Source of the DNA: an uncultured virus (IMG/VR IMGVR_UViG_3300020577_013366)
Lineage: Duplodnaviria > Heunggongvirae > Uroviricota > Caudoviricetes
Strand: one strand, 5' to 3'
IMG/VR virus record: IMGVR_UViG_3300020577_013366
DNA: 64,000 bases
In this document: positions 1 to 64,000 of the stretch, in pieces
How positions within the stretch are numbered: position 1 is the first letter of the stretch
How the letters are laid out: every line of letters begins with the position of its first letter
Made by a program: the position numbers and the translations under genes
The notes under the pieces: generated by a model
Database searches by the model: none
Seen by the model: the letters and a program-made list of their open reading frames with translations, nothing else
Told to the model about the DNA's origin: nothing

Positions 1-54
1 GGCGGGACGGCGGTCAAGTACATCATCTCCGCGACGCCTGTGGAGTACAGTTGA
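1..54 (+). CDS. 3' end of a gene entering from the left (partial)
   Basis: Frame 1 reads GGTAVKYIISATPVEYS* with typical codon usage. Confidence 0.5.
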   Translation, partial: GGTAVKYIISATPVEYS

Positions 55-108
55 TGGCCGCTCGAAGTGCCCTATTTCTGCTACGCTTCCACGCTGTAGG
101 ACCACACG

Positions 109-1413
109 ATGAGCGCTCGTTCCGCCCTTGGCAGTGTCTCCGCGGTCGATGAGGCTGAGATCGCTGCGGCGGTCGCCCAGGCCATCGACATCCCCACGGC
201 GATCGAGAACGGAGCGGCGGCCAACGACGTCATCTCACCGCAACTCGACGTCATCGCCGCGCTGGTGCAGGCGGTCGGGACGGTGGACCTGCCAGCGATC
301 GCAGCCGCATGCGCCGCGGAGATCAATGCGCTCGGCTCGTGCCAGGCCGCTATCGACTCGCGCGAGGCCTCGCTGAAGACGTGGACGCAGGCGAGCGCAG
401 CGGCGGCGATCTCGGCCGCCGGCCTGCCCGCGGCGACCGCAACAGCCGTGGGTGCGCAGGCAGCCTGCGACGCGGCGATCGCTGCCAGGTCCGCCTCGTT
501 CACCTCGTGGGCGGCTACCGGGGCGGCGACGGCGATCTCCTCCGCCAACCTCCCCACCGCCGCGCAGGTTGCGAGCGCCGTGGGGGCGCAGGCGGCGTGC
601 GCTGCGGCCCTAACCGCCGCCACTGGTGTCGCCCTCATCACCGCGGCGCAGGTCACCGCCGCGGTCCCATCGGTCGCGCAGATCCAGTCCGGGCTCGCCA
701 CATCGAGCGCCCTCTCCACGCTCCAGAGCAGCGTCAACGGCCTCCCGTCCGCCTCCACGGTGCAGAGCTCCTGCGACTTGGCTATCGCCGCCCGCCAGAC
801 CTCGCTCACGACGTGGTCGCAGACCGGCTGCGCCGCGGCCATCTCGGCGGCGGCGCTCGCCACCGCGGCGAACCTCTCGACGCTCCAGAGCACCTGCAGC
901 GCGCTCCCATCAGCGGCCAACATCGTCACGGCCATCGCGGCATCGGCGAGCATATCGACCCAGATTCAGACCGCGTGCGCGGCCGCCCTCACCGCGGCGG
1001 CCGGCGGCATCATCCCAGGGGAGAGCGACATTGAAGCCGCCTGCACGAACGCCGTGAACGGCCTCGGCATCCCCGCCGCCGTCGCTGCGCTGGCCGTGGG
1101 CGCGAGCTTCCTTCACACCTCCGTGACCCTCAGCGGAGCCGGCACCAGCGGAACCGTGATTAGCGCTCCGGCAGCCGGCCTCCGCCACTACATCGTCGCT
1201 GTCATGGCGGCCTGTAGCGCCGCTAACACCACGTTCTCGCTGGCCAGTTCCGGTGGGACGACCATGGGGGCGATGCAGATCCTGATCGGTAACACGCTCA
1301 GCCTGGCGATCCCGTTCGGCTACATCATCCGCGGCGCGACTGCCACATCGGTCACCGGCAACAAGACCACCGGCGCGACGGTGGTGATCGACGTCTGGTA
1401 CTACACGGCATGA
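109..1413 (+). CDS. Ala-rich repeat protein, probable virion fibre/structural protein
   Basis: 434 aa; repeated C.AAI.AR..S...W....AAAIS.A.L units; beta-rich C-terminal domain; stop overlaps next ATG. Confidence 0.6.
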   Translation: MSARSALGSVSAVDEAEIAAAVAQAIDIPTAIENGAAANDVISPQLDVIAALVQAVGTVDLPAIAAACAAEINALGSCQAAIDSREASLKTWTQASAAAAISAAGLPAATATAVGAQAACDAAIAARSASFTSWAATGAATAISSANLPTAAQVASAVGAQAACAAALTAATGVALITAAQVTAAVPSVAQIQSGLATSSALSTLQSSVNGLPSASTVQSSCDLAIAARQTSLTTWSQTGCAAAISAAALATAANLSTLQSTCSALPSAANIVTAIAASASISTQIQTACAAALTAAAGGIIPGESDIEAACTNAVNGLGIPAAVAALAVGASFLHTSVTLSGAGTSGTVISAPAAGLRHYIVAVMAACSAANTTFSLASSGGTTMGAMQILIGNTLSLAIPFGYIIRGATATSVTGNKTTGATVVIDVWYYTA

Positions 1414-1733
1414 CCTCGATCGCCCTGTCGTTCTTCCTCGCGCTGCCCATCCCTCCCAACCTGCCGATCCCCGTCGAGCTCGAGCTCTGCATCCTGAAGG
1501 CCGAGCTCTGCGCCGCCGAGGCTTATCAGCCGATGTGCGGATGGACCGACTACGAAGCGCTCGACGTGTGCACCGCGAACTACGAGGACTGCGCCTGGTT
1601 CATCCCCGAGATGCACGACGACGGCTGCCGCCAGAGCCACGTCACCTGCGCCATCGAAGCGCCGCAGTACCCCACCCATCTGGACTACCAGCACTTCTGT
1701 GCCGGCGTGGCCAAGACCTGCCCGTCGATCTGA
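1410..1733 (+). CDS. Small Cys-rich secreted protein
   Basis: Hydrophobic N-terminus, Pro linker, several CX6C pairs; ATGA overlap. Confidence 0.65.
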   Translation: MTSIALSFFLALPIPPNLPIPVELELCILKAELCAAEAYQPMCGWTDYEALDVCTANYEDCAWFIPEMHDDGCRQSHVTCAIEAPQYPTHLDYQHFCAGVAKTCPSI

Positions 1734-1743
1734 CCGGCCGCAT

Positions 1744-2112
1744 CTACTGCGGCGCGTAGGATGCGTTGATGTACACCGGCACGTTCAACGCATCGCTGAG
1801 CTTCGCCTGCTCGTGGAAGTAGGCGAGCTGGAGCGCCGCGATGGCCTGCGGGCCTGACATCGTGGTGCGCCCCGCGACGACCACCTGCTGGTTGCTGTAG
1901 GCCGCCTGCTGCTGCTCCTCAATGCACTCGAGGCGCCTGATGTACTCCCGCACGAGGTCGGCAGCGTGCGGGATGAGCACCGAGCACATGTCCATGATGC
2001 TCGTCTGCGGCTGGTTGATGATGCCGTAGCCCATCCCCGGGTCCGACGACCCGTAGGTCAGCGGGTATCCGAGGAACTTGTGGACCTTGGCGATCTCCAG
2101 CGGGGTGAGCAC
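1744..2112 (-). CDS. Putative head-completion/head-tail adaptor protein
   Basis: MLTPLEIAKVHKFLGYP N-terminus, helical 122 aa, downstream of capsid gene. Confidence 0.5.
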   Translation of the reverse strand: MLTPLEIAKVHKFLGYPLTYGSSDPGMGYGIINQPQTSIMDMCSVLIPHAADLVREYIRRLECIEEQQQAAYSNQQVVVAGRTTMSGPQAIAALQLAYFHEQAKLSDALNVPVYINASYAPQ

Positions 2113-2115
2113 GCG

Positions 2116-2565
2116 CTACTCCACGACGGCGACGGCGAGGTGGCCCTGCTCGACGAGGTTGGCCATCCGCTCGAGGTCGTACTGGCGCGCTTCGACCTTC
2201 GTCCCGGCGATGAACCTGAAGCCGCCCGTGACGGTGCAGTCCTTCAGCACGAGCAGGCTCCGCCCGGCGCGGTACCCCTCGCGCAATTGCTCGACGGTCG
2301 CCGGCGGCGTCAGCAAGTCCTGCCGCCCCATGGCGAGCGCCAGGCGCCCGAGCTGCGAGCGCACCTCGGAGAGCTCCTGCCCCTGGCGCGATACCCCCTC
2401 CGTGAGTCGCCCCAGCGCCGTCGCCAGCGTCTGCACCAGCTCGCTCAGCTGGGCGACCTGGACCTTCAGGGCCGCCTGGCCGAACGGGGCGCCCTTCTCC
2501 CCAGCGGTCGCCGGGGCGGGTGTGTCGGCGGCCACCGGGGCCGCCTCGGTCGCTGCCGCGGTCAT
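2116..2565 (-). CDS. Hypothetical head-module protein with coiled coil
   Basis: ORF coupled to neighbours in capsid operon. Confidence 0.65.
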   Translation of the reverse strand: MTAAATEAAPVAADTPAPATAGEKGAPFGQAALKVQVAQLSELVQTLATALGRLTEGVSRQGQELSEVRSQLGRLALAMGRQDLLTPPATVEQLREGYRAGRSLLVLKDCTVTGGFRFIAGTKVEARQYDLERMANLVEQGHLAVAVVE

Positions 2566-2984
2566 CAGGTCGTCATCTCCGCGAGCTTGGCCAGCCAGGT
2601 CAGGCCGTCACGCGTCTTGGGGGTGAGGATCCAGTGGCAGCGGCAGCCGGTCACCGCGTCGCCGGCGGCGAAGGTGAGGGTGGGGCGGCCGCCGGACATG
2701 GTGACCTTGCACTGCGTGGTGAGAGGGGTCCCCGAGAAGACGATCGAGCAGGGCCCGGTGACGCCGCCGGCGGTGGCGACGACCTTCAGGATCGTCCCGT
2801 ACTGCTCGACCGCGTTGGCGTCGGCGAACACGTGCACGTTCGTCGAGACGGTGCGGTCGGCCGAGTCGATCTCGCCGCCCTTGGCGAAGCTCGCCAGGAA
2901 GTCGCCGAAGTTCAGCTGTCCCAGCCGCATCGGGATGTCGGTCGGGTTGCCGTCGTTGAGGTAGGTCTGGAAAGTCTTCTGCAT
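2565..2984 (-). CDS. Putative capsid decoration/structural protein
   Basis: MQKTFQTYLNDG start; beta-rich; immediately after major capsid gene. Confidence 0.6.
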   Translation of the reverse strand: MQKTFQTYLNDGNPTDIPMRLGQLNFGDFLASFAKGGEIDSADRTVSTNVHVFADANAVEQYGTILKVVATAGGVTGPCSIVFSGTPLTTQCKVTMSGGRPTLTFAAGDAVTGCRCHWILTPKTRDGLTWLAKLAEMTT

Positions 2985-3046
2985 GGCGTGGTCTCGGACG
3001 AGGAGGTCAGGTGCAGGCGGAGGGCCGCGCCTGCGTCGGCTCAGGA

Positions 3047-4504
3047 TCAGCTGCCGTAGTGGATGACGGTGACGCCGCGCTTGAAGCGGGGGTTGTCGGC
3101 GGTCTGCAGGTCGAGCGAGTCGGAGAACGAGCCGCCGTAGTAGTCGGAGTTGATGCAGAAGCCGCCGAGGAAGAGGCCGTTGATCGGCATCCACATGCGG
3201 AGGTCGTCGCGCGGCGTCGCCATGAGGAAGCGGACGTTGTTGTCGAGGACGATCGACGCGGAGTCGGTCGTGATCGTCATGCCGTTGACCACCTTGGCGC
3301 CGATCGGGACGCCCTGGGCCTCGGGGCTCGCGTCGGACGGGTCGAGGTAGTGGGTGGTCCCCACGCCACCGCCGGTGATCAGCGTGTGGGTGATCGGCAC
3401 GCCGTTCTTGTTGATGACCTCGTTGAAGAACGACTTGGAGAGGCGGGCCTTCGGGAAGTTCGTCGGGCGCGAAACCTGGAGGCCGGTCGGGCTGTTGCCG
3501 GCGCGTGGGACGAGGTTGTTGTCCACGAAGGTGAACCCGCCGACGACGCCGATGACGCCGAGCTGCACCTGCGGGTAGGCGATGCCGCCGCGGATGAGGT
3601 TCTGGAACTCCGGGTCGCTCCAGAGCTGGCTCTTCGCCTGCGGCGAGAGGTGGACCCAGTAGGTGCCGTCCTCGTGCGGCGGGATGGAGTCCTGCTCGAG
3701 GTAGACCAGCGCCTCGCGGAGCGCGGCGAAGGTCAGCCACGAGGTCTGCGTGATGCCGTCGACGTTGGAGCTCCCGTTGACGTAGACGCGGTGGCTCGCA
3801 TCGAGCGCGCGGACGGTGTCGCCAGCGGTGAAGGCGGTGTTGGCCTGCAGGGTCAGGGTGCCGCGGCCGAAGGGCACGGTGGCGTCGGCCGGCGAGACGG
3901 CGATGACGTTGGCGTAGACCGCCGCGTCGCCGACCCCGATGCGGATGCGCTTCGGGTTGTTGGTCGAGACCGGGAAGAGCTTGCCGTTGCTGTCGAGCTG
4001 GTGCGAGAAGCCGCAGATGGTCGAGACCGGCAGGACGGTGGAGGCGCCCTGCGTGTCGTTGGCGATCGCGTGGCCGCCCTCGTAGGCGCTGTAGAGCGTC
4101 CGGCGGCGGACCGCGTTCAGCTTCTTGGCCATGCCGAGGCCGATCTGCTGCCACCTGACGCTGAAGTCGCTCTTGACCGTCAGCGCGTTCTCCAGGAGGT
4201 AGATGCGGTCGGCCTCGGCGTACTGCGAGACGCGCACCGACATCTCCTCGTACTTGGCCCCCTTGTAGACGGGGTCCTGGCCGGGCTCGAGCGCCTCCTC
4301 GTCCGTGTCACGCGGGCGGATGCGGGGGATCGTCTGGGTCTGCCCGACGCCGTGCATCCACTTCTTCTGATCCTTGAACTCGATGTCGTAGCGGAGCTTC
4401 GACTGCAGCGACAGCAGGATCATCGCCTGCGCCGTGCCGTCGTTGATGATCGGCGACAGGACGCCGAATGGGGTGGTGATCAGTCCGGTGTTGGGCGTGA
4501 ACAT
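3047..4504 (-). CDS. Major capsid protein
   Basis: 485 aa; follows scaffold; HK97-like segments (GQTQTIPR, YWVHLSP...L, GVIGVVGGFTFV). Confidence 0.8.
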   Translation of the reverse strand: MFTPNTGLITTPFGVLSPIINDGTAQAMILLSLQSKLRYDIEFKDQKKWMHGVGQTQTIPRIRPRDTDEEALEPGQDPVYKGAKYEEMSVRVSQYAEADRIYLLENALTVKSDFSVRWQQIGLGMAKKLNAVRRRTLYSAYEGGHAIANDTQGASTVLPVSTICGFSHQLDSNGKLFPVSTNNPKRIRIGVGDAAVYANVIAVSPADATVPFGRGTLTLQANTAFTAGDTVRALDASHRVYVNGSSNVDGITQTSWLTFAALREALVYLEQDSIPPHEDGTYWVHLSPQAKSQLWSDPEFQNLIRGGIAYPQVQLGVIGVVGGFTFVDNNLVPRAGNSPTGLQVSRPTNFPKARLSKSFFNEVINKNGVPITHTLITGGGVGTTHYLDPSDASPEAQGVPIGAKVVNGMTITTDSASIVLDNNVRFLMATPRDDLRMWMPINGLFLGGFCINSDYYGGSFSDSLDLQTADNPRFKRGVTVIHYGS

Positions 4505-4542
4505 GGTGGGTTACTCAGGTGCGGCTCGGGCTCGTTGGGCGG

Positions 4543-5310
4543 TCAGTGGAAGGTGGGCATGATCCCGTGGCGCTCGCGGACCGACGCCTGGAGGTCGGCG
4601 CGCGCGGTGGGGCTGTTCAGGTCGATCTCGCTGGGGGGCTTGGTCTTGAACTGGCGCTGGCCCTGGCCCTCGCCGCTACCCTCGGGGGCAGCGCGCTCTT
4701 GGGCGCCCTCGGCCTTGCCGCCGGTGTCGATCGGCTTGCGCTCGCCGGCGCCGGCCGGGGCCGGCTGCTTGAAGAGGAACGGCTCGGCCTTCTGGACCTT
4801 GGCCAGCGCCTTCTCGGTGTCGTCGGCGCCCGCGGCGAGCTCGCGCTGGACGGCGGCCTGGATGTAGCCGAGCGCCGCGGGGTTCGCCGGGGTCAGCGAC
4901 TTGGTGACGAGGTGGGCGGAGATCTCCGAGCTCAGTCGGGCGGCGGCGAGCTCGGCCTGCACGGCCTTCAGCTTCTCGCTCGCCTCGTCCGCCTCGGCGC
5001 GGGCCTTGGCGGTCTCGTCCATCTTCTCGCGCTCGGCCTTCCGGCTGGCCTCGGCGGCCTGGGCGGAGAGGGCGTCCTTCACCTTCTTCTCGGCGAGCTT
5101 CTCGGCGGCCTTGTTGATGCGGCGCTCCTCGGCGGCTTCCTTCTCGGCGGCCTCCTCGGCTTCCTTCGCCGCCTTCGCGGCGGCCTCGGCAGCGGCCTTC
5201 GCTGCCTGCTTCTGCTCGGGGGTCTCGCCTGCACCAGCTCCGGCGCCGGCCTTGCCGTCTGCGCCCTCGTCCTTGCCGTCTTTGTTCGCGTTCGCGTCGT
5301 TGTCAGCCAT
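4543..5310 (-). CDS. Capsid scaffolding protein
   Basis: Ala/Glu/Lys coiled coil with typical 'PFLFK' motif and Gly-rich tail; GGAG RBS. Confidence 0.8.
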   Translation of the reverse strand: MADNDANANKDGKDEGADGKAGAGAGAGETPEQKQAAKAAAEAAAKAAKEAEEAAEKEAAEERRINKAAEKLAEKKVKDALSAQAAEASRKAEREKMDETAKARAEADEASEKLKAVQAELAAARLSSEISAHLVTKSLTPANPAALGYIQAAVQRELAAGADDTEKALAKVQKAEPFLFKQPAPAGAGERKPIDTGGKAEGAQERAAPEGSGEGQGQRQFKTKPPSEIDLNSPTARADLQASVRERHGIMPTFH

Positions 5311-5319
5311 GTTGGTCTC

Positions 5320-5763
5320 CTAGGCCAGTGGGCCAGATGCGTGCCACGCGACAGATCCGCTCCCCTGTACCTCGATCAGCGTCACGAGATTCGACCACGG
5401 GATCTCCATGACGATCAGCCCCTGCAGCGGGATGACGATGGTGGTGGTGTCCACCCTGGTCAGCCGCACGAGGAACTCCGCGTCGAACGTGTCGATCATG
5501 AGCAGCGCGGCTCGCTGCGTCGGCTGCATCGGCAGCACGACGTAGGCGTTCGGGCTGTTGATCGGCACGACGACCGTGCCGGCGTAGGTCTTGGGGTTGG
5601 CGTTCTTCTCGCGCAATTCAAGAGCCAGCGTCGGACCCGTGGTGTTCCCCGGGTTCGGCGAGCAACCAGCGCTGAGCGACACGCTCAGCGACCCGGAAAG
5701 CTCAACTTTTAGCTCCTGCACACGGCGAAGTATCAAGCCGCGCACCATCTGTAACAACGGCAA
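5320..5763 (-). CDS. Hypothetical beta-rich protein (start uncertain)
   Basis: ORF between gpF-like and scaffold genes. Confidence 0.55.
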   Translation of the reverse strand: MPLLQMVRGLILRRVQELKVELSGSLSVSLSAGCSPNPGNTTGPTLALELREKNANPKTYAGTVVVPINSPNAYVVLPMQPTQRAALLMIDTFDAEFLVRLTRVDTTTIVIPLQGLIVMEIPWSNLVTLIEVQGSGSVAWHASGPLA

Positions 5764-5825
5764 ACCGCATCCAGCAGGCTATTGCCGGTGTTCGCCGCTG
5801 GTGCTTCGCTGGCAGATCTCGGCTG

Positions 5826-7238
5826 CTACATTGCGCGGGCCAGCCCTGTGCCGTCTGACGACTCTGGGGTGACGCTTTGGCGCAGCGCTCCCGCAACCAC
5901 GAGCATCGCGGCGTGGGCCTGCCACGGCGCCGCGGTGTACGTGGGCGTCGACCGGCGAAGCGGAATCCGCTGGCGCCTCGAGAGCACCACGCGGATGGAG
6001 GCGCGGCCGACCGACAGCAGCAGCTCGACGTTGTCGGCGACGACCCGCACGGAGGTCACGCGCACAGCAAGGCCTCCGGCGGTGACGACCTCGCCGCGGC
6101 TCAGCTCGCCGGCGGTGATGCCCTCGCCGGCGGCCAGGTCGGCGGCGAGCCGGGCGGAGGCGAGGTTGAGCTGGGCGCCCGCGAGCTCCCGGAGCAGCCC
6201 CTGCTCGGCGGACCGATCGCCGCGCTGGTCGATCGGCAACGCGCGCTCGGCTCGGCGGCGCTCCTGCAGTCGCCCGGCGAGCAGGGTGACCGCGGCAGCT
6301 GCAGCAGCGAGGCGCCCGGCGAGCGCCGGCGGTGGGTCGCGCCGCGGGGTCGCGCCCGCCGGAGGCAGGTCCGGCGCCGAGGTGTCCTCCGGCTGGGGGG
6401 GCGGCCGGGAGAGCCGGGGCAGGTTCGGGCCCCACGCGGCCCGGTGGGGGACCACGATCTCCCGGTCGTGCGGGCGGTTCGGTGGCGCCATGTACTCGCG
6501 CTTGCCGTCGCTGAACGGGAGCCGGACCGGGCGGACCTGGCCGTGCACCAGCTTGCTATCCGGTCCGGTCACCTTGTCGAAGGTGGCGACCAGCCGCTTC
6601 AGCATCGGCGACTCGGGCGTGTCCTCCTCGATCATCGCCGCCAGCGCGGTGCCGTTGTAGATCGCGCTGGTCTCGGTCCGCAGGATCCTGTCCACCATCC
6701 ACTGCCGATCGCCGACCACGTCCCGGACCGCCGCCCAGACCCGCGCCCGCGCCTTCGTCCACGGTTGGCCGGTCAGCGCGAGCTTGCCCAGCTCGCCCTC
6801 GATCTCGGCCACCGCGGCGGCGCCGTAGCGCGCGAAGCTGGTGCCGTAGACCCGGAGACGGGTCTTGGCGAGCTGGCCGGCGTTGTGCTCGAGCCAGGCG
6901 AGCGTGTCGAATCGCAGCGGGGTGACGGCGCCGACGAAGCGCTTGTCGAGGTTGTTGAGCAGGGCGACCATGCGCCCCTGGCTGGCGCTGGCGACCGTGC
7001 GGGCCGTGCCGGTGAGCACCCCGGCCTGGCGGACGGCGAGTTGCTCGAGCGTGCTGCGGATCTGCACCATCGCCGCGACCTTGTTCGCCACGCCCCACGG
7101 GCCGATGGACGGCTTTATGTCGCGCTGGAGGTCGGCGATCGCCTCGCGGGCGAGCCGGGTCGTCCTGGCGCCCATCTGGTTGCCGAGGCGGTCGATGTCG
7201 GACTGCATCGCCGCGACGATGAGCGCGGCGTCTGTCAT
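5826..7238 (-). CDS. Minor head protein (Mu gpF/SPP1 gp7-like) with C-terminal extension
   Basis: RILRTETSAIYN, D.VT..DS..VHGQ.R...PF and PPNRPHDR motifs; downstream of portal. Confidence 0.8.
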   Translation of the reverse strand: MTDAALIVAAMQSDIDRLGNQMGARTTRLAREAIADLQRDIKPSIGPWGVANKVAAMVQIRSTLEQLAVRQAGVLTGTARTVASASQGRMVALLNNLDKRFVGAVTPLRFDTLAWLEHNAGQLAKTRLRVYGTSFARYGAAAVAEIEGELGKLALTGQPWTKARARVWAAVRDVVGDRQWMVDRILRTETSAIYNGTALAAMIEEDTPESPMLKRLVATFDKVTGPDSKLVHGQVRPVRLPFSDGKREYMAPPNRPHDREIVVPHRAAWGPNLPRLSRPPPQPEDTSAPDLPPAGATPRRDPPPALAGRLAAAAAAVTLLAGRLQERRRAERALPIDQRGDRSAEQGLLRELAGAQLNLASARLAADLAAGEGITAGELSRGEVVTAGGLAVRVTSVRVVADNVELLLSVGRASIRVVLSRRQRIPLRRSTPTYTAAPWQAHAAMLVVAGALRQSVTPESSDGTGLARAM

Positions 7239-7459
7239 GCCATGGATCCATCATCCGGCGCACGCACGACGGTCAGGTGGCGCTCGTTCGCGGCTGGCCC
7301 CGGGGCTTCGGCGAACGGCATCCACCCGAACGCGACAACGGCAACATGGTGCGCCAGCGACGGGATGCCGTCGTTGATCATGTTCCACACGATGTCGTGC
7401 ACCGCCTGCCCCATCGGCCACATCTGCTCGCCCCAGACCAGCGTGACCTCCTGCATCAC
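7235..7459 (-). CDS. Hypothetical protein
   Basis: Overlapping start/stop with both neighbours. Confidence 0.55.
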   Translation of the reverse strand: MMQEVTLVWGEQMWPMGQAVHDIVWNMINDGIPSLAHHVAVVAFGWMPFAEAPGPAANERHLTVVRAPDDGSMA

Positions 7460-9249
7460 CCGACCTCGCCGCCAGCTGTCGGCTCCTGATCCTCGGCGCC
7501 GTTGTTCGCCGCCGCGCCGTCCTCGGCGGCCTTGTCAGCGCCGTCCTCGGCGCCGCCGAGATTGCCGAGGTCCAACGGCTCTTCCGCCTCCGCCTCTTCG
7601 TGGAGGCGATGCTGCTCCTGCTCCGCGTCGCGCAGGCCGGCAGCGGCGACGAAGAGCTCCGTCGCGGTCTGGAAGGAGAGGAGCTTGGCGCCCGTCGCGG
7701 TCGTCAGCGCGGTCGCCAGGTCCTTCAGGTCGGTCGGCGTCGGCGTGTCGTATGGCGGCCACACCACCCGCACCGACCGGCCCTCGCCGACCTTGTGCGG
7801 CCCGAGCTTTTCCTCCGGCTCGGGCGGCTTCGGCTTCATCGGCGGCGCGGCGATGGCTGGCGGGGCGGCCCCCTCATCACCGGGGTCTGGCGCATCCGGC
7901 TCTTCTGGCTCCTCCGGCTCGGGGGGCTCGACCTTGTAGACCCGGGGCGGGAGAACGATCATCCCGTCACCGGGATCGTCCTCCGAGGTGACGCCCCAGC
8001 CGCGCCCGAGGTTGATCCAGATCTCGGCGAGCTGCCGGATCGTCCAGGTCTGCGCCGTGCGGATCCGGTTCGCCCTGGTCTCCATCCCGCGTCGCAGCTT
8101 CGCCACCGCGACCCCGGACGGTGCACTGGTGATCGTCTCGCTCTCGGGCATCCAGCAGTTCACGTTCTTCAGCACCTGCGCCTGCATCCGGTCGGCGCTG
8201 TCCCAGCCCATCTTCACGCTGTCGCCCTTGGTCTCCAAGTAGGTGACCTCGCCGCCCTTGCCCACGCGGATCTCGTCCCCGGTGCCCTTGGCGAGGCGGG
8301 GGAACTGCTGCGCCATCGACATCGGGTCGTCGGCCCGCACCATCTTCGGCTGCGTGTTCGCCTTCGTCGCCTTCAGGGCGTGCGACTGGACGCGATCGAC
8401 CTCGTCGCACATCTCCAGGTTCTGCTGATTCAACAGGTCGTACTCGCCCTCCGGCGAGTGGGTCTTGCGCGTGTTCTGCACCCACACCACCGGGCACCTC
8501 CCGGCCTTGTGCTGGACCTGTTCCTCCACCTCGAGCGGGATGTTCTTGTCGTTGTCGAGCTCGACATCCTTGAACTCGATGTACTCGGTGGTGGTCCACA
8601 TGCGGGTCCGGATGCGGACCTTCGGGCGAGCGGTCGGGCCCTCCGTCGGGTCGGGGGCGACCTCCACCTTGTACTGGTGGATCACCTCGGCCGGCACCCA
8701 CCGCTTGCGGTTCGCCCACCGCAGCACCTGGACGGCGAAGCTCGGCAGCGTCTCGCAGTTCGGCTGGTTGGCGGTGATGCTGGGGATCATCACCGCCGAG
8801 CCGGTGGCGCCAGCGTAGTCGCGCGCCTCCTGGTGGGCGTCGAAGGTGCAGCTCTCCTCGAAGATGGCAGTGAGGTAGGCGGCCGTGTCGTCGTCGGCGG
8901 GGCAGAGCAGCGTCGGCGCGACGCCCGTGGTCAGCTCGGTGAAGCGGGAGACCACGCGGCGGGCGAGACCGGCGGGGGCATTCGGCCGGCGGCTGTCGTA
9001 GCTCACCCGCTGGATCTCGGAACCCCAGATGAAGCCCTTGTCCCGGTGCCGATCGGCGATGTAGCTGACCCCGGAGCCGCGGGATCGCCCCTGGAAGTCG
9101 GCGTAGCAGTAGTCGTGCTGGCTGCCCTCCCACCAGCGGTACAGGGTGCAGAGCTCCTGGTAGCGCGGGTCGGCGTTGCGGTCGTAGACGTAGACGGGGG
9201 GGAGCGACGCCTTTTCGGCGGGCGAGGCGGGCTCTTTGGCGTAGTCCAT
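7456..9249 (-). CDS. Portal protein
   Basis: 597 aa; 'H..GRCPVV' and 'SGVAV..L' SPP1-type portal motifs; acidic tail; heads capsid operon. Confidence 0.8.
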   Translation of the reverse strand: MDYAKEPASPAEKASLPPVYVYDRNADPRYQELCTLYRWWEGSQHDYCYADFQGRSRGSGVSYIADRHRDKGFIWGSEIQRVSYDSRRPNAPAGLARRVVSRFTELTTGVAPTLLCPADDDTAAYLTAIFEESCTFDAHQEARDYAGATGSAVMIPSITANQPNCETLPSFAVQVLRWANRKRWVPAEVIHQYKVEVAPDPTEGPTARPKVRIRTRMWTTTEYIEFKDVELDNDKNIPLEVEEQVQHKAGRCPVVWVQNTRKTHSPEGEYDLLNQQNLEMCDEVDRVQSHALKATKANTQPKMVRADDPMSMAQQFPRLAKGTGDEIRVGKGGEVTYLETKGDSVKMGWDSADRMQAQVLKNVNCWMPESETITSAPSGVAVAKLRRGMETRANRIRTAQTWTIRQLAEIWINLGRGWGVTSEDDPGDGMIVLPPRVYKVEPPEPEEPEEPDAPDPGDEGAAPPAIAAPPMKPKPPEPEEKLGPHKVGEGRSVRVVWPPYDTPTPTDLKDLATALTTATGAKLLSFQTATELFVAAAGLRDAEQEQHRLHEEAEAEEPLDLGNLGGAEDGADKAAEDGAAANNGAEDQEPTAGGEVG

Positions 9250-9336
9250 CCGCCGGCGAGGCTATCACGCAGGAAGGCCGGCGGCGCGGGGTGCATCATT
9301 CCCGCGCCGCCGGCCTCGCCATCATCCCCCCTTCAA

Positions 9337-9406
9337 CAGCCCAGGCCGGGTACGGACCGGCGTCTCCCGCGAGTAGGGGCGGGTGTTCTCGCTGAACTAC
9401 CGAGCT
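9337..9406 (-). tRNA. Atypical tRNA-like RNA (8-nt anticodon loop CCCUACUC)
   Basis: Full cloverleaf: AGCTCGG/CTGGGCT, GTTC/GAAC, CCCGC/GCGGG, GCCGG/CCGGC; non-canonical D and T loops; no encoded CCA. Confidence 0.65.
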
Positions 9407-9436
9407 GGCCGTTTCTACGCCGGGTCGGCGGACGGA

Positions 9437-10087
9437 TCAACCTGCCATCTTCCGCGCGGCGATCAGCGTGGCGAGCGTGCTCAAGGCAGCCGGGCTGTCC
9501 TTGTCGCCCCAGTAGTTCAAGCGGTCGAGGTAGGCCGGGTGGTAGGCGATCAGCAACGCCGCGCCCTCCACGGTCATCGCCGGCTTCGGGGTGAACTCGA
9601 ATGGCCGCGGGAGCGACAGCGGCACGGAGAGCTCCTCTCCCATTTTCAGCGCGTGCGGCGACACGCACATGAGCGACCCCGCTGCGTAGGCTCCGAGGGC
9701 GACGATCACCCGCGGCGCGATCGCTATGAGTTGCTCGGTCAGGTGGGTGTGGCAGGTCCGCACGGTGGCGAGGCTGGGCTTGCCGTTGCGGGAGCGGTCG
9801 CCGGGCTGTCCCGGAGGCCAGCAGGCGACCGCGTTCGTGATGTAGACCCGCTGCTCGGGGAGGCCGGCGCGCTCGAGCAGATCGGTCAGGAGGCGGCCGG
9901 CGGCGCCGACGAAGGGCCGGCCCGCCGCGTTCTCCTCGGTTCCGGGCGCCTCGCCGACGAGGACGATACGGGCGGTGGGGCTGCCCCGGCCCATGACAGG
10001 GGCCTTGGCGGTCGAGCGGAGGGAGCAGGCGGTGCAGGCCGCAAGCGCGGCCGCGGCGTCAACGAGGGTCGGGCGGGGCTGGTCCAT
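9437..10087 (-). CDS. udg: Uracil-DNA glycosylase, family 4 (4Fe-4S)
   Basis: CxxC, GEAPG..E...GRPFVG.AG, ITNAV.C.PP, HPAY motifs. Confidence 0.92.
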   Translation of the reverse strand: MDQPRPTLVDAAAALAACTACSLRSTAKAPVMGRGSPTARIVLVGEAPGTEENAAGRPFVGAAGRLLTDLLERAGLPEQRVYITNAVACWPPGQPGDRSRNGKPSLATVRTCHTHLTEQLIAIAPRVIVALGAYAAGSLMCVSPHALKMGEELSVPLSLPRPFEFTPKPAMTVEGAALLIAYHPAYLDRLNYWGDKDSPAALSTLATLIAARKMAG

Positions 10088-10122
10088 GCCGCCACCGTGG
10101 GGCGGCGCGAGGCCGGCGTCAA
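10088..10122 (-). promoter_or_regulatory. Sigma70-like leaderless promoter of udg
   Basis: TTGACG-N17-CACGGT-N6-ATG. Confidence 0.5.
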
Positions 10123-10177
10123 CGCGGCGAACGATTGTGCGGATCCGTCTGGCCCGTGTCGGGCACTCTACCGTCGC

Positions 10178-10528
10178 ATGCGAACCATCACCGTCCACGA
10201 CATCCCCGACCTTCCCACCCCCATCGTCACCGCCCGCGACGACGCCGGACCCGGCGGCGCCCCACACCTGTACGGGATCGCCTGGACCGGAGGCGAGCTC
10301 GAGCTGCATTTCCAGGAAGGCCCCCGCGGGGAGGTCGGCGAGAACGGCATCACCGAGCTGTCGCTGGTCGCCGTCCTCATCGACAGGCTCGAGGCGTTCC
10401 AGCGCGGCCCATACGCCTCGCAGGACAACGCGCAGGCGCTCGCCCATCTCGGCGACACCCGCGAGGCGCTGCTCAAGCGCCACCGCGAGCGTCTTGCCCG
10501 CGGCGTCCAGGGTACGTCGGCGGTCTGA
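10178..10528 (+). CDS. tad1: Tad1-family anti-Thoeris/anti-CBASS signal sponge
   Basis: GPGGAPHLY...FQEGPR...NGI....L...LIDRLEAFQRGPYAS.DNA.AL.HL......L.R...R.ARGV.GT matches Tad1 as recalled. Confidence 0.85.
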   Translation: MRTITVHDIPDLPTPIVTARDDAGPGGAPHLYGIAWTGGELELHFQEGPRGEVGENGITELSLVAVLIDRLEAFQRGPYASQDNAQALAHLGDTREALLKRHRERLARGVQGTSAV

Positions 10529-11062
10529 TCACCGCGGCGGACGTCGGTGCCCGCGCGGCATCGTCACAGTGAACGACGCGACCCAGGCGTGCAGGGCCTC
10601 CACCCAGTGCCCCATCTCGTAGCAGATCTCCTCGTCAGCCCGACCGCCGTAGAACGGTCCCTCCACATATTCCATGACCTCGTGGATCTCGGGCTGCTCG
10701 GCCTGGAGGCGGCGGACAAGGGCGTGGGTGAGCTCGTGCGCGACGAAGCCGAGCGTGACGGTGTCCACGCACAGGTGCAGCTTGCCCAAGCACGGAACGG
10801 TCCGCTGCCCCGCCGCCTTTCCAGCCACGAAGCTGATGATGGTCGGTGCGGGCTGGAACAGGCCGCCGACGTGGGGTAGGCCCATGCGCTCGCGGAACTC
10901 GGCCTGGCGGAACCACAGGTAGCAGCGGACGAAGCACCGCCTCCCGTTGCTCGCCTTTAGCAGCGAGGGCAGGCGGCACCGAGCGAGGACGCCCCGCCGC
11001 TGGTCGCGACGGGGCACCTTCTCCGGCCGGCAGGCGTACCAGGTCTGCGGCGGGTACTGCAT
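10529..11062 (-). CDS. HExxH zinc-metallopeptidase-like protein
   Basis: VAHELTHA plus downstream DEEIC acidic motif. Confidence 0.6.
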   Translation of the reverse strand: MQYPPQTWYACRPEKVPRRDQRRGVLARCRLPSLLKASNGRRCFVRCYLWFRQAEFRERMGLPHVGGLFQPAPTIISFVAGKAAGQRTVPCLGKLHLCVDTVTLGFVAHELTHALVRRLQAEQPEIHEVMEYVEGPFYGGRADEEICYEMGHWVEALHAWVASFTVTMPRGHRRPPR

Positions 11063-11063
11063 G

Positions 11064-12227
11064 TCAGGCCGCGGTGGGGCTCAGCCAGGCGACGGCCTCG
11101 AGCAGGTCCATGTCGTGGTTGCCCACCGACACCTTCCAGGTGGGGCCGCCGTCCACGCGGCCGACCCGGAGCTCCCCCCACGGCATCCCGGCGCGGCTGT
11201 GCTCCGCGCAATCGACGAGGGCACCCTGGCGGATCCGCCCAGCCAGCGCTTTGAGCACGCTGCCGAGGCCGGCCACGTAGCCGTTGATGTGCTCGACGAT
11301 CTCGCGCTCGCGCACGTTGCTGATGTAGTTGTTTTCGCGGATCAGGTGCGCCCACGCGCTCCGCAGACCGGCCAACGAGTTGCCCTTGTACCCGTGGTCG
11401 TGGGTGTTGCTCGGCTCCATCGACAGGCGCAGGCCGTCGCGGTTGTTTGCGATCCATGCGGCGACCGCCTTGCCAGCCTCGAGCGTCGCCGACCCCGCCA
11501 TGCGGCGCATGGTGCTCGACAGGTTGTCCACGGCGCGGTGGTGGACGATCGCGGCCCCGGCGATGACGACGAGCTCGGACCGCTCGCCGGCCTGTGGGTA
11601 CGGGAGATCCACCTCGTACCGCTGCGGGACGCGCGTGTCGCCGCTGAGCGAGTGCTGGACGGCGGCGCGCTTGAACTCCGCCAGCTCCGGATGGAGGTCG
11701 CGCGCCAGGTGTCCGAAGCTCTGCGTGAGGCCCGACCGGCGGGCCCACGCATCGACGATCTCGAGCGCCTCGGTCTGATCCATGCCGCCGTAGGCCACGT
11801 CGATGTCCCTGGGGATGGGGGTCGGCAGGCAGGATGGGTCGGCGGCGAGCCGGCGGGCGGCCTTGGCCGCGCTGCCGAAGATGACGCAGACCGGCGCAGG
11901 GGCGGTGGTGATCAGCGTGATGTCGTAGCCGATCTCCTCCACCATCTCGGCCGAGAGGACGACGCCCTCGGGCTGGCGCTTGCGGAGCTGCAGAGCGATG
12001 GCGGAGTCGCCCGGCTCGTAGACCATGGTGATGCGGTTGGTGACGACGGGGACGCCGAGGACGGTCGCGAGCACCTGCGCGGAGCCGTCGTGGCCGATGG
12101 CGGAGGTCAGCTCCTTGTGGGAGAGCGCGTCCTCGGCGAGGCGCCGGGCCTCGGCGCGGCCGATTGTGCGGGTGACGTAGCGGAGGCCGGGGGTGTGGCA
12201 GATGGGAGCGTTCAGGAGGTACAGCAC
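11064..12227 (-). CDS. AcrIII-1 (DUF1874/YddF) ring-nuclease domain fused to a nucleotidyltransferase-like domain
   Basis: YLLNA...SAIGHD...NRI...R.PEG.VL...IGY followed by IFGSAA...PRDIDV. Confidence 0.8.
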   Translation of the reverse strand: MLYLLNAPICHTPGLRYVTRTIGRAEARRLAEDALSHKELTSAIGHDGSAQVLATVLGVPVVTNRITMVYEPGDSAIALQLRKRQPEGVVLSAEMVEEIGYDITLITTAPAPVCVIFGSAAKAARRLAADPSCLPTPIPRDIDVAYGGMDQTEALEIVDAWARRSGLTQSFGHLARDLHPELAEFKRAAVQHSLSGDTRVPQRYEVDLPYPQAGERSELVVIAGAAIVHHRAVDNLSSTMRRMAGSATLEAGKAVAAWIANNRDGLRLSMEPSNTHDHGYKGNSLAGLRSAWAHLIRENNYISNVREREIVEHINGYVAGLGSVLKALAGRIRQGALVDCAEHSRAGMPWGELRVGRVDGGPTWKVSVGNHDMDLLEAVAWLSPTAA

Positions 12228-12295
12228 GGGATTCTCGTTTCGATGGGGGAACTGATGGGGCAGGATTGCCCGAACGGGTCCGCTTGCGCGGCGGG

Positions 12296-12469
12296 TCAGG
12301 AGAGCAGGTAGAGGGCGCCGACGTAGATGCAGCACCACAGCGCGGCCGAACCGGTGACGATAAGGTGCCAGCGCGCGTCGAGCTCGTGGACGATGTAGAT
12401 GCCGACGAAGCCGACAAATGGCAGGGCGCCGCAGAACAGCATGACGTCGTAGGGAGTCGTGGCGGTCAT
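12296..12469 (-). CDS. Small two-TM membrane protein
   Basis: Two hydrophobic segments; ATGA overlap. Confidence 0.55.
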   Translation of the reverse strand: MTATTPYDVMLFCGALPFVGFVGIYIVHELDARWHLIVTGSAALWCCIYVGALYLLS

Positions 12470-12882
12470 GCTTCCTCCCGGCAGTCGGCGTCGAGCTCCA
12501 GATCGCCGGGGAAGGCTGGCCCCTCGCGCTCGGGGTCGCCGACGTTGCGCAGGTTGCCGATGAGCGCGCAGAGCACGTCGCAGTCGTCGGCGGGGATGAG
12601 GTCGTCTTGCGCCTCGCTGAGCTCGGTCAGCTGCACGCGCCCGAGGGCGATGCGGCACATGAGCTGGCGGGCCGGGATCTCGCTGGAGCGCTCGTCTCGC
12701 GGGCCGAACATCTGATCGAGCACTTCGTTGGCCAGGTCGATGCCGCGCCAGTAGTCGTCGCGCCACAGGACGCGATGCTTGCCCGGCGGCACCTTCGGGT
12801 CCGGCGGGTCGGCAGGATAGTGCTCGAGCGCCGCGGTGGCGCCGGCCCGGATGGCGTCGAAGTTGATGGGGTGGGCGGTCAT
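12466..12882 (-). CDS. Hypothetical protein
   Basis: MTAHPINF start, coupled overlaps. Confidence 0.6.
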   Translation of the reverse strand: MTAHPINFDAIRAGATAALEHYPADPPDPKVPPGKHRVLWRDDYWRGIDLANEVLDQMFGPRDERSSEIPARQLMCRIALGRVQLTELSEAQDDLIPADDCDVLCALIGNLRNVGDPEREGPAFPGDLELDADCREEA

Positions 12883-13046
12883 TCGCCCCTCCGGTCCAGC
12901 GCGGAGGCCACCATCAACGCGCCTGGGAGGCCCGAGAATTGCCCGATGAAGAGCAGGAGCGAGGTGATGTACGGCTCGGCGAAGCTGGCGACGACGCCCC
13001 AGATGCACATGGCGAGGCCGAGGTACAGACGCTGACGGCGGTTCAT
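12879..13046 (-). CDS. Small two-TM membrane protein
   Basis: MNRRQRLYLGLAMCIWG, hydrophobic, coupled overlaps. Confidence 0.55.
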   Translation of the reverse strand: MNRRQRLYLGLAMCIWGVVASFAEPYITSLLLFIGQFSGLPGALMVASALDRRGE

Positions 13047-13678
13047 ACGCGAATCTCCGCCGGCAGTGTGAGGACGAGGTTGCCGAGACGCACCTCCTTG
13101 GTGGCGCCGATGTACCGCACCGGCGCCTCTGGCATGTCCTCGGGGGTGAGATCGCGGATCACGACGACCCGGCCGCGGGCTCGGAGCCGCGCGGCGACAG
13201 CATCGGCGCGGGCGAGCGCCTGCTGCCGGGTGTCGCAGCCGGTGCTCTCGGCGTGGCGAAGGACATCGGCGCGGTCCAGCCCGGTCCACAGGCTGCGGAC
13301 GGTCACCCGCGTCCAGCTGACGCACCACGGGGCAACCTCGAGGACGAGCTCCTCGGTCGGCGCCACCGCGGCCACGATGCGATCGAGCCACGGCGCGAGC
13401 GGGTGGGCGCCGAGCGGCTCGCAGCCCTCCCAGAGCTGGAACAGGCGGCGCAGGCCGAGCCAGGCGAAGGTGTGCCGGACGGCGGGGAGGAGGGGGCGCT
13501 CGGCCACGGGCTGAAACGGGCGCTCGGCGACGCGCTGCTCGGGAGCGGAGATGGTGACGCGGCGGCTGTCCGCGGTGACCGTGAAGTGCTCGTGCAGGAG
13601 GGTGCTGGGCACGGCGCGAGCTGGGCGAGGTTCGGGCTGGATGTCGGCGAGGAGGCCGGCGAGGAGGTCGATCTGCAT
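13043..13678 (-). CDS. Hypothetical protein, first gene after strong promoter
   Basis: ORF with overlap to next gene. Confidence 0.6.
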   Translation of the reverse strand: MQIDLLAGLLADIQPEPRPARAVPSTLLHEHFTVTADSRRVTISAPEQRVAERPFQPVAERPLLPAVRHTFAWLGLRRLFQLWEGCEPLGAHPLAPWLDRIVAAVAPTEELVLEVAPWCVSWTRVTVRSLWTGLDRADVLRHAESTGCDTRQQALARADAVAARLRARGRVVVIRDLTPEDMPEAPVRYIGATKEVRLGNLVLTLPAEIRV

Positions 13679-13779
13679 GTTGTTCTCGTGGGCCGAACCA
13701 GGCCCGGCCAGGGCGCAGAGGAGTAGTCGCAGCTCGGGGGCAATCGATCCCTCGGGCGTGTCGATTTCCCGACCCGGCG

Positions 13780-13820
13780 AAAGTAGGCGCTCCTCGCGTC
13801 CGCGTCAACTATTTATTTTC
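13780..13820 (-). promoter_or_regulatory. Strong sigma70-type early promoter with UP element (copy 1)
   Basis: GAAAATAAATAG-TTGACG-N17-TACTTT; 17 bp identical to 31422-31438. Confidence 0.8.
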
Positions 13821-14208
13821 ATGTTTCGCCGAGGTCGCCCAGGAGCCTGGCGAGCGCAATCTGGGTCGCGGCCAGCTCGGCATGCGGGTGGCCACGGTCC
13901 TGGCCGGCAGCCTTCAGGCGGGCGACCTCGGGCTCGATGTGGGCCAGCCGGCGCTCGAAGGTCCGGATCGCCAGCCGGAGCTCCGCCGGCTTGAAGCGCA
14001 CCGGCTCCCCCGGGATCATGGCGACCGCCTTGCGCAGGGCGGAGGCGCCGAGCCGAGCTCGGCGTGCGGCCCCGAGGATGGCCTGGGCATCGGCGATCGT
14101 GAGGTACAGGCCGCGGTCGGTGAGCCGAGGACCGTCCGCCCCAAGCTCCCGCGCCTCGGCCAACATCTCCTCGTCCGACAGGCCCTCGGGGTCGCGCGCC
14201 ATGTGCAC
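13819..14208 (-). CDS. Hypothetical protein
   Basis: Helical ORF in minus-strand operon. Confidence 0.6.
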   Translation of the reverse strand: MHMARDPEGLSDEEMLAEARELGADGPRLTDRGLYLTIADAQAILGAARRARLGASALRKAVAMIPGEPVRFKPAELRLAIRTFERRLAHIEPEVARLKAAGQDRGHPHAELAATQIALARLLGDLGET

Positions 14209-14211
14209 GGG

Positions 14212-14736
14212 CTACTCGTCCTCCGCGTCGTCGGGCAGCGGGCCGTACAGGGCCCGGCGGCGGACGACGGTCAGGCTGGCGGCGTGCTGCTCGATGGGCT
14301 TGGGCCAGACCCTCCGGACGGTCTGGCCGGCCTCGGGCGCCTGCACGTCGATGACCCCTGGCGGCTTGGGGCGATGGACCACCGGAGCGTTCCCGGCGGG
14401 GCGCGAGGCCAGCTGAGCCTTCAGGCGCATCAGCTCGGAGCTGAGCGCCTGCACCTTCCGCTCGGCATGCAGCCGGCCGTTGCGCTCCCGCTCGATGCGC
14501 TCGGCGTCGTCCTCCACCTCATCGAACAGCCCGCCTGCGGGGTCCTGCTCCCACGCTTTGCGGATGGCGATGCTGCCCGAGGCGGTGACCTTGGCCGGCT
14601 CGAACAGCGTGTGGATCGGGTCCGTGTTCGGGTCGAGCCCGAGCAGGTCGCAGGTGGCCAGCCAGCGGCGGGCGTAGTCGCGGGCGAGCTCAAGGTCGGC
14701 GAGCTCGTCTGGGGTGATCGGCGAGGTCACGGGCAC
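14212..14736 (-). CDS. Hypothetical coiled-coil protein
   Basis: ORF in operon. Confidence 0.6.
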   Translation of the reverse strand: MPVTSPITPDELADLELARDYARRWLATCDLLGLDPNTDPIHTLFEPAKVTASGSIAIRKAWEQDPAGGLFDEVEDDAERIERERNGRLHAERKVQALSSELMRLKAQLASRPAGNAPVVHRPKPPGVIDVQAPEAGQTVRRVWPKPIEQHAASLTVVRRRALYGPLPDDAEDE

Positions 14737-17018
14737 CTCGCCAGCTCGCTGCGCATCTTCGCCACGTCCATCTGGTCGATGTCGCTGCTGGCGAACCCGC
14801 GGGTGAGCAGGGCGTCCCTGAGCGCGACGATCTCAGCCGAGCTTGTAGGGGCGTCTGCAGCCGACCCACCCTCCCGCGAAAGCTCCACGCACATCGGCCA
14901 TTTTGTGCAGGCGCGTCCGCGGTAGTTCGCCAGCGAGCGCATGTCCTCCACCATGCGCTTGCCCGCAGCCTCGATGTCGAGCTGCGCCAGGTCCACGCTG
15001 ATATCCGCGGCGGTCGGGCAGTCGGCGCTGGCCTGCAGGGCGGCGAGGTTGCTGACGAGGGTGGCGAGCTGGCGGACCCTGGCGAGCGTCGCGTTCCAGG
15101 TGTCCTCGGTGTTGCCGACTTCCAGCCTGATGAGCCGGAGAACCTCCTGCGCGCGCTGCAGCAGAAATCCGGGCGAGTGGATGACGGTGACACCGTGCCG
15201 CTGCTTGTGGTCCTGCTCGAACGTCAGGACGGCCACCACCTCCTCCAGGATGGTGCCGAGCCGCGCGCCGCTGTGGTTCGTGGCGAGATAGTGGGCGACA
15301 GCGCCCGCGGCGAGCTGACCGCGAGCGCCGTCCTGCTTCACGAAACCCGCCAGCGAGGTCGGCGGGTCCGCGTGCTGCGGCCAGCCGAGCACGTTGCAGA
15401 TCTCCACCCACCGGCGGGCCTGCTGCTTCTGCTGGGTGCGCTCGCGACCAGCACGCTCTGCCGCAGCGACGACCTGACGGTGCCGCGAGTCCTCATCCGC
15501 CAATTTATTCCGCAGCACCTCATTCGTCTGCTCCAGCTCTGCCGCAACCTCGCGCAACTGGTCGCCTTCGTTCGGTCCGGCTTTGTCGAGCAGCTCGAGC
15601 AGGTCGTGGACCTGGCCGGTGAGCGAACTGCCGGGGACGCGCAGGCGCGGGTGCTCGGCGAAAAGGAGCTTGATGTCCTCCACCTGCTGCATGGCCGCGG
15701 TCGCCCGCATGACCACCGCATCGGGGTCCATGCCGGTGCGCCAGCCGAGGCGCTCGAGCGTGGTCTTGTGCGCGGCGACAGTTTGTTCGGTGAGCATCTC
15801 CGCATCCTTCGCGCGAGCATTTGCCTCGTTTTTTTGGTGGCGCATGGCCTCGTAGACCGACTGGTTGATGATGGCGCCAGGGGCTGGCTCGCGCGCCCAC
15901 AGCAACGCGAGAACGTCGTGGAGATCTGGCTGGGTCCTGGCGGAACTGCCTGGTTTGAGCTCGCCCAGCGCTGCGCGGAGCGTGTCCTGGAACATCTGGC
16001 CGCCACCGTGGGTGTCGATGAAACCGGCGATATCGCCAGGAGGATCCTTCGTGGCGCAGATCCCGAGAGTGGCGCAGATCGACTCCCACCGATGGGTCTG
16101 CGTGCTCATCCAGCGGACCATTTCCACTTCGTCAACGAGGTTGTGGCGGAGTTTTGGGTCGATCGATGCGATGGTGGCCAGCTTGGCCTCCAAATCTTGT
16201 GTCTGCTTGGCCCGCTTCGCGGCCCGCTGGAACACATCCATCGGATCGTCGCCTGGGTGGTATCCGCAGAGCCACAGCGCGTGCCCGACCTGCTCGCTGG
16301 TGAGCGACCATTCTCCTTCGCCGCTGAGCACACCCAGAAGGTGTCGCCACGCGCTGCGAATCGCAGACCCCGGTGATGTGAAGTCGGCCGACACGTGCTC
16401 CTCATGGGTCCATGTCCACGCGCGCGTGGCCGGGGCGACGTGGAGCCTCCTGCCAACCGGCATAGCCCCTTGCAGTAGCATGCACAGGTCCTCGTCACGT
16501 ATCTGGGTGGGGGAGCCGATCGACTGCGCCGCGAGGGTCGCCAGCCGCAGCAGCCGTGACTTCCCGGCGGCCTTGTCGGCCTCCTCTTGCTCGGCGAGCT
16601 CGGGATGGGTCGGCAGCAGGGCCTCGCGCAGCACCTTCGAGCTCTCGGCGATGACGGTGGCGAGCCGACCCATGGCGGCGGTGTGCTGGGTGAGCCGCTC
16701 GGCGACGCCCTTCACCATGACCTCGGCGAGGGCGACCTCCGTTGGGTGGGGGCCGCTGCTCAGGTCGAAGAACGGGCCGAGGGTGTTCTCCGCGAACCCG
16801 GGGAAGGTAGCGAGCTGGCGCAGGTGGCCGATGCTGGGGGCGGTGTGTTGGTTCAGATTCAGCGCCTGCGCCGCGAGCCTCCAGCGGATGATCGGCTGGA
16901 GGGCGGCCTGGTCGAGCTCGTCCCAGTCGATCTCGTCGGCGGGGTCGAAGCCGATCGCTTCGAGGAACAGGCGGAGCTCCGGTGGAAGCGTGGGGTGGGT
17001 GACAGGTTCGGGCGTCAT
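14727..17018 (-). CDS. Large helical/coiled-coil protein with internal duplication
   Basis: GAGGAG RBS before MTPEPV; repeated RW..IC..LG....DPP...AGF motif. Confidence 0.7.
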   Translation of the reverse strand: MTPEPVTHPTLPPELRLFLEAIGFDPADEIDWDELDQAALQPIIRWRLAAQALNLNQHTAPSIGHLRQLATFPGFAENTLGPFFDLSSGPHPTEVALAEVMVKGVAERLTQHTAAMGRLATVIAESSKVLREALLPTHPELAEQEEADKAAGKSRLLRLATLAAQSIGSPTQIRDEDLCMLLQGAMPVGRRLHVAPATRAWTWTHEEHVSADFTSPGSAIRSAWRHLLGVLSGEGEWSLTSEQVGHALWLCGYHPGDDPMDVFQRAAKRAKQTQDLEAKLATIASIDPKLRHNLVDEVEMVRWMSTQTHRWESICATLGICATKDPPGDIAGFIDTHGGGQMFQDTLRAALGELKPGSSARTQPDLHDVLALLWAREPAPGAIINQSVYEAMRHQKNEANARAKDAEMLTEQTVAAHKTTLERLGWRTGMDPDAVVMRATAAMQQVEDIKLLFAEHPRLRVPGSSLTGQVHDLLELLDKAGPNEGDQLREVAAELEQTNEVLRNKLADEDSRHRQVVAAAERAGRERTQQKQQARRWVEICNVLGWPQHADPPTSLAGFVKQDGARGQLAAGAVAHYLATNHSGARLGTILEEVVAVLTFEQDHKQRHGVTVIHSPGFLLQRAQEVLRLIRLEVGNTEDTWNATLARVRQLATLVSNLAALQASADCPTAADISVDLAQLDIEAAGKRMVEDMRSLANYRGRACTKWPMCVELSREGGSAADAPTSSAEIVALRDALLTRGFASSDIDQMDVAKMRSELARCP

Positions 17019-17050
17019 GCGGTTGGTCTCCTCGGCCGGCGTTCGGCCAT

Positions 17051-17128
17051 GGGTCGCATGGTGGCGGCGCCGGGGGCGAGCGTCAACGGGCTTGACGGCG
17101 GGCGCGGGCGTCCGCAGGTTCGAGCGGC
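17051..17128. promoter_or_regulatory. Back-to-back divergent sigma70-like promoters
   Basis: CGTCAA-cgggc-TTGACG core; minus TTGACG-N17-CACCAT, plus TTGACG-N17-CAGGTT. Confidence 0.55.
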
Positions 17129-17497
17129 ATGCCACCCATCCCGTATTCGTGCTCCGCCTGTCTCGCCCCCATCATCGCCTACAAGCCCCAGGACGACCTG
17201 TGCAAGAACTTCGTGGCGAAATGCCGATGCACCGCCGTGATGCTCGATCTGCTGACGCCGATGGATAACCGAGGCACCGCCCGCGCGTTCAACGTGTCGC
17301 GCCTCGAGGAGGTCTGGGGTCGCTTCGCCGGTGTCCTGCTTGATCAGGAGCGGTGGGTGGAGCCGCCGAAGCCGTGCTACCGCTGCAACTTCGAGGATTT
17401 GGAGGCCAACGTCGCGGCTTTCAATGCGGGCAAGGTGCACCTCCCCGGCGCCCACACCTGCGGGCTCGACAGCCGCCACCAGCCCGCCGCGAGCTGA
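17129..17497 (+). CDS. Cys-rich zinc-binding protein
   Basis: CxxC, CxC, CxxC, HxC motifs. Confidence 0.6.
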   Translation: MPPIPYSCSACLAPIIAYKPQDDLCKNFVAKCRCTAVMLDLLTPMDNRGTARAFNVSRLEEVWGRFAGVLLDQERWVEPPKPCYRCNFEDLEANVAAFNAGKVHLPGAHTCGLDSRHQPAAS

Positions 17498-17499
17498 CC

Positions 17500-17661
17500 A
17501 TGTTCAAGCTCCGCCTCGCCTGCGCCCTCCGCCTCCTCCCGTTCCTCGGCCCGCTGCTGATCGAGCGCGACCTCCTGCGGGTGAAGCTCCTCGCCACCGA
17601 GCTCGAGGCCGATGTCCTCCGCGCGCAGCTGGCCCGCGAGCGCCGGCCGGTGGTGCTGTGA
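17500..17661 (+). CDS. Small hypothetical protein
   Basis: Hydrophobic N-terminus plus coiled coil; GTGA overlap. Confidence 0.5.
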   Translation: MFKLRLACALRLLPFLGPLLIERDLLRVKLLATELEADVLRAQLARERRPVVL

Positions 17662-17969
17662 CCAACCCGGACGGCTGGCACCGCGGTCGCGGCGGCTGGG
17701 CGCTGTTCAAGCTCGGCTCCTGCGTGGCGCTGGTCGAGCCGGAGGGCGCCTCCTACCGCTGGACGGTGGCGCTCGGCGAGGCCGTGGACCGCCTCGAGGC
17801 CAACCCCACCACGAACGGCACCGCGGACAGCCCGCTGCTCGCGATGGAGCACGCCTCGGTCTGCTGGTCGAGCTTCTGCGACCGCGCTGTCATCTGCGGC
17901 AGCCTCTGCGCGGACCTGCATCAGCTCTGGGCGTCAGGTCCCACCAGCCCCGCCCCGGCTCTGCGGTAG
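17658..17969 (+). CDS. Hypothetical protein
   Basis: GTGA overlap with upstream gene. Confidence 0.5.
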   Translation: MTNPDGWHRGRGGWALFKLGSCVALVEPEGASYRWTVALGEAVDRLEANPTTNGTADSPLLAMEHASVCWSSFCDRAVICGSLCADLHQLWASGPTSPAPALR

Positions 17970-18269
17970 CGCGTCGATCGGGTCGGTCTTGGGCCGCGTG
18001 TTCCTGGGCTTCGTCACCGGCCGCCCGCCGGCTGCCGCGTTCATCGTCGCCGCCTGGATCGCCATGCCGAGCACCTGAAGCGCTCCGACGAGGTCGGGCA
18101 TGTGCTTGTTCACGGCGCCCCGGACCCACCACCCGACCAGCACGATCGCGCACGCGGCCGGCGACCCCTGGATCGCCGACATCATCCACTCGGGGATCTG
18201 CGGATCTACCACTGGGGCCACGAGGACAGCGTACCGGAGGCCCTTGATCTGGTCGAGGCGAGGCTCCAC
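17934..18269 (-). CDS. Small membrane protein
   Basis: Central hydrophobic segment. Confidence 0.45.
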   Translation of the reverse strand: MEPRLDQIKGLRYAVLVAPVVDPQIPEWMMSAIQGSPAACAIVLVGWWVRGAVNKHMPDLVGALQVLGMAIQAATMNAAAGGRPVTKPRNTRPKTDPIDALPQSRGGAGGT

Positions 18270-18396
18270 GCTGGCGCCCGTGCGGTTCTGGCAGATCTCG
18301 ACCTACGGTCGCGTGGCTGCGCCCGCTGCCGGCGACGGCGGGGCCGATGGCGCGGAGGTAGCGGCGGACCCGCTCGGAGACGTCGAGGCCCACGGC

Positions 18397-19089
18397 TCAG
18401 CCGCCCCGCGGGGTGTTGGTGTCGCAGTCGTCAACGTAGGAGTCATCGGTGCGCCGGGTACAGCGCGGGCAGACGCCATCGAACTGCGCCACGACGAACA
18501 GGCACCCGCAGATGCACCGGATCGAGCCAACCGGATCACCGCCGGGAACGCGCTCGCCCAGCATCGCCGTCGTCGCTGCCTTGTGGTCCAGCGCCGCCGC
18601 GAGGCCGTAGATCGGCGTCCCGCCCACGAACACCACCGGCTTGCCGTCGACGCCCCAGCAGGTCTCCAGCACGCACTCGAAGGGGAAGACGCCGTAGCAC
18701 GCCTCCGCGGCGTCCGTCCACTCGCCTTGGTGGCAGGACCAGCCCGTCTCGCTGGCACCGCGCTGGCGACCACACGCATTGCACGGGCCCGCGCGGTGGA
18801 CGACGCGGGCGAGCAGCGTGCAGTCGCGGTGCGGCATGCCCAGCGGCGGCTCCTGCAGGTCGAGCAGTACGTCGTGATCGAGCACCGCCGGCCGACAGGG
18901 TCCGCCGCGCAGGTCCTCGTGGTCGATGCCCCAGACCCGGCCAAAGCCGATCGAGCAGTCGGCGTCCTGCGGCGGGTCGGCGGTCGAGTTGCCGGCGTGG
19001 TAGGTGAACTCGATCTCGGCCCAGCCATGCGGGCAGGCGGCGAAGATGGCGGAAAGCGTCGGGGCGCAGGGGAGGTTTTGCCAGGTCAT
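18397..19089 (-). CDS. Cys-rich hypothetical protein
   Basis: Multiple CxxC pairs; ATGA overlap. Confidence 0.6.
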   Translation of the reverse strand: MTWQNLPCAPTLSAIFAACPHGWAEIEFTYHAGNSTADPPQDADCSIGFGRVWGIDHEDLRGGPCRPAVLDHDVLLDLQEPPLGMPHRDCTLLARVVHRAGPCNACGRQRGASETGWSCHQGEWTDAAEACYGVFPFECVLETCWGVDGKPVVFVGGTPIYGLAAALDHKAATTAMLGERVPGGDPVGSIRCICGCLFVVAQFDGVCPRCTRRTDDSYVDDCDTNTPRGG

Positions 19090-20120
19090 GATCGGTCCTT
19101 CGATGCGTAGATGTAGCCGCAGTCCCACGCGCGGTGGTCCTCGGATCCTTCGGGGTATGGGTTCGCGTCGCGGGCCCCAAGGTGCTCGACGAATTGTCGG
19201 CGCATGATCACCAGCGGGCGGCGCCGGCCAGAAGGATGCCGAGGCCGGCGGGCGCGGGTCACGGCGACGCCGCAGCGGGTGTGCGGCGCGTCGCGCCCGG
19301 CGACGAAGGCCGGGGTGCGCCACAGGTTGTACTGCTCGATCTCCACGATGAAATGCCACCGCCACGTGCCATACGGGGCCTTGAAGCAGTCCCAGCCGCC
19401 GTGCTCGTAGCCGAAGTTCGCCAGGAATCGCTCGGCCTCCGCGAGCATGCGCCGGAGTCGGGCTTCCCAGCGCGGCGTATCGTGCTCGGCCGACGATGCT
19501 GCGCGGAACTCCATCAGCCAGCTCCATAGCCGAAACGAGGGCTTGTGCGCCTGGCTGGCCGCCCGCACGGCCAGCAACGTCACGAGGCCGGCGCGGGCCT
19601 CAGCCATCCCGGGGGCGGCCACGAGTTCGGCCTCCTTGGCCGCGCGCGCGACCAGTTCGGCCTGCGCCGCCGCAACGTGCTCGGCGACCCACGACCACCG
19701 CTTGTCGTCCTCGTCGAGATCCACGAGCGCTTCGGCGAAGGACGCCCACTCGTCCGGGTAGTCCAAATCCGGCTGGTGGTCCTCGAAGTGTTCAAGCTCC
19801 TGATCAACCCCGTATTCCGTCAGCGAGCCGATGAGCGAGTCGCCGCATACCTCGCAGTACGGCGGCGAGTCGTGCTCGGTGCCCCAACCACCATCGAGGA
19901 ACAGGGCCGGCTCGTCGTCCTCGTCTCCGCGCTGGTCGGGGTGCGCCTCGTAGAAATCGGCGATCGCTGACTCGGCGCACTCGCGGCAGAAGTCGGTCGC
20001 GGCGTCGTAGGGGAAGCCCTTCACGTCCTGCGTGCCACCGATCCAGTGGCATGGCAGCCGGACGCGCGCACCGGTGCTGCGCTCGCAGATGAACTCCAGC
20101 AAAGCCTCGCGCTCGCTCAC
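19086..20120 (-). CDS. Protein with Zn-ribbon-like N-terminal domain (paralog of 54966-55658)
   Basis: PCHWI...FCRECAE...LDGGWGTEHDSPPYCEVCG..L.GSLT.YG...ELEHFED. Confidence 0.7.
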   Translation of the reverse strand: MSEREALLEFICERSTGARVRLPCHWIGGTQDVKGFPYDAATDFCRECAESAIADFYEAHPDQRGDEDDEPALFLDGGWGTEHDSPPYCEVCGDSLIGSLTEYGVDQELEHFEDHQPDLDYPDEWASFAEALVDLDEDDKRWSWVAEHVAAAQAELVARAAKEAELVAAPGMAEARAGLVTLLAVRAASQAHKPSFRLWSWLMEFRAASSAEHDTPRWEARLRRMLAEAERFLANFGYEHGGWDCFKAPYGTWRWHFIVEIEQYNLWRTPAFVAGRDAPHTRCGVAVTRARRPRHPSGRRRPLVIMRRQFVEHLGARDANPYPEGSEDHRAWDCGYIYASKDRS

Positions 20121-21364
20121 GACCGGTCCGCCTTGTACGCCGCCTCGCGCTGCGCGGTGTGCTGCTCGGCCTCGTACCGCGCGACCTGCTTCGCGGCGAA
20201 CATGATGCGGGCGGCGGTGAGGTACGCCTGCCCCTCAGCAGCCGCCACGGCGCGGTCGATGCCGTCGACCATGTCGTCCTCGCTCAGGACGACCGTGCTG
20301 GCCTTCTCCGCCAGCACCCGGAACAGCCCCTCGGGTTTGGCGATGCCGTCGAGCAGCAGGCCGCGGAGAGCGTCTGCCGCATCCCGGGGTGTCGGCCCCA
20401 CCGCGACGGGGTCGCGGCCGATGGCGGCCTCGAGCACCTTCCGGACCTCGGCGAGCTCCCGCGAGTCGCGGACGTGGCCGGCGAAGGTGTCCGTGGTGTC
20501 GGCGTCGCCCGGGCCGGGCTCGGCGATGTACTCGAAGCGGCGGGCGGCGATGTCGCGGACCGCCTTCCTAAACTCGGTTTTGCCGAGCTCGGTATCGTTG
20601 GGATCGAGCCGCTCCAGCTCGGCGAGCAGGTGCCACAGGCTGGAGGTCGTGATCACCGCCTGGTCGGCGAGGTCGCTGGCCTCGCGCAGGGCGGTGTGGA
20701 GCGCCTCCATCTGGGGCGGGATGTCGCCGGAGAAGGCCCCGCGCGCGGCCGCCAGCTTCAGCAACCGCAGCGCCGCGGACGGCCCGTCCTCGCCTCCATG
20801 CGGCGCGACGGCCTCGGGGTCCACCTTGTATGAGCCGTCCGCGTTGTTCGTCGAGTGATGCTCGAAGATGTATTCCCCGAGCCTGTCCACGGCGGCCAAC
20901 AACAGTTCCACCCCGGTCGCATCGGCCCCCGTTCTGGGCGAGAGCACCAGCCGCTCGAGCAGGTACTTGGCCTGCTTCCGGCGCCCCTGCTGCGCGGGCT
21001 CGGGCATGTCGGCGAAAGTCATCCACGGGCGCGGCGGGTCGAGCTTCACCACCGTCCAGCCGCGATCGACCGCGGTGCGCTCGCACTCGTGGATCGCCTG
21101 CGCGAGCTGCTCGACCTCGCCATCGGTGACCGGATCGATGCGGGCGTGCAGGATGGCGCCGACGCGGTAGCGCTCGAGCAACTCGGCGGCGGTGTTCAGG
21201 CGGCCCTTCAGGGCGTCGCCGGTGAGGTTGACGAACTCGGTGAAGGGTTGGGCCTGACCGGCGACATGGGCGAGCGTGGTGCCGGCGGCGACGCTGGGGC
21301 GGGAGCTCTCGTGGTAGAGGGCGGCGAGGAGGGCGGTGGCGGGGGATGGCGTGGGCGACTGCAT
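20117..21364 (-). CDS. Hypothetical protein with tandem RyR-like repeats
   Basis: Two HE..R..V..G.T...P...F......A..GR...A..LLER units. Confidence 0.6.
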   Translation of the reverse strand: MQSPTPSPATALLAALYHESSRPSVAAGTTLAHVAGQAQPFTEFVNLTGDALKGRLNTAAELLERYRVGAILHARIDPVTDGEVEQLAQAIHECERTAVDRGWTVVKLDPPRPWMTFADMPEPAQQGRRKQAKYLLERLVLSPRTGADATGVELLLAAVDRLGEYIFEHHSTNNADGSYKVDPEAVAPHGGEDGPSAALRLLKLAAARGAFSGDIPPQMEALHTALREASDLADQAVITTSSLWHLLAELERLDPNDTELGKTEFRKAVRDIAARRFEYIAEPGPGDADTTDTFAGHVRDSRELAEVRKVLEAAIGRDPVAVGPTPRDAADALRGLLLDGIAKPEGLFRVLAEKASTVVLSEDDMVDGIDRAVAAAEGQAYLTAARIMFAAKQVARYEAEQHTAQREAAYKADRS

Positions 21365-21477
21365 GCGGTGTTCCTTGGGTGCCCTGCGGAGGGCGTTCGA
21401 TCATGGGATGATCAGATTCTTCCTGGCGCCTGTAAGCACCCACTGGCGCCAGCGCAACCGCATGTCCCGATAGACCT

Positions 21478-21855
21478 TCATGCTGGCGAAGCTGCCGTCG
21501 TCGAGTGGGCGATATCTCTCCTGGTCAGCGATTTTCCCCTGGAGTTCGCTGATGAGGCGCTCTTTGAGATCGGACCCGTTCGGCGACACCGGAGGTCGCG
21601 GCATGTCCTCGGCCCGGTCTTGAACGCCACCCCGATGAGCACCTCGCCCTCGCGCTGGACGACGAGCGTGTAGTCGCCGACCACGAGCCGGATGAACGGC
21701 TCCCTGGTGTTCCCCATGAGCAGCAGCAGGCCCTTGAGCATGTCATGCCAAGAGCCATCGCCGGATAGCTCCAGGTGCGGGGTGTGGGTTCCGGCGGGGC
21801 CGAGGATGGCAGCGAGGACGGCGGGGCAATTTGCGATGTTGTCGGGGATCTGCAT
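21478..21855 (-). CDS. Possible roadblock/profilin-like protein
   Basis: Leaderless promoter TTGCGC-N17-CACCGT-N7-ATG; secondary-structure pattern only. Confidence 0.4.
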   Translation of the reverse strand: MQIPDNIANCPAVLAAILGPAGTHTPHLELSGDGSWHDMLKGLLLLMGNTREPFIRLVVGDYTLVVQREGEVLIGVAFKTGPRTCRDLRCRRTGPISKSASSANSRGKSLTRRDIAHSTTAASPA

Positions 21856-21897
21856 GGCTCGCACGGTGGGTCGCCACCGCTTCGGGCGCAAGGTCAG

Positions 21898-23502
21898 CTA
21901 CACGTGCCCCTGCGGATCGATCTCGGGCGGCGCGTCGCCGCCGAACTGCACGATCGCCTTCCGGAGGATCCACCACGCCATGAGGTAGTCGCTCGGGTGC
22001 TTGTTGGGGTCGTAGCCCTTGGCGCCCTTGATCATCTCGGCGATCCCCGGGGGCGGCTCGAGGTCGAGCGTGCAGGGGAGGATCCACCGGCCCTGCCGGA
22101 GCTCCGTGCCGATCGCCTCGATCCCGTTCTGATAGTCGTACTTGTCCATCCCCGTGTGCGACTTCGTCACCGCCATGGCGTACGCGTCCTCGAGGAGGTC
22201 GATGAACAGGCCCTGGCCGCCGTTGCTCTCGACGAAGAACTTGGGGTCGAAGAGCTGGCGGAGGGTCTGCAGGTTGCGAGCGGTCTCGTCGCCCTTCCAC
22301 CGGCCGGCCCGCACGTCCAGGACGCGGCGGTCGCCGTTGGCGAACACCACGGCGGTGATCAGCACGGTCAGGTCGGAGCCGAGCGCCTTGGTGTGGCCGA
22401 GGTCGGCCGCGGTGAACACCCGCCCGCCACCCAGCCAGCCGTTCGTGTACCCGGTGCGCTTCCACCGGTCGATGGTCCCGGCGGAGCCGATGTCGGTGGA
22501 GACCGCGGCGTCGCGCGGCTTGCCCCGGCTGTCGAGCTCCTCGGGGCGGAACTTCTCGGCGAGGCCGCGTCCGTTCTCCAGGCAGCGGGTGAACCACTCG
22601 TCGGCGAAGCGGCTCATGGTCGCCGGCGGGAGCCGGTTCCAGAGCATCATCTCGCGGAAGACTGGGCCGAGGTTTTCACACAGCGACGCGATCTTGATCA
22701 TCGGCAGGACGGTCGGGAAGTTGGGGACCTCCCTCGTCTTGTCAGGGTTGTCGGGCTGCGGGTCAGGGATCTTTCTGGTCGCCTCGTAGCGCGCATAGAA
22801 CCACCCGTCCTTTTTGCGCAGCACCTGTAGCGCGTCCTTCTCGTGCCAGATGTGGCCGATGGCCCAGATGCGCATCTTCCCCTTCGCGCGGGAGAGCACC
22901 TCGGCGAGCCAGTCGGCCATCTTCTCGCGGCTCGCCTGCGTCAGCGTGTTGGCGAAATTGCACAGGTCGTCAAAGACGATGATCGTCTTGCGCGAGCCGA
23001 GGATGCTGCCGTAGGCGCCGTAGCACTCCAGCGTCACGTCCGGGTGCGTGCTCTCGCGCTGGACGAGGATCTTGGTCGAGCTCCACTCCTCGCGCTCGCC
23101 CTCGGCGCGGCGGAGCCAGGGGAACACGTGCCAGATGCGGGGGTTCCTGGCGATCTCCTCCTTGATCGAGCCGAGCTGCTTCTTGGGGTGCGCCTGCGTG
23201 GCCGACACCCAGGCGATGCGCGTGTCCTCCGGGTCGCTGCCGATCTCGTGGATGAGCCGGCCGCGGATCTGGGTCGTTTTCCCAGTGCCGACCGGGCCGA
23301 GGATGACGCTGCACTCGTAGGTGGACCAGATGCGCTGCCACTCGACATGGCCGCGCTCCTGCTTCAGCTGCGCTCCGCCCTCGCCCCGGAACGCGTACTC
23401 GATGAACGCGTTGGGGTCCTTCCGCGCCGCCAGCACCTCCTCGGAGCGGTCGTAGATGTCGAGCAGTTGCTCGTGCGCAGCCGAGAATCCGTCGAACGGC
23501 AC
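21898..23502 (-). CDS. terL: Terminase large subunit
   Basis: Walker A GPVGTGKT, Walker B IIVFDD, RNase H-like AADLG, ESNGGQ and SDYLMA motifs. Confidence 0.9.
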   Translation of the reverse strand: MPFDGFSAAHEQLLDIYDRSEEVLAARKDPNAFIEYAFRGEGGAQLKQERGHVEWQRIWSTYECSVILGPVGTGKTTQIRGRLIHEIGSDPEDTRIAWVSATQAHPKKQLGSIKEEIARNPRIWHVFPWLRRAEGEREEWSSTKILVQRESTHPDVTLECYGAYGSILGSRKTIIVFDDLCNFANTLTQASREKMADWLAEVLSRAKGKMRIWAIGHIWHEKDALQVLRKKDGWFYARYEATRKIPDPQPDNPDKTREVPNFPTVLPMIKIASLCENLGPVFREMMLWNRLPPATMSRFADEWFTRCLENGRGLAEKFRPEELDSRGKPRDAAVSTDIGSAGTIDRWKRTGYTNGWLGGGRVFTAADLGHTKALGSDLTVLITAVVFANGDRRVLDVRAGRWKGDETARNLQTLRQLFDPKFFVESNGGQGLFIDLLEDAYAMAVTKSHTGMDKYDYQNGIEAIGTELRQGRWILPCTLDLEPPPGIAEMIKGAKGYDPNKHPSDYLMAWWILRKAIVQFGGDAPPEIDPQGHV

Positions 23503-23505
23503 CGG

Positions 23506-23658
23506 CTACCCCGCGTCGCGCCACTTCTCGCCGCAGCGCAGGCAATCGGCGTCGCAGCCGGCGAACGAGTGCAGGTGGGCCCGGGCGGCGGCCTTGGGGT
23601 GGTTGACCCGCAGCGTGCACCACTGGTGGCCGAAGATGAAGCAGATGAGCCAGCGCAT
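23506..23658 (-). CDS. Small Zn-finger protein (DUF1660-like)
   Basis: MRWLICFIFGHQW...CLRCG, 50 aa, below ORF-track cutoff. Confidence 0.6.
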   Translation of the reverse strand: MRWLICFIFGHQWCTLRVNHPKAAARAHLHSFAGCDADCLRCGEKWRDAG

Positions 23659-23684
23659 CGACCGCTGTTGTACCATGCTGGCCC

Positions 23685-23930
23685 ATGGCCAACGAAACCG
23701 CCCCCACCAAACCGTCCTTCGTCTCCGAGCTCGTGAAGCGCACCGCCGCCACGCTGCCGCCGGAGATGCAGGCCGCCGCGCTCTCGCCCGGCACGGACCT
23801 GCATACCATCCTGTTCGCCACCGCCACCATGATCGAGCTCGCCCAGCAGACGCCGGGCCCGACCTCCGAGAAGGCCAAGGCGTTCCAGGCCGCCCGCGCC
23901 GCCGAGGAGGCGGCGAAGGCCAAGCCCTAG
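23685..23930 (+). CDS. Hypothetical protein
   Basis: Good codon usage; divergent from previous gene. Confidence 0.55.
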   Translation: MANETAPTKPSFVSELVKRTAATLPPEMQAAALSPGTDLHTILFATATMIELAQQTPGPTSEKAKAFQAARAAEEAAKAKP

Positions 23931-25003
23931 AAGAGCAGGCGCTGGGTCCCGGCCTGCTCCACGATGCAGGCCGGGTTGAACCAGATCGTCTCGAGGCCGG
24001 CGTTCTCGCGCCCGCGCCCGTCCTCGGCCTGGTTGCCGTAGCCGCCGCCGGTCTCCCAGGACAGCTCGAACCAGTCGGGCGGCATGTCGTGTTCCCCGCG
24101 CAGGCCGCAGATGGCGATGCGCAGCATCGGGTTGTTGCCGTTCTCGATTGCCCATCGGCGGGCCCGCGGCGCCGCGCTGTCGTCCTCGTGGCTGTAGATG
24201 CGCTTCGCCCGGCGCTTGCGGTCGTAGGGCGGATCCAGGAACACGGCGGTGAGGCCGTGCGAGGTCGTCACCGCCGGCGTCAGCACCCGCATGAAGTCGC
24301 CACAGCAGATCCGGACGAAGCGCAGGCGCTCGGCGAGCGCGAGCATCCACGCCACAAGGCCGTCGAACTGGCGGCCGGCCCGGCTGTGCACGCCGCGGCC
24401 GTAGCCCACGCCGGTCTCGCCGCCGCCAGACAGGTGGGGCAGCTGCGAGGCGTGGACGCCGACCCCGAGGTTGCTCAGGTGCGGCCGGGTCTGGTGGAGC
24501 GAGAGCTCCGTGCGGTGGACGCCGTGACCGTTGCGGGCGCGGCCGGAGCCGCCGTCCATCTTCGGCTTGCGCTGGGGCAGAGTGCCGTCGCACCAGCCGC
24601 TGCCGAGCCAGGCCGAGGCGCCCCACGCCCAGATGCCGGCGATCTTGGCGTCGAAGTACTCGGGATCGTCGGCGATGCGGGCCGCGAGGTCCGGTGCCTG
24701 GGCGACCAGCCGGCGGTGGAAGCTGTGGAGCAGCAACTCGTGGACCGGGCGGTCGGCGTGGTAGGCCACCGCCTCGGGGTCGGCGCGCACCGCCGACCAG
24801 AAGTTCGTGAGCAGCGCGGAGGAGTCGTTGACCGTCTCGACCTTGCCGGGCTTGGGGCGGCCGAGCAGGACCGCGAGGCTGCCGGCGAATGGCTCGATGT
24901 AATTCGCGGGATCGCCGAGCCGCGCCCAAACCGCGTCGGCGATGTCGTACTTGCTGCCGAAGTACGGGAAACAGGCCCGGAGGCGTGCGGCTCGACGCTT
25001 CAT
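23927..25003 (-). CDS. DNA adenine methyltransferase (Dam/D12 class)
   Basis: FPYFGSK, YIEPFAGS.AV, ETVND and FLDPPY motifs. Confidence 0.9.
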   Translation of the reverse strand: MKRRAARLRACFPYFGSKYDIADAVWARLGDPANYIEPFAGSLAVLLGRPKPGKVETVNDSSALLTNFWSAVRADPEAVAYHADRPVHELLLHSFHRRLVAQAPDLAARIADDPEYFDAKIAGIWAWGASAWLGSGWCDGTLPQRKPKMDGGSGRARNGHGVHRTELSLHQTRPHLSNLGVGVHASQLPHLSGGGETGVGYGRGVHSRAGRQFDGLVAWMLALAERLRFVRICCGDFMRVLTPAVTTSHGLTAVFLDPPYDRKRRAKRIYSHEDDSAAPRARRWAIENGNNPMLRIAICGLRGEHDMPPDWFELSWETGGGYGNQAEDGRGRENAGLETIWFNPACIVEQAGTQRLLF

Positions 25004-25437
25004 CGCCGCTCGGTGAGGCCCGGGAAGTGCTCGCGCACCAGGTGGCACAGGCGCTCGCATTGCGCCGCGTCGAAGCGCCCGATGTGGGCCTCGTCCTTGG
25101 ACAGCCCCATCGCCTCCGCCATCCACTCATAGGCCTCGCCGCGCGGCATCTCCGGGTGGCCCCGGTGGCGCCCGCGCAGGGCCTTGCCCTTCCACAACTG
25201 ATCGAACAACTCGTGCGCGGCCATGCGCCCGCGCCGGGTTTGCAGGTCGGCTGGGAGACCGAGCGGTTGCCCGGTGCTCTTGTGGGCGCCGTGGGTGGCC
25301 TGGCAGCGCGGGTAGGCGCGACAGCCGTAGAACAGACCGTGGATGCTGTCGCGCAGCACCATCTTGCCGCCGCAGTCCGGGCATGGGTGCTCGAGCACGG
25401 AGCCCACCGGGAGGCGGTCCTGGGTCTCGGCGATCAT
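25000..25437 (-). CDS. Zinc-ribbon protein (DUF3268/topoisomerase-Zn-finger-like)
   Basis: CPDCG...FYGC..YP.C, R..AH..FD.LW, AY.W.A..MG......HIG.FD. Confidence 0.8.
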   Translation of the reverse strand: MIAETQDRLPVGSVLEHPCPDCGGKMVLRDSIHGLFYGCRAYPRCQATHGAHKSTGQPLGLPADLQTRRGRMAAHELFDQLWKGKALRGRHRGHPEMPRGEAYEWMAEAMGLSKDEAHIGRFDAAQCERLCHLVREHFPGLTERR

Positions 25438-25676
25438 GTTGCCTCCGAGGCCGCCTCTGCAGCGGCGAGCCGATCGCCCTGCTCGAGCAGGGCGGCGCGC
25501 AGGTTCGCGTTGTCCCGCTCGAGCCGCGCACGCTCGGCCTTGGCGCCCTCGCGCAATTTGTCGATGATCTCGGCGCTTTTGGTCAAGAGCGTCGCCAGCT
25601 GACCGCCGCAGCTGGTCGCCACCACGCGCAGGTCGGCGCAGTGGCGGTCGATGAAGTTCGGTCCGTCGTCAGCCAC
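25434..25676 (-). CDS. Small coiled-coil protein
   Basis: Coupled ORF. Confidence 0.45.
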   Translation of the reverse strand: MADDGPNFIDRHCADLRVVATSCGGQLATLLTKSAEIIDKLREGAKAERARLERDNANLRAALLEQGDRLAAAEAASEAT

Positions 25677-25902
25677 GAGCCACCTCCGCGTAGTACGTAC
25701 GGGGCGCCTCGATGACGAGCTCGGCGGGGGCAACCCCAGAGATCTGCTCGGTGGTGACGGCGCGGATGTAGCATCTGAATCCCACCCGCCGGCACCGATC
25801 CTCTATTTCGCGCCATTGGAGGCACGACAGGTCCATAGATGCGATCTCCGGCGGTAGTTCGGCTCCGGTTTTGTTGACGATGATGGGTGTGGGTGCGCTC
25901 AT
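25669..25902 (-). CDS. Hypothetical protein
   Basis: Coupled ORF. Confidence 0.5.
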   Translation of the reverse strand: MSAPTPIIVNKTGAELPPEIASMDLSCLQWREIEDRCRRVGFRCYIRAVTTEQISGVAPAELVIEAPRTYYAEVARG

Positions 25903-26273
25903 GGCTCGGTATCCTCTGGTCCTTCGGGCTCTACCTGTGTGGCGTCGGGGTCGCGTCCGCAAGCCCTAATGCGGTGGCGCGCGAGCGCGGCCTCGGTACC
26001 TAGCTCGGCCTGCTCAGCGAGGAAGATCTGGTAGCGCGCAGCGTCCTCGGCCGCGAGCGCCGCGGCGGCGCCGGGGCTGTAGACCAGCGCCTCGAGCTTG
26101 CGCAGCAGCGCCTCGCGGACCTCGGCCACGTTCGCGCCGGTGGCCTCGAGCAGGCCGATGCTGGCGGTGGTGGTCCACTTGTGCCGGTAGCTGTCGCTCT
26201 CGTCGCGGGCGCCGCGAGCCTCGAGCGTCAGCGGGATCCGCACCGGGCGGCGGGTGGGGCTGTGCCGGGTCAT
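25899..26273 (-). CDS. Hypothetical protein
   Basis: ATGA overlaps. Confidence 0.55.
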   Translation of the reverse strand: MTRHSPTRRPVRIPLTLEARGARDESDSYRHKWTTTASIGLLEATGANVAEVREALLRKLEALVYSPGAAAALAAEDAARYQIFLAEQAELGTEAALARHRIRACGRDPDATQVEPEGPEDTEP

Positions 26274-26548
26274 TCGGCTCCATCGAGTGCTGACCAGCTC
26301 GAGAATCGCGCCCGCGTCGGCGGATCGATCTTGCCGCCGTCCTCCCTGCTCCAGATCCCGATGTCGGTCTGGACCTCGAAGATGCCCGAGCGCGAGCTGC
26401 CCTTGCTCGCGCCCGCGCGGTAGGCCGCCGCGAGGATGTCAGGCAGGCCGGTGTCGGCGGGGAGGTCGAGCTGGACCACCACCACGTTGCCAGCGCTGAG
26501 GGTGCGTTCGAGCGACCTGTTGTAGCGGCGGAAGAACACGTCGATCAC
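26270..26548 (-). CDS. Hypothetical protein
   Basis: GTGA/ATGA overlaps. Confidence 0.5.
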   Translation of the reverse strand: MIDVFFRRYNRSLERTLSAGNVVVVQLDLPADTGLPDILAAAYRAGASKGSSRSGIFEVQTDIGIWSREDGGKIDPPTRARFSSWSALDGAE

Positions 26549-27114
26549 GGAGGGTTCGCCCCGGCGATGGTGACCCACGCCAGCTTCGCCAGATCGGCGA
26601 GGTTGAGCCGGCGCGCCTTCAGGCCCACCAGCGTGCAGAAGCCGACGCAGCGGCGGAGCCCGGCGGCGGCCAGCGCGGCGTTGAGCAGGCGATCGGCTTC
26701 GCTCTCGGGCGCCGGCGTGGTGCCGAGGATCTGAAACCCGATCTCGTAGTGGCCGACCTGGAGCGCGATCAGCCCGTCTGTGGAGATCGCGTCCCGCACC
26801 GCCGGGCAGCGGAGCGCCATCGGCAGACACGGGCGGCACACCATCGGCTCGGTGAGCACGAGGCCGTCCAGCGTCTCCTCGTGGGTGAGGACGAGCGCGT
26901 AGCCGTAGCCGACCACCATCGCATCGCAGACCTGGCAGTGGCGGAGCACGCAGGACCGGCGCTGGCGCTCCTCGGAGATCCGACCCCAGACGGGAGCTCC
27001 GTCGCCGGGCTTGCCCGAGGCGGCGAACACCGCCGGTCGGCCGCCGATGATCGGATCGGGGCGGACGACATAGCCGACCTCGCCGGACCACGCGGTGACG
27101 TGCGGCGGCTTCAC
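26545..27114 (-). CDS. Cys-containing hypothetical protein
   Basis: RQRRSC...CQVC...EPMVC..C motif; GTGA overlaps. Confidence 0.55.
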   Translation of the reverse strand: MKPPHVTAWSGEVGYVVRPDPIIGGRPAVFAASGKPGDGAPVWGRISEERQRRSCVLRHCQVCDAMVVGYGYALVLTHEETLDGLVLTEPMVCRPCLPMALRCPAVRDAISTDGLIALQVGHYEIGFQILGTTPAPESEADRLLNAALAAAGLRRCVGFCTLVGLKARRLNLADLAKLAWVTIAGANPP

Positions 27115-27698
27115 GAGACGGCCCCCAGCAGGGCGCGATCGCCCGCGGTCAGCGGCAGGAATGCGATCTCGCGCAGGTCGGCGAAGTCGCGGCCGTCCGT
27201 GCCCAGCCACGCCTCGGGTCGGCCGAGGCCGCCGCCGAGGTCGCGCAGCTCGAAGTCGCGGTTGTAGCCGCGCTTGGCGTCGCCCTCCTCGCCGAGCATG
27301 GCGAGGGCCAGACCGCGGGCGCACAGGGCGAGGCGGAGCGCAGCATCCGCGGGGCCGCCGGCCGTGTTCGCGGCGAGCTTGTCGGCGCTCACGGCCAAGC
27401 CGGAGAGCAGGGGCAGATCCTCGCAGATCTGGTCATCGACCTTCACCGCGGCGGCGAGGGCGGCCCCGAGGGTGCGGGCCGGGCTGGTGCGCTGGGTGAG
27501 GACGACGCTCGCGGCCCACCCCTCGGCGACGATCGAGCCGCCGGCGACGGTCCAGTCGAGCAGGGCCAGCTCGCCCTGCTCTCGGGCATCGGCGTCCGGG
27601 TGCTGGCCGAGCGTCATGTTGTCGAGGTGTACGACCGCGCGAGCGGCGAGCATGTCGATCAGACCGCGGATCCTGGTGTAGTCGTTGGCGGCGTCCAT
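27111..27698 (-). CDS. Hypothetical protein
   Basis: ORF in operon. Confidence 0.6.
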   Translation of the reverse strand: MDAANDYTRIRGLIDMLAARAVVHLDNMTLGQHPDADAREQGELALLDWTVAGGSIVAEGWAASVVLTQRTSPARTLGAALAAAVKVDDQICEDLPLLSGLAVSADKLAANTAGGPADAALRLALCARGLALAMLGEEGDAKRGYNRDFELRDLGGGLGRPEAWLGTDGRDFADLREIAFLPLTAGDRALLGAVS

Positions 27699-28067
27699 CT
27701 ACCGGGCCCTCCGTCGATCCGCAGCGGCGGCGAGGCGGGCGCGCTCGCTCGCGTCGAGCTGCATGGCCCGCCCGCCCTCGGCGGCGTAGACCTCGGCGGC
27801 GTCCTCGGCCCCGAGCAGGTCGATCGCGTCCACGACCGCGCGGCCGCCAGCGCCCGACGCCTCGGCGCGCCAGCGGCGGATTTCGGTCGCTGCTTTCGCC
27901 GCGGTGACGTGGCCGAACCCATCCTGCAGGCGGCACTCGCGGATGACGCCGCGGGCGAGGACGATCGGCGTGTCGCGGCGGGTGTCAGCGGCCATCGCCT
28001 CGCTGAGGCCGACGATACAGGTCTTGTGCCGGCCGATGCGGGCGCAATTTGGGGTGCATTGAGTCAC
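27699..28067 (-). CDS. Hypothetical protein
   Basis: ORF in operon. Confidence 0.55.
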   Translation of the reverse strand: MTQCTPNCARIGRHKTCIVGLSEAMAADTRRDTPIVLARGVIRECRLQDGFGHVTAAKAATEIRRWRAEASGAGGRAVVDAIDLLGAEDAAEVYAAEGGRAMQLDASERARLAAAADRRRAR

Positions 28068-28255
28068 GGCGTGGTGTTCTTTCGGTCAGGTGTCAGACGG
28101 CGGCGAAGATCGGCTTCCCAGCGCTCGGCACTTGCGCGCGATGCTTCGGCATCCTCGGGGCGGCCGAGCCGTTCGTAGCGCTCGGCCGCATCTTGATCGC
28201 CAGCGATCGATCTGCGGATCCGCGCGGCAAAGGCATGAAGGTTCTCGCGGGCCAT
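28064..28255 (-). CDS. Small hypothetical protein
   Basis: AAAGGA RBS. Confidence 0.55.
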   Translation of the reverse strand: MARENLHAFAARIRRSIAGDQDAAERYERLGRPEDAEASRASAERWEADLRRRLTPDRKNTTP

Positions 28256-28270
28256 GGCGTGTCCTTTCGG

Positions 28271-28501
28271 TCAGGTCAGGCGGTAGCCGCCGTCCGCATC
28301 GACGTGGCCGCGGATGTAGCCCTGCTCGTCGCGCAGGATGAGCGGGAGCCCGAGGTCGCGGGCCAGGTCGCGTGCGCTGGCGAGGGTGCGGACGAGATCC
28401 TCCTCGGTGGCGTGCACAGCCCAGTCGTTGGCGGCCTCCGTCGCGGGATCGACGGTGATCGAGTAGGTGGTCTCGGCGGGCTCGATGGGGAGGGGCTGCA
28501 T
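28271..28501 (-). CDS. Small hypothetical protein
   Basis: GAGGA RBS. Confidence 0.6.
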   Translation of the reverse strand: MQPLPIEPAETTYSITVDPATEAANDWAVHATEEDLVRTLASARDLARDLGLPLILRDEQGYIRGHVDADGGYRLT

Positions 28502-28516
28502 GGCTGGTTCCTCGGG

Positions 28517-28987
28517 TCAGGTGGCGGTCTTGATGAAATAGGCCTTGGCGTCGCCCGGGTTTTTCCAGCCGGGGAAGGAGCGGCCCCACAACTCGCCGCC
28601 CTTCGCCACCTGCCAATCCGAGAACGAGTCGCTGTTCTCGACGGTCGGCATGATGTCGCGCGGATCGGCGTACAGGGTCGCGTAGAACTGCTCTTGTGGG
28701 ACTTGGGAGAAGCCAGGCGGGACGGGGAAGGTGCTCACACCCCGAAAGCCCCGGCCCTCTCGGGTGCGGGACGATGGTGGCGTGAGAGCCAGAAGCTGGG
28801 CGAGCCGATCGGGGTTCCGGACCGCGCACCAGCCGAGCCCGCCAGCAGCCTGGCGCCGGTGCTGGGCGATGATGCGTGGCTGGTCGTGCGCGTCGTGCCC
28901 GGCCTCGATGCGCCAGCGGTACTCCTTGGCCACCAGCTCGCCGTCCACATCGACGTCGAGCCTGGCGGTGTAGGGCCACTCGCTCAT
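28517..28987 (-). CDS. Hypothetical protein
   Basis: MSEWPY start overlaps upstream stop. Confidence 0.55.
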   Translation of the reverse strand: MSEWPYTARLDVDVDGELVAKEYRWRIEAGHDAHDQPRIIAQHRRQAAGGLGWCAVRNPDRLAQLLALTPPSSRTREGRGFRGVSTFPVPPGFSQVPQEQFYATLYADPRDIMPTVENSDSFSDWQVAKGGELWGRSFPGWKNPGDAKAYFIKTAT

Positions 28988-29511
28988 GACCACGACCGCC
29001 CCACGTCGCTGGGGGCGCAGTAGGGCGTGACGATGACCGGCTTCGTCGGCCCTCGCAGCATGGCCTCGAGCAACCGGACCTGCCGCTCGAGATGCTCGGC
29101 GATCCAGTCCCGGAGGCGCCAGGGCTGCGACGGCCAGACGATGCGGCGGATGTGCAGCAGGGCGCGGGCCAGCTCGAGCGCCTCGGCGGGCGGGAGCTCC
29201 CGCGCGGGCGTGGGGCCGGTGAGCTTGAACGACCATCGGCGGTCCCGCTCATCGAGAAGCCGGGTCGGGGCGTCCTCGTTGAAAGCGCCTGCCCAGCCGA
29301 GGACCATCGTGTAGCCGAGCGCCTCGAGCATGGTCAGGCCGCGAGGGAAGGCCTCGGCGGTCTCGTGGGAGATCCAGAACTCGCCGCGGGGCTGGAGGCG
29401 GACGAGGTTGCCATCGATCGCGCGGTGGATCTCCGCGCGGGTTTGGCCGTGGGCGAGCACGTGGCCGATGGTGGCGAGGGCGGCGAGGGTTTCGGGGCTG
29501 GCTGCGGGCAT
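28984..29511 (-). CDS. Hypothetical protein
   Basis: AAGGAG RBS. Confidence 0.6.
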   Translation of the reverse strand: MPAASPETLAALATIGHVLAHGQTRAEIHRAIDGNLVRLQPRGEFWISHETAEAFPRGLTMLEALGYTMVLGWAGAFNEDAPTRLLDERDRRWSFKLTGPTPARELPPAEALELARALLHIRRIVWPSQPWRLRDWIAEHLERQVRLLEAMLRGPTKPVIVTPYCAPSDVGRSWS

Positions 29512-29583
29512 GGGAGACTCCTTGCGCGCCTTGAGCCCCGTGCCGCGAGGCTACGGGGCGAGATCATGGACGAGAGCGACTCG

Positions 29584-30156
29584 TCACCAGCCGCAAGGGT
29601 TACCAGCAACCCCATTGGCTCCGCCGACCCACTCTGCGAGCGGCCTGGCTTCCGGATTGGCGCCGAGGAAACAGCCCCACTCCTGCGAGTTGTAGCCACA
29701 TTTTGCGGCGAACCCATTATCGCAGGAGATATCGCAGAGGCCCTCCCCTCCACCGAGGTCCTTGTGGAGGATCGTGCATCCCGGGAATTCGGTCCCGCCG
29801 GGATACCCGAATTCGGCGGGGAGCCGCCCGTCGTACTCCCCGCACTCGCCGTCGTCCGTGCACCACGAGAACTCACCGTCGCACAGCGAGGCGGTGATGC
29901 CCGGCCCGTCGATGTCGATGCACCCGACCTCGTCGCAGGACGTGCACCACTGGCCGGTGCATGACGGCGGGGTCGGCTCGCAGGTGTTGCTGTCGTCGGG
30001 CTTGGGTGGCGGCTTCGAGCTCCAGCACTTGGAGGACCACACGACGCCGAACTCGAGCGACGCGGTGGAGCATGGGCACTGGCGGATGATGTGGGGCGAT
30101 GCGGACCCCATGAACACGGCAGCGATGGCGGTGATGAATTGCAGCATATTTTCCAT
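29584..30156 (-). CDS. Cys-rich secreted protein
   Basis: Signal-like N-terminus; many Cys; Gly/Asp rich. Confidence 0.65.
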   Translation of the reverse strand: MENMLQFITAIAAVFMGSASPHIIRQCPCSTASLEFGVVWSSKCWSSKPPPKPDDSNTCEPTPPSCTGQWCTSCDEVGCIDIDGPGITASLCDGEFSWCTDDGECGEYDGRLPAEFGYPGGTEFPGCTILHKDLGGGEGLCDISCDNGFAAKCGYNSQEWGCFLGANPEARPLAEWVGGANGVAGNPCGW

Positions 30157-30247
30157 TCGTCGCCGTTCGCCGGGGCGACATGCCCCGCCCAGCCCACACC
30201 ACGCGGAGGTGGCGACCTGTGAGCCTGCCCGCCGGAGCGGGCAAGGA

Positions 30248-30691
30248 CTACGCAGCTCGACGCGCCTGATAGGCCGCGCTCGCCGGATCCAATGCCAGCA
30301 CCGCGGCGAGGGCGGCCTGGTACGTCGGCCAGACCCAGACGTACAGCTGCGGGGTCGTCCCCGGCTCTGCGACGACGCGGGCGGCGAAGCGACCTCCGAG
30401 GCCGAACTGTTCCTTCATCCAGCGGCCGAGGGCCGTCGTGGGAGCATCTTCGGGCCCCCACCCCCAGCATGCGGAATCGTCCCATTCGATCGTGAAGCCC
30501 TGTACAGGCTCCCACGAGGGGCGGCTGTGGATGACCAGGGAGGCATCGTATTTGGCGCACAGTCGGTCGTACTCGGACCTGGCGGCGGAGAGGGCAGCCG
30601 CTGCAAGGCGAGCGTCGGAGGCCTCGCGGTCGCGGCGGACGCGGTCGGAGGCGGCGGAGACGAGGGAGCGGAGATGGGCGGGAAGGGACAC
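30248..30691 (-). CDS. Hypothetical early protein
   Basis: ORF downstream of strong promoter. Confidence 0.55.
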   Translation of the reverse strand: MSLPAHLRSLVSAASDRVRRDREASDARLAAAALSAARSEYDRLCAKYDASLVIHSRPSWEPVQGFTIEWDDSACWGWGPEDAPTTALGRWMKEQFGLGGRFAARVVAEPGTTPQLYVWVWPTYQAALAAVLALDPASAAYQARRAA

Positions 30692-30773
30692 GATGGACCT
30701 GCTTTCTTGTTCTGGTTGCTTGATCTGTCAGTCGCTCGTCAGCCCGATCGATCGGTCGGGCGAGCAGGAAATG

Positions 30774-31106
30774 TCAGACGACCACGTCGATGGTGCGGTC
30801 GGCTTCGCTGTAGGAGATCACGAGATCGCCCGTCGCTCGAAGGGCGGCCTGGAAGCCGCGGTCACGCCCGACGACAGCCCGGAGGGCGTGCCCGTAGTGA
30901 CCGCCGCCGTCGCCGCAGTCGACCTGGACGTAGTCCTCCCCGCGGTAGATCCGAACGATGCCGGTATCGGTGCCCTCCCACACCCGCAGCGAGCGGACGT
31001 GGCTGCTGAGGGGACCAGGGAGCTCGGTCATGCGCTCGATCAACCAGTCGGCATACTGGCGGGCGGTAAGGGTCTTGGTGGTGGGGGCGGTCTGGGCGGT
31101 GGACAT
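30774..31106 (-). CDS. Hypothetical early protein
   Basis: ORF downstream of strong promoter. Confidence 0.6.
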   Translation of the reverse strand: MSTAQTAPTTKTLTARQYADWLIERMTELPGPLSSHVRSLRVWEGTDTGIVRIYRGEDYVQVDCGDGGGHYGHALRAVVGRDRGFQAALRATGDLVISYSEADRTIDVVV

Positions 31107-31130
31107 GGCGGTGGTCTCGGGCGGTGAGGG

Positions 31131-31391
31131 TCAGACGAGGCAGAGGTGACGGGCCGGGGCGGCCGGGGTGCGGGTGATGCCGGGGAGGGCGGCGCCGAGC
31201 ACCTCGCCCATCCGGCCGGGAACGTCGAGCAGCTCGAAGGCCTGGCCCGCGGCGTCCAGGGCGACCACCACATGATCGGCGCGGCGGCGAGCCGGGATGG
31301 TGCGGGCCGCGTCCGAGAACTCGGCGAAGCTGGCGGCGCCGAGGGTGCGGGTGGTCTCGTTCAGGACGGCGAAGTGAGCGGTGCGGGCCAT
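31131..31391 (-). CDS. Hypothetical early protein (leaderless)
   Basis: ATG 6 nt after -10 box. Confidence 0.6.
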   Translation of the reverse strand: MARTAHFAVLNETTRTLGAASFAEFSDAARTIPARRRADHVVVALDAAGQAFELLDVPGRMGEVLGAALPGITRTPAAPARHLCLV

Positions 31392-31397
31392 GCAGAG

Positions 31398-31438
31398 AAG
31401 CTAATCCCTCCTGTTCCGGCTGTCAACTATTTATTTTC
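31398..31438 (-). promoter_or_regulatory. Strong sigma70-type early promoter with UP element (copy 2)
   Basis: GAAAATAAATAG-TTGACA-N17-TAGCTT-N6-ATG. Confidence 0.85.
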
Positions 31439-31531
31439 TGTGCCGCGGAATGGGCCATGGCGAGCGCTCTCGACCCCGGCGGCGCCCCGCCTGTACACTT
31501 CCCCGGGGCATCGGCCCCAGGAGCCCCGCCC

Positions 31532-32440
31532 ATGTCGATCTCGCCCCGCGACCCTCAGACCCGCCTCGCCCTCTCCAAGTCGCTGTCCCAGCACGATCAG
31601 CGCTGCGCGGCCACCCTCGTCAACCTGCAGATCTGGAGCACGGCCATCATCGCCGCCGCCACGATCGGCGTGGACATCGACATCGACACGGACGTGATCC
31701 GCGGCTCGACCGCGACCGCGGCCGCCAACGTCGCCGTCACCCTGCCCCCCGGCTCCCCGGAGATCATCGGCCACGTCTACGAGGCCGAGAAAACGAACAG
31801 CGACGCCTACACGTTCGGCTTCGCCTGCGCCGGCAGCGACACCTTCGACGATGCCGCGACCAGCTTCGCGCAGGCCACCCAGTTCGGCACCGTCCGGACC
31901 TACTGGAACGGGACCGTGTGGCGCAAGCTCGCGGCGGGCGCCACCGGCGGAGCTCTCCCGCCCGCCAGCTCCGGCGTCCTCGGCGATGGCACCGGGTCGC
32001 CGTCGCTCACCATGAACAAGTCGGCGGGCGGCACGGACTCGATCGCCCTCCACGCGGCGAGCGTGCTGCGCGGCCTGCTGCAGCTCACCGCGGCGGAGGA
32101 CCTGGTCATCTCGGTCTACGACACGGACGGCGTGACGCTGCTCGGGTCGCTGACCTTCAACCACACCACCGGTGCGCTCACCTCCTCCAAGGGAGTCACG
32201 GTCACCTCGGGCGGCCTCGTGGTCACCGCTGGTGGCGCGACGATCACGGCGGGCGGGTTGACGGTGACCGCCGGCGGCCTCGCGCTCGTCGCCGGCAACA
32301 TGATCCTCACCTCCGGGGTCCGGCTGGTCGGCAACGTGCCCTCCGCGGCGGACGACGCGGCCGCTGCGGCGCTCAGCCCCACGGTCCCGGTCGGCGGCCT
32401 CTACCACACCGCTGGCGCCGTCAAGCAGCGCCTCGCGTAG
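31532..32440 (+). CDS. Fibre-like virion structural protein with 7-aa beta repeats
   Basis: AGGAG RBS; GVTVTSG-GLVVTAG-GATITAG-GLTVTAG-GLALVAG repeats; C-terminal VPVGGLYHT. Confidence 0.65.
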   Translation: MSISPRDPQTRLALSKSLSQHDQRCAATLVNLQIWSTAIIAAATIGVDIDIDTDVIRGSTATAAANVAVTLPPGSPEIIGHVYEAEKTNSDAYTFGFACAGSDTFDDAATSFAQATQFGTVRTYWNGTVWRKLAAGATGGALPPASSGVLGDGTGSPSLTMNKSAGGTDSIALHAASVLRGLLQLTAAEDLVISVYDTDGVTLLGSLTFNHTTGALTSSKGVTVTSGGLVVTAGGATITAGGLTVTAGGLALVAGNMILTSGVRLVGNVPSAADDAAAAALSPTVPVGGLYHTAGAVKQRLA

Positions 32441-32891
32441 CAGCGGCGAGAGTTGCCTGCGCGGCTGCACGAGCCGCGATATAGATGGGGTCGCCAGCGA
32501 GGCTGGCGGCCCTTTTCAGCGCGTACATCACCGTGGTGTGGTCGTGGCCCGTGAACATGGCGATGCGCGGCAGCGACAGGTTCGCCTCGCGCAGGACCAC
32601 CCACGCGGCGACGCGGGGCACTTGCGCGTTGGGTCGGCGGCTGTGCAAGTCCTTCTCGCCGGCGGTGGCCAAGGCGGCGAGGATCACCTGCGGCCCGATG
32701 ACGAGGACCGACCGCGTCGCTGGCGAGACCACGCCGCGCTTGACGTCCGCATCCGGCCGGCCGATGCGGCGCACCGACGTCGGAGTACCAGCGAGGCAAA
32801 TCCACGCCTCGCTGGCGGCCCGGTCGCGGGTGCTCTCGGCGACGATGCACCAGCGGCCGTCGCGGCTCGCCTCGTAGAGGGTGAGGCTCAT
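32421..32891 (-). CDS. Protein with DnaA domain IV (Bac_DnaA_C) helix-turn-helix
   Basis: LSLPRIAMFTGHDHTTVMYA resembles the DnaA signature SLP.IG..FG.RDHTTV.HA. Confidence 0.75.
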   Translation of the reverse strand: MSLTLYEASRDGRWCIVAESTRDRAASEAWICLAGTPTSVRRIGRPDADVKRGVVSPATRSVLVIGPQVILAALATAGEKDLHSRRPNAQVPRVAAWVVLREANLSLPRIAMFTGHDHTTVMYALKRAASLAGDPIYIAARAAAQATLAAATRGAA

Positions 32892-33739
32892 GAGGAGTCT
32901 CCCGCAGGTTCGGCCATCGCCGACAGCATCGCGTCGATGGTGTCCCTGGTCGTTCGAAGCTTGTTCTCCAGCTCCGCCCTCCCGCGGTGACGGATGAGCG
33001 CGATGGCCTCGATGAGTTGCTCCTGGGTCGGCGGGGTCGGGCTCGGCGGGTGCCACGAGCGCCGGCCCGTCGCGGCGTCCGCCACCTGCCGCCAGATCTC
33101 CCACCAGCGGCCGGCGTCCTGCTCGACCAGCCTCCGCGAGGCGGCGAGCACCTGCTGCTGCTCCTGCACCTTGGCGAGCTCGGCGTCCATCTTCGCCCGG
33201 GCCTTCTCCACCGCGGCCGCGGCCCGGATGTCGATGTCGGCCTGGGTGACCTCGGCGCCGTCGAAGATGTAGTGGCGCTTCTGGTAGGCCAGGTCGCGCT
33301 CCATCAACCGGCGGATGGCGCAGACGGCCAGCGGCTCAGGGATGGGGCCGACCTCACGATGCCGCGGCTTCACCAGGGCGCGCAGGCCCTCGCCCGACAC
33401 CTGCAGCAGACCCCACGGCTCGGGGATCTCCCGGGCGACGCACACCCCGGTCGGGACGACGAAGAAAACTTGGTGGCACACCGCCTCGAGCGCGGCGCGC
33501 TTCTTGTGGTCCTCGAGCTCGCGGGCGAAGTCGCTGCGGCTCACCTTCACCTCGAAGCCGAGCCGCACGAATTTGCTGCTCGGCCAGCAGTTGAAGGCGA
33601 CCGCGTCGAAGCGCCGACTCGATCCCGCGCCGGTGCTGTCCTGGAGCTCTTCGAGCAACGCCCACTCCGGCGGGTGGTAGCGGGCATGCAGCAGAGCGAC
33701 GATGCCGGCGGCGTTCGGGCCCGGGGTCACGAGGCTCAC
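32888..33739 (-). CDS. MmcB-like PD-(D/E)XK nuclease
   Basis: RRFDAVA...GFEVKVSRSDF..EL...K, FFVVP, EIPEPWGL. Confidence 0.75.
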   Translation of the reverse strand: MSLVTPGPNAAGIVALLHARYHPPEWALLEELQDSTGAGSSRRFDAVAFNCWPSSKFVRLGFEVKVSRSDFARELEDHKKRAALEAVCHQVFFVVPTGVCVAREIPEPWGLLQVSGEGLRALVKPRHREVGPIPEPLAVCAIRRLMERDLAYQKRHYIFDGAEVTQADIDIRAAAAVEKARAKMDAELAKVQEQQQVLAASRRLVEQDAGRWWEIWRQVADAATGRRSWHPPSPTPPTQEQLIEAIALIRHRGRAELENKLRTTRDTIDAMLSAMAEPAGDSS

Positions 33740-34122
33740 GACGGCAAGTCCCCCCGCCGGCGCATGGCGACGATGGTGGCGACCTCGGGGCTGTCGGCGG
33801 CCGCCTGCACCTCCGCCGCCTGCGAGAGGAGCTGCTGGCGAAGATGCGCGGCGCGCTGGAGGTAGTCGATCTCGAACATGCCGGAGAACACCTGCCTGGC
33901 GAAGTCGTCCACCATCACCCGGTCGCGCTCCATGCACTCGTGCTCGAACAGCATGCGGCAGAGCACCATGGCGCGGTCCGTGTCGCCCTCCTCGAAGGCC
34001 TTGTGGATCTCCTCGAGGCCGACTGAGAACCACAGGTGGAGCTGCGCGATGGCGGCGATCGCCTCGTGGGTGAAACGGATGACCGTCTGCGGCGCGGGCG
34101 GCTTCTCGTCGTTGCTCACCAT
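33736..34122 (-). CDS. Hypothetical protein
   Basis: Coupled ORF. Confidence 0.55.
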   Translation of the reverse strand: MVSNDEKPPAPQTVIRFTHEAIAAIAQLHLWFSVGLEEIHKAFEEGDTDRAMVLCRMLFEHECMERDRVMVDDFARQVFSGMFEIDYLQRAAHLRQQLLSQAAEVQAAADSPEVATIVAMRRRGDLPS

Positions 34123-35267
34123 CCCCGCCTCGCCTTCTTGGCGGCGCGCGAGCGGTTGCGCTTCGCCGGTTGCTCAACAGGTGCGCCGGCCATCGCAAGC
34201 TCGGCGTGACGCGCTCGAAGGGCTTTCTCCTCCCGGCGTCGCTCGGCCCTCGCCTCGCGGAGCTCGCGGCGGCGATTCATCTCGCACCACTCGCAGGTGC
34301 CAGCTTGGACGCAGGTGCAGCGGCCGGCGGGGTGGAGGGCGCGGTCGATGCCAACCACGACCGGCGAACGCTCCGCCTCGGTCGGCGGCGCCTCCATATC
34401 GCCGAGCCCGGGCAGGGCCTCCCGCAGCCGCGACCACTGCTCGGGCGTGGGGACGACAACACCTCGCTCGAATTCGCCGACCTGGGTCGGCGTCATGCCG
34501 GCGTAGGCGGCGAGGATGCGAAGCGGCTCCCCGACGCGCTCGCGCTCGTCCCGGAGCTGGCGGCCGGGCCCGCGGCGGCCGGTGACCTCGAGGACGCGCA
34601 TCGCCCCGACCTCGGCAGGCGAGGTCAGCTTGCCGCGCTGCATAGCCTCCTCGTACCACCTGTTGATCTTCGCGCGCTGCCCAGCGGTTGGCTCCGCCGG
34701 CACCAGGTCGTCGTGGACCACGAGCTCGCGCCTCTTTGTCAGGCGCTGGACCGACTCGGTCTGGCGTTGTGCTGCCTCGGCCTGGCGCTGGACCATGCCG
34801 CCAGCCCAGCGGACTTGAGCATCCCGCAGCAGGCCCTCGAGGTGGCGCTGCGGGTTGAGCTCGAGCGCATCAGTCATGGCCCACGACGCTCGTTCGAGCA
34901 GGAGGTTGTGGTGCACATAGGACGTGTCTCTCCGCAAGCGACGGGCCCACATCACCGACGCAGCGAAGCTGAACAGCGACCGCGCGCGGCAGGCCACTTT
35001 GTAGCGGCGGAGCCGGGTCGGGGCGGCCCCGGCGTAGCCGGCGATGCTCCGGCAGCGCTCGGTGTGCTCCATCAGCGCGACCCGGGCGTACTCGTCGAAG
35101 GGCCACGGCTCGCACTCGGCCTTGGCCTGCACGTCTCGGGGCCGGACTCCGATGCGGCGGAGCTCGTCGCACAGTTCGAGCATCCGACGCTGGTAGGGGG
35201 TGAGCGGGTCGAGCGCGCCGAGGGAGACCAGCGCGGTGAGCATGGCGCCCGGGTAGCCGCGGATCAT
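34116..35267 (-). CDS. Protein with XRE-family HTH domain
   Basis: GRQLRDERERVG..LRILAAYAGMTPTQVGEFERG...PT. Confidence 0.65.
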   Translation of the reverse strand: MIRGYPGAMLTALVSLGALDPLTPYQRRMLELCDELRRIGVRPRDVQAKAECEPWPFDEYARVALMEHTERCRSIAGYAGAAPTRLRRYKVACRARSLFSFAASVMWARRLRRDTSYVHHNLLLERASWAMTDALELNPQRHLEGLLRDAQVRWAGGMVQRQAEAAQRQTESVQRLTKRRELVVHDDLVPAEPTAGQRAKINRWYEEAMQRGKLTSPAEVGAMRVLEVTGRRGPGRQLRDERERVGEPLRILAAYAGMTPTQVGEFERGVVVPTPEQWSRLREALPGLGDMEAPPTEAERSPVVVGIDRALHPAGRCTCVQAGTCEWCEMNRRRELREARAERRREEKALRARHAELAMAGAPVEQPAKRNRSRAAKKARRGW

Positions 35268-35554
35268 TGGAGCCCCCAGACCAGCAGCGCGGCCGCGGCC
35301 GCGAGGACGAGGAGAGCACCGAGGGCGAGCAGATGCCGCCGCAGGGTGCGGCGCTGCTCGGGGATGACCCAGCGCAGTGCGCCGGCGGCGGTGGCGACGA
35401 GCGACGCGATGAGCAGGCCGAGGGTCCACGGCCCGACCGGTCCGCCGCGTGCGATCGTCATCATTGCGCCGACGCCGGCCATGGTGAGGAGGGCGGCGAA
35501 GGTGAGCAGCACGCCCTGGAGGACGAGCCGGGAGTCGCGTTCGGCGGGGGTCAC
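35264..35554 (-). CDS. Three-TM membrane protein
   Basis: Three hydrophobic segments; coupled overlaps. Confidence 0.6.
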   Translation of the reverse strand: MTPAERDSRLVLQGVLLTFAALLTMAGVGAMMTIARGGPVGPWTLGLLIASLVATAAGALRWVIPEQRRTLRRHLLALGALLVLAAAAALLVWGLQ

Positions 35555-36870
35555 TCGCCACCGTCCTGGTCGTCGCAGGCGTGCGAGTCAGCTGCATCTT
35601 CGGACAGGTCGCTGTCGAGGCGGTTCTCCGCGTCCGGGTCGTAGTTCCCGCCCTCGCTGACGTACTGGCTGGGGTGCGGCCACGGGTTCCCGCTTCCGTA
35701 GGGGGTCGCGGGCTCCTCGTTCGGATCAGCGAGGTCGCCATCGTCCGCTGCGTCCTCGGCGGCGTCGTTCTCGAGCTCCTGCGCCATCGCCCCGGCGATC
35801 TCCTCCGGGGTGGCGTTGACCTCGGGCATGCCGTCCCAGATGGACCCCGGCTCGATCTCGTGGGGCTCGAGCTTCGTCGGGGTGTGCGACGCGGTGCGGG
35901 CGATCTCGTGGCGGGTCCTGAGCTCCGAGTCGTACTCCCACCGGAACCCGGGCGCTGCCTGACTCGTGCCGTGCCACTCGTACGGCTGGTCGCCCGGGCG
36001 GAGGGGGACCTGCTGGCGGAGCAGCGTGGGGTCGATTCCGAGGTTCTCGAGCGTCGCCGGATCGCCTCCGGCTACCTCGAGCGAGCGCAGTTGCCCCGCG
36101 GGCATGCTGTCGTCCTCGTAGCGGAGGGCGTCCTGCAGCGTCCGATAGATGGCGGAGCGGTCGTGGTCGCTGGCCGCTGCGTGGGCGTCGAGGGCTTTGG
36201 CCTTCTCAACCTCCCGCATGACCTCCTTGTGCTTGAGCATCAGCAGGGCGAAGTCGCTGCTGCGCTTGTACTCGGCCACGTCACCGATGTGCACCAGCGC
36301 CACGTTGCCGCCGTCCTGGGGGTCGATGCTCAGGACCGGGCCCTCGGGGCCGGCGAACACCACCCCCACCGCCGGCCAGCACCGGATCGCCGGGGCCGAG
36401 TCGATGACCTCGCCACCGGTCCATCCGGGCTCAGCCGGCGGGGTCGTCGCTTTGGCATCGCGCTCGGCGGCCTCGGCGAAGGTCTGCAGCGCGGCCACGC
36501 TCTCCCGCAGGATGGTGACGATGTTGCGGATGCGCCCCCGACCGAGCACCACGTCCTCGCTGCTGGTCTCGCTGGCGGTCCGCTCGAGCTCGATGGCGGC
36601 GGTGAGCTGGCGGCCGACGATGTGTCCGGCGTCGCCGAGCCGCGCTCCGTGGACCGGGCCCTCCTCCTCGGGGCTCATGTACTTCGTCAGCTCGCCGAGG
36701 GCGGATATCGCATCCTTGCAGCGGGCCAGCGCCCCCTCGGCGCGCGCCGGCGGGCGGCCGTCCCCGAGGGCGACGGAGCGCTCGAGCGAGGGGAACTCCA
36801 TGGCGAGCATCTGCCAGCAGTTGCGCACGTGGAGGTAATAGCGGCTGGTGTCGGGCTTCTGGTCGCTCAT
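35551..36870 (-). CDS. Hypothetical protein with acidic C-terminus
   Basis: GGAG RBS; upstream TTGACG-N17-TACGAC. Confidence 0.65.
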   Translation of the reverse strand: MSDQKPDTSRYYLHVRNCWQMLAMEFPSLERSVALGDGRPPARAEGALARCKDAISALGELTKYMSPEEEGPVHGARLGDAGHIVGRQLTAAIELERTASETSSEDVVLGRGRIRNIVTILRESVAALQTFAEAAERDAKATTPPAEPGWTGGEVIDSAPAIRCWPAVGVVFAGPEGPVLSIDPQDGGNVALVHIGDVAEYKRSSDFALLMLKHKEVMREVEKAKALDAHAAASDHDRSAIYRTLQDALRYEDDSMPAGQLRSLEVAGGDPATLENLGIDPTLLRQQVPLRPGDQPYEWHGTSQAAPGFRWEYDSELRTRHEIARTASHTPTKLEPHEIEPGSIWDGMPEVNATPEEIAGAMAQELENDAAEDAADDGDLADPNEEPATPYGSGNPWPHPSQYVSEGGNYDPDAENRLDSDLSEDAADSHACDDQDGGE

Positions 36871-36954
36871 GGTCTGCTCCGTTTTCGCATGCCAGGCTGT
36901 TGCTGGCGCACATTTTCGGGCACGTCGTAGTCACCGCGCCTGGCGGCGTCAACC

Positions 36955-38058
36955 TCAGTTAGCGCCCTCCTCCCATTGGGGTTTCGTATAGGCCGTTTCG
37001 GCAGCCAGAGCGAGGTCCAGCGGCTCCGCGACGGAGGCCTGCGGCGCCCGGACCTCGCCGGCGAGGTCGCGGAGCTCCTGGCGCACCACCATCCACCGCT
37101 CGAGCACAGCCTCGGCGTCCTCGACCCTCTGCGGCAGCACCCCGGTGAGCTTGTAGACCTGCCGGCAGGCTGGCGGCGCGACACGGACGACCTCGGGCAA
37201 CTCGGCGAAGTCGATCCACGGCAGCAGCATCCCGGCGAGGCGGTGCCGCATCTCCTCGGGGACCTGCTCGACGGTGACCGCCGTCCAGTCGATCTTGCCC
37301 TTGCTCCCCCGGACGCCCACCAGCACCCGGAGGGCGGCGAGCTGAACGCTGGCATCGATCCAGGGGGCGACGGCGAGCTTTTTCAGCCGGTCGATCTCGT
37401 CGAAGTCCGGCGGCAGGGCGTAGGCGCCGAGGATGTCGGCGCTCCCCGGGGCGACAGCAGCCCCGAGCCGCGCGGCCGCGACCGCCTCGCTGATCGTGGG
37501 CGCGTTGGGGAGGCGGGCCTTCGGGCGGCCTCTCCCGCCGTCCGTGGCCTTCCGCTTGGGCTTTGGCGGGTCGGTCGGATCCGAGGCGCCGGGCGGGGCG
37601 GATCCTTCCGGGGGCTGTCCGGGATCCGATCCAGGATCAGGGGCGTCGCTCTCGGCGAGTTGCTGCCGCAGCCGCGCCGCCTCGGCGATCGCCCGCTTGG
37701 CCTCCCGCCGCCGCCGCCCCTCCTCCCGCAGCTGCGCCTTGGTGCGCCGCTTCGCTGGGGCGGTCCTGACCGTGAATCCGCTGTCCTTGTGCTGGTTGGC
37801 CGGGCCGCCGATGATGCCGAGCTCCTCGAGCATGCGCCGGAGCGAGGCGCGGGAGATCCCCCAGCGCTCGGCCGCCTGCTTGACGCTCTTCACCTCGTTG
37901 GCGGTGACGGCCGCGGCGAGCTCGGCCATGATCCGAGCGCGATCTCCGGCGAGGAGATGTCCGCCAGCGCCCCTGGCAGTGATCGGTTTGGGGGCTGGCG
38001 GACCCTCCGGCTGCACCGGAACCAGTGCATCCGTATTATCGTCTTTTGTGTCGCTCAC
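36955..38058 (-). CDS. HTH DNA-binding protein, possible terminase small subunit
   Basis: SVKQAAERWGISRASLRRML HTH; 'ASVQLAALRVL' helix. Confidence 0.5.
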   Translation of the reverse strand: MSDTKDDNTDALVPVQPEGPPAPKPITARGAGGHLLAGDRARIMAELAAAVTANEVKSVKQAAERWGISRASLRRMLEELGIIGGPANQHKDSGFTVRTAPAKRRTKAQLREEGRRRREAKRAIAEAARLRQQLAESDAPDPGSDPGQPPEGSAPPGASDPTDPPKPKRKATDGGRGRPKARLPNAPTISEAVAAARLGAAVAPGSADILGAYALPPDFDEIDRLKKLAVAPWIDASVQLAALRVLVGVRGSKGKIDWTAVTVEQVPEEMRHRLAGMLLPWIDFAELPEVVRVAPPACRQVYKLTGVLPQRVEDAEAVLERWMVVRQELRDLAGEVRAPQASVAEPLDLALAAETAYTKPQWEEGAN

Positions 38059-38186
38059 TTACAGGATGCAGCGTCGCTCCTGCACCGTGCGAGGTCAAGG
38101 GCGTGGAGGCGGAGGTCGCGGTGTTCGACCTGCATGTTGCGCGAGCAGCGGTTGCGAGGGGTTCTGCGGCGACCCACGGTGCGCCG

Positions 38187-38804
38187 ATGCGAGACAGCGG
38201 AGCATGGCAAGGACCCAGGCCTGCACCAGGCCGGACGCGGGCGATCGTGATCGTGGCGGCGGTGATCACCGCGGTGCTGGTGGGGGCGGCGGCGCCGAGG
38301 GTGTGGCGGCTCTACCACCCGACAATGGACTTCTCGACCACCCAAGAGCACGCGCTGGACCTGTGGGCGCGGCGCCGGGAGCTCGTGTTGTCGTGGCGCG
38401 CGTGCGACGACCGGGCGGCGCAGTTCGACGGGTGGCACCTGTGCCGGATGTCGATCGCGGGGTCGGCACCGGTCGAGATCTGGTGTGCGGGGGACGCGAT
38501 CGGCGGCGTCCATGGGTGCGCGTGGCGGCTCCGCCCCCGGGATCCGCCGCCTGGGTGGTCGCCGTACGGGGCGGCTGGCGAGTCGGCCGAGCTGCGCCAG
38601 GCTCTCGGCGTGGACCCGAAGCACCCCGACACCAGCAAGCAGCCGAGCCCCAAGGGGCCCGGAGGCATCCCCGATCTCTCGCCCGATCCGAACGCGCCGC
38701 CCGAGCAGGGCGGACCGCAGGGTGGTCGGCAGCACGCCACCCCGGGCAACACCGGGGCCGGTCTCCCCCCGAACGACGACGACCTGTCCCGGCGGCCTCG
38801 CTGA
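38187..38804 (+). CDS. Membrane-anchored exported protein (start uncertain)
   Basis: Single N-terminal TM, four Cys, Pro/Gly tail. Confidence 0.5.
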   Translation: MRDSGAWQGPRPAPGRTRAIVIVAAVITAVLVGAAAPRVWRLYHPTMDFSTTQEHALDLWARRRELVLSWRACDDRAAQFDGWHLCRMSIAGSAPVEIWCAGDAIGGVHGCAWRLRPRDPPPGWSPYGAAGESAELRQALGVDPKHPDTSKQPSPKGPGGIPDLSPDPNAPPEQGGPQGGRQHATPGNTGAGLPPNDDDLSRRPR

Positions 38805-38841
38805 CCTCGCCACCTGCTGTGTATCGGCCGGCCCGGTTCGA

Positions 38842-39753
38842 TCACCGGCCGGCCGAACTATTTTCGGCGCCAGCCAGGCGACCAGCCAGCGAGATCACGT
38901 CGTACAGCTCGCCGGGTCGGATGATGCCCTGCTGGATGGCCTTCCTGACGATCTGCGGCGGGACCTCGGTCGCGGCGGAGATCTCGGCGGCGCCGTAGCA
39001 GAACAGCGGGCCCCGGTGTCGGCGCAGGCGCTCCGCGTCCTTGCTCGGCACGATGACCGGCAGGCGCACGAGCGCGGCGTTGCCCGCCACCCCGAGCACG
39101 CTGGGCGGTGGGTGCTCGGCCTCGTAGGCGTCGAGCAGCAGAGCGAGCTGGGCGGCAGTGATCTTCACGTCGCCGCCGGTGGCGACGGCGGCCCGGAAGG
39201 CCGCGATGTTGATGGTCGGCGGGGCGGGGGCGGGCTGTTTCTTCGGGGTCGGCTTGGGCATGAGTGGCTTCTCGGGGTGCGTTCTGCGGGTGATCGTGGC
39301 TCTGAACGGCTCGACCTCGAGCGGGCCGGCCTCGGCGGCGGTGACAGCCTGCTCGGCGATATAGACCACGACGGCGCGCAGGGCCTTGGCCGCCTGCTCG
39401 GCCCGCCGCTGCTCGCGAGCGCGGCCGTCCCGCTCCGCCTGCTCGGCTTCAGCGCGCGCCTGGGCTGCTGCTGTGGTCGCCCTCCTCGTGGAGGCCTCGG
39501 CTTCAGCCCGCTGGCGCTCCAGCTGGCCGGCCAGGTCGCGCGCGGTGGGCTCGTCGAGCAGGGGCCGGCGCTTCGGCGGAGGCTCGGCGGGGTGCCGGCC
39601 CTGCGCAGGGTAGAACGACCCGACCGAGCCGGTCACGAGGTCGAGAGCAGCCCGCTCGTCGAGCACCGCCGGGTCGGCGCCGCCGGAGTACTCGTGCTCG
39701 TCGGCATCGGCGAGGTCCCAGATCGTCCGGTGTCGGTGCGCGCGCCTATCCAC
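38842..39753 (-). CDS. Hypothetical protein with possible C-terminal HTH
   Basis: YGAAEISAATEVPPQIVRKAIQQG. Confidence 0.5.
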   Translation of the reverse strand: MDRRAHRHRTIWDLADADEHEYSGGADPAVLDERAALDLVTGSVGSFYPAQGRHPAEPPPKRRPLLDEPTARDLAGQLERQRAEAEASTRRATTAAAQARAEAEQAERDGRAREQRRAEQAAKALRAVVVYIAEQAVTAAEAGPLEVEPFRATITRRTHPEKPLMPKPTPKKQPAPAPPTINIAAFRAAVATGGDVKITAAQLALLLDAYEAEHPPPSVLGVAGNAALVRLPVIVPSKDAERLRRHRGPLFCYGAAEISAATEVPPQIVRKAIQQGIIRPGELYDVISLAGRLAGAENSSAGR

Positions 39754-40774
39754 GACGACCCCGGTAGGCGGACCAGTGCGGCGCCGGGAGCTCCCGTCCC
39801 GCGGTCGCCAGCTCGGCGGCGGCCTGGACCTGCATCGCGGCGTCGGCGACAACGCAGCCGTGGCAGGGCCTGTCGGCGTGGCACCAGCAGACGAGCAGCG
39901 TCCACGGGGTCAGGCTATGCAGGAGGTCGCGGACCGCCGGAAGGCGCTTGTAGACGCCCCGGAGGTGGCTGCGGTAGCGCTCGAGCAGCACCTGCACGTC
40001 CACGCCATCGGCCTTCTTGAAGGGGTTGGCGAGCAGCGACTCCGGGATGTTGTGGCGGTAGTCGGAGCGGCCGATGTACAGCACGCCGGCGGGAGGGAGC
40101 TGGACCCGGCCGTGGTCGGTGAACAGGTGGGCGGAGACCAGCGGCATGCCAGCGCCGCCGCGGGCGATCCACCGGGCGGCGATCGCCTTGGGCCAGGCGT
40201 AGCTCGGCGGGTCGCCGCCGCAGATGATGCCCTCGGCAGCATCCTCGGCGGCCAGGACGTCCTCGGCGGTCCAGCGCTGGGCGGGGCCGCCCCGGTAGTC
40301 GAGGACCCGGACGATGAGCGGGAAGTCATCGCGGAGCTTGGCGGCGCGGGCGGCCATGTCGGCGGTGCCGGGGCCACCGGGGAACAGGACGATGGCGAGC
40401 GGCTCGCCGACGGTGGTGGCCTCGTCGATAGCAGCGGCCAGCATCTCGGCATTTCGCGCGGGCCCGCCGGCGCGGCCGAGCTCGCTCTTGTAGGGGTGAG
40501 GCCGGACCGGGATGCCCCGGCTCTCGGCCCACGCCCGCGCGCAGATGTCGGCGCCGTCTGCCTCGCCCTCGTAGAGCGCCGTCACCGGCCCGCGATAGCC
40601 CCGGAGGCGCTTGAACTCCTCGGGCGGCAGCTCGCCGCCGTAGAAGTCGCGGTGGTCCTGCAGCACCGCGGCGACGGGCCCGGCGATCGCGCTCTCGATG
40701 TGGATGGCGTCGAGCCGCATCCAGTCGTAGGCGCGCATCGAGTGCTCGCGGCCACCGGCGACGAGCAGGATCAC
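39746..40774 (-). CDS. SLOG (DUF2493/YspA-like) - DUF4326 fusion protein
   Basis: LVAGGR...G.A.GAD..A..WA...AGPARN..M...FPGG.GT.DM; then YIGR...ANPF...LVCWCH...CHG. Confidence 0.8.
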   Translation of the reverse strand: MILLVAGGREHSMRAYDWMRLDAIHIESAIAGPVAAVLQDHRDFYGGELPPEEFKRLRGYRGPVTALYEGEADGADICARAWAESRGIPVRPHPYKSELGRAGGPARNAEMLAAAIDEATTVGEPLAIVLFPGGPGTADMAARAAKLRDDFPLIVRVLDYRGGPAQRWTAEDVLAAEDAAEGIICGGDPPSYAWPKAIAARWIARGGAGMPLVSAHLFTDHGRVQLPPAGVLYIGRSDYRHNIPESLLANPFKKADGVDVQVLLERYRSHLRGVYKRLPAVRDLLHSLTPWTLLVCWCHADRPCHGCVVADAAMQVQAAAELATAGRELPAPHWSAYRGRRG

Positions 40775-41022
40775 GGCGTGGCCTCGCGCATCTTGGGGTC
40801 GAAGGCGATCACCGGGAAGGCGCGCCCGGGGTGCAGCTTCGCCTTGCCCCTGGCGAGATCCTGTATCAGCGCGATGTCGACCTCGCACACGTCGCTCTCG
40901 CCATGGCACTTGACCTCGATGCGGACGCGCTTCTCGAGCGGGAGCTCCGTCCAGGCCACCTCATCGATCTTCAGGCAGCAGACCGCGCACAGCGGTCGCA
41001 GTTCCTCGTGCCAGTCGATCAC
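40771..41022 (-). CDS. Small Zn-binding protein
   Basis: CAVC...CHG; GTGA overlaps. Confidence 0.55.
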   Translation of the reverse strand: MIDWHEELRPLCAVCCLKIDEVAWTELPLEKRVRIEVKCHGESDVCEVDIALIQDLARGKAKLHPGRAFPVIAFDPKMREATP

Positions 41023-41474
41023 GCTGCCCTCCGCGGTTCGACACGCTCGAGCGGGACCCAGCCGTCGCCGAGCGGCGGCATGTCGGCGCGGCGGACCTGC
41101 GGCGCGGGCTGCATCCAGTCGATGCCGGTCGCCGTCACCGCCAGCATGTACCGGAGCGCCTCCGCCCACGGCGCGACGATGCCCTCCGGCGTCAGCTTGC
41201 GAGCGCCCTGCGACGGCGCGTCCTGGCCGGTGACGGCGAGCGCGTCGTGCACGACCACCCAGCTCCCTGGCGCCACCGCGGCGGCGGCAAGGCCTGGGCA
41301 GGAGGCGAGGCGGATGCCGAGCAAGACCTCGGTCCGGTCGCAGTGGCGCACGACCACGCCGCAGGTGTGCAGCGGTTCCGGCGGCGTCACGGCTTGCACC
41401 TTCCGCACACGCACTTCTGCTGACAGGCCGCTGGTCGGTCCTCGTGCCACCGGAAGTACCTGCGCTCGATCCAC
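41019..41474 (-). CDS. Hypothetical protein
   Basis: ORF in operon. Confidence 0.45.
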   Translation of the reverse strand: MDRAQVLPVARGPTSGLSAEVRVRKVQAVTPPEPLHTCGVVVRHCDRTEVLLGIRLASCPGLAAAAVAPGSWVVVHDALAVTGQDAPSQGARKLTPEGIVAPWAEALRYMLAVTATGIDWMQPAPQVRRADMPPLGDGWVPLERVEPRRAA

Positions 41475-41514
41475 GCCACTAGGACGCCGAGCACGGCTGC
41501 TGCTGCGATGCCCA

Positions 41515-42153
41515 TCAGCCCGCCACCCGTGCGCCGACCTTCACCTCCAGCAGCGTCCGGCGCGGGCGGTCGCGTTCGCTCCCAGCCACCCGCCAGGCGG
41601 TCGATGCTTTTGCCGCGGCCACGAGGGCGGCGTCGAGTTGTCGCTCCGTGCTCACGTACAGGAAGCCGAGCGGCTGAACCCCGGCGGTGGCCAAGAACTC
41701 GCTCACCACGTCCAGGTGCGCGGCGGTGATGTTCCGGTCGGCGATGTCGCGCACGATCACCTCCTCCGCGCGGGGGACGTGCAGGCGCTGGGCGAGTTGC
41801 ATGCGGAGGCCCGCCGGTTCCACCTCGGCGCCCCCGAGCAGCCGTGTCGCGTCCACCATCTGCGTGACCACCAGCGAGGTCGGCGCCTCGCTGAAAACGT
41901 CGAGCGAGGCCCGCACCGTGGCGATGTCCTCGATCATCGGCAGCAGGCCGGCATCGCAGCCTTCCTGCCCGAACGGCGCGTCCGGGAACCAGTACGAGGC
42001 GATCCCGCGCAGCCCCGCCGCCGCGTTCATGATCTGGCGCAGCCGGTTCTTGGCGTCGTCATGCGACACCGGGACGTCGGTGTAGATCTCGATGCACGGC
42101 TCCCCCGCGGCGGAGCCGTAGGGGAGCGTGGTCAGGTAGGCCGAGTAGCGCAT
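41515..42153 (-). CDS. Hypothetical protein
   Basis: MRYSAYL start, good codon usage. Confidence 0.55.
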   Translation of the reverse strand: MRYSAYLTTLPYGSAAGEPCIEIYTDVPVSHDDAKNRLRQIMNAAAGLRGIASYWFPDAPFGQEGCDAGLLPMIEDIATVRASLDVFSEAPTSLVVTQMVDATRLLGGAEVEPAGLRMQLAQRLHVPRAEEVIVRDIADRNITAAHLDVVSEFLATAGVQPLGFLYVSTERQLDAALVAAAKASTAWRVAGSERDRPRRTLLEVKVGARVAG

Positions 42154-42304
42154 GGGCGTCACGGTGCGTCGCCGGTGGCAGGGGCGCAAGGGCGGCGCCG
42201 ACCTGTCACCCACGCCAGGGTCGCGCCGATGAGCCGCTGCGGGTCGCCCTCCATGGCCTCCCGGTGCCGGCGGCAGGCGCACACGATTTTTCCTGCCATG
42301 CGCG

Positions 42305-42745
42305 CTACTTTGGCGGCCAGACGCATAGTTCTTTCAACTCCTGGATTCTCTGATCCTGCCCACGCCCTCGCAGCACGACTGCAAAATCATCTGAGTTCTC
42401 ATAACCGTAATCATATCGATCATATGCCAGCTCTAGCAGCCTGCGATAGTATGCGATTATCGCTGGCATCACCGCGGTCATCGGCATCCACTCGGAGACC
42501 AGGTCGTGTACCGATCTCCTGACCACGGCAACCTGTGCGTGCTCCAGCCGCTCACGAGCGTGTTGACGTTGGGCCTCCTGCGGGTCCGTATAGTTATCGC
42601 CTCCGGCACGCCATCGTTTGTCGCGGCACGTCGTGCATGTTGCGTCATCAAAATCGCTCCTCGACGACCACCTGACGGCCTGCGCCTTGGTCTTGCACCA
42701 CGCTGCATTGGTTCCGGGTTTCTTAATATGAATGCGGCTCGTCAT
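42305..42745 (-). CDS. Hypothetical protein in lower-GC segment
   Basis: H...C...CTTC Zn-like motif; AT-rich codons. Confidence 0.55.
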   Translation of the reverse strand: MTSRIHIKKPGTNAAWCKTKAQAVRWSSRSDFDDATCTTCRDKRWRAGGDNYTDPQEAQRQHARERLEHAQVAVVRRSVHDLVSEWMPMTAVMPAIIAYYRRLLELAYDRYDYGYENSDDFAVVLRGRGQDQRIQELKELCVWPPK

Positions 42746-42758
42746 GGCGTGATGCCGG

Positions 42759-43139
42759 TCAGCACGGTGGTCCCTCGTTCAGGCGATCGCGCGCAGCCTC
42801 CTCGGCCGCGAGCTCCCGCAGGTTCACGCTGTAGCGGAGCTCGAACATCGAGCTCCGCCCCTCCTGTTCGCCGTGGTGGCCGGCGCACAGGTAGACGAGC
42901 TCGGTCTTGTCGCTGTTGCAGCCGCCCATGCCTCGGGCGTGGACGACGTGGGCGGCGTGCACCGGGCCCCAGCAGCGCGTCCAGCCGGCGGGCCTCTGCT
43001 TGTACCCGTGGCGGGCCTGGTAGGCCTGGAGCTTGACCGCGATCACGCACCAGACCACCGGCGGCCGCTCGCCGAAGTTGCGCTCGTGCATCTCGGCGCG
43101 GCGCTCGGGGTTCACCGGCTTCATCCACGTGCGCTTCAT
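42759..43139 (-). CDS. HNH-like endonuclease (Ref/YbcO-type)
   Basis: C..PVHAAHV..ARGMGG...D....YLC..HH.E. Confidence 0.7.
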   Translation of the reverse strand: MKRTWMKPVNPERRAEMHERNFGERPPVVWCVIAVKLQAYQARHGYKQRPAGWTRCWGPVHAAHVVHARGMGGCNSDKTELVYLCAGHHGEQEGRSSMFELRYSVNLRELAAEEAARDRLNEGPPC

Positions 43140-43369
43140 GTCTTCTCGCCGATCCGGCGGACGAATGCGGGGGCGCTCTCTGGATTGACCTTGAACGTGA
43201 ACTCGAGCTCGCCGATGTCGGCCCACGGAAGCGGCTCGACGGAGGCCCCGAAGTATTCGCCCACCCGCACGTCGATGGTGCAGTTCGTGAGCGGCGGGAG
43301 CACGCTGCTCACCTCGCCGTCGCGGATGATCTGGATCTTCACGTCCTGTCCGGTGATGCGCTCGACCAT
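43136..43369 (-). CDS. Small hypothetical protein
   Basis: GGAGG RBS. Confidence 0.55.
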   Translation of the reverse strand: MVERITGQDVKIQIIRDGEVSSVLPPLTNCTIDVRVGEYFGASVEPLPWADIGELEFTFKVNPESAPAFVRRIGEKT

Positions 43370-43407
43370 GCTCCCCTCCTGCGGCCACGAGCCGGGCCTG
43401 TCAACCG

Positions 43408-43677
43408 TCAGAACGGCGAATCGCCCAGCGACGCGGGCTCGGAGGCCGGCGCCGAGACGCGCTCAACCTGTTCCTCCGCGCCCTCTAGCAGCCGCGAGGT
43501 GGCAAAATCCCGGACCGCCCGCCACGCCGCGGCGTTGTCGTCGTAGACCGCGCCCGAGATCGCCTTGCTCCGGCTGTGTTCGCCGACGCTCGCCACCGCC
43601 GAGATCGCCACCAGCACCTTGCCGCCCTCGTGGTCGCCCACCTGGAGGACGAGCGACTTGCGGATCTCGGTGCTCAT
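43408..43677 (-). CDS. Small hypothetical protein
   Basis: ATGA overlap. Confidence 0.5.
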   Translation of the reverse strand: MSTEIRKSLVLQVGDHEGGKVLVAISAVASVGEHSRSKAISGAVYDDNAAAWRAVRDFATSRLLEGAEEQVERVSAPASEPASLGDSPF

Positions 43678-43889
43678 ATCAACCTCTTGTGCGCCGTGCA
43701 GAAGTGCACGACGGGCGGCGACATGTCATCGACCACCAGGCGCTGCCAGCCTCGTGCCTCAAACGCGAGCTTCAGATCGGCCATTGTAGCCTTCACCGGC
43801 AGGCTGATAAGCGTCGATTCCGGACATGTCGAGTCGCAGTAGACCATATACACACGCGAGTCGCCTTTTTCTTCAACGAATCGAATCAT
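43674..43889 (-). CDS. Small Zn-binding protein
   Basis: CDSTC...GW...HFCTAH. Confidence 0.55.
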   Translation of the reverse strand: MIRFVEEKGDSRVYMVYCDSTCPESTLISLPVKATMADLKLAFEARGWQRLVVDDMSPPVVHFCTAHKRLI

Positions 43890-44506
43890 GCCGATCTCCG
43901 CGCTCGCGCGACGAACCGGGCCAGCAGCAGCGCGTCGCACTCGTCGCCGGTCAGCTCGACCCCGGGGTAGAGGCGCGAGCAGAGCAGGCGGGCCGCCGCC
44001 TTCGTGTCGGGCCCCATCTTCACCTTCGCCGGCACACCCGCGAGCTCCGGCTGCACCGGCTTCGGCGCCTTGGGCTTGGGTGGCTTGCGGATCTTCGTCG
44101 GCGTCTCCTCGCCGAGCATCTCGGTCACCATCGCCTGCCAGGTCTTGGGGTAGACGATCTCGAAGGGCACCCCGCGGATCTGCGCGATCGTCTCGAAGCG
44201 GATGCGCGCGGCGATGAGCTTCTCCGCGATCGACGGATTCACTCCGATGAACTGGCGCTCGATGCCCAGCAAGATGCCCTCGGCCACGGGGTGCGCGGTT
44301 GTTCCTCCGATCGTCATCGCGCCGATGTCCCGCACCTCCGAGACCACCGCGGCGATCGCTCGGACGTCGGTGCCGTCGATGCAGCGCGCCCAGATCAGAT
44401 CGTCGGCCGGCTTCGACCAGTCGGCAATCCGCCGCGGGTCGATCAGCGCGAGCCCGCAGTTGGAGCCGCCCTTGCGAGCGGCGATGTCTACCCCGAGGAC
44501 CAGCAC
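43886..44506 (-). CDS. RuvC-like Holliday junction resolvase
   Basis: VLGVD, GIERQF, PKTW, DECDALLLA motifs. Confidence 0.8.
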   Translation of the reverse strand: MLVLGVDIAARKGGSNCGLALIDPRRIADWSKPADDLIWARCIDGTDVRAIAAVVSEVRDIGAMTIGGTTAHPVAEGILLGIERQFIGVNPSIAEKLIAARIRFETIAQIRGVPFEIVYPKTWQAMVTEMLGEETPTKIRKPPKPKAPKPVQPELAGVPAKVKMGPDTKAAARLLCSRLYPGVELTGDECDALLLARFVARARRSA

Positions 44507-45757
44507 CTAGAACTCCGCTTCGTCCGGCTCGTCGCCAGGCTGGCGACCCTGCAGCGCCTCGAGCTTGCCGAGCATGGCGCGGGCGAGGTTTCCCTTCTCG
44601 GAGTCGCTCAGGTCCTTCGTCTGTACCCCGACCCCCATCATCGCCTCCACGGCCTCTTTGCCGATGGCGGCCGCATCGAGCCCGGCGGCCAGGACCTGTT
44701 CGACCGCGGCCTTCAGCGCCGCGGTCCCGCTCTGCGCCGGCGGTGCGCTCGGCTGCGAGCCAGGCGCCTGCGCCATGCGCTTCTCGTCCGGCGCGAGCGA
44801 CACCTCCGGGTCATCGGGGATGTCGCTCGTCGGGGCCGGGTTCCCCATCCCGGCGTAGATGTCGGCCTTCGCGGCCCCCGAGGCGGGAGGCGTCGGAGCT
44901 TCGCGGGCAGGCGAGGCGGTAGCGGTCGAGGCCTTCGCCTCCACCGTCGAGTGGCGGGCTGAGGTTGGCTGGCGCGGCTGCGATAGGTCCCGAAGTACAG
45001 CGGTCGGGCCCCCGTTCGTTGCGGCGGCAGGCGCTGGCTGAGTGCCGAGGTCCACCGCGTTGTCCATGATCTCCTCGTATGTCGCCTCCAGGCCCATGAG
45101 TGCGTCGCCGAACGTGTCGCGCCGGTTGAACGTCGCCGCGCGGTGCATGTGCATCCGCGTCGGCCACTTCCCCCACATGCCCTTGCCGAGCAACTCGCCA
45201 CGCTGGGCGTCGAACGAGTCGAACAGCATGCACACCGGGTCGCAGTCCTTGCGGACCATGACCGACCAGCCGCAGAAATAGGAGGGCGGCTCTTTCGGCT
45301 CCCCCTTTGCGTTGGTCTTGCCGATCCTCTCCTCCACGCGCGCGAGCCGGCGCTTCAACTCGCGCTGGAGCTCCGCGAACATCGCGTGTCTGGTCGAGCC
45401 GGGCTTGTACTGGTTCTCCTCGCTGGCGAGGTAGCGCATCTCACCGAGTCCCTCAACGCACCCCTCGATCTCGTCCACGTACGACGCCGCGGCCTTCACG
45501 ATCCCATTCAGGCAGGTGCCGTATGGGTGGGCGATGTTGCCGATCACGTAGAAGCCGGCGAGCGCCTGTTGCGGCAGCAGCCCGTACTCGGCGCCCTTCA
45601 TCATCGCCAGAAACGCGCACTCGACCGACTTGATGGAGGTCGGCACCAGGCCGACCTTGTGCATCGACTCCGCGATTCCCCAGATCGCGTCGGCGTCCTT
45701 CGGGATCGCCAGCGCGCGCATTTGAGACTCGACTCGCACCAGGGCTGTATCACTCAT
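44507..45757 (-). CDS. RecT-like single-strand annealing recombinase
   Basis: G.EYGL.P..AL..FYVI, W.KWP.RM...RA.....RD.F.DAL.GL....EE; next to YqaJ. Confidence 0.75.
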   Translation of the reverse strand: MSDTALVRVESQMRALAIPKDADAIWGIAESMHKVGLVPTSIKSVECAFLAMMKGAEYGLLPQQALAGFYVIGNIAHPYGTCLNGIVKAAASYVDEIEGCVEGLGEMRYLASEENQYKPGSTRHAMFAELQRELKRRLARVEERIGKTNAKGEPKEPPSYFCGWSVMVRKDCDPVCMLFDSFDAQRGELLGKGMWGKWPTRMHMHRAATFNRRDTFGDALMGLEATYEEIMDNAVDLGTQPAPAAATNGGPTAVLRDLSQPRQPTSARHSTVEAKASTATASPAREAPTPPASGAAKADIYAGMGNPAPTSDIPDDPEVSLAPDEKRMAQAPGSQPSAPPAQSGTAALKAAVEQVLAAGLDAAAIGKEAVEAMMGVGVQTKDLSDSEKGNLARAMLGKLEALQGRQPGDEPDEAEF

Positions 45758-46773
45758 CGACTTCTCCTCGGGGCCTCGCTGCGCCGCGCTATCTTCAGCG
45801 GGCGGGCGCGGGCGTTGCTTCTCCACGTGATCGACCAGCCGGGCAGGATCGCCTTGCTGGCCTCGCGCATCTCGTCTTTGATCAGCGCCTCGATCTCGTC
45901 GATGCGCACCTGCGCGGTTTCCTGCTGCAGTTTGAGCACTTCCCGCTCCACCACAAGGGCCTGCCACGAGGCTGCATCTTCGGACAGGTTCACCACCTCC
46001 TCGTCGCGCGAGGCGGGGTAATAGTCGGTCATGTAGGCGTTGTCGAGCGCCACCACCGGCGCCTCCTCGCCCGCCTCATAGGCCCGCCAGAACTCGCGGA
46101 CCTCATCGATCAGGCGGGCCTCGAAGGAGGCGTTGCGCGGCACCGCGTACAAGTGCAGATCCTTCGCGCGGTTCTCGATCAGGCAGGCGATCAGCGCACC
46201 ATCGGCGCCGTCGAGCAGCGCCTGGTAGGCGGCCTGCACCACCGTGTAGGCCGGCGGCCCGTCCGCCCACTCGCGCTCGTGCACGACCTGGTCGAGCGAC
46301 TTGCACTCCACCACCAGCCGCGCCTCGCCGCCCGGCGAGCGCTCGGTCAGCTCCGCCCACCCGGCCGCCTCGGCCGAGGCCCGGGTCTTGGGGTCCGTGA
46401 GCAGCTCGGCCACCTGCACGAGCATCACGTAGTCGCGCGTCGCCCCCATTCGCACGAGCGGGTCGTCCGCGCGGGCGCGCAGGTACGTCGAGCACCTCTG
46501 CGGCTCCCAACCGCAGTCCACCGCGATCGCCTCGGCGACCGCGGGCTCCATGATCTTCCCGCGGCGCATGTCGGCGTTCTGCTCGGGCGGCTCCCCGAAC
46601 GCCTTGCACATCGCGATGCGCCGGCGGGTCGTGTACTTGTGCGCGGCGCGGCCGGTCGCCGGGTCCTCGAAGAGCGCGCCGGCCTCGCTCGCGCACAGGT
46701 CGGCCTGGCGCAGCGCCATCCACTGCGCGCGGTTGCCCCGCTCGATCTCCTCCACGCGCCAGCCGGGGATCAT
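45754..46773 (-). CDS. YqaJ-like recombination exonuclease
   Basis: W..LR...L.ASE, M.RG..ME, ATRD, ECK, P.Y..Q...Q motifs. Confidence 0.85.
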   Translation of the reverse strand: MIPGWRVEEIERGNRAQWMALRQADLCASEAGALFEDPATGRAAHKYTTRRRIAMCKAFGEPPEQNADMRRGKIMEPAVAEAIAVDCGWEPQRCSTYLRARADDPLVRMGATRDYVMLVQVAELLTDPKTRASAEAAGWAELTERSPGGEARLVVECKSLDQVVHEREWADGPPAYTVVQAAYQALLDGADGALIACLIENRAKDLHLYAVPRNASFEARLIDEVREFWRAYEAGEEAPVVALDNAYMTDYYPASRDEEVVNLSEDAASWQALVVEREVLKLQQETAQVRIDEIEALIKDEMREASKAILPGWSITWRSNARARPLKIARRSEAPRRSR

Positions 46774-46952
46774 GGCGCCTCGTTTTCGGCCAGCGCTTTC
46801 GCGGCCTGCACGAGGTTGCGGCGGGCCACGGAGAGTTTCTCGGTGTACTCGCCGAGCACGTCCTCGTGCGCGAAGTTGTCGTACCACGCCTTCGCCCGCC
46901 TCCACTCGGTCACTGCGGACCGCACTCGCTGCACTGACTCGTCCGTGATCAT
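46770..46952 (-). CDS. Small hypothetical protein
   Basis: ATGA overlaps. Confidence 0.5.
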   Translation of the reverse strand: MITDESVQRVRSAVTEWRRAKAWYDNFAHEDVLGEYTEKLSVARRNLVQAAKALAENEAP

Positions 46953-47233
46953 GTTGCGACCGCCTCGTCCACCGTCCAGCCGACGTGCGTGGCGGTCTCG
47001 GCTTTCATGGGCTGCATGATGCCGTCCGAGTTGCAGAAGCCGAAGAACACGCCCGTGGTGTGCTTCAATCTGTCGCTGATTTCGCGGCCGGTGGTCAGGT
47101 GCAGCGCGTACAGCGAGAGGCGCCACATGGTCTTGTTTCCAAGGCCCACGAGGTGCGTGTCGCGGGCTACTGACCTCGGCCACCGCTCGACAAATGGGAG
47201 CTCCGCCGACCCCGGCCTTGCTGGTGTGCTCAT
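46949..47233 (-). CDS. Small hypothetical protein
   Basis: ATGA overlap. Confidence 0.5.
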   Translation of the reverse strand: MSTPARPGSAELPFVERWPRSVARDTHLVGLGNKTMWRLSLYALHLTTGREISDRLKHTTGVFFGFCNSDGIMQPMKAETATHVGWTVDEAVAT

Positions 47234-47271
47234 GGTCGGCAACGTGGGTCGGCGGCTGGTCGCTCGCAAGG

Positions 47272-47907
47272 TCAGTGCACCGGCGGCGCTGCATTCGCGG
47301 CCGGCTTGCGGCCAGGCTTCGCGTCGTCGGGGTGCACCGCCTGCGCGTCGGTCGGCAACGCGGCGGGGGCGATCTTCGCCTCCGCGATGAACCCGTCGAG
47401 CGCGGCATCCAGGTCGGCCAGCACCTTCGCGTCCGCCGGGGGCGGGAGCTTCGGCGCGTCCTCCCCCTCGGCCGGCTCAGCGTCGTCGCGCTCGGCGTCG
47501 GCGGTCTTGACGGCCGTGGTCGCGCGCTTCAGGTGCTGGAGCGAGTCCAGCGTGATCACCACCTCGGTGCCCGGCAACTCGACCTGCGTGCCCTCGCGGA
47601 TGTCCTCGAACAAGATCTGGTACTCGGCCTCCTCCTGCACGCGGTTGAAATTGGTCCGGTCCTTCTTCTTGTCATCGACCTCTTTCCAGCGGGCCTGGAT
47701 GTCCTTCAGGCGCTGGACGCAGGCCGCGTGCGTCTCGGGGATTTCCCCGAGGGCCAGCTTTTTGAGGCCGGTCTGGGCCTCGCTCACGCGGCCGTTGTGG
47801 CGCTTCTTCTCGTCGCCCTTGAAGCGCACGAGGGCCTTCAGCGCCTCGAGGCGCTGCTTGGGTGACAGGTTCTTGGACAGGGCTTTCGGTGATGCTGCTG
47901 CGGCCAT
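47272..47907 (-). CDS. Basic coiled-coil hypothetical protein
   Basis: GGAG RBS before MAAAASP. Confidence 0.65.
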   Translation of the reverse strand: MAAAASPKALSKNLSPKQRLEALKALVRFKGDEKKRHNGRVSEAQTGLKKLALGEIPETHAACVQRLKDIQARWKEVDDKKKDRTNFNRVQEEAEYQILFEDIREGTQVELPGTEVVITLDSLQHLKRATTAVKTADAERDDAEPAEGEDAPKLPPPADAKVLADLDAALDGFIAEAKIAPAALPTDAQAVHPDDAKPGRKPAANAAPPVH

Positions 47908-47930
47908 GGTTCTCCAGGATGCCCTCGTGG

Positions 47931-48281
47931 TCACGAACCGGGCGGCGGGCAAGGGCCGGGTCCGAGCAGGGCCGAGAGGGCCCGGGTGTAGGGGGTGTCC
48001 TCGCCGCCAGCGTCGAGCGTCGGCCGGAGCTGGCGGGCGGCGCCGACGTGGCGGCGGAGAGCGGCGGCGATCAAGCGCGGCAACGATCGCACGGGCGGCT
48101 GCTTGCCGGCGAGGACTTCGTCCATCGCGGCGGCCCACACGTGGTCCTCGGCCTCCTTGGACCGGTCCAGGATCTCCGAGGCGATCGCCGTCACCGTCTC
48201 CAGCTCCCACTGCGCCTGCGCGCCCCAGGTCGCCAGGACCCTGGCGGAGAGCTCCCGGAAGCGGGCGCCGTGGTCGGTCAT
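47931..48281 (-). CDS. Hypothetical protein
   Basis: Coupled ORF. Confidence 0.5.
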   Translation of the reverse strand: MTDHGARFRELSARVLATWGAQAQWELETVTAIASEILDRSKEAEDHVWAAAMDEVLAGKQPPVRSLPRLIAAALRRHVGAARQLRPTLDAGGEDTPYTRALSALLGPGPCPPPGS

Positions 48282-48577
48282 CGCCGGACCCTCCCGTTGA
48301 TCGTCAGCTCGACGTGCATGAGCAGGCTCGTCACCCGAGCTCGGTCCTGCGTCAGGTCGCGAGCAGCCGCGCGCAGCCTGGCGAGGGTCGGGCGCCCGAG
48401 CTTGTGCGTCTCGCACCAGAACGACACGCCGGTGGCGACGACCTCCACCTGTGCGGCGCCGTTGCGCCGCCGCACCGCTCGAATGAACACGAGCTCGATC
48501 TGGGCCGCCTCCATCCCGCGGTAGGCCGGCACCGGGGCCATGGCCAGATCACCAGCGGACCACTCGCGCGCCTTCAC
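48278..48577 (-). CDS. Hypothetical protein
   Basis: Coupled ORF. Confidence 0.5.
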   Translation of the reverse strand: MKAREWSAGDLAMAPVPAYRGMEAAQIELVFIRAVRRRNGAAQVEVVATGVSFWCETHKLGRPTLARLRAAARDLTQDRARVTSLLMHVELTINGRVRR

Positions 48578-49224
48578 AGCCGCACCTCGACCGTCGTGAC
48601 GGGCCGCCAACCGGTCGTGCGCTTCGGCCAGAGCACGGGGTTCCACCGCTCCCACTCGGCCAGCGGGATCCACCGGTTCGGCGTGGCGTCGTAGATCAGG
48701 ACATCAGGCGAGGCCCACGGCCGGCCGAGCCGATCGGCTTCGACCGCGGCGGCGGCGAGGTCGAGCGCCTCACGGGTGCGCTTGTTCGCCCTGCGCACGC
48801 CCACGAAATGCGTGTACCTGTAGGCGATACGCGGGTCGGAGAGCTCGCACCACGGACCGACCCACTGGATGCGCACCAGCCCGAGCACAGGCCACGGATT
48901 GTCCGCGGGGCGGCGGAGCTTGAAGTTCGCGAGCAGATCCGCCTGGGAGGCCCGGTTCAGCGCGTCGAGCATGTCGATCGGCGCCATGAACCCGCGGAAC
49001 GGCTGCACCAGCGGGCGCGCGGCCTCCACGGTCGGCAGCCCCAGCACCGCGGCGAGCGACATCGGGCCGCAGTTCGCTCCCCACCCGTCGCCGGCCTCGA
49101 TGGTGTCCGGCAGCACCTCGGGGATCCGGTGCGCCCGGCAGTACTCGATCAGCGCGGCCGCGCGGGGGCACGGCTGCTCGGGGATGAGGGCGACCTGCTC
49201 AGGCATGGCCGACCTCGTAGTCAT
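48574..49224 (-). CDS. Papain-fold (C39-like) cysteine peptidase
   Basis: NCGP.SLA, YTHFV, LIYD (Cys-His-Asp triad). Confidence 0.65.
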   Translation of the reverse strand: MTTRSAMPEQVALIPEQPCPRAAALIEYCRAHRIPEVLPDTIEAGDGWGANCGPMSLAAVLGLPTVEAARPLVQPFRGFMAPIDMLDALNRASQADLLANFKLRRPADNPWPVLGLVRIQWVGPWCELSDPRIAYRYTHFVGVRRANKRTREALDLAAAAVEADRLGRPWASPDVLIYDATPNRWIPLAEWERWNPVLWPKRTTGWRPVTTVEVRL

Positions 49225-50599
49225 CCGCGCCCCAGAGGCCAACCCCTCGCCCGCGCATCGCCGCCGCCAGCCGCTCGCGGGCCTCGGCCTGGTCGAGCCG
49301 GCGGGCCGCCCGGAGGTCGGTCGGCAGTTCGGCCAGCGCCTGCTCGCGGACGGACGCCAGCACCGACCGCGGCGCCGGCAGGCCCTGTTCCCGCCGGCGG
49401 AAGAACCGGCGGGAGAGCGCGACCGCCTCCTCGTGGCTCACCGACGCCGGGTCCACCCCGTTGCGCTCCAGCTGAGCGGCCACCCCCGGCGAGGGCGCCC
49501 GGCCGCTCGGGGCCTCCGGGACGTCGAACAGCTCGAGCACGGGGTTGGGGACGAACCGGGGCAGGCGCCAGACCCCGGCGTCCACCACAAGCAGGCCCCG
49601 GGCGGCGAGGGACACCAGCGCCCGCGCCAAGCTGGCCCGCGTGCGCGACGAGGCCTGGTCCTCGAACCCTGCCAGCCAAGCCGCGACGGCCGCTGCGGTC
49701 CCGGAGATCCCGGACTCGGGGAGGTGGCGGCAGGCGAGGGCGGCGGCGCGCTGCTGGTGCTTGTGCATCGGCACCGCCCGCGCCCAGCCCGAGCGGGTGA
49801 ACGGGCCCAAGGGCTTGACCGGAGCGCTGGCGGGCGGGCGACGCGGACGTGCCCCAGCCCGCCCCGCCGGCGCGGAGGTCGAGCCAGCGACGGCGCCAGG
49901 GTGCACGGACGGGAGCCAGAGCTGTTCGCCGTCGCTCGCACTCGAGGGGCCCGAGGGAGAATGACCCCACGCGCGCTCTCTATTACCTGCGATCCGTGCT
50001 GTTAGCGGATCGGTGGGTGCGGGATCAGCGGATGCGTCAGATCCGGCCACGCACAGCAGGGATCCGCCAGCAACAGCACCATCGGATGCGTCACCGCTGC
50101 GCGGCTGGATCAGCGTTTTCAGGATCCGATCCGGCAGGCAGTCAGGCCGACAGGCGTGGATCCGATACCGGCCGTGCGCGATCTGCTCCACCAGCGGCGA
50201 GAGGCGGGAGAGCATCGCCATGGTGGCGCCGGCGGTGAGCTGGCAGGGCGGGCGGACGAGGCGGGCGAGATAGCCGGCGGCGGCGAGCTCGGCGATCAAG
50301 GCGGCGGCGGTGCCCTCGTGGGTGCCCCAGCGGCCGGCGACGGCGTGCCCGATCCCGCGAGCGGTCTCGATGGTGGTCAGCCCGCCGCGGATCGGCGCCG
50401 CCCGGGTGCCCCGCGGGATCCGGTCCGGGAGCTCTTCCAGGTGCCGGTGGACGGCCTTGGAGGCAATCACCCCCAGCCGCTGCCGCTCAGCCCGGACGCG
50501 CTCGGCCTCGAAGGCGCGCGGGCGCGGGGTCGGCGGGGTGGCGCCGGAGTGTTGGGGGTTGCGCGGTGCGCTGGGCGTGTATACGCTGCCGGTCAGCAA
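49199..50599 (-). CDS. Putative replication initiator / HTH protein
   Basis: AAAGGA RBS before TTG at 50599; internal iteron-like cluster; near helicases. Confidence 0.5.
   Translation of the reverse strand: MLTGSVYTPSAPRNPQHSGATPPTPRPRAFEAERVRAERQRLGVIASKAVHRHLEELPDRIPRGTRAAPIRGGLTTIETARGIGHAVAGRWGTHEGTAAALIAELAAAGYLARLVRPPCQLTAGATMAMLSRLSPLVEQIAHGRYRIHACRPDCLPDRILKTLIQPRSGDASDGAVAGGSLLCVAGSDASADPAPTDPLTARIAGNRERAWGHSPSGPSSASDGEQLWLPSVHPGAVAGSTSAPAGRAGARPRRPPASAPVKPLGPFTRSGWARAVPMHKHQQRAAALACRHLPESGISGTAAAVAAWLAGFEDQASSRTRASLARALVSLAARGLLVVDAGVWRLPRFVPNPVLELFDVPEAPSGRAPSPGVAAQLERNGVDPASVSHEEAVALSRRFFRRREQGLPAPRSVLASVREQALAELPTDLRAARRLDQAEARERLAAAMRGRGVGLWGADDYEVGHA
49976..50183. repeat. GATC/GGATC iteron-like cluster, candidate replication origin
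   Basis: Ten GATC in ~190 bp, CGGATGCGTCA twice, short AT-rich flank. Confidence 0.55.
50559..50587 (+). promoter_or_regulatory. Antisense sigma70-like promoter
   Basis: TTGCGC-N17-TACGCT. Confidence 0.6.
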
Positions 50600-50670
50600 T
50601 TGGTCCTTTCGGCCGCGTGCGGGAAACACGTTGGTCGGCCTAAAGCCCCGGGGTGACCCGGGCTTTTTGT
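50594..50670 (+). ncRNA. Predicted ~77-nt cis-antisense RNA over start codon and RBS of the putative initiator
   Basis: Promoter upstream, GGCCG/CGGCC + CGTG/CACG hairpin, terminal intrinsic terminator. Confidence 0.55.
50642..50670 (+). terminator. Intrinsic terminator
   Basis: AAAGCCCCGG-ggtgac-CCGGGCTTT followed by T-rich tract. Confidence 0.7.
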
Positions 50671-50868
50671 TGGTTGTGGGAGGTCAGGCTCCCACCGACG
50701 AGGCTCCGAGGTCAAGCACGACGTCAGGCCCGCCAGCACGGCAGGAGGCCGGCAACGCCCCTGACTGCACAAAAAGCGACACCAGGGCGCCATGGAGCTC
50801 GTCCTCGCAGGTCGCGCTCTCGCGCGGGACGGAGATCGCTGCCGGTCTCGCGCCACGTCGCCAGCCCT

Positions 50869-51165
50869 TCATCCCATGCTTGGGGTAGCAGGTCCCGACC
50901 ATCGGCCGACCTCGGCGGGGACCAGACCCCGGCTCCAGAAGTATCGGACGACCCACGCAACCGCTGGATCGATGCCGTGTTTGGGGTACGGCACAGGCCC
51001 GGTGAACATCAGGTAGTCGTCCGTGAGATTGAGGACGAGGACGGTTGGGCAGCGCGAGCGCCACGCGTCAGCCTCAGCAGCACGGTCTGGCGTCATATTT
51101 GCCAGCACCCTCTGCCAGAACTGGTGACGCTCCAGCGGAGAGATCCACCGCGGTCTCACGTTCAC
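50869..51165 (-). CDS. Hypothetical protein
   Basis: GTGA overlap with helicase, GGAGG RBS. Confidence 0.5.
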   Translation of the reverse strand: MNVRPRWISPLERHQFWQRVLANMTPDRAAEADAWRSRCPTVLVLNLTDDYLMFTGPVPYPKHGIDPAVAWVVRYFWSRGLVPAEVGRWSGPATPSMG

Positions 51166-53246
51166 GCCGCGACCTCCCGCTTCGCATCTGACCAGCGCTC
51201 GATCCACTCTGGCGTCGACCTCCAGTTCATCCGCGCGAGCTGGTCGAGCGCCGCGGAGGCCGTCTCGAACAGCATCGACCTCGCGCACGCCGCCGGGATG
51301 CCGGCCTTGATCAGCATGCGGAGCTGCTTCGGCGAGGTCACCCCAGCGTCGATGCGACGCGACCGCTCGGCCAGCACCGCGCTCGCACTCGTCATGTCGA
51401 ACATCTTTTTGAGCTTGGCGATCGCCTCCGCGCGGGCGTCGGACACGGCCTTGTCGTGGGCGGTGGTCGCATCCTGCACTGCCTGGGCAGCGGCACGGAC
51501 CTCGGCCTGGTCGGCGTGCCCCAGCGCGGCGGCCTGCTGCACCAGACGCTGGTGATGCAGCGCCTCGTCGCGCACGCGGGCCAGCTTGGGGAAGGTCTTG
51601 CGGAAGTCGATCACGCCGCTCTCCAGCAGCGAGGCGATCTGCCGGTCGGTCGCCGCCCGGCCCCACTCGTCCTTCTTGTGGGGCACGTCGAGCAGGTCGA
51701 ACGGGCTGACGAGGATGCGCTGGATGTCCTTCCCGCGAGCCTCGGCCAGCATCTTCGCCAGCTCCTCCTGCGCCCTGGCCAGGGCCTCGAGCGGGTCCTT
51801 CTCGCCCTTTTCCATCTCGCGCTCGGCGAGGTTGCGAGCTGGGTCCTCCGGGTCGGAGAGAATATCGATCGCGCGGACGAGCTTGTGCTTCCCCGAGTTG
51901 CCGGCGAAGTCCAGGATGGTGGCGGACGGCTTCGAGCTCGCGGCGATCATCGCCTTGCGCTCGTCCGCGCTCGCGCAGTCGTTCAGCGCATGGGCGATCT
52001 CCGGGGCGGGCCGGAGCACGCGCCCGAGGATCTGCGCGTAGAGGAGGCGCGACATCGTGAGCCGCAGCATGGCGGCCACGGCCGCGCGCGGGAGGTCCAC
52101 GCCCTCGGTCAGGGTGCCGACGCTCGACAGCGCCCAAACCTCGCCGCGGTCGAGCCCGGCGAACAGGCGCTCGCGCTCGTCGTCCTCGGTCTCGCCGGTG
52201 ATCGTGTGGATCTGCCGGTCGGGCGCCGCGATCCGCAGGCGCATCGTCGCGCTGTCGGCGAGGTTGCACAGCGGGCTGTAGCAGAGCGTGGGGCGGGTGC
52301 CGGCGACCTGGAGGATCGAGTCGCAGATCGGCACCATGAGCGGCTCGAGCAGCTCGCAGAGCTGGCGCGCGTCCAGGTCGCCAGCGTTCTTACGGACGGT
52401 CGTGAGGTCGAGCCCCGGCAAGTGGCAGAACTCCTGCCGGATCGGAACGAGCCAGCCATCCTCGATCGCCGAGCGGATGTCGTACTCGAATCCGACCGCC
52501 TCGAACAGCCGCATGAGGTCGCGCTTGTCGCCGCGGTCGGGGGTGGCGGTGAGCCCGAACAGGAGCACGTCGCCGACCCACGGCGACTTGATCAGATCCG
52601 CATCGTCCTTCGGATCGTTCACGGGGACGCTGACCCCGAAGTGCTTGAACACCGTCAGATACGACGGTGCCACGGCATGGTGGCACTCATCTACAATGAG
52701 CATCCTGAAAGTATCGGATTCGTAGCGATCGAGCCGGCCGATCATGGAGTCGACGCTGGCGACCACGATCTGCGGCGGCACGGGCTTGCATCTCAGGTAC
52801 CAGCCACCCGCGCTTCGCTCCGCCTCGCGCACCTTCCGGGCCAGGCCGCGCTCGCAGAGGATCGCCGCGCTGATCACCTTCGCACCCTTCACGAACAGGC
52901 CCTCGCCGTCGTCGGGGAGCAAGTCGTAGAGCTCCCGCTGGGGCTTGGAGAGGTCGCTCTCGGGGACGGCGGTGTGCTCGGCCATCTCGATCCCCACGGT
53001 GAGGCCGGCAGCGCGCAGATGCTCGGCGGCCTGGAGGACGAGCTTGATGCCCTCCACGAGCAACAGGACCCGGCGCCCGCGCTCGGCCACACCCTGCGCG
53101 ATCGCCTTGAAGATGATGCTCTTGCCGCTGCCAGTCGGCATCGTGACGATCACCGCGCGCGCCGGCTCGATGCCCGCCTGCTTATCGCCCATGAAGGCGC
53201 GGCGGGCCCCGGCGATCGCCTGCTCCTGGTAGGGGCGAAGCTTCAT
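51162..53246 (-). CDS. Superfamily 2 DExH helicase (ResIII/YejH-like)
   Basis: LRPYQ, PTGSGKS, DECHH, TATP, LTEGVDLP, Q.LGR.LR. Confidence 0.92.
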   Translation of the reverse strand: MKLRPYQEQAIAGARRAFMGDKQAGIEPARAVIVTMPTGSGKSIIFKAIAQGVAERGRRVLLLVEGIKLVLQAAEHLRAAGLTVGIEMAEHTAVPESDLSKPQRELYDLLPDDGEGLFVKGAKVISAAILCERGLARKVREAERSAGGWYLRCKPVPPQIVVASVDSMIGRLDRYESDTFRMLIVDECHHAVAPSYLTVFKHFGVSVPVNDPKDDADLIKSPWVGDVLLFGLTATPDRGDKRDLMRLFEAVGFEYDIRSAIEDGWLVPIRQEFCHLPGLDLTTVRKNAGDLDARQLCELLEPLMVPICDSILQVAGTRPTLCYSPLCNLADSATMRLRIAAPDRQIHTITGETEDDERERLFAGLDRGEVWALSSVGTLTEGVDLPRAAVAAMLRLTMSRLLYAQILGRVLRPAPEIAHALNDCASADERKAMIAASSKPSATILDFAGNSGKHKLVRAIDILSDPEDPARNLAEREMEKGEKDPLEALARAQEELAKMLAEARGKDIQRILVSPFDLLDVPHKKDEWGRAATDRQIASLLESGVIDFRKTFPKLARVRDEALHHQRLVQQAAALGHADQAEVRAAAQAVQDATTAHDKAVSDARAEAIAKLKKMFDMTSASAVLAERSRRIDAGVTSPKQLRMLIKAGIPAACARSMLFETASAALDQLARMNWRSTPEWIERWSDAKREVAA

Positions 53247-53794
53247 CGCCCGTCCCTCAGTTGCGCGATCGCCTTCAGCATCTCCGCCCGCATGTCGCGG
53301 TCACCGTTGCGCGCGAGCTGGAGCGAGTGCCGCAGCCTCTCGTCGGAGAGGAAGGCGCGCAGGGCCTTGCCGACCATGGACTGCCCGGCGTGGGTCCAGA
53401 CGATCTCGATGACGCGGGCGAAGTCATCCCCCTCCGCCTCGCACCGCTCCAGGATGCCCATGACGGTGATCGCCGGCATCGCGGACGGGAACAGGGCGAG
53501 GTCGAGCAGAGTCGATCGCCCGGGCAAGACACGGCGCGGAATGTCAGCGTGTTCCCACCTGTCGTCCTTGTGGCGGCCGAAGTAGATATCCCAGCGGCCG
53601 ATGTGGGTGTCCTGCTTGTCGGGCGAGACGTTCGGATCCTCGGAGCGAAAGAACGCCTGCCCCTGGAGCTCGGCATCGGTGTGCGGATGGATAGATCCAC
53701 GGAACCAGCTGAGCGAGCGGACCGGCCGCCCCGCCGCCATCTGCTCCGCTGCCCACACCGAATCGCCTTGCGTATGTTGCGCCTCTGCAGTCAT
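53243..53794 (-). CDS. Hypothetical protein (leaderless)
   Basis: TTGCGC-N17-TACCCT-N7-ATG. Confidence 0.6.
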   Translation of the reverse strand: MTAEAQHTQGDSVWAAEQMAAGRPVRSLSWFRGSIHPHTDAELQGQAFFRSEDPNVSPDKQDTHIGRWDIYFGRHKDDRWEHADIPRRVLPGRSTLLDLALFPSAMPAITVMGILERCEAEGDDFARVIEIVWTHAGQSMVGKALRAFLSDERLRHSLQLARNGDRDMRAEMLKAIAQLRDGR

Positions 53795-53877
53795 GGCGGC
53801 GAGGGTAAGGACGCCGATCTGGTGGCGCAACCGGCCCTTGCGTCGACCAGACCACCGCCTTACACCGGCCGCGGTCC
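53795..53877. promoter_or_regulatory. Divergent promoter pair separating the two replication arms
   Basis: Minus TTGCGC-N17-TACCCT; plus TTGCGT-N17-TACACC. Confidence 0.55.
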
Positions 53878-54969
53878 ATGCCCCCCACCCCGCTCGCCCA
53901 CAAGCTGAAGCGCGCCGCGGCCTACCTCCGAACGCTCGGTCCCGCGATCCAAGGCCAGGGCGGCGACGACCACACCTTCCGAGCATGCAAGGTCGGGCGC
54001 CGCTTCGACCTCGATGAGGCCGACTTCCTGCCGCTGCTCGAGGACTGGAACAGCACCTGCTCGCCACCCTGGTCCCCGCACCAGCTCGCGGCAAAGCTCC
54101 GATCCACCTACCGCAACACCACCGTCGCCCGCGGCGCCGCGCTCGATGATGATGCTGGCCGCGAGCGTCTGCCGAGCGCCCCGCCCCCGCCGAGCTACCC
54201 GCCCAAGGCTGAGGTCCAGTGGCTATGGAACGCCGCCCCGACGATCACCCGCGGGACGTCGCCGGCGGCGGCCTGGCTCCGCCAGATGAAGCTCGACCCC
54301 GAACTGCTCGGCCTGCACCCGGAGATCCAGTGCCGGAGCACGCCAGCGCCTGTACAGCGCGGCGTGGTCGTCAGCCCCAGCGGCGAGATCCAGGCCAGCG
54401 AGGAGCGCTCGAAGTGGCCCGCGTGGGCCGTCACCCGGGCCGGCCGCTGGTGCGACACCGGCTACGGCGCGTTGATCCCGCTGTTCGATGAGCGAGGGGA
54501 GCTCCGGAGCGTGAAGGCGCGGTGGACCACGCCGGAGAGGTTGGATGAGGAGACCGGCGAGGTCATCGGCGGCGCCCCGGACGGGATGAAGTCGGTCGGC
54601 CCGTTCGGCTTCGACCTGCGCGGGCTCGTCATGGCGAACGTGCAGGCCCTGTACCTCCTCGCGCGCGGAACCTGGCAGGAGGACACGCCCCGCGAGCAGC
54701 GCGAGATCTGGCTGTGCGAGGGCGAGCCGGATTTCCAGGTCGCCACCTACCGCCTCCACAACAGCCCGCGGCCGCTCCGGGCGTGCTTCGGCCTGCACCC
54801 CGGCGCGTGGACGGCGGCGATCGCCCGCCGCGTCCCGCGAGACAGCATCGTGGTGAACGCCGAGGACCCGGACCGCGGCGGGGACAAGATCGCGGATGTC
54901 GTGCAGCGTACCTTGCAGGGACAGGTCGCCGGTCTCAAGAGGTTCGACGCGAGGAAGCTGAAGGCATGA
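53878..54969 (+). CDS. Primase-like protein (PriCT-like N-terminus + TOPRIM)
   Basis: DWN..C.PPWS...L..K; CEGEPD; DPDRGG. Confidence 0.7.
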   Translation: MPPTPLAHKLKRAAAYLRTLGPAIQGQGGDDHTFRACKVGRRFDLDEADFLPLLEDWNSTCSPPWSPHQLAAKLRSTYRNTTVARGAALDDDAGRERLPSAPPPPSYPPKAEVQWLWNAAPTITRGTSPAAAWLRQMKLDPELLGLHPEIQCRSTPAPVQRGVVVSPSGEIQASEERSKWPAWAVTRAGRWCDTGYGALIPLFDERGELRSVKARWTTPERLDEETGEVIGGAPDGMKSVGPFGFDLRGLVMANVQALYLLARGTWQEDTPREQREIWLCEGEPDFQVATYRLHNSPRPLRACFGLHPGAWTAAIARRVPRDSIVVNAEDPDRGGDKIADVVQRTLQGQVAGLKRFDARKLKA

Positions 54970-55658
54970 TCGATCACGACTTCATCCGGGAGTACATCGC
55001 GGAGCGGGCCGCGGGCGCCTCGCTGGCGGTGCCGTGCCACTGGATTCATGGGGCGAATGATCTCGACGAGCTCGACTGCGACGAGGGCACGAACTTCTGC
55101 TGCGAATGTGCAGAGGCCAAGATCGCCGAGTTTGTCGCCGCACACCCGGACCTCGCCGACGAAATATCCCTGGACGGCGGGTGGGGCACTGACCACGACT
55201 CGGCCCCTTTCTGCGACACCTGTGGCGCCAAGCTGCTCGGGTCGCTCACGGACTACGGAGCCCGCTGCGAGCTGGAGCACTTCGAGGACTACCATCCCCG
55301 CCACTGCGAAGAGTTGGTGCTCGATCTCGACAAGCCGCCCGCCCCGGGAGACCGGATCGCATGGGCGCTCATCGAGCGCTGCCCAGGCTGGACGCTGGTG
55401 AAGGAGCAGACCGGCGCCTACGCCCTGCGCATGGGCCACGACGGTGGGCAGTGGGTGTGCGTCCCCGAGGACCGCCCCGAGCGCGATGGGAGGATCTGGT
55501 GGGTCGAGCCGATCGCGTTGTGGATCTGGAGCGCGCGGCGCGAGAAGTACGACCTCGTCACGGTGATCGCCACCGGCCTCACCCGCGAGGAGTGCACCGC
55601 CGAGCGCCTGCGCGAGCTGGCCAACCTGTTCGAGTTCACGGAGGCGAGCCGGTCATGA
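54966..55658 (+). CDS. Zn-ribbon-like protein (paralog of 19086-20120)
   Basis: PCHWI...FCCECAE...LDGGWGTDHDSAPFCDTCG..L.GSLT.YG...ELEHFED. Confidence 0.7.
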   Translation: MIDHDFIREYIAERAAGASLAVPCHWIHGANDLDELDCDEGTNFCCECAEAKIAEFVAAHPDLADEISLDGGWGTDHDSAPFCDTCGAKLLGSLTDYGARCELEHFEDYHPRHCEELVLDLDKPPAPGDRIAWALIERCPGWTLVKEQTGAYALRMGHDGGQWVCVPEDRPERDGRIWWVEPIALWIWSARREKYDLVTVIATGLTREECTAERLRELANLFEFTEASRS

Positions 55659-56104
55659 GCCGCCACGAGGAACGCATCCGGCAGCGCCGGGCGAAGCGCC
55701 TCGCCGCGGGCGGGCGCCCCGTCGAGCTCGACTGCGAGACGGCCACCGGCACGCCGAAGTGCTGGGGCTGCGCCATCTACGGGCCGCGCAAGTGCACCGA
55801 GCAGACGCTGAGCGACGACGTGCACTTGTCCTGCGAGGCCGAGGGCCATCGCCTCGCCGCGGAGCGCGGCGGCCAGCCCTGTGACGACTGCGCCTTCCGC
55901 CCCCGCTCGCCCGAGGCGAAGCAGGAGGGCCTGCTCGCCCGGGTCGTCCGGCAGGAGACGCCGTTCTACTGCCACAAGGGCATGCCGCTGGACGGCAAGG
56001 GCAAGATGCCAGCTGAGGGCGACTACTTCCCGCGCGACCACAAGCTCTACCCGATCTGCGCCGGCTGGGCTCGCGCGCAGGCTGCTCGAAAGGACAGGCC
56101 ATGA
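55655..56104 (+). CDS. Cys-rich Zn-binding protein
   Basis: PCDDCAFR...FYCH...CAGW. Confidence 0.6.
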   Translation: MSRHEERIRQRRAKRLAAGGRPVELDCETATGTPKCWGCAIYGPRKCTEQTLSDDVHLSCEAEGHRLAAERGGQPCDDCAFRPRSPEAKQEGLLARVVRQETPFYCHKGMPLDGKGKMPAEGDYFPRDHKLYPICAGWARAQAARKDRP

Positions 56105-56400
56105 CCGCCGAAGAAAAAGACGCCGCGATCGAACGCATCGCCGACATCGGGGCCGACCCGCCTCTGCCGCACAACGCACGATGCGCGCTGCTGTCGCTGG
56201 TGGACGAGTTGCTGGCCTATGCCGAGGTCCGCCTGGCTCGCTCCGACGAGCGGCGCCCGCTCTCCCGCATGGAGCGCAACTACACACGGGCTGCGCAGGC
56301 CAACGCCTGGCGAGGCCTGACCGACGACCTCGTGGAGTACAACGTCGATCCGACCTACCTGTGGATCGAAGCCTTCGAGGTGGTGCTGGCCGATGGGTGA
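56101..56400 (+). CDS. Hypothetical protein
   Basis: AAGGA RBS, overlaps. Confidence 0.6.
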   Translation: MTAEEKDAAIERIADIGADPPLPHNARCALLSLVDELLAYAEVRLARSDERRPLSRMERNYTRAAQANAWRGLTDDLVEYNVDPTYLWIEAFEVVLADG

Positions 56401-57961
56401 GCGCGACCTCAAAGACCTGCACCTCGCGGGCGACCTCGACATGGAGGGTGACATCGAGCCGATGCCGCTCCCCGAGATGTCGCTGGCCGAGGCCGAGGAC
56501 ATGTACTTGGCGATCTGCTGCTCGACCCCGAAGTACGCCGACCACAGCCGCGTCCAGGACGCCCACCTGTCGGACCGGGGCAAGATCATCTTGAACGTGA
56601 TCCGCGCGGTGCAGGCGCAAGGCTGGTCGCAGGTCACGATCGAGCAGCTCGAGGGCCCGATCGCGGCTGCCACCATCGAGCGCTTCTGGTCGGCGAAGCC
56701 CGCCCGGCTCCGCCCCAAGGTGATTCCCGAGCTCGACCTCGGGCATATCCCCAAGCGCCTCCGGCACTTCGACCCCAACACCAGCATCGGCTTCGCCGAG
56801 GACGTGCTCCTCGCGGCCTTCGAGAAGGCGAAGTACATCGCCATCCACCTGAAGGCGGCGAAGGTGGCCGAGCAGGACGGGCCGGCGGCGGCGCGGGCGT
56901 TCCTCGCCGAGCGCGAGGCCCGGCTGGCATCGCTCACCCAGGGCGTGCGGTTCACCCACATCAGCGATGTCGCGGCGCAGGTCACCAGCGAGATGCGCCA
57001 GCGGTTCGAGCAGCCGAACACGGACCCGAGCAAGGTCCAGATCGCCACGAACTTCCCGGAGATCGACCGGGTCTGCGGCAACTTCGAGCCCGAGAACGGG
57101 ACGACCATCGCCGGCTGGAACCAGCACGGCAAGAGCACCTTCGCGTTTCAGCTCCTCGGGCAGATGGCGGTGCAGGGCATCCGGGTCGCGGCGATCTCGG
57201 CCGAGGACAAGATGACGCTGACGACCAAGCGCCAGCTCATCTGGCTGCTGTCGGACCTGCGGACGGCGAGGCGGGTGAGCACGAACCAGCCGGTCGGCAC
57301 CGGGGCCCCAGACGGCTACGTGTTGCAGGACGTGGTGGAGCTGGAGGCGATCGCCCGCCGCGTCGTGGACAAGATGCCGCTGTTCATGTCGCACTTGCCC
57401 GGATGCACGATCGAGCAGGCCGACGCGGCGATCGTTGAGGCGGCGCGGTCCGGTGCGCGCGTGGTGCTGTTCGACTACCTGTCGGCCATCGCCGAGCCGC
57501 CCAAGGTCGAGACGATGAAGTGGCGCAACTACTGCCACAAGCGCTTGATGGCGACGGGCAAGAGCAACGGCATCCACACCATCATCTGCGCGCAGCTGAA
57601 GCGTCCGAGCGGCGGCGGCAAGGACGGCACCGGCGCCCGCGACGAGACGAAGCCGCCCACCGCCTACGACATCGAGCTGTGCCCCCAGGCCGAGCAGGGG
57701 AGCGAGAACGTGATGCTGGTGCACCGACCCCAGCGAAACAACTACACGACCGTCGCCGGCCGCCGAGTGCCCTTGTCAGTCGAACAGGCCAGCATCATCG
57801 TCACGAAAGCCAAAGCGGGCGGCACCGGCACCATCGATCTCGGGTGGTGCAACGCGCGGCACTGCTACGACCGTAGACCGCAGGACCAGCGGCAGGGCAA
57901 CCTGGGAGACGGCGGGCCTCGCCCACCAGGAAAGGACGTGCTCGATGAACACCCATTCTGA
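56393..57961 (+). CDS. DnaB-like replicative helicase
   Basis: IAG....GKST, ISAE, LFDYL, AQLKR, EQ....V.L.HR, K.K.G..G. Confidence 0.85.
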   Translation: MGERDLKDLHLAGDLDMEGDIEPMPLPEMSLAEAEDMYLAICCSTPKYADHSRVQDAHLSDRGKIILNVIRAVQAQGWSQVTIEQLEGPIAAATIERFWSAKPARLRPKVIPELDLGHIPKRLRHFDPNTSIGFAEDVLLAAFEKAKYIAIHLKAAKVAEQDGPAAARAFLAEREARLASLTQGVRFTHISDVAAQVTSEMRQRFEQPNTDPSKVQIATNFPEIDRVCGNFEPENGTTIAGWNQHGKSTFAFQLLGQMAVQGIRVAAISAEDKMTLTTKRQLIWLLSDLRTARRVSTNQPVGTGAPDGYVLQDVVELEAIARRVVDKMPLFMSHLPGCTIEQADAAIVEAARSGARVVLFDYLSAIAEPPKVETMKWRNYCHKRLMATGKSNGIHTIICAQLKRPSGGGKDGTGARDETKPPTAYDIELCPQAEQGSENVMLVHRPQRNNYTTVAGRRVPLSVEQASIIVTKAKAGGTGTIDLGWCNARHCYDRRPQDQRQGNLGDGGPRPPGKDVLDEHPF

Positions 57962-58337
57962 CGATGCTCATCTCCCGGCCCCCGGGGGATTCTTCAACCC
58001 CGCTGGCCACATCGCCGCGGATGTCTGCTGGTCGGCGCCCGCCAGTGTGCCGGTGAAGCACGCGCAGCGGTTCGCGTGGCGCCTCCGGAGGGCGTTGAGG
58101 GGGCAGATCGACGATGCGACCTGCGCCTGCATCCCCGCCTACACCGGCGGCCGCGGGCGCCCGGTCGCGGTGGACGGGGAGCTCCGCACCCCCGCCTGCT
58201 TCGGCAGCCGCGGCGAGCCGTGGGCGCAGCCGCTCGGCCTCAGCCGGATGTGCGTGCCCGACTTCGAGGCCGAGATCACCGTCATCGATCCGTCGCCGCG
58301 CCGCGGCTTCGCCATCCTCGTGGAGCTCTATTCATGA
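57945..58337 (+). CDS. Hypothetical protein
   Basis: Overlaps both neighbours. Confidence 0.5.
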   Translation: MNTHSDDAHLPAPGGFFNPAGHIAADVCWSAPASVPVKHAQRFAWRLRRALRGQIDDATCACIPAYTGGRGRPVAVDGELRTPACFGSRGEPWAQPLGLSRMCVPDFEAEITVIDPSPRRGFAILVELYS

Positions 58338-59101
58338 TGCGCATCGCCTACAGCGTGCCCGAGCGCGGGTTCTACGTGCTTCGCGGGTGCCACAGCCGCG
58401 CCGACATCGACCTGCTCGTGGAGCAGGTTCGGGACCTGAAGAGCACGCATCCGTTCGGGCAGCCGACGATGCGCGACGGCTCGCCGCTGTCGGTCCGCGT
58501 GACCAGCTGGGGACCGTGGGGCTGGTGGGGCGACCAGCTCGGCATCCGCTACGTCAACCAGCACCAGAAGAACAAGCAGGCGTGGCCGCGCCTCCCCGCC
58601 GGCTGGACCCGCTACCCCATGGCCTTCCTCTACCTCGCCGCCTGGGACGCCCAGCAGCGGGTGAAGGGCTGGACGCCAGCCTCGTGGAACCTCCCGGATG
58701 GCCCCGCGACCTGGCTCGATCAGGTGGACACCGGCCTCGTGAACTACTACGCGCCCGACGCGGTGCTCGGCTGGCACGTGGACAAGACCGAGACCGACCT
58801 GCGCTCGCCGATCCTCACGATGTCGCTCGGGGCTTCCGCGCGCTTCGAGATCAAGCTGGACGGCGAGACGCACTCGATGATCCTTCACAGCGGCGATGGG
58901 TGCGTGATGGCGGGGCACTCCCGCAACGCAGAGCACCGCATCGTCAAGCTGCTCACGCCCGCCGAGGTGCAGGCGGAACAGCAGGCCGACCTGTTCACCG
59001 GCGCGCCGCCGGCGGACGACATCTACAACCCCATCACCAACGGCGCGCGCCTGTCGATCACCTGGCGCCGCACGGGCCTCCCGCCCGCGAAAGCTCCATG
59101 A
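58334..59101 (+). CDS. alkB: AlkB-family 2OG-Fe(II) dioxygenase
   Basis: LVNYY...GWHVD..E....PI..MSLG...LHSGD...EH.I...RLSITWR. Confidence 0.9.
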   Translation: MMRIAYSVPERGFYVLRGCHSRADIDLLVEQVRDLKSTHPFGQPTMRDGSPLSVRVTSWGPWGWWGDQLGIRYVNQHQKNKQAWPRLPAGWTRYPMAFLYLAAWDAQQRVKGWTPASWNLPDGPATWLDQVDTGLVNYYAPDAVLGWHVDKTETDLRSPILTMSLGASARFEIKLDGETHSMILHSGDGCVMAGHSRNAEHRIVKLLTPAEVQAEQQADLFTGAPPADDIYNPITNGARLSITWRRTGLPPAKAP

Positions 59102-59760
59102 CCACCAACTACTACGGCTCCGACGCGGTCGCCACCGCCGCCCGCATCGGATTGACCACCGCCACCAGCATCCCCGACCTGCTCGATCTCGGCATCGAGC
59201 GCGGGTTCACCCTCTGGCCCGAGTGGGGGCCGACCTTCACCGAGCTCGACAAGCGGATCGAGAACCGGCCGAGCGCGCCGCCGAAGAACCTCGTGGGCAA
59301 GCGGGTCGCCTTCCACAACGGCACCTACTTGGGCGGGCGCAAGGCCATCGGCGCCGCGATCGCCGGCATCTACAACATGCTTCGGACGGCGCAGACCGCC
59401 GGCTGGAATTTCGCCGGCGAGCTGCCCAGCCGCGGTGAGCATGGCCGGCGCGGGGCTGACCGGCGCGGGCGCAACGATGTCCACCTCGGCAGCGGCACTC
59501 TGGCCAAGGGCGACAAGCGGGTCGCCTTCGACGGGAGCAAGATCCCGCTCGCCGCGATCACCTTCACCGCCATCATCACCGGCTTCGAGCTGCCGACCGA
59601 CAGCCCGGCGCACCCCTGGCAGTTCGCCAGCGACCCGGCCGACCCCGACTCGTTCTCCTACGGCTGGCACGTTGCCGAGGTCATCGTCCTCGCCACCCCG
59701 ATCCCCTGCTCCGGCCTGCAGGGCTTCTGGCCGCTCAAGACCGCCAAGGTGGGAAGATGA
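59098..59760 (+). CDS. ASCH-domain protein
   Basis: TLWPEW......KRIENR...GKRVAFH...YGW...V..L..PIPC.G.QGFW. Confidence 0.75.
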   Translation: MTTNYYGSDAVATAARIGLTTATSIPDLLDLGIERGFTLWPEWGPTFTELDKRIENRPSAPPKNLVGKRVAFHNGTYLGGRKAIGAAIAGIYNMLRTAQTAGWNFAGELPSRGEHGRRGADRRGRNDVHLGSGTLAKGDKRVAFDGSKIPLAAITFTAIITGFELPTDSPAHPWQFASDPADPDSFSYGWHVAEVIVLATPIPCSGLQGFWPLKTAKVGR

Positions 59761-60266
59761 ACGCTCCGATCGCCCGCGTGCGCCGGCTGCCGGTGCTGCC
59801 GAAGATCGCCCCGGAGCTCTGTGGCCCCTGCGGCGGCAAGTGCTGCAAGGCCGCCCCCGGCCTCACCGTCCCCGAGGACTGGGAGAGCATGGAGGCACTC
59901 GAGGCCGCCCTGCGCGGCGGCGACTGGGGCCTCCGGACGTGGTGGGGTGACCCGCTCTCGCGCGTGCTCGAGCGCCGCGGACGACGGCATCCCGTCCCGC
60001 GGCTCGTCGAGCGGGTGCTGATCCCGCGGCCGCGAGTGCTGGGCGAGTTTGAACGGGATTTCGGAACCGAGGGCCAGTGCGTCAACCTGCGCGCCACCGG
60101 CTGCACTCTCGGCGACCGCAAGCCGTTCCAGTGCCGCGAGTTGGTGCCGCGAGCACCCGAGGAGGCATGTCGTCTCGCCCCCGAGCACTGGGATGAGGAG
60201 ATCGCCCTCCGCTGGCGCAGCCGCGCCGGGCTGGTGGAGGCGATCGCCAAGCGGGTGTTCGGATGA
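59757..60266 (+). CDS. YkgJ-family Cys-cluster (CxxCxxCC-like) protein
   Basis: CGPCGGKCC...C..L...GC.L...KP.QCR. Confidence 0.75.
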   Translation: MNAPIARVRRLPVLPKIAPELCGPCGGKCCKAAPGLTVPEDWESMEALEAALRGGDWGLRTWWGDPLSRVLERRGRRHPVPRLVERVLIPRPRVLGEFERDFGTEGQCVNLRATGCTLGDRKPFQCRELVPRAPEEACRLAPEHWDEEIALRWRSRAGLVEAIAKRVFG

Positions 60267-60811
60267 GCCAGGCGCACCTCTTCGGCGAGCCACCTGCGGA
60301 CGACGGCTTCGCCACCATCCTGATCGACTCCCCGTGGGAGGAGAAGGGCGGGGGCGGGCGTGGGGCGCAGAACCACTACCATGTGATGCCGCTCCACGAC
60401 ATCATCGCGACCATCTACCGATGCCCGCTCTGGCGGCCGGCGAGGAACGCCCACCTGTGGAGCTGGGTCACCGACAACTTCCTCGAGGACGGCCTGTTCC
60501 TCATGAAGGCGCTCGGCTTCCGGTACATCCGGACCTTTGCGTGGGTGAAGAACTCGATCGGGATCGGGCATTACGGGCGGGGCCAGCACGAGCTGATGCT
60601 GTTCGGGGTCCGCGGCAAGCTCCCGCCGCTACGTGCCGGGTCGAGCGTGATCACCGGCGACAAGCGCGAGCACAGCCGCAAGCCCGAGGAGAGCTACGAG
60701 CGCATCGAGCACACCTCGCCGGGGCCACGCCTGGAGATCTTCGCCAGGTCGAACCGGCCGGGCTGGACGTCGTGGGGGAACGACCCCAACCTGTCCGCCG
60801 AGCCAGCATGA
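60263..60811 (+). CDS. MT-A70-family N6-adenine methyltransferase
   Basis: ILIDSPW, HY..M, W.T, W.K, G.HE.....RG, HSRKP, LEIFAR. Confidence 0.88.
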   Translation: MSQAHLFGEPPADDGFATILIDSPWEEKGGGGRGAQNHYHVMPLHDIIATIYRCPLWRPARNAHLWSWVTDNFLEDGLFLMKALGFRYIRTFAWVKNSIGIGHYGRGQHELMLFGVRGKLPPLRAGSSVITGDKREHSRKPEESYERIEHTSPGPRLEIFARSNRPGWTSWGNDPNLSAEPA

Positions 60812-61314
60812 CCCGCAGCATCCTCCGCCGCGCCACCTTCATCGCCCCCCACTACCTCCAGAGTGAGGCCTCCGGGCGTCCGCTCCCGCGCACCCCCAGC
60901 GCCGTGCTCGCGCAGGCCTCGAAGGCGCAGGCGCAGATCACCGAGACGATCGTCGTGGTCCGCAAGGCCGTCGCCGACGTCGCCGGCGCGACCCTCCCCG
61001 GCAGCGACGCCGAGCTCGAGGGCGTGGTGTTCGATGCGGACATGTTGGCCGACGCCCGCCAGAACTACGAGCGCCCCCGGGGCCACCTGACCAGCCGGTT
61101 GACGGCCTCGGCACGCGAGCGCCGGGTCAGCGACGTCGGGGCGGTGGTCGGCATCCGGCTCGCCCGCCGGCCCTTCGCCACCGTCCAGGTCCGGATCACC
61201 GAGGTGGTCAAGCCCGGCCGCGAGGTCGCCGTGGCCGTGCTGAACGGCCCCGACACCGGCCTCCGCCTCACCGCGGAGCTCGGCCTGGCCTTCCCCTGGG
61301 ACGTGCTGGTGTAG
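60808..61314 (+). CDS. Hypothetical protein
   Basis: ATGA overlap. Confidence 0.55.
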   Translation: MTRSILRRATFIAPHYLQSEASGRPLPRTPSAVLAQASKAQAQITETIVVVRKAVADVAGATLPGSDAELEGVVFDADMLADARQNYERPRGHLTSRLTASARERRVSDVGAVVGIRLARRPFATVQVRITEVVKPGREVAVAVLNGPDTGLRLTAELGLAFPWDVLV

Positions 61315-61347
61315 ACGCCGCCGCGCGCGCGGGTCTACCCTCCGACC

Positions 61348-61965
61348 ATGCTGCAGCCCCTGCCCGCCTGGGTCGCCTCCTACCGCCCCTCCCCCGATCC
61401 GGGGGAGTTCTACTACCACTACCTCGTCCGGGTCCTGGGCGAGCTGGACAGGAAGCTCGCGGGCGCGCTCTATGCAGGCGGGTCGCTCACCTCCAGGTTC
61501 GGCGCCGCCGAGCTGGCGGTCCCCGGCTACCGACGCAAGGACATTCCGCACCCGGAGATGTGGCCGAACTTCGTCCCGGTCCTGGCGATGACGATGCTGG
61601 TGCGGCAGGCGATGGTGCTTCAGGGGTTCGGCCCGCTTCGGGTGGTCGCCACCTACCGGCCGATCGGCGGCGCCGCGAAGTCGCTCCACAAGGTCAACCG
61701 GGCGATCGACCTGTCGCCGCTGAAGAAGACGGAGGCGGCCTGCAGAGCTCTCGTTCGAGCGGCGACCTGGGTCTACCAGCAGCACGAGCACCTGCAGGTC
61801 GGCGTCGGCACCTACGGCCCCTACACCGACCGCTCGACGTTGATCCACATCGACGTGGCCGGGCGGAAGAGCCGGAAGTCGTGGCGCCAGATCAAGGGCG
61901 TCAGCGTCGGCTCGGCGGTGCGGGGGCAGCCGGCGGTCCACCTGGAGACTCCGGCTGGTGGATGA
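61348..61965 (+). CDS. Peptidase M15 family endolysin
   Basis: YR...GAAKSLH....AID...GVGTY...IHID; own leaderless promoter (TACCCT-N6-ATG). Confidence 0.8.
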   Translation: MLQPLPAWVASYRPSPDPGEFYYHYLVRVLGELDRKLAGALYAGGSLTSRFGAAELAVPGYRRKDIPHPEMWPNFVPVLAMTMLVRQAMVLQGFGPLRVVATYRPIGGAAKSLHKVNRAIDLSPLKKTEAACRALVRAATWVYQQHEHLQVGVGTYGPYTDRSTLIHIDVAGRKSRKSWRQIKGVSVGSAVRGQPAVHLETPAGG

Positions 61966-62116
61966 TTTCGCCACCGGTCGTGGCGGGGGCACCGGCAGGT
62001 ACCGGCTTCCCGGGGGGACAGGGGTCGGCGAACTTGAGGACCACGAAGCCGACGATGATCACGGCCACGACGATCCAGATCCAGGTACGTCTCGGTTTGG
62101 TGCGCTGCTCAGGCAT
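61901..62116 (-). CDS. Small single-TM membrane protein
   Basis: Basic N-terminus then WIWIVVAVIIVGFVVL. Confidence 0.55.
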   Translation of the reverse strand: MPEQRTKPRRTWIWIVVAVIIVGFVVLKFADPCPPGKPVPAGAPATTGGEIIHQPESPGGPPAAPAPPSRR

Positions 62117-62230
62117 GATCCTGCGCCGATATCACGCACGAATTTGCCTGTCTACGCGGGGGCTGGAGGCCTCGCATGGATCGAGAGGAACCGCCTCTGG
62201 CTGATTCCGTGGATCTCCGCTTTCATAGCG

Positions 62231-62491
62231 ATGGTGATCGAAGTGCTCGCCGCCCTCTTCGCCTCCCGCCCGATGCCGATCGAAGGGCATGCAGCGCTTG
62301 CCGCGTTCTGGGCCTTCGCGGTGGCGCGCGGTACGGCGCGAGTGCAGAGAATGCGCGCTGGCGAGGCGAGGTTGATCGAATACGCGAGGCGCCGCGGTAT
62401 CCCGCTCGACGAAGCGCGCGATGAATGGGAGGCCTTCGAGGCATCGGTGGCTCGCACGCAGCTGCCAGCACGGAGGACCCATGGCGATTAA
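62231..62491 (+). CDS. Small membrane protein (start uncertain)
   Basis: Hydrophobic N-terminal segments. Confidence 0.35.
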   Translation: MVIEVLAALFASRPMPIEGHAALAAFWAFAVARGTARVQRMRAGEARLIEYARRRGIPLDEARDEWEAFEASVARTQLPARRTHGD

Positions 62492-62648
62492 CACCGCGAC
62501 GATGCCGCAGCTTTCGCCGAACGTGTCGATGCTTCCGGCGGCGGTGATACCCCGCACCCGCAGGTGCCCGCCACCCGTTGAGGACGACGTGGATCTACTC
62601 GGGTATGCCCTCCTGCTGCTCTTGTTCCTCGCCGCGGTGTGGCAATGA
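62481..62648 (+). CDS. Small protein with C-terminal TM
   Basis: GGAGG RBS; LLGYALLLLLFLAAVW. Confidence 0.5.
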   Translation: MAINTATMPQLSPNVSMLPAAVIPRTRRCPPPVEDDVDLLGYALLLLLFLAAVWQ

Positions 62649-62703
62649 CGTGGGGTCTACGAGAGACAGTTGATCACGATCACAGGCTGGCCATCATGCG
62701 CCC

Positions 62704-63864
62704 ATGATCATCTCCCTGGTGTTTTCCCTCGCATCCCTCACCTCTTCCCCGGCGGCCGGCCACGTTCCCGTCCCGCCGCCCGTGTTCGCCCCGGGCTGCA
62801 ACCCGCCGGCCAACATCTGCGACACGCTCCGCGCCGACTGCCTCGCCGGCGGTGGTGACCCGGAGCGCTGCGAGCTCGTCGCCGACGCCATCTGCCCCGG
62901 CAGCCCGTGCCTGGCGAAGGACGTGGCGATCCGCGACTTCATCGAGCAGGGCCTGGACTTCGGGGCCATGGCCAAGCACATGGCGGCCGGCCTCGAGGGC
63001 TGCTCCTGCAAGCTCGCCTGTACCGACAGCGACGACCTGTCGCTGCAGATGCTGTTCTCGATCTGCCTCGCCTACCCGTCAGCGATCGGCGACGACTGCG
63101 AGGAGCCGAGCGCCGGGCAGTGTGTTGCGCTGCTCACCCTCAGCGAGGACTACTGCGACATCGACGCGTGCGAGTACGTGCAGTGCCAGCGAGACATCAT
63201 GGCGCAGGGGGAGGTGTGCGCCGAGCCGCCGTCGAGCTGCGCGAAGCTGGAGGCCTGCGACGCGGCGGAGAACGGCGGCGCAACGGGTGGCCCCGGCGTT
63301 CCCCATGTCCCCGGCCCGGACGACTGGCACGTCCCGCCCCCCTCGCCGGCCTCCTGCCTGCGCCTCGCCGAGGTGTTCGTCACGCCCGTTGGCGACCCTG
63401 AGGATCGGCAGTGGGTGAAGATCGTCAACATCTGCGACGAGGAGATCTCGACGGACCGCGCCCTCGTCCGATGGACGAAGCCGGGGAAGGGCTGGGCGAA
63501 CAATGGGATCCTGCTCGCCGGCATCACCGCGATCGGCCCCGGCCAGTGCGCCATCGTCGGCGGAGGAGACTCGGTGCCCGAGAACTTCATGCCCAACATC
63601 GACCTCCCGATCTCGTTCACCCCGCCGACGCTCGATGACGGCGCCCGCGAGGTCGCTGGCATCGGGCTGTTCGACTCGCTCGCCCCGTTCGGCACCCTGC
63701 CGTGGGATGCGGTCGCCTATGGGAAGGGGGTGGCGACCTTCCCCGACGCGCACGGGAAGTCCGCTTCGCCGGTGGTCGTGAAGATGAAGGACGGGCACAG
63801 CCTGGTGCGCAACCATGGCGGCTGGCACGACAGCGCAAACCCGTCGCCGTGCTCGACGTTCTAG
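62704..63864 (+). CDS. Secreted Cys-rich protein with lamin-tail-like domain
   Basis: Signal peptide, Cys-rich half, then LAEVF..P.G....QWVKI.N and DAVAYG. Confidence 0.7.
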   Translation: MIISLVFSLASLTSSPAAGHVPVPPPVFAPGCNPPANICDTLRADCLAGGGDPERCELVADAICPGSPCLAKDVAIRDFIEQGLDFGAMAKHMAAGLEGCSCKLACTDSDDLSLQMLFSICLAYPSAIGDDCEEPSAGQCVALLTLSEDYCDIDACEYVQCQRDIMAQGEVCAEPPSSCAKLEACDAAENGGATGGPGVPHVPGPDDWHVPPPSPASCLRLAEVFVTPVGDPEDRQWVKIVNICDEEISTDRALVRWTKPGKGWANNGILLAGITAIGPGQCAIVGGGDSVPENFMPNIDLPISFTPPTLDDGAREVAGIGLFDSLAPFGTLPWDAVAYGKGVATFPDAHGKSASPVVVKMKDGHSLVRNHGGWHDSANPSPCSTF

Positions 63865-64000
63865 CGGGAGGCGATGATCACGTCGGTGTATTCGCGCAGG
63901 TAGAACTTGGCGCCCAGCGGGCCGATCGATGCGACAACAGCCTCGTTTAGCTGGATTGAACCCGCAGAGCTGACGCGCACAGCGTATGTGCTCCCGATGG
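63861..64000 (-). CDS. 3' end of a gene entering from the right (partial, beta-rich)
   Basis: Open frame ...IGSTYAVRVSSAGSIQ...FYLREYTDVIIASR*. Confidence 0.5.
   Translation of the reverse strand, partial: IGSTYAVRVSSAGSIQLNEAVVASIGPLGAKFYLREYTDVIIASR

Follow-up and report, generated by a model that had tools for sequence, protein, structure and literature searches.

A block of eight open reading frames (ORFs) in a novel tailed phage genome of ~70% GC raises the question of whether it was assembled against the nucleotide signals used by host immunity. The original prediction described it as an anti-defence island aimed at nucleotide signalling, flanked by portal and terminase genes. ORF annotation of the window, that is, the whole 64-kb stretch of DNA analysed, bears out these flanks, with the portal at 7456-9249 and the large terminase at 21898-23502. 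A GC3 frame plot and an ORF listing were used to map the genes; together with profile and sequence searches they recovered all of the expected uracil-DNA glycosylase (UDG), Tad1, HExxH protein, AcrIII-1 fusion and two proteins of no assigned family. The features discussed here are as follows.

9275..9316, minus strand: GC-rich hairpin with a 16-bp perfect stem (MFE folds of 9250-9436, both strands)
9337..9407, minus strand: cloverleaf-shaped fold (MFE -40.8; shuffles average -41.4)
9437..10087, minus strand: g1, UDG superfamily, family-4/UdgX-like, 216 aa (PF03167; GC3 frame agrees)
10178..10528, plus strand: g2, Tad1 homologue, 116 aa (PDB phmmer, phrog_2428, GC3 and GC2 phases)
10529..11062, minus strand: g3, HExxH protein, 177 aa, pI 9.5 (alignment)
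11064..12227, minus strand: g4, AcrIII-1/Crn2 (DUF1874) fusion, 387 aa (PF08960 at about residues 1-108, then a domain of ~280 aa)
12296..12469, minus strand: g5, 57 aa, two hydrophobic segments (GC3 phase, hydropathy)
12466..12882, minus strand: g6, 138 aa, acidic, no assigned family (GC3 phase)
12879..13046, minus strand: g7, 55 aa, weakly hydrophobic segments, borderline transmembrane (GC3 phase, hydropathy maximum 1.63)
13043..13678, minus strand: g8, 211 aa, no assigned family (first gene after the promoter-like site)
13780..13808, minus strand: promoter-like site TTGACG-N17-TACTTT (consensus match, AT-rich stretch ahead)

The block is probably best read as an accessory cassette whose core is a counter-defence pair, Tad1 and AcrIII-1, which would remove nucleotide alarm signals. 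No further counter-defence gene is recognisable in the window; the two lie within 2.1 kb (10178-12227), 0.5 kb apart and with one gene between them, and their domains are identified by homology, fold and key residues alike. The predicted aim at nucleotide signalling thus holds for Tad1 as a gcADPR sponge and AcrIII-1 as a cA4 ring nuclease, but the UDG, g3 and g5-g8 are at most putative members of this theme.

All genes of the block run on the minus strand except Tad1. The minus-strand run from 13678 down to 10529 is present as predicted, but it does not continue as an unbroken unit to the UDG gene, as Tad1 lies antisense between the latter and the HExxH gene, convergent with g3 and with zero spacer. 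Within the run, g8, g7, g6 and g5 are linked through three ATGA overlaps (translational coupling), among them the start of g7 on the stop of g8 and the start of g5, which has a good GGGAGG ribosome-binding site, on the stop of g6. A single nucleotide separates the g4 stop from the g3 start (TGAcATG). Identical pieces of the cassette were seen in contigs of sequencing runs from three studies, and a search for a prophage or relative returned none.

The predicted sponge and the ring-nuclease domain

In a phmmer search of the PDB, residues 22-114 of the 116 of g2 matched six solved Tad1 sequences with E values of 1.4e-11 to 4.3e-11, the best being 8kbb (1.4e-11) and 7uav (3.2e-11). The gene product also matched phrog_2428 (2.1e-22), and had no match in Pfam. 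The cbTad1 study lists 11 residues in contact with gcADPR, namely H29, G55, R57, R78, F82, F87, N92, R109, R113, G120 and N122 (10.1101/2022.05.03.490397). When these contacts were transferred by hand, in cbTad1 numbering, onto the alignment of g2 with the PDB sequences, nine of the 11 were identical (H29, G55, R57, R78, F82, N92, R109, R113, G120), and the two that were altered, F87 to Y and N122 to S, are conservative replacements. The cyclic-trinucleotide (cA3) site of cbTad1 is absent from g2 in the same alignment (R90 to Q, T97 to A). Trinucleotide binding is a secondary, non-defining activity of Tad1. Taken together, g2 is a credible homologue of the gcADPR sponge. Most likely it would sequester the Thoeris signal gcADPR; the same pocket may perhaps also take cyclic dinucleotides, and binding of cyclic trinucleotides is probably missing. 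With its gcADPR pocket intact and the trinucleotide site gone, g2 would be a natural separation-of-function form of Tad1. In a wider tblastn survey Tad1 was matched in 180 of 50,697 phage records, mostly, by genus word, of Bacillus (88), Pseudomonas (60) and Vibrio (10).

The ORF of g4 spans 11064-12338, with the GTG at 12227 as the most likely start. Its N-terminal ~100 residues match PF08960 with an E value of 2e-19 and 70 bits (cut-off 26), match AFV3-109 at 1.2e-15, and have the fold of AFV3-109 and SIRV1 gp29. The histidine of its SAIGHD motif aligns with that of SIGHD in SIRV1 ORF114 (2x4i) and does not vary across the 15 family members. His47 of SIRV1 gp29 is described in the AcrIII-1 study as catalytic and absolutely conserved, and the cA4 site as formed by a dimer (10.1101/778746). 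The N-terminal domain is accordingly a credible homologue, by sequence, of the cA4 ring nuclease AcrIII-1. It would most likely dimerise and cleave cyclic tetra-adenylate, by which the ancillary effectors of type III CRISPR would be switched off. The genes around the fusion (portal, terminase, scaffold, recombination) point to a viral rather than a CRISPR-locus (Crn2) context, and no Cas family came up in the Pfam and PHROG scans of ORFs or in the PADLOC scan of 11 ORFs.

Two published points bear on the role of this domain. According to the AcrIII-1 study, signalling in Actinobacteria is typically by cA6 and not cA4 (10.1101/778746), so a cA4-specific nuclease would perhaps be of limited use if the host were actinobacterial. 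A later preprint questions whether AcrIII-1 acts as an anti-CRISPR in native systems (10.1101/2023.01.10.523387).

The C-terminal domain of the fusion

All 14 full-length homologues of g4 (395-475 aa) have PF08960, as do 15 of 15 members of the family. When the C-terminal 277 residues were the query of an exhaustive HMMER search, five proteins came back, four of them fusions matched from about residue 111 on. Among the 50,697 phage records, 31 carry the AcrIII-1 N-terminal domain, and none of the 31 covers the C-terminal part. Judged by these searches, the domain of ~280 residues occurs only in a rare AcrIII-1 fusion family. The domain matched no Pfam family, and no nucleotidyltransferase (NTase) family was matched in Pfam among the 15 members at E <= 5; comparison with the PDB by sequence and by profile gave no match, and the fold search no significant one.

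The residues that are invariant in this domain, in its own numbering, are G8, S9, D31, D67, H69, R131, D167, Y170 and R247, with D33 at 90%, and E71 also belongs to the conserved acidic/His/Arg set. Half of the domain is helical; strands are found at 3-7, 31-37 and 65-68 and a helix at 9-19, and the G-S / D-x-D / D-x-H pattern sits on this strand-helix-strand core, which suggests a metal-dependent enzyme. In Pol-beta-type NTases, G-[GS] follows the first strand, [DE]-x-[DE] lies on the second and a third carboxylate on a later one. The domain fits this motif: G8-S9 come after strand 3-7, D31-x-D33 fall in strand 31-37, and D67 falls in strand 65-68. The gap between G-S and D-x-D is 21 residues, and in NTases this spacing is typically shorter. 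An NTase-type enzyme is possibly what the domain is, and it stands as the leading guess.

Such a domain would add to the ring nuclease a second, metal-dependent catalysis of NTase type, directed at either a nucleotide signal or an effector. It may degrade or modify a signal beyond the reach of AcrIII-1 (cA6, cA3 or ADPR-derived), synthesise a competing nucleotide, or nucleotidylate an effector, a HEPN RNase for example. MNT antitoxins nucleotidylate HEPN toxins, and Gad2 is a phage NTase in counter-defence. We put forward only tentatively the full proposal, in which g4 is a bifunctional weapon against type III or several systems, uniting a cA4 nuclease with a C-terminal domain (a new fold or a derived NTase) of second anti-signalling activity, and in which g3 and g8 are accessory. 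If the domain does hit a second signal or effector, it would bring a counter-defence activity of a new kind and a new reagent for work on cyclic-oligoadenylate signalling. The fusion also offers a direct experimental handle, as the ring-nuclease domain has a known assay and is usable as an internal control.

The same domain could instead be a scaffold or ligand-binding module, either an oligomerisation domain for the nuclease dimer or a second sponge site. Its helical half and the want of a catalytic family in Pfam, PDB-profile and fold searches are in keeping with this, as is the dimer that AcrIII-1 must form to build its cA4 site, as stated in the AcrIII-1 study (10.1101/778746). A set of invariant or conserved residues such as D31, D33, D67, H69, E71, R131, D167 and R247 is, however, seen more typically at catalytic or metal sites than in scaffolds, and we hold the non-enzymatic alternative to be doubtful.

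Neighbouring genes and borders of the cassette

The remaining genes were assessed one by one, since the original prediction counted them into the island. The UDG matches PF03167 with an E value of 2.7e-29 and 102.5 bits (cut-off 24.3), falls just below the cut-off of TIGR00758 (120.4 against 125.3 bits), and stays under the curated cut-offs of the UdgX and archaeal type-4 models, TIGR03914 (131.1; 189.95) and NF040953 (127.2; 250). It shows GEAPG and a CxxC. The gene is present as expected; an ordinary repair function fits it, and it is most simply a DNA-repair enzyme, with an at most putative place in the anti-signalling theme.

The HExxH protein has H109, E110, H113, E144, E145 and Y148 invariant in six of six aligned sequences and is predicted to be a small zincin-like metallopeptidase. 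Pfam, PHROG, NCBIfam and PADLOC assign it to no family, and no peptidase family was matched. In the ESM Atlas it recovered 30 viral clusters (score 0.96, TM 0.55-0.62) with no common Pfam family, and the leads were weak (Peptidase_M78 in 10% of one cluster; a DA1-like match at TM 0.37). Its distant relatives lie directly upstream of DHFR in four of seven loci and among head genes in one of seven, and none of the 65 ORFs neighbouring them matches a known anti-defence Pfam family. The co-occurrence with acr and tad genes that had been proposed as a check failed to appear among these distant relatives: none of five viral records with one of them carries AcrIII-1 (PF08960) or Tad1.

As to the small genes, g8 has five homologues (47-70% identity, 53 invariant columns); searches of every library gave it no family, tblastn against phages no match, and the ESM Atlas no usable match. 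For close homologues of g3 and g8 the longest contigs measure 3179, 92951 and 13030 bp, lengths that also recur among homologues of the fusion, which suggests that those of g3 and g8 share contigs with fusion homologues; this may be plain synteny in one phage group. The acidic g6 (pI 4.4; 28 D+E against 14 K+R) has no family in four libraries (Pfam, PHROG, NCBIfam, PADLOC) and no tblastn match in the 50,697 phage records. Two tiny membrane proteins had been predicted; both g5 (hydropathy maximum 2.31 over 19 residues) and g7 are hydrophobic, but the second is only borderline transmembrane.

A promoter-like site and a GC-rich hairpin frame the cassette, as judged from sequence. The former lies where 140 bp separate g9 from g8 and is one of exactly two TTGACN-N17-TANNNT sites that the 64-kb window contains (13808-13780 and 31426-31398, both minus strand), against 0.46 +/- 0.70 sites in 50 shuffled sequences. 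The claim that it is one of the two strongest promoters survives to that extent, but a sigma-70 promoter scan of 9000-15000 gave no site, and what remains is a consensus match. The hairpin lies between the stop codon of the UDG gene and the start of the portal gene, has fold z values of -2.89 (plus strand) and -1.44 (minus strand), and is a candidate terminator-like or RNA-stabilising element closing the cassette. Spurious hairpin-type Rfam matches at 9275-9317 coincide with its stem. A terminator scan found none in the region, this hairpin included, because it has no T-run. Expression by late read-through is possible, since the cassette lies within the packaging/head gene run and in the same orientation. 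The announced tRNA-like RNA finds no support beyond its cloverleaf shape: ARAGORN found no tRNA gene in the window, Rfam tRNA had no match at E <= 1 over 9000-14500, the 43 Rfam matches at E <= 10 over 9240-9450 included no tRNA and none close to the gathering score, and 107 of 200 shuffles folded as stably or better (z = 0.16).

Could the neighbourhood be due to chance, the gap between terminase and portal being a generic accessory dump where Tad1 and the fusion inserted independently among unrelated repair, maturation-protease and membrane-protein genes? The interval of 12.6 kb does hold many unrelated ORFs without a family, Tad1 is on the strand opposite to all its surroundings, as expected of a separate insertion, and the g3 family occurs elsewhere in very different contexts. 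Against this, the two recognisable counter-defence genes stand 2.1 kb from end to end with one gene between, the fusion and g3 are joined stop to start, and both families are rare (AcrIII-1 in 31 and Tad1 in 180 of 50,697 phage records), which leaves an accidental grouping somewhat unlikely. The reading in which everything from the UDG to g8 is counter-defence, with g3 and g5-g8 as new inhibitors expressed early from 13808-13780, is unlikely: tight packing behind a single promoter-like site, the small and strongly acidic g6, the same-sized contigs and the lack of housekeeping or structural families for g3 and g5-g8 (Pfam, PHROG, NCBIfam, PADLOC) speak for it, but the wider g3 family sits by DHFR or head genes and in records without PF08960 or Tad1, the contig sizes are an indirect sign that could stem from synteny among related phages, an ordinary function in repair accounts for the UDG, and g5 and g7 may be small membrane proteins of any kind. 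Small acidic proteins are common among protein inhibitors and DNA mimics.

We thus keep to the cassette with the Tad1 and AcrIII-1 pair at its core. New immune inhibitors might reasonably be sought in the fusion and its small neighbours, while g3 and g5-g8 as anti-defence genes make a weak claim, much weaker than that for the pair; the prediction that 10529-11062 and 12296-13678 are good candidates for inhibitors gains from the apparent co-travel of close g3 and g8 homologues with the fusion, but loses by the place of the wider g3 family near DHFR and structural genes. The small neighbours are a screening list only.

Comparison with known systems

Two viral ways of silencing nucleotide alarm signals are known, ring nucleases and sponges, and here they are found together in one phage. 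The pair is a real anti-signalling pair, and what is new is a ring nuclease fused to a conserved, enzyme-like domain without recognisable relatives. Anti-defence genes tend to cluster in phages, and the block resembles such clusters ("acr loci", islands) in having two counter-defence families within 2.1 kb and small unassigned ORFs around them. It differs in its placement between terminase and portal and in that no aca-type regulator or similar marker was recognised in the block by Pfam, PHROG, PADLOC and NCBIfam scans.

Compared with the solved Tad1 proteins (CbTad1, PDB 7UAV/7UAW; CmTad1, 8KBB), g2 is of similar size (116 against 123-138 aa), aligns over 22-114 and has a near-identical gcADPR pocket; it differs from CbTad1 in R90/T97 (Q/A) and in its origin from a 70% GC phage. 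For the C-terminal domain of g4 there is a phage precedent in the Bcp1 NTase, which is reported to make competing 3',3'-cGAMP against nucleotide-signalling immunity (10.1101/2025.06.06.658234). The G-S ... D-x-D pattern is common to both, but the motif given in that report, GS-x-AY[GAN]T-x4-SDxD with NP-x-h2[DE], is unmatched by g4 (10.1101/2025.06.06.658234). As regards the ring nuclease itself, the known viral AcrIII-1 members among the PDB matches (in a group with SIRV1 gp29, AFV3-109 and YddF) are stand-alone proteins of 109-138 aa, whereas in g4 the domain is the N-terminal quarter of 387 aa. The Csx1-Crn2 fusion of Marinitoga (PDB 8Y6Z/8Y7G) has its ring nuclease at the C-terminus, paired with the host's own cA4-activated CARF-HEPN effector; in g4 the ring nuclease is N-terminal and joined to an unassigned domain. 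The Marinitoga protein self-limits host defence, whereas the context of g4 is a phage.

Gene map and genome setting of the cassette

The gene calls for the cassette, an island between the portal and large terminase genes, were made from a GC3/GC2 frame plot, the ORF list and the junction sequences, which together gave eight genes and bore out the gene content and order of the original prediction.

Genes of the cassette (coordinates, strand, description)
g1: 9437-10087, minus strand, UDG
g2: 10178-10528, plus strand, Tad1 homologue
g3: 10529-11062, minus strand, HExxH protein
g4: 11064-12227, minus strand, AcrIII-1 fusion
g5: 12296-12469, minus strand, short hydrophobic peptide
g6: 12466-12882, minus strand, acidic protein (pI 4.4)
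g7: 12879-13046, minus strand, short hydrophobic peptide
g8: 13043-13678, minus strand, protein with no family match

ATGA overlaps join g8 to g7, g7 to g6 and g6 to g5, and the stop codon of g4 is followed one base later by the start of g3. The longest possible ORF for g4 begins at a GTG at 12338. Since all 14 g4 homologues start with M(x)xLYLLNAP, the residue just before LYLLNAP in g4 is encoded by a GTG codon, and residues 1-34 of the longer version are modelled with pLDDT < 50, the start was placed at the GTG at 12227.

The minus-strand genes had been described as lying behind one of the two strongest promoters in the window. In the 140-bp gap upstream of g8, the element TTGACG-N17-TACTTT follows an AT-rich stretch. 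A sigma-70 promoter scan and a terminator scan of 9000-15000 each returned nothing, the former missing this element because TACTTT agrees with TATAAT at three positions only. The form TTGACN-N17-TANNNT is that of high-GC actinobacterial promoters. It was found at exactly two sites in the window, the one upstream of g8 and another at 31426-31398 (minus strand), against 0.46 ± 0.70 in 50 shuffles. The claim is thereby upheld as a consensus match, by which the site upstream of g8 would be promoter-like. The site at 31398-31426 (minus strand) likewise follows an AT-rich stretch and stands just upstream of an ORF at 31131-31391. Within the leader that separates g8 from the promoter-like site (13700-13760, minus strand), a short inverted repeat, AATCGA-N13-TCGATT, was seen by eye and could be a candidate operator. 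At the other end of the cassette, in the stretch separating the UDG stop codon from the start of the portal gene, the fold of either strand is dominated by a perfect 16-bp GC stem (9275-9316); it is not followed by a T-run and therefore was not called a terminator.

The tRNA-like RNA of the original prediction was not supported. The stretch 9337-9407 (minus strand) does fold as a cloverleaf, at an energy typical of shuffled sequence (z = 0.16; 107 of 200 shuffles fold equally well or better), and it was rejected on this ground together with the absence of any tRNA or tmRNA in an ARAGORN search of the window and of any Rfam tRNA match, even at E <= 10, for a 211-base query.

The window has a GC content of about 70% throughout, carries almost all of its genes on the minus strand and gives family matches for few of its ORFs. 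The structural genes that frame the cassette are the following.

Structural genes around the cassette (coordinates, description)
4543-5310: scaffold
5826-7238: head-morphogenesis protein
7456-9249: portal (phrog_64, 5e-11)
21898-23502: large terminase (phrog_38, 4.5e-37)

RecE/RecT-like genes, helicases and two DNA methyltransferases are also present. The nearest phage terminases share 21-24% identity with that of the window, 9250-14300 found no counterpart among phages by blastn, and no related locus was returned by searching genome contigs with the terminase or viral contigs with the portal; the record for the window's own proteins is a 75,202-bp contig. The genome is that of a tailed phage without a close described relative. 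The gap between terminase and portal measures 12.6 kb (9250-21897), and no ORF within it, including one for an 802-aa protein at 14727-17135, matches a family other than UDG, Tad1 and the AcrIII-1 domain. The cassette lies inside the terminase-to-head gene run and in the same orientation, so that its genes could be expressed late, by read-through, just as readily as early from their own promoter.

Elsewhere in the genome, a 387-aa protein at 39746-40909 (minus strand) combines a YAcAr/SLOG domain (PF10686, 1.4e-6) with DUF4326 (PF14216, 3.7e-11), and is another nucleotide-centred gene, of possible relevance to counter-defence, far outside the island. The methyltransferases at 23927-25126 (minus strand) and 60263-60811 (plus strand), a D12-class N6-adenine enzyme and an MT-A70 enzyme, are likely anti-restriction functions. 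Adjoining a methyltransferase, at 25000-25437 (minus strand), a small protein bears a DUF3268 zinc finger (PF11672, 7.6e-25) and a topoisomerase-type C4 zinc ribbon (PF01396, 1.7e-11).

The cassette stretch, or parts of it, is present in sequencing runs of three studies, with no RNA run among those recorded. Contigs of four runs were compared; three contain parts of the cassette identical in sequence, and no clean variant lacking the cassette was found, joints with sides of 20-30 letters being disregarded. The stretch at about 18950-20400 is polymorphic: metagenome contigs differ from it at many bases, and several short contigs represent alternatives to it.

The Tad1 homologue and the unassigned neighbours

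The island had been read as aimed at nucleotide signalling. By homology this holds for g2 and for the AcrIII-1 part of g4, and it would be a candidate reading for the other genes; the observation itself was largely right. Residues 22-114 of the 116 in g2 match six solved Tad1 sequences (E 1.4e-11 to 4.3e-11), and g2 matches phrog_2428 at 2.1e-22, with no match in Pfam. The cbTad1 report gives 11 gcADPR contacts (10.1101/2022.05.03.490397). Mapped through an alignment with solved Tad1, nine of these are kept in g2 (H29, G55, R57, R78, F82, N92, R109, R113 and G120), and two are changed (F87 to Tyr, N122 to Ser). R90 and T97, which a second report describes as required to bind cyclic trinucleotides and to inhibit NucC (10.1101/2023.11.15.567273), are Gln and Ala in g2. 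Judged by these residues, g2 is likely a gcADPR sponge without the trinucleotide site; it possibly also binds cyclic dinucleotides. Alone among the genes of the block it runs on the plus strand, and its end directly abuts g3 with no base between them, so that by strand and abutment it looks like a separate insertion. Tad1 gave tblastn matches in 180 of 50,697 phage records, mostly of Bacillus and Pseudomonas phages.

The unknown neighbouring genes had been proposed as good candidates for new inhibitors of host immunity. The UDG superfamily protein g1 (PF03167, 2.7e-29), which falls under the cut-offs of the family-4 and UdgX models, was considered as a counter-defence gene and rejected; no result ties it to immunity. 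A holin/spanin pair was also rejected for the small membrane proteins g5 and g7, the only lysis-like match being weak and about 50 kb off, at 61348-61965. For g6, tblastn found no relatives in the phage collection. Five homologues of g8 share 53 invariant columns, with no tblastn match in phages, no related locus for the alignment in viral contigs and no usable match in the ESM Atlas, its own model having a pLDDT of 0.44.

In g3, an invariant HExxH is followed about 30 residues downstream by Glu-Glu-x-x-Tyr; in the ESM Atlas it matches 30 clusters (score 0.96, TM 0.55-0.62), mostly viral hypothetical proteins, with faint peptidase leads. Its relatives (25-46% identity) occur in one GenBank phage and six IMG/VR loci. 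In four of these seven loci, three from IMG/VR (L003, L004, L005) and Stenotrophomonas phage BUCTxx99 (L001), a dihydrofolate reductase gene stands directly downstream, a recurrent pairing that might indicate a role in nucleotide metabolism; in one of the seven, the g3 relative follows capsid and adaptor genes. No co-occurrence with known anti-defence genes was seen around these relatives: none of the 65 neighbouring ORFs scanned (105 crude ORFs minus 40 short or overlapping) matches a known anti-defence family, and neither PF08960 nor Tad1 was found in the five of six viral records searched whole, four of which are fragments.

Among homologous proteins from the protein search, the longest contigs have equal lengths for g3 homologue P0025 and g4 homologue P0003 (3,179 bp), for g8 homologue P0018 and g4 homologue P0011 (92,951 bp), and for g8-cluster member P0028 and g4 homologue P0010 (13,030 bp). 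These equal lengths suggest that two or more additional lineages carry g3, g4 and g8 together, a pattern that fits functional linkage and shared phage ancestry alike.

The AcrIII-1 fusion and its C-terminal domain

The AcrIII-1 fusion g4 is the piece deserving attention; it belongs to a small, conserved family that joins a well-understood ring nuclease to a second domain. Its N-terminal ~108 residues match PF08960 with 70 bits (cut-off 26), AFV3-109 (E 1.2e-15) and SIRV1 ORF114, and the PADLOC Csx16 model matches the same stretch. The two-part architecture is found in all 14 near-length homologues (395-475 aa, 39-53% identity). By exhaustive HMMER search of 1.84 billion representatives, the C-terminal 277 residues retrieved five proteins only: four are AcrIII-1 fusions matched from about residue 111, and the fifth, of 2069 aa, is matched over 43 residues (E 1.5e-4). 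The N-terminal domain is matched by 31 phage records, in none of which the match reaches into the C-terminal one, and no related locus was found with the fusion alignment in viral, metagenome and genome contigs, nor with P0011 in metagenome contigs.

The C-terminal domain (~280 residues, numbered separately below) resisted assignment. Pfam at E <= 5 on all 15 family members gave nothing beyond weak noise, to which ADSL_C (four of 15 members, best E 0.0014) and DUF7155 (one of 15) were consigned. No match was obtained in the PDB, either by phmmer or with the family profile on the C-terminal part, in BFVD, or by Foldseek at E <= 0.001. In the model, a strand (3-7) leads into the invariant G8-S9 and a helix, a second strand (31-37) bears D31-I32-D33, and a third (65-68) bears D67-x-H69-P70-E71. 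The catalytic residues of pol-beta-type nucleotidyltransferases come in this order. The domain is confidently modelled yet unrecognisable, with invariant residues that look catalytic. That it is a new anti-signalling enzyme, served by g3 and g8 as accessories, is a tentative reading considered rather unlikely.

Nucleotidyltransferases have a precedent in counter-defence in the Bcp1 enzyme, which makes competing 3',3'-cGAMP; the Bcp1 motif published there is unmatched in g4 (10.1101/2025.06.06.658234). No AcrIII-1 ring nuclease fused to such a domain is described in the portions of the literature covered by the search, where the only ring-nuclease fusion mentioned is Csx1-Crn2.

Follow-up and report, generated by a model that had tools for sequence, protein, structure and literature searches.

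A conserved phage fusion of a DUF1874/AcrIII-1 ring-nuclease domain with a C-terminal region carrying nucleotidyltransferase-like motifs

The gene described here comes from a very divergent phage and encodes a 387-residue protein in which a DUF1874/AcrIII-1 (Crn2) ring-nuclease domain is joined to a long C-terminal region; the fusion is genuine and conserved. AcrIII-1 serves as the paradigm of a viral enzyme that overcomes immunity by breaking down a second messenger. The strict conservation of the fusion, the conserved acidic, histidine and Gly-Ser site in its C-terminal part, and the confinement of that part to the fusion suggest that some phages couple destruction of cA4 to a second activity. 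Our favoured reading, to which we give an even chance, is that of a phage anti-CRISPR ring nuclease with an added, diverged module of the Pol-beta nucleotidyltransferase (NTase) type that provides a second anti-defence activity.

Results

The gene lies in a window of 64,000 nucleotides (the whole stretch of DNA that was analysed, 70% GC), between the genes for the portal (7456-9249) and the large terminase (21898-23502), all on the same strand. The interval 11064..12227, given in a preliminary description made from the letters alone, equals the gene with its stop codon (Table 1). Its third codon positions have a GC content of 0.92, which in a window of 70% GC is consistent with a real coding sequence. 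A longer open reading frame of 424 aa, from a GTG at 12338, was considered and rejected; since the homologues begin (MLYLLNAP / MSTLHLLNAP) at the equivalent of 12227, a start at 12338 is unlikely. Motif positions were checked by translating the 387-aa frame.

Table 1. Features of the fusion gene and of the gene downstream
Feature	Positions	Strand	Basis or remarks
Whole coding sequence (P0003), 387 aa	11067..12227	minus	GTG start at 12227; TGA stop at 11064-11066
DUF1874 / AcrIII-1 (Crn2) ring-nuclease domain, residues 1-107	11907..12227	minus	PF08960, phrog_5063, PDB, Foldseek
His46 codon, in SAIGHD	12090..12092	minus	invariant in 15/15 sequences; aligned to SAIGH of AFV3-109
RQPEG, residues 84-88	11964..11978	minus	R84, Q85, P86, E87 and G88 invariant in 15/15
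First C-terminal sub-domain, residues 108-235, candidate diverged Pol-beta NTase core	11523..11906	minus	DSSP of models, hhalign, weak NTase rows
G118-S119	11871..11876	minus	invariant in 15/15; end of strand VCVIF, where a helix begins
D141-I142-D143, on a beta strand	11799..11807	minus	D141 and I142 invariant, D143 in 14/15; DSSP E141-147
D177-L-H179-P180-E181	11685..11699	minus	D177, H179 and P180 invariant, E181 in 14/15; DSSP E175-178
Second C-terminal sub-domain, residues 236-387	11067..11522	minus	largely helical; small sheet at the C-terminal end; no known family
Downstream gene, 177 aa, HELTH (HExxH) motif	10529..11062	minus	ATG 1 nt past the stop codon

The N-terminal domain is a DUF1874/AcrIII-1 domain, as the preliminary description had proposed. 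The match to PF08960 covers residues 2-102 and profile positions 1-100 of 101 with 70.3 bits (E 1.7e-19), well above the curated Pfam cut-off of 26 bits across the domain, and phrog_5063 is matched with an E-value of 1.4e-19. Among sequences in the PDB, the domain matches 2j6b (AFV3-109) with an E-value of 1.3e-14, as well as Csx1-Crn2 (8y7f) and AcrIII-1 (6scf). The model, with a pLDDT of 82-96 across residues 1-110, likewise has 2j6b as its best Foldseek match (E 1.2e-8, target TM-score 0.87, rmsd 1.8 over 112 columns), with 6scf at a target TM-score of 0.76-0.79; 16 matches reach an E-value of 0.001 or lower, and all those listed at this level are DUF1874 structures. PF08960 is matched by all 15 family members in this comparison.

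The motifs named in the preliminary description, SAIGHD with its catalytic histidine, NRI and R.PEG, are all found on translation: SAIGHD at residues 42-47 (12087-12104), NRI at residues 64-66 and the third as RQPEG. In SIRV1 gp29, His47 is reported to be the catalytic general acid, and a mobile loop of residues 82-94 to shut over cA4 (10.1101/778746). The invariant His46 is the counterpart of this His47, and RQPEG, going by residue numbers, would correspond to the mobile-loop region.

The 387-aa protein is also predicted to form a homodimer, with an ipSAE of 0.65 against 0.18 for the best control. Of 30 proteins whose solved structures are pairs of one chain, 20 reach this ipSAE mark, as does 1 of the 23 with single-chain structures; the pass here may reflect likeness to known structures, because DUF1874 dimers have already been solved. 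Contact agreement in the predicted-dimer runs is at least 76%, and partner pLDDT is at least 81. The predicted interface is made up of residues 7-21, 104-112 and 147-153, and the C-terminal region contributes residues 147-153 and 184-187. Such a homodimer would form the cA4 site.

The same frame runs on from the ring-nuclease domain into the remaining ~280 residues, as first described, and this architecture is not peculiar to one genome. It recurs in 15 other cluster representatives at 34-54% identity, so that the family comprises 16 cluster representatives; PF08960 and the C-terminal region occur together in 14/14 homologues and in 12/12 found by the C-terminal profile search. A phmmer search of 1.84 billion representatives with the C-terminal region gave five matches with E-values of 0.001 or lower, four of them fusion members and the fifth confined to 43 residues of a 2069-aa protein; neither this exhaustive search nor the profile search revealed the region apart from the fusion. 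A GTDB scan returned seven DUF1874 loci, all stand-alone and none with the C-terminal region. Among GenBank phages, none of the 31 matching records spans more than 27% of the 387-aa protein. Scans of IMG/VR with the family alignment and with three family queries (P0014, P0013 and P0008) gave no usable homologue locus, and the metagenome scan lists at least one match, an N-terminal fragment (L008). The first description knew of no account of such a fusion, and our literature search for DUF1874 joined to this C-terminal region likewise found none.

The C-terminal region, whose members share only 34-48% identity, divides into two sub-domains. By DSSP of the models, the first runs strand-GS-helix-strand(DID)-helix-strand(D177) and then continues as a beta-rich part, with strand 113-117 and helix 119-129 on either side of the Gly-Ser pair. 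Pol-beta NTases carry the motif hG[GS] where a strand meets a helix. Here this feature is present as VCVIF-G118-S119 at the strand-helix junction; the [DE]h[DE]h feature is present as D141-I-D143-V on the next strand, and D177, a candidate third carboxylate, lies on the strand after that. The resulting strand-helix-strand-helix-strand order of motifs is typical of Pol-beta NTases. Two features count against the NTase reading: one member (P0010) has N at the position of D143, and the spacer between GS and DxD is long, at 21 residues, and carries insertions in some members.

Alignment of profiles points the same way at the level of the motifs. With hhalign, the first 100 residues of the C-terminal region align to 19 NTP_transf_2 domains with P-values of 0.001-0.0017 and probabilities of 15-21%, pairing GS with GS and DIDV with DxDh. 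Only 1 of 400 column shuffles attains this score, and genuine NTase families represented by equally small profiles give only P 0.014-0.031 against each other; a reversed-profile control attains P 0.007, so the test has little resolving power. Profiles built from six ANT(2'')-like and four AbiEii sequences give P 0.04-0.09, which is at noise level. In a language-model search with residues 108-200, seven of the nine matches listed carry NTase-type Pfam families, with scores of 0.82-0.86. These hhalign and language-model signals largely measure one and the same GS/DxD motif twice over and are not independent.

Searches for whole families and folds gave a different picture. No Pfam NTase family is matched at an E-value of 10 or lower by the 387-aa protein or by 15 family members, NCBIfam and PADLOC give no NTase family match, and a profile search of PDB sequences finds no NTase. 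The C-terminal model has no significant fold match in Foldseek searches of the PDB and BFVD, in the VIA wide search or in a second look. Its best structural matches are weak and mixed in kind; the weak fold matches are enriched in NTases, and the 50 matches listed by the wide fold search include no NTase. In the ESM Atlas, residues 108-387 give no score above 0.89, and structure TM-scores are at most 0.29. Readings of the DxD as that of an AEP primase, a HAD, Toprim or GT-A protein were set aside informally on the basis of motif order and missing fold matches. Of the earlier assignment to Pol-beta NTases, the motifs, the order of strands and helices and a motif-level profile alignment stand, and a Pfam NTase match or a significant structural match does not accompany them. 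Together these observations make an NTase reading of the C-terminal region plausible and lend weak support to a Pol-beta NTase fold.

Discussion

In the mechanism we favour, the N-terminal 105 residues would dimerise and bind cA4 at the dimer interface, where it would be cleaved with His46 acting as general acid, and loss of cA4 would switch off the cA4-activated type III CRISPR effectors of the host. The first C-terminal sub-domain would retain a strongly diverged Pol-beta NTase core that uses G118-S119, D141-x-D143 and D177 to hold Mg2+ together with a nucleotide, and this would equip the dimer with a further anti-defence activity that depends on nucleotides. Cleavage of cA4 and the anti-CRISPR role are what we infer; the analysis itself shows the identity of the domain, the conservation of its catalytic residues and of the fusion, and the phage context. 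The activities suggested in the preliminary description, namely making decoy nucleotides, mending RNA ends, nucleotidylating a host target or acting as an NTase gated by cA4, are speculative. A more specific form of this proposal, which we regard as quite improbable, is a two-pronged anti-CRISPR that would remove cA4 while an MNT-like NTase, using ATP, would AMPylate and so disable another defence protein or the cA4-activated HEPN ribonucleases (Csx1/Csm6). HEPN toxins are neutralised in a similar way by MNT antitoxins, and PDB 7ae9 is a weak row in the fold searches of the C-terminal model. If true, this would be the first anti-CRISPR enzyme to strike at the messenger of type III immunity as well as at its effector, and the first case of an NTase-type anti-defence enzyme linked to signalling by cyclic oligoadenylates.

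The alternative that the C-terminal 280 residues are a new fold unrelated to NTases, whose GS/DxD likeness is coincidental, seems to us somewhat unlikely. Such a region might be non-catalytic and bind a host defence protein, act as a sponge for another signal nucleotide, set the oligomeric state or serve delivery in the virion together with the DNA. The lack of any significant NTase match in sequence or fold speaks for it, as do the weak and heterogeneous best structural matches, the restriction of the region to the fusion (a 43-residue stretch of the 2069-aa protein apart), the location of the gene in the terminase-portal block and the presence of residues 147-153 and 184-187 within the predicted dimer interface. 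However, the strictest conservation in the region falls on the acidic, His and Gly-Ser positions expected for a metal-nucleotide site, the motifs follow one another on strand-helix-strand elements as in NTases, and the hhalign alignment to the NTP_transf_2 motifs beats 399 of 400 column shuffles. The same conservation bears on the least probable of the readings, a decayed and inactive NTase remnant kept as a scaffold. Its extreme divergence from all NTase profiles and the N in place of D143 in one member would fit decay, but G118, S119, D141, D177, H179 and P180 are invariant, and six invariant residues among sequences that are only 34-48% identical argue for selection on a functional C-terminal site.

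A further possibility is that the protein is not chiefly an anti-CRISPR but a cA4-controlled effector or self-limiting switch like Csx1-Crn2; the C-terminal enzyme would then be gated by cA4 bound to the DUF1874 dimer and reset once that cA4 is cleaved. The predicted dimer does place part of the C-terminal domain beside the DUF1874 interface. We nevertheless consider this very improbable: the gene lies in the structural and packaging region of a phage and not in a CRISPR locus, a search of the 387-aa protein detects no CARF, HEPN or SAVED domain, and none of the seven GTDB DUF1874 loci has the C-terminal region. AcrIII-1 is also reported to turn cA4 over fast (PMC12409355), which fits destruction of the signal and not sensing.

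The anti-CRISPR reading with an added NTase-type module can also be set against known systems. The N-terminal 105 residues are alike in sequence and fold to AcrIII-1 proteins (SIRV1 gp29, AFV3-109, STIV B116, YddF), and the fusion protein shares with AcrIII-1 the catalytic His, the RQPEG loop, a homodimer (here a predicted one) and a viral origin. The matches in solved structures and GenBank phages, however, are stand-alone proteins of ~105-140 residues, whereas here 280 residues are added. The closest parallel for covalent linkage of a DUF1874 ring nuclease to an enzyme domain is Csx1-Crn2 of Marinitoga (PDB 8y6z, 8y7f, 8y7g), the only DUF1874 fusion that we found in the literature. In that protein, a CARF-HEPN ribonuclease precedes Crn2 and the gene belongs to a cellular type III CRISPR locus, while in the phage fusion the partner is C-terminal, has neither CARF nor HEPN and is part of a phage gene. 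The C-terminal region has no significant sequence or fold match to MNT (NTP_transf_2, PF01909), CCA-adding enzymes, ANT(2'') or TENT5. Minimal NTases have a shorter spacing between GS and DxD than the 21 residues found here, and they differ from the phage protein in that a large, family-specific beta-rich and helical extension lies behind its motif region.

Study of the fusion might uncover an unfamiliar anti-defence chemistry, or show how a ring nuclease can be regulated or delivered in a new way, and its C-terminal region might prove to be a highly divergent branch of the nucleotide-processing enzymes or a new fold among them. The family, which is small, lends itself to testing by established assays of cA4 cleavage and by the recombinant type III CRISPR challenge system described in the SIRV1 gp29 report (10.1101/778746).

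A minor likeness concerns the helical second sub-domain, in which 63 columns with the pattern D..W..IDxY..G resemble the Leptospira LIC_12936 family (PF28267; PDB 10lm chain a1, LEPBI_I3081), a local likeness that is not significant (HMM E 0.005-0.006; hhalign probability 38%, P 3.3e-4, 63 columns). The aligned stretch of LEPBI_I3081 / LIC_12936 has no Pfam match and we found no paper on it; the Leptospira protein differs in being secreted, in its length of 239 aa and in having no GS/DxD region.

As for the surroundings of the gene, no sigma-70 promoter or intrinsic terminator was found near it, and the window contains no tRNA. The 177-aa product with the HExxH motif has no Pfam, PHROG, NCBIfam or PADLOC match; as its ATG lies just one nucleotide after the stop codon of the fusion gene, the two are probably co-translated.

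The fusion and its conservation

All the motifs listed in the preliminary description lie at their places in the translation (SAIGHD 42-47, NRI 64-66, RQPEGVVL 84-91, IFGSAA 116-121, and PRDIDV 139-144), and a GC3 of 0.92 in a window of 70% GC is as expected for a real gene. A longer ORF from GTG 12338 is possible on paper, but all homologs start at the equivalent of 12227 (MLYLLNAP, MSTLHLLNAP), and the latter start is therefore preferred. An ORF for a hydrophobic peptide precedes the fusion gene, ending ~70 nt upstream, and no promoter-like or terminator-like site was found near the gene.

The in-frame fusion is real: 14 homologs retrieved from 5.8 billion protein clusters (E 1e-109 to 4e-72, 40-53% identity, 380-475 aa) share its architecture, each carrying PF08960 with 85-99% of the query aligned, and all 15 aligned sequences are collinear through the junction TLI[TE]T.PAPV and on into the C-terminal region. 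When the C-terminal 285 residues were searched with phmmer against all 1.84 billion representatives, five matches had E <= 0.001, four of them members of the fusion family and the fifth confined to 43 residues within a protein of 2069 aa (E 2.9e-4). A profile built from eleven C-terminal regions recovered 12 proteins, every one of which carries PF08960 and one of which (P0020) is new to the family. Thus, at the sensitivity of HMMER, the C-terminal region is seen only fused to a ring nuclease, in a family of 16 cluster representatives, the window's protein included. Among GenBank phages, 31 records match, with at most 27% of the protein covered, which corresponds to the DUF1874 part alone; the seven loci in GTDB representative genomes are each stand-alone DUF1874, and scans of IMG/VR gave no other family member. 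In JGI/IMG, the fusion protein is found on three contigs, the longest of 75,202 nt.

The N-terminal ring nuclease

The N-terminus is a ring-nuclease domain with its catalytic residues in place, in agreement with the DUF1874 assignment originally made by eye. Residues 2-102 match PF08960, the STIV_B116-like family once named DUF1874, and cover positions 1-100 of its 101-position profile (E 1.7e-19; 70.3 bits, cut-off 26), and the domain also matches phrog_5063 (E 1.4e-19) and a PADLOC model named Csx16 (E 3e-17). By sequence, the best solved structure is AFV3-109 (2j6b, E 1.3e-14), with STIV B116, SIRV1 ORF114 (2x4i), the AcrIII-1-cA4 complex 6scf, and the Marinitoga Csx1-Crn2 fusion (8y7f, 8y6z, 8y7g) also among the top matches. 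An AlphaFold2 model of the whole protein, made on the 15-sequence family alignment (mean pLDDT 88.4), gave 16 Foldseek matches in the PDB at E <= 0.001; every such match listed is a DUF1874 structure, led by 2j6b (E 1.2e-8, target TM 0.87, rmsd 1.8 Å). All 15 family members share H46, the His of SAIGHD, as well as R84, Q85, P86, E87, and G88. According to the AcrIII-1 preprint (10.1101/778746), the absolutely conserved His47 of SIRV1 gp29 is the general acid, with H47A lowering catalysis >2500-fold, and cA4 binds at the dimer interface, under a loop (residues 82-94) that closes on it. By alignment, H46 is the counterpart of His47, and RQPEG, judging from its position, would be that of the 82-94 loop.

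Predicted as a homodimer, the full-length protein reached an ipSAE of 0.65 versus 0.18 for the best control, above the tool's mark. Among proteins of known structure, that mark is reached by 20 of 30 pairs of one chain and by 1 of 23 single chains. Agreement of contacts between runs was at least 76%, partner pLDDT was at least 81, and the predicted interface comprises residues 7-21, 104-112, 147-153, and 184-187. Because DUF1874 dimers have already been solved, this pass may reflect likeness to them, and the prediction shows only that the added domain would be compatible with the usual DUF1874 dimer.

The C-terminal region as a candidate nucleotidyltransferase

The Pol-beta NTase core has the signature strand-G[GS]-helix-strand([DE]h[DE]h)-helix-strand(carboxylate). 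In our model of residues 108-387 (mean pLDDT 89.1, pTM 0.79), which has two parts, the first (~108-235) opens with the strand VCVIF, begins a helix at G118-S119, passes through a variable loop to the strand D141-I-D143-V-A-Y-G, continues with a helix, a short helix, and the strand A-R-D177-L followed by H179-P180-E181, and ends in a beta-rich stretch. The second (236-387) is mostly helical with a small terminal sheet. G118, S119, P139, D141, I142, D177, H179, and P180 are invariant across 15 sequences, and D143 (N in P0010) and E181 are each present in 14. In two homologs (P0014 and P0015), the loop from the GS helix to the DID strand is enlarged by an insertion of ~50-80 residues, and it thus tolerates large additions.

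The preliminary description took this region for a Pol-beta-type NTase. The conserved GS, DID, and D177 and the strand-helix order agree with that claim, but no significant database match backs it: even at E <= 10, Pfam NTase families failed to match the fusion protein or its C-terminal part, and likewise each of the 15 members, and Foldseek of the C-terminal model against the PDB and BFVD gave nothing at E <= 0.001. NCBIfam had no match for the fusion protein, PADLOC nothing beyond the N-terminal Csx16 match, and family profiles run against all PDB sequences found no NTase. Among the weak Foldseek matches are the human CCA-adding enzyme and MNT (7ae9_H), together with two phage proteins that carry the name nucleotidyltransferase. 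In a language-model search with residues 108-200, restricted to named clusters, 7 of the 9 matches listed were NTase-type families (Aminoglyc_resit twice, DUF6036, Poly_A_pol_cat, NTP_transf_5, DUF2204, and NTP_transf_2), at scores of 0.82-0.86 that the tool itself rates as leads only.

With hhalign, C-terminal residues 1-100 aligned to 19 NTP_transf_2 domains from five genomes at P 0.001 (probability 21%), GS falling on GS and DIDV on the DxDh strand; the reversed template gave P 0.007. When the query's columns were shuffled 400 times, one shuffle matched the real score of 23.6, in a null distribution with a median of 9.4 and a 99th percentile of 16.7. Made into profiles of the same small size, genuine NTase families align with one another only at P 0.014 (NTP_transf_2 vs ANT(2'')-like) and 0.031 (NTP_transf_2 vs AbiEii), and the C-terminal domain aligns to the ANT(2'')-like and AbiEii profiles at P 0.04-0.09. 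These positive signals are not independent, as largely the same short motif region lies behind all of them. We consider the presence of an NTase-like core with a candidate three-Asp site slightly better than an even bet, and place a predicted active NTase somewhat below that.

The family profile also gave a borderline PDB match in the helical part, to chain 10lm_a1 (the LEPBI_I3081 protein; E 0.005-0.006), linked through the aligned stretch to secreted Leptospira proteins of 239-271 aa (LIC_12936 family, PF28267). The two families align with hhalign at probability 38% (P 3.3e-4, 63 columns); our literature search found no paper on LEPBI_I3081 or LIC_12936, and the likeness may be due to chance.

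Possible roles of the fusion

The evidence best supports a viral ring nuclease that would act as a dimer, remove cA4, and so blind cA4-activated type III effectors. The domain, its catalytic residues, and the viral setting are established here; the activity is suggested by its family. Given the strong selection at the Gly-Ser/Asp/Asp/Asp-His site, the C-terminal module probably binds metal and nucleotide and carries out a second, predicted reaction. Three less probable rivals are a non-catalytic new fold for binding, sponging, assembly, or virion targeting, which fits the empty fold and family searches but sits less easily with such selection; an effector gated by cA4 and resembling Csx1-Crn2; and a decayed NTase serving as a scaffold. 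MNT antitoxins nucleotidylate HEPN toxins, and by analogy the boldest reading is that the module may be an MNT-like enzyme nucleotidylating HEPN effectors.

AcrIII-1 is a known anti-CRISPR enzyme, whereas a conserved, family-specific partner domain, which may be a very divergent NTase, is new here. The only DUF1874 fusion that our full-text search found described is Csx1-Crn2, consistent with the first impression that this fusion had gone unreported; paper supplements, outside the search, may list domain architectures. The literature compared included passages of 10.1101/778746, PMC12409355, 10.1101/2025.06.06.658234, and 10.64898/2026.10.26.761840; those of PMC12409355 put the occurrence of AcrIII-1 at 36 of 28,114 phage genomes, with no mention of a fusion.

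Genomic setting

Features of the window discussed in the text
Feature	Coordinates	Strand	Evidence or remark
Scaffolding-like protein	4543-5310	minus	
Portal	7456-9249	minus	phrog_64, E 5.1e-11
Uracil-DNA glycosylase homolog, family-4/UdgX-type, 348 aa	9437-10483	minus	TIGR03914 E 1.4e-37; PF03167 E 9.5e-29
177-aa ORF with HELTH (HExxH) zinc-protease-like motif	10529-11062	minus	ATG 1 nt after fusion stop
Fusion ORF, 387 residues	GTG 12227 to TGA 11064-11066	minus	translation
Small ORF, 57-aa hydrophobic peptide	12296-12469		
802-aa ORF	14727-17135		
Large terminase	21898-23502	minus	phrog_38, E 4.5e-37
Two DNA methyltransferase-like genes (D12 class N6-adenine; phrog_359), DUF3268/Topo-I zinc-ribbon protein	23927-25437; 60263-60811	minus; plus	
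387-aa protein, YspA/cpYpsA-type SLOG + DUF4326	39746-40909	minus	PF10686 E 1.4e-6; PF14216 E 3.7e-11

The window is phage DNA, with RecE/RecT-like proteins, helicases, and methyltransferases farther upstream on the strand of the fusion gene, and no tRNA in its 64 kb. Its terminase shares only 21-29% identity with that of any cultured or GenBank phage (the Roseobacter/Lentibacter podophage group), and its portal has no tblastn match in GenBank phages at E <= 1e-5, so the phage lineage is undescribed. The fusion gene lies within ~12.6 kb of co-directional ORFs without annotation, running from terminase to portal (9400-21900, minus), where a block of accessory genes would not usually be expected; the 802-aa ORF lies inside it. 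The HELTH ORF, which had no match in Pfam, PHROG, NCBIfam, or PADLOC, may be functionally linked to the fusion gene. Next after it and directly upstream of the portal gene comes the glycosylase homolog, in which only residues 135-323 match, below curated cut-offs, and a ~130-aa N-terminal extension is unmatched. SLOG domains, one of which occurs elsewhere in the window, are nucleotide-binding modules of conflict systems. The methyltransferase-like genes and the DUF3268/Topo-I protein likely provide further anti-restriction or DNA-modification functions.
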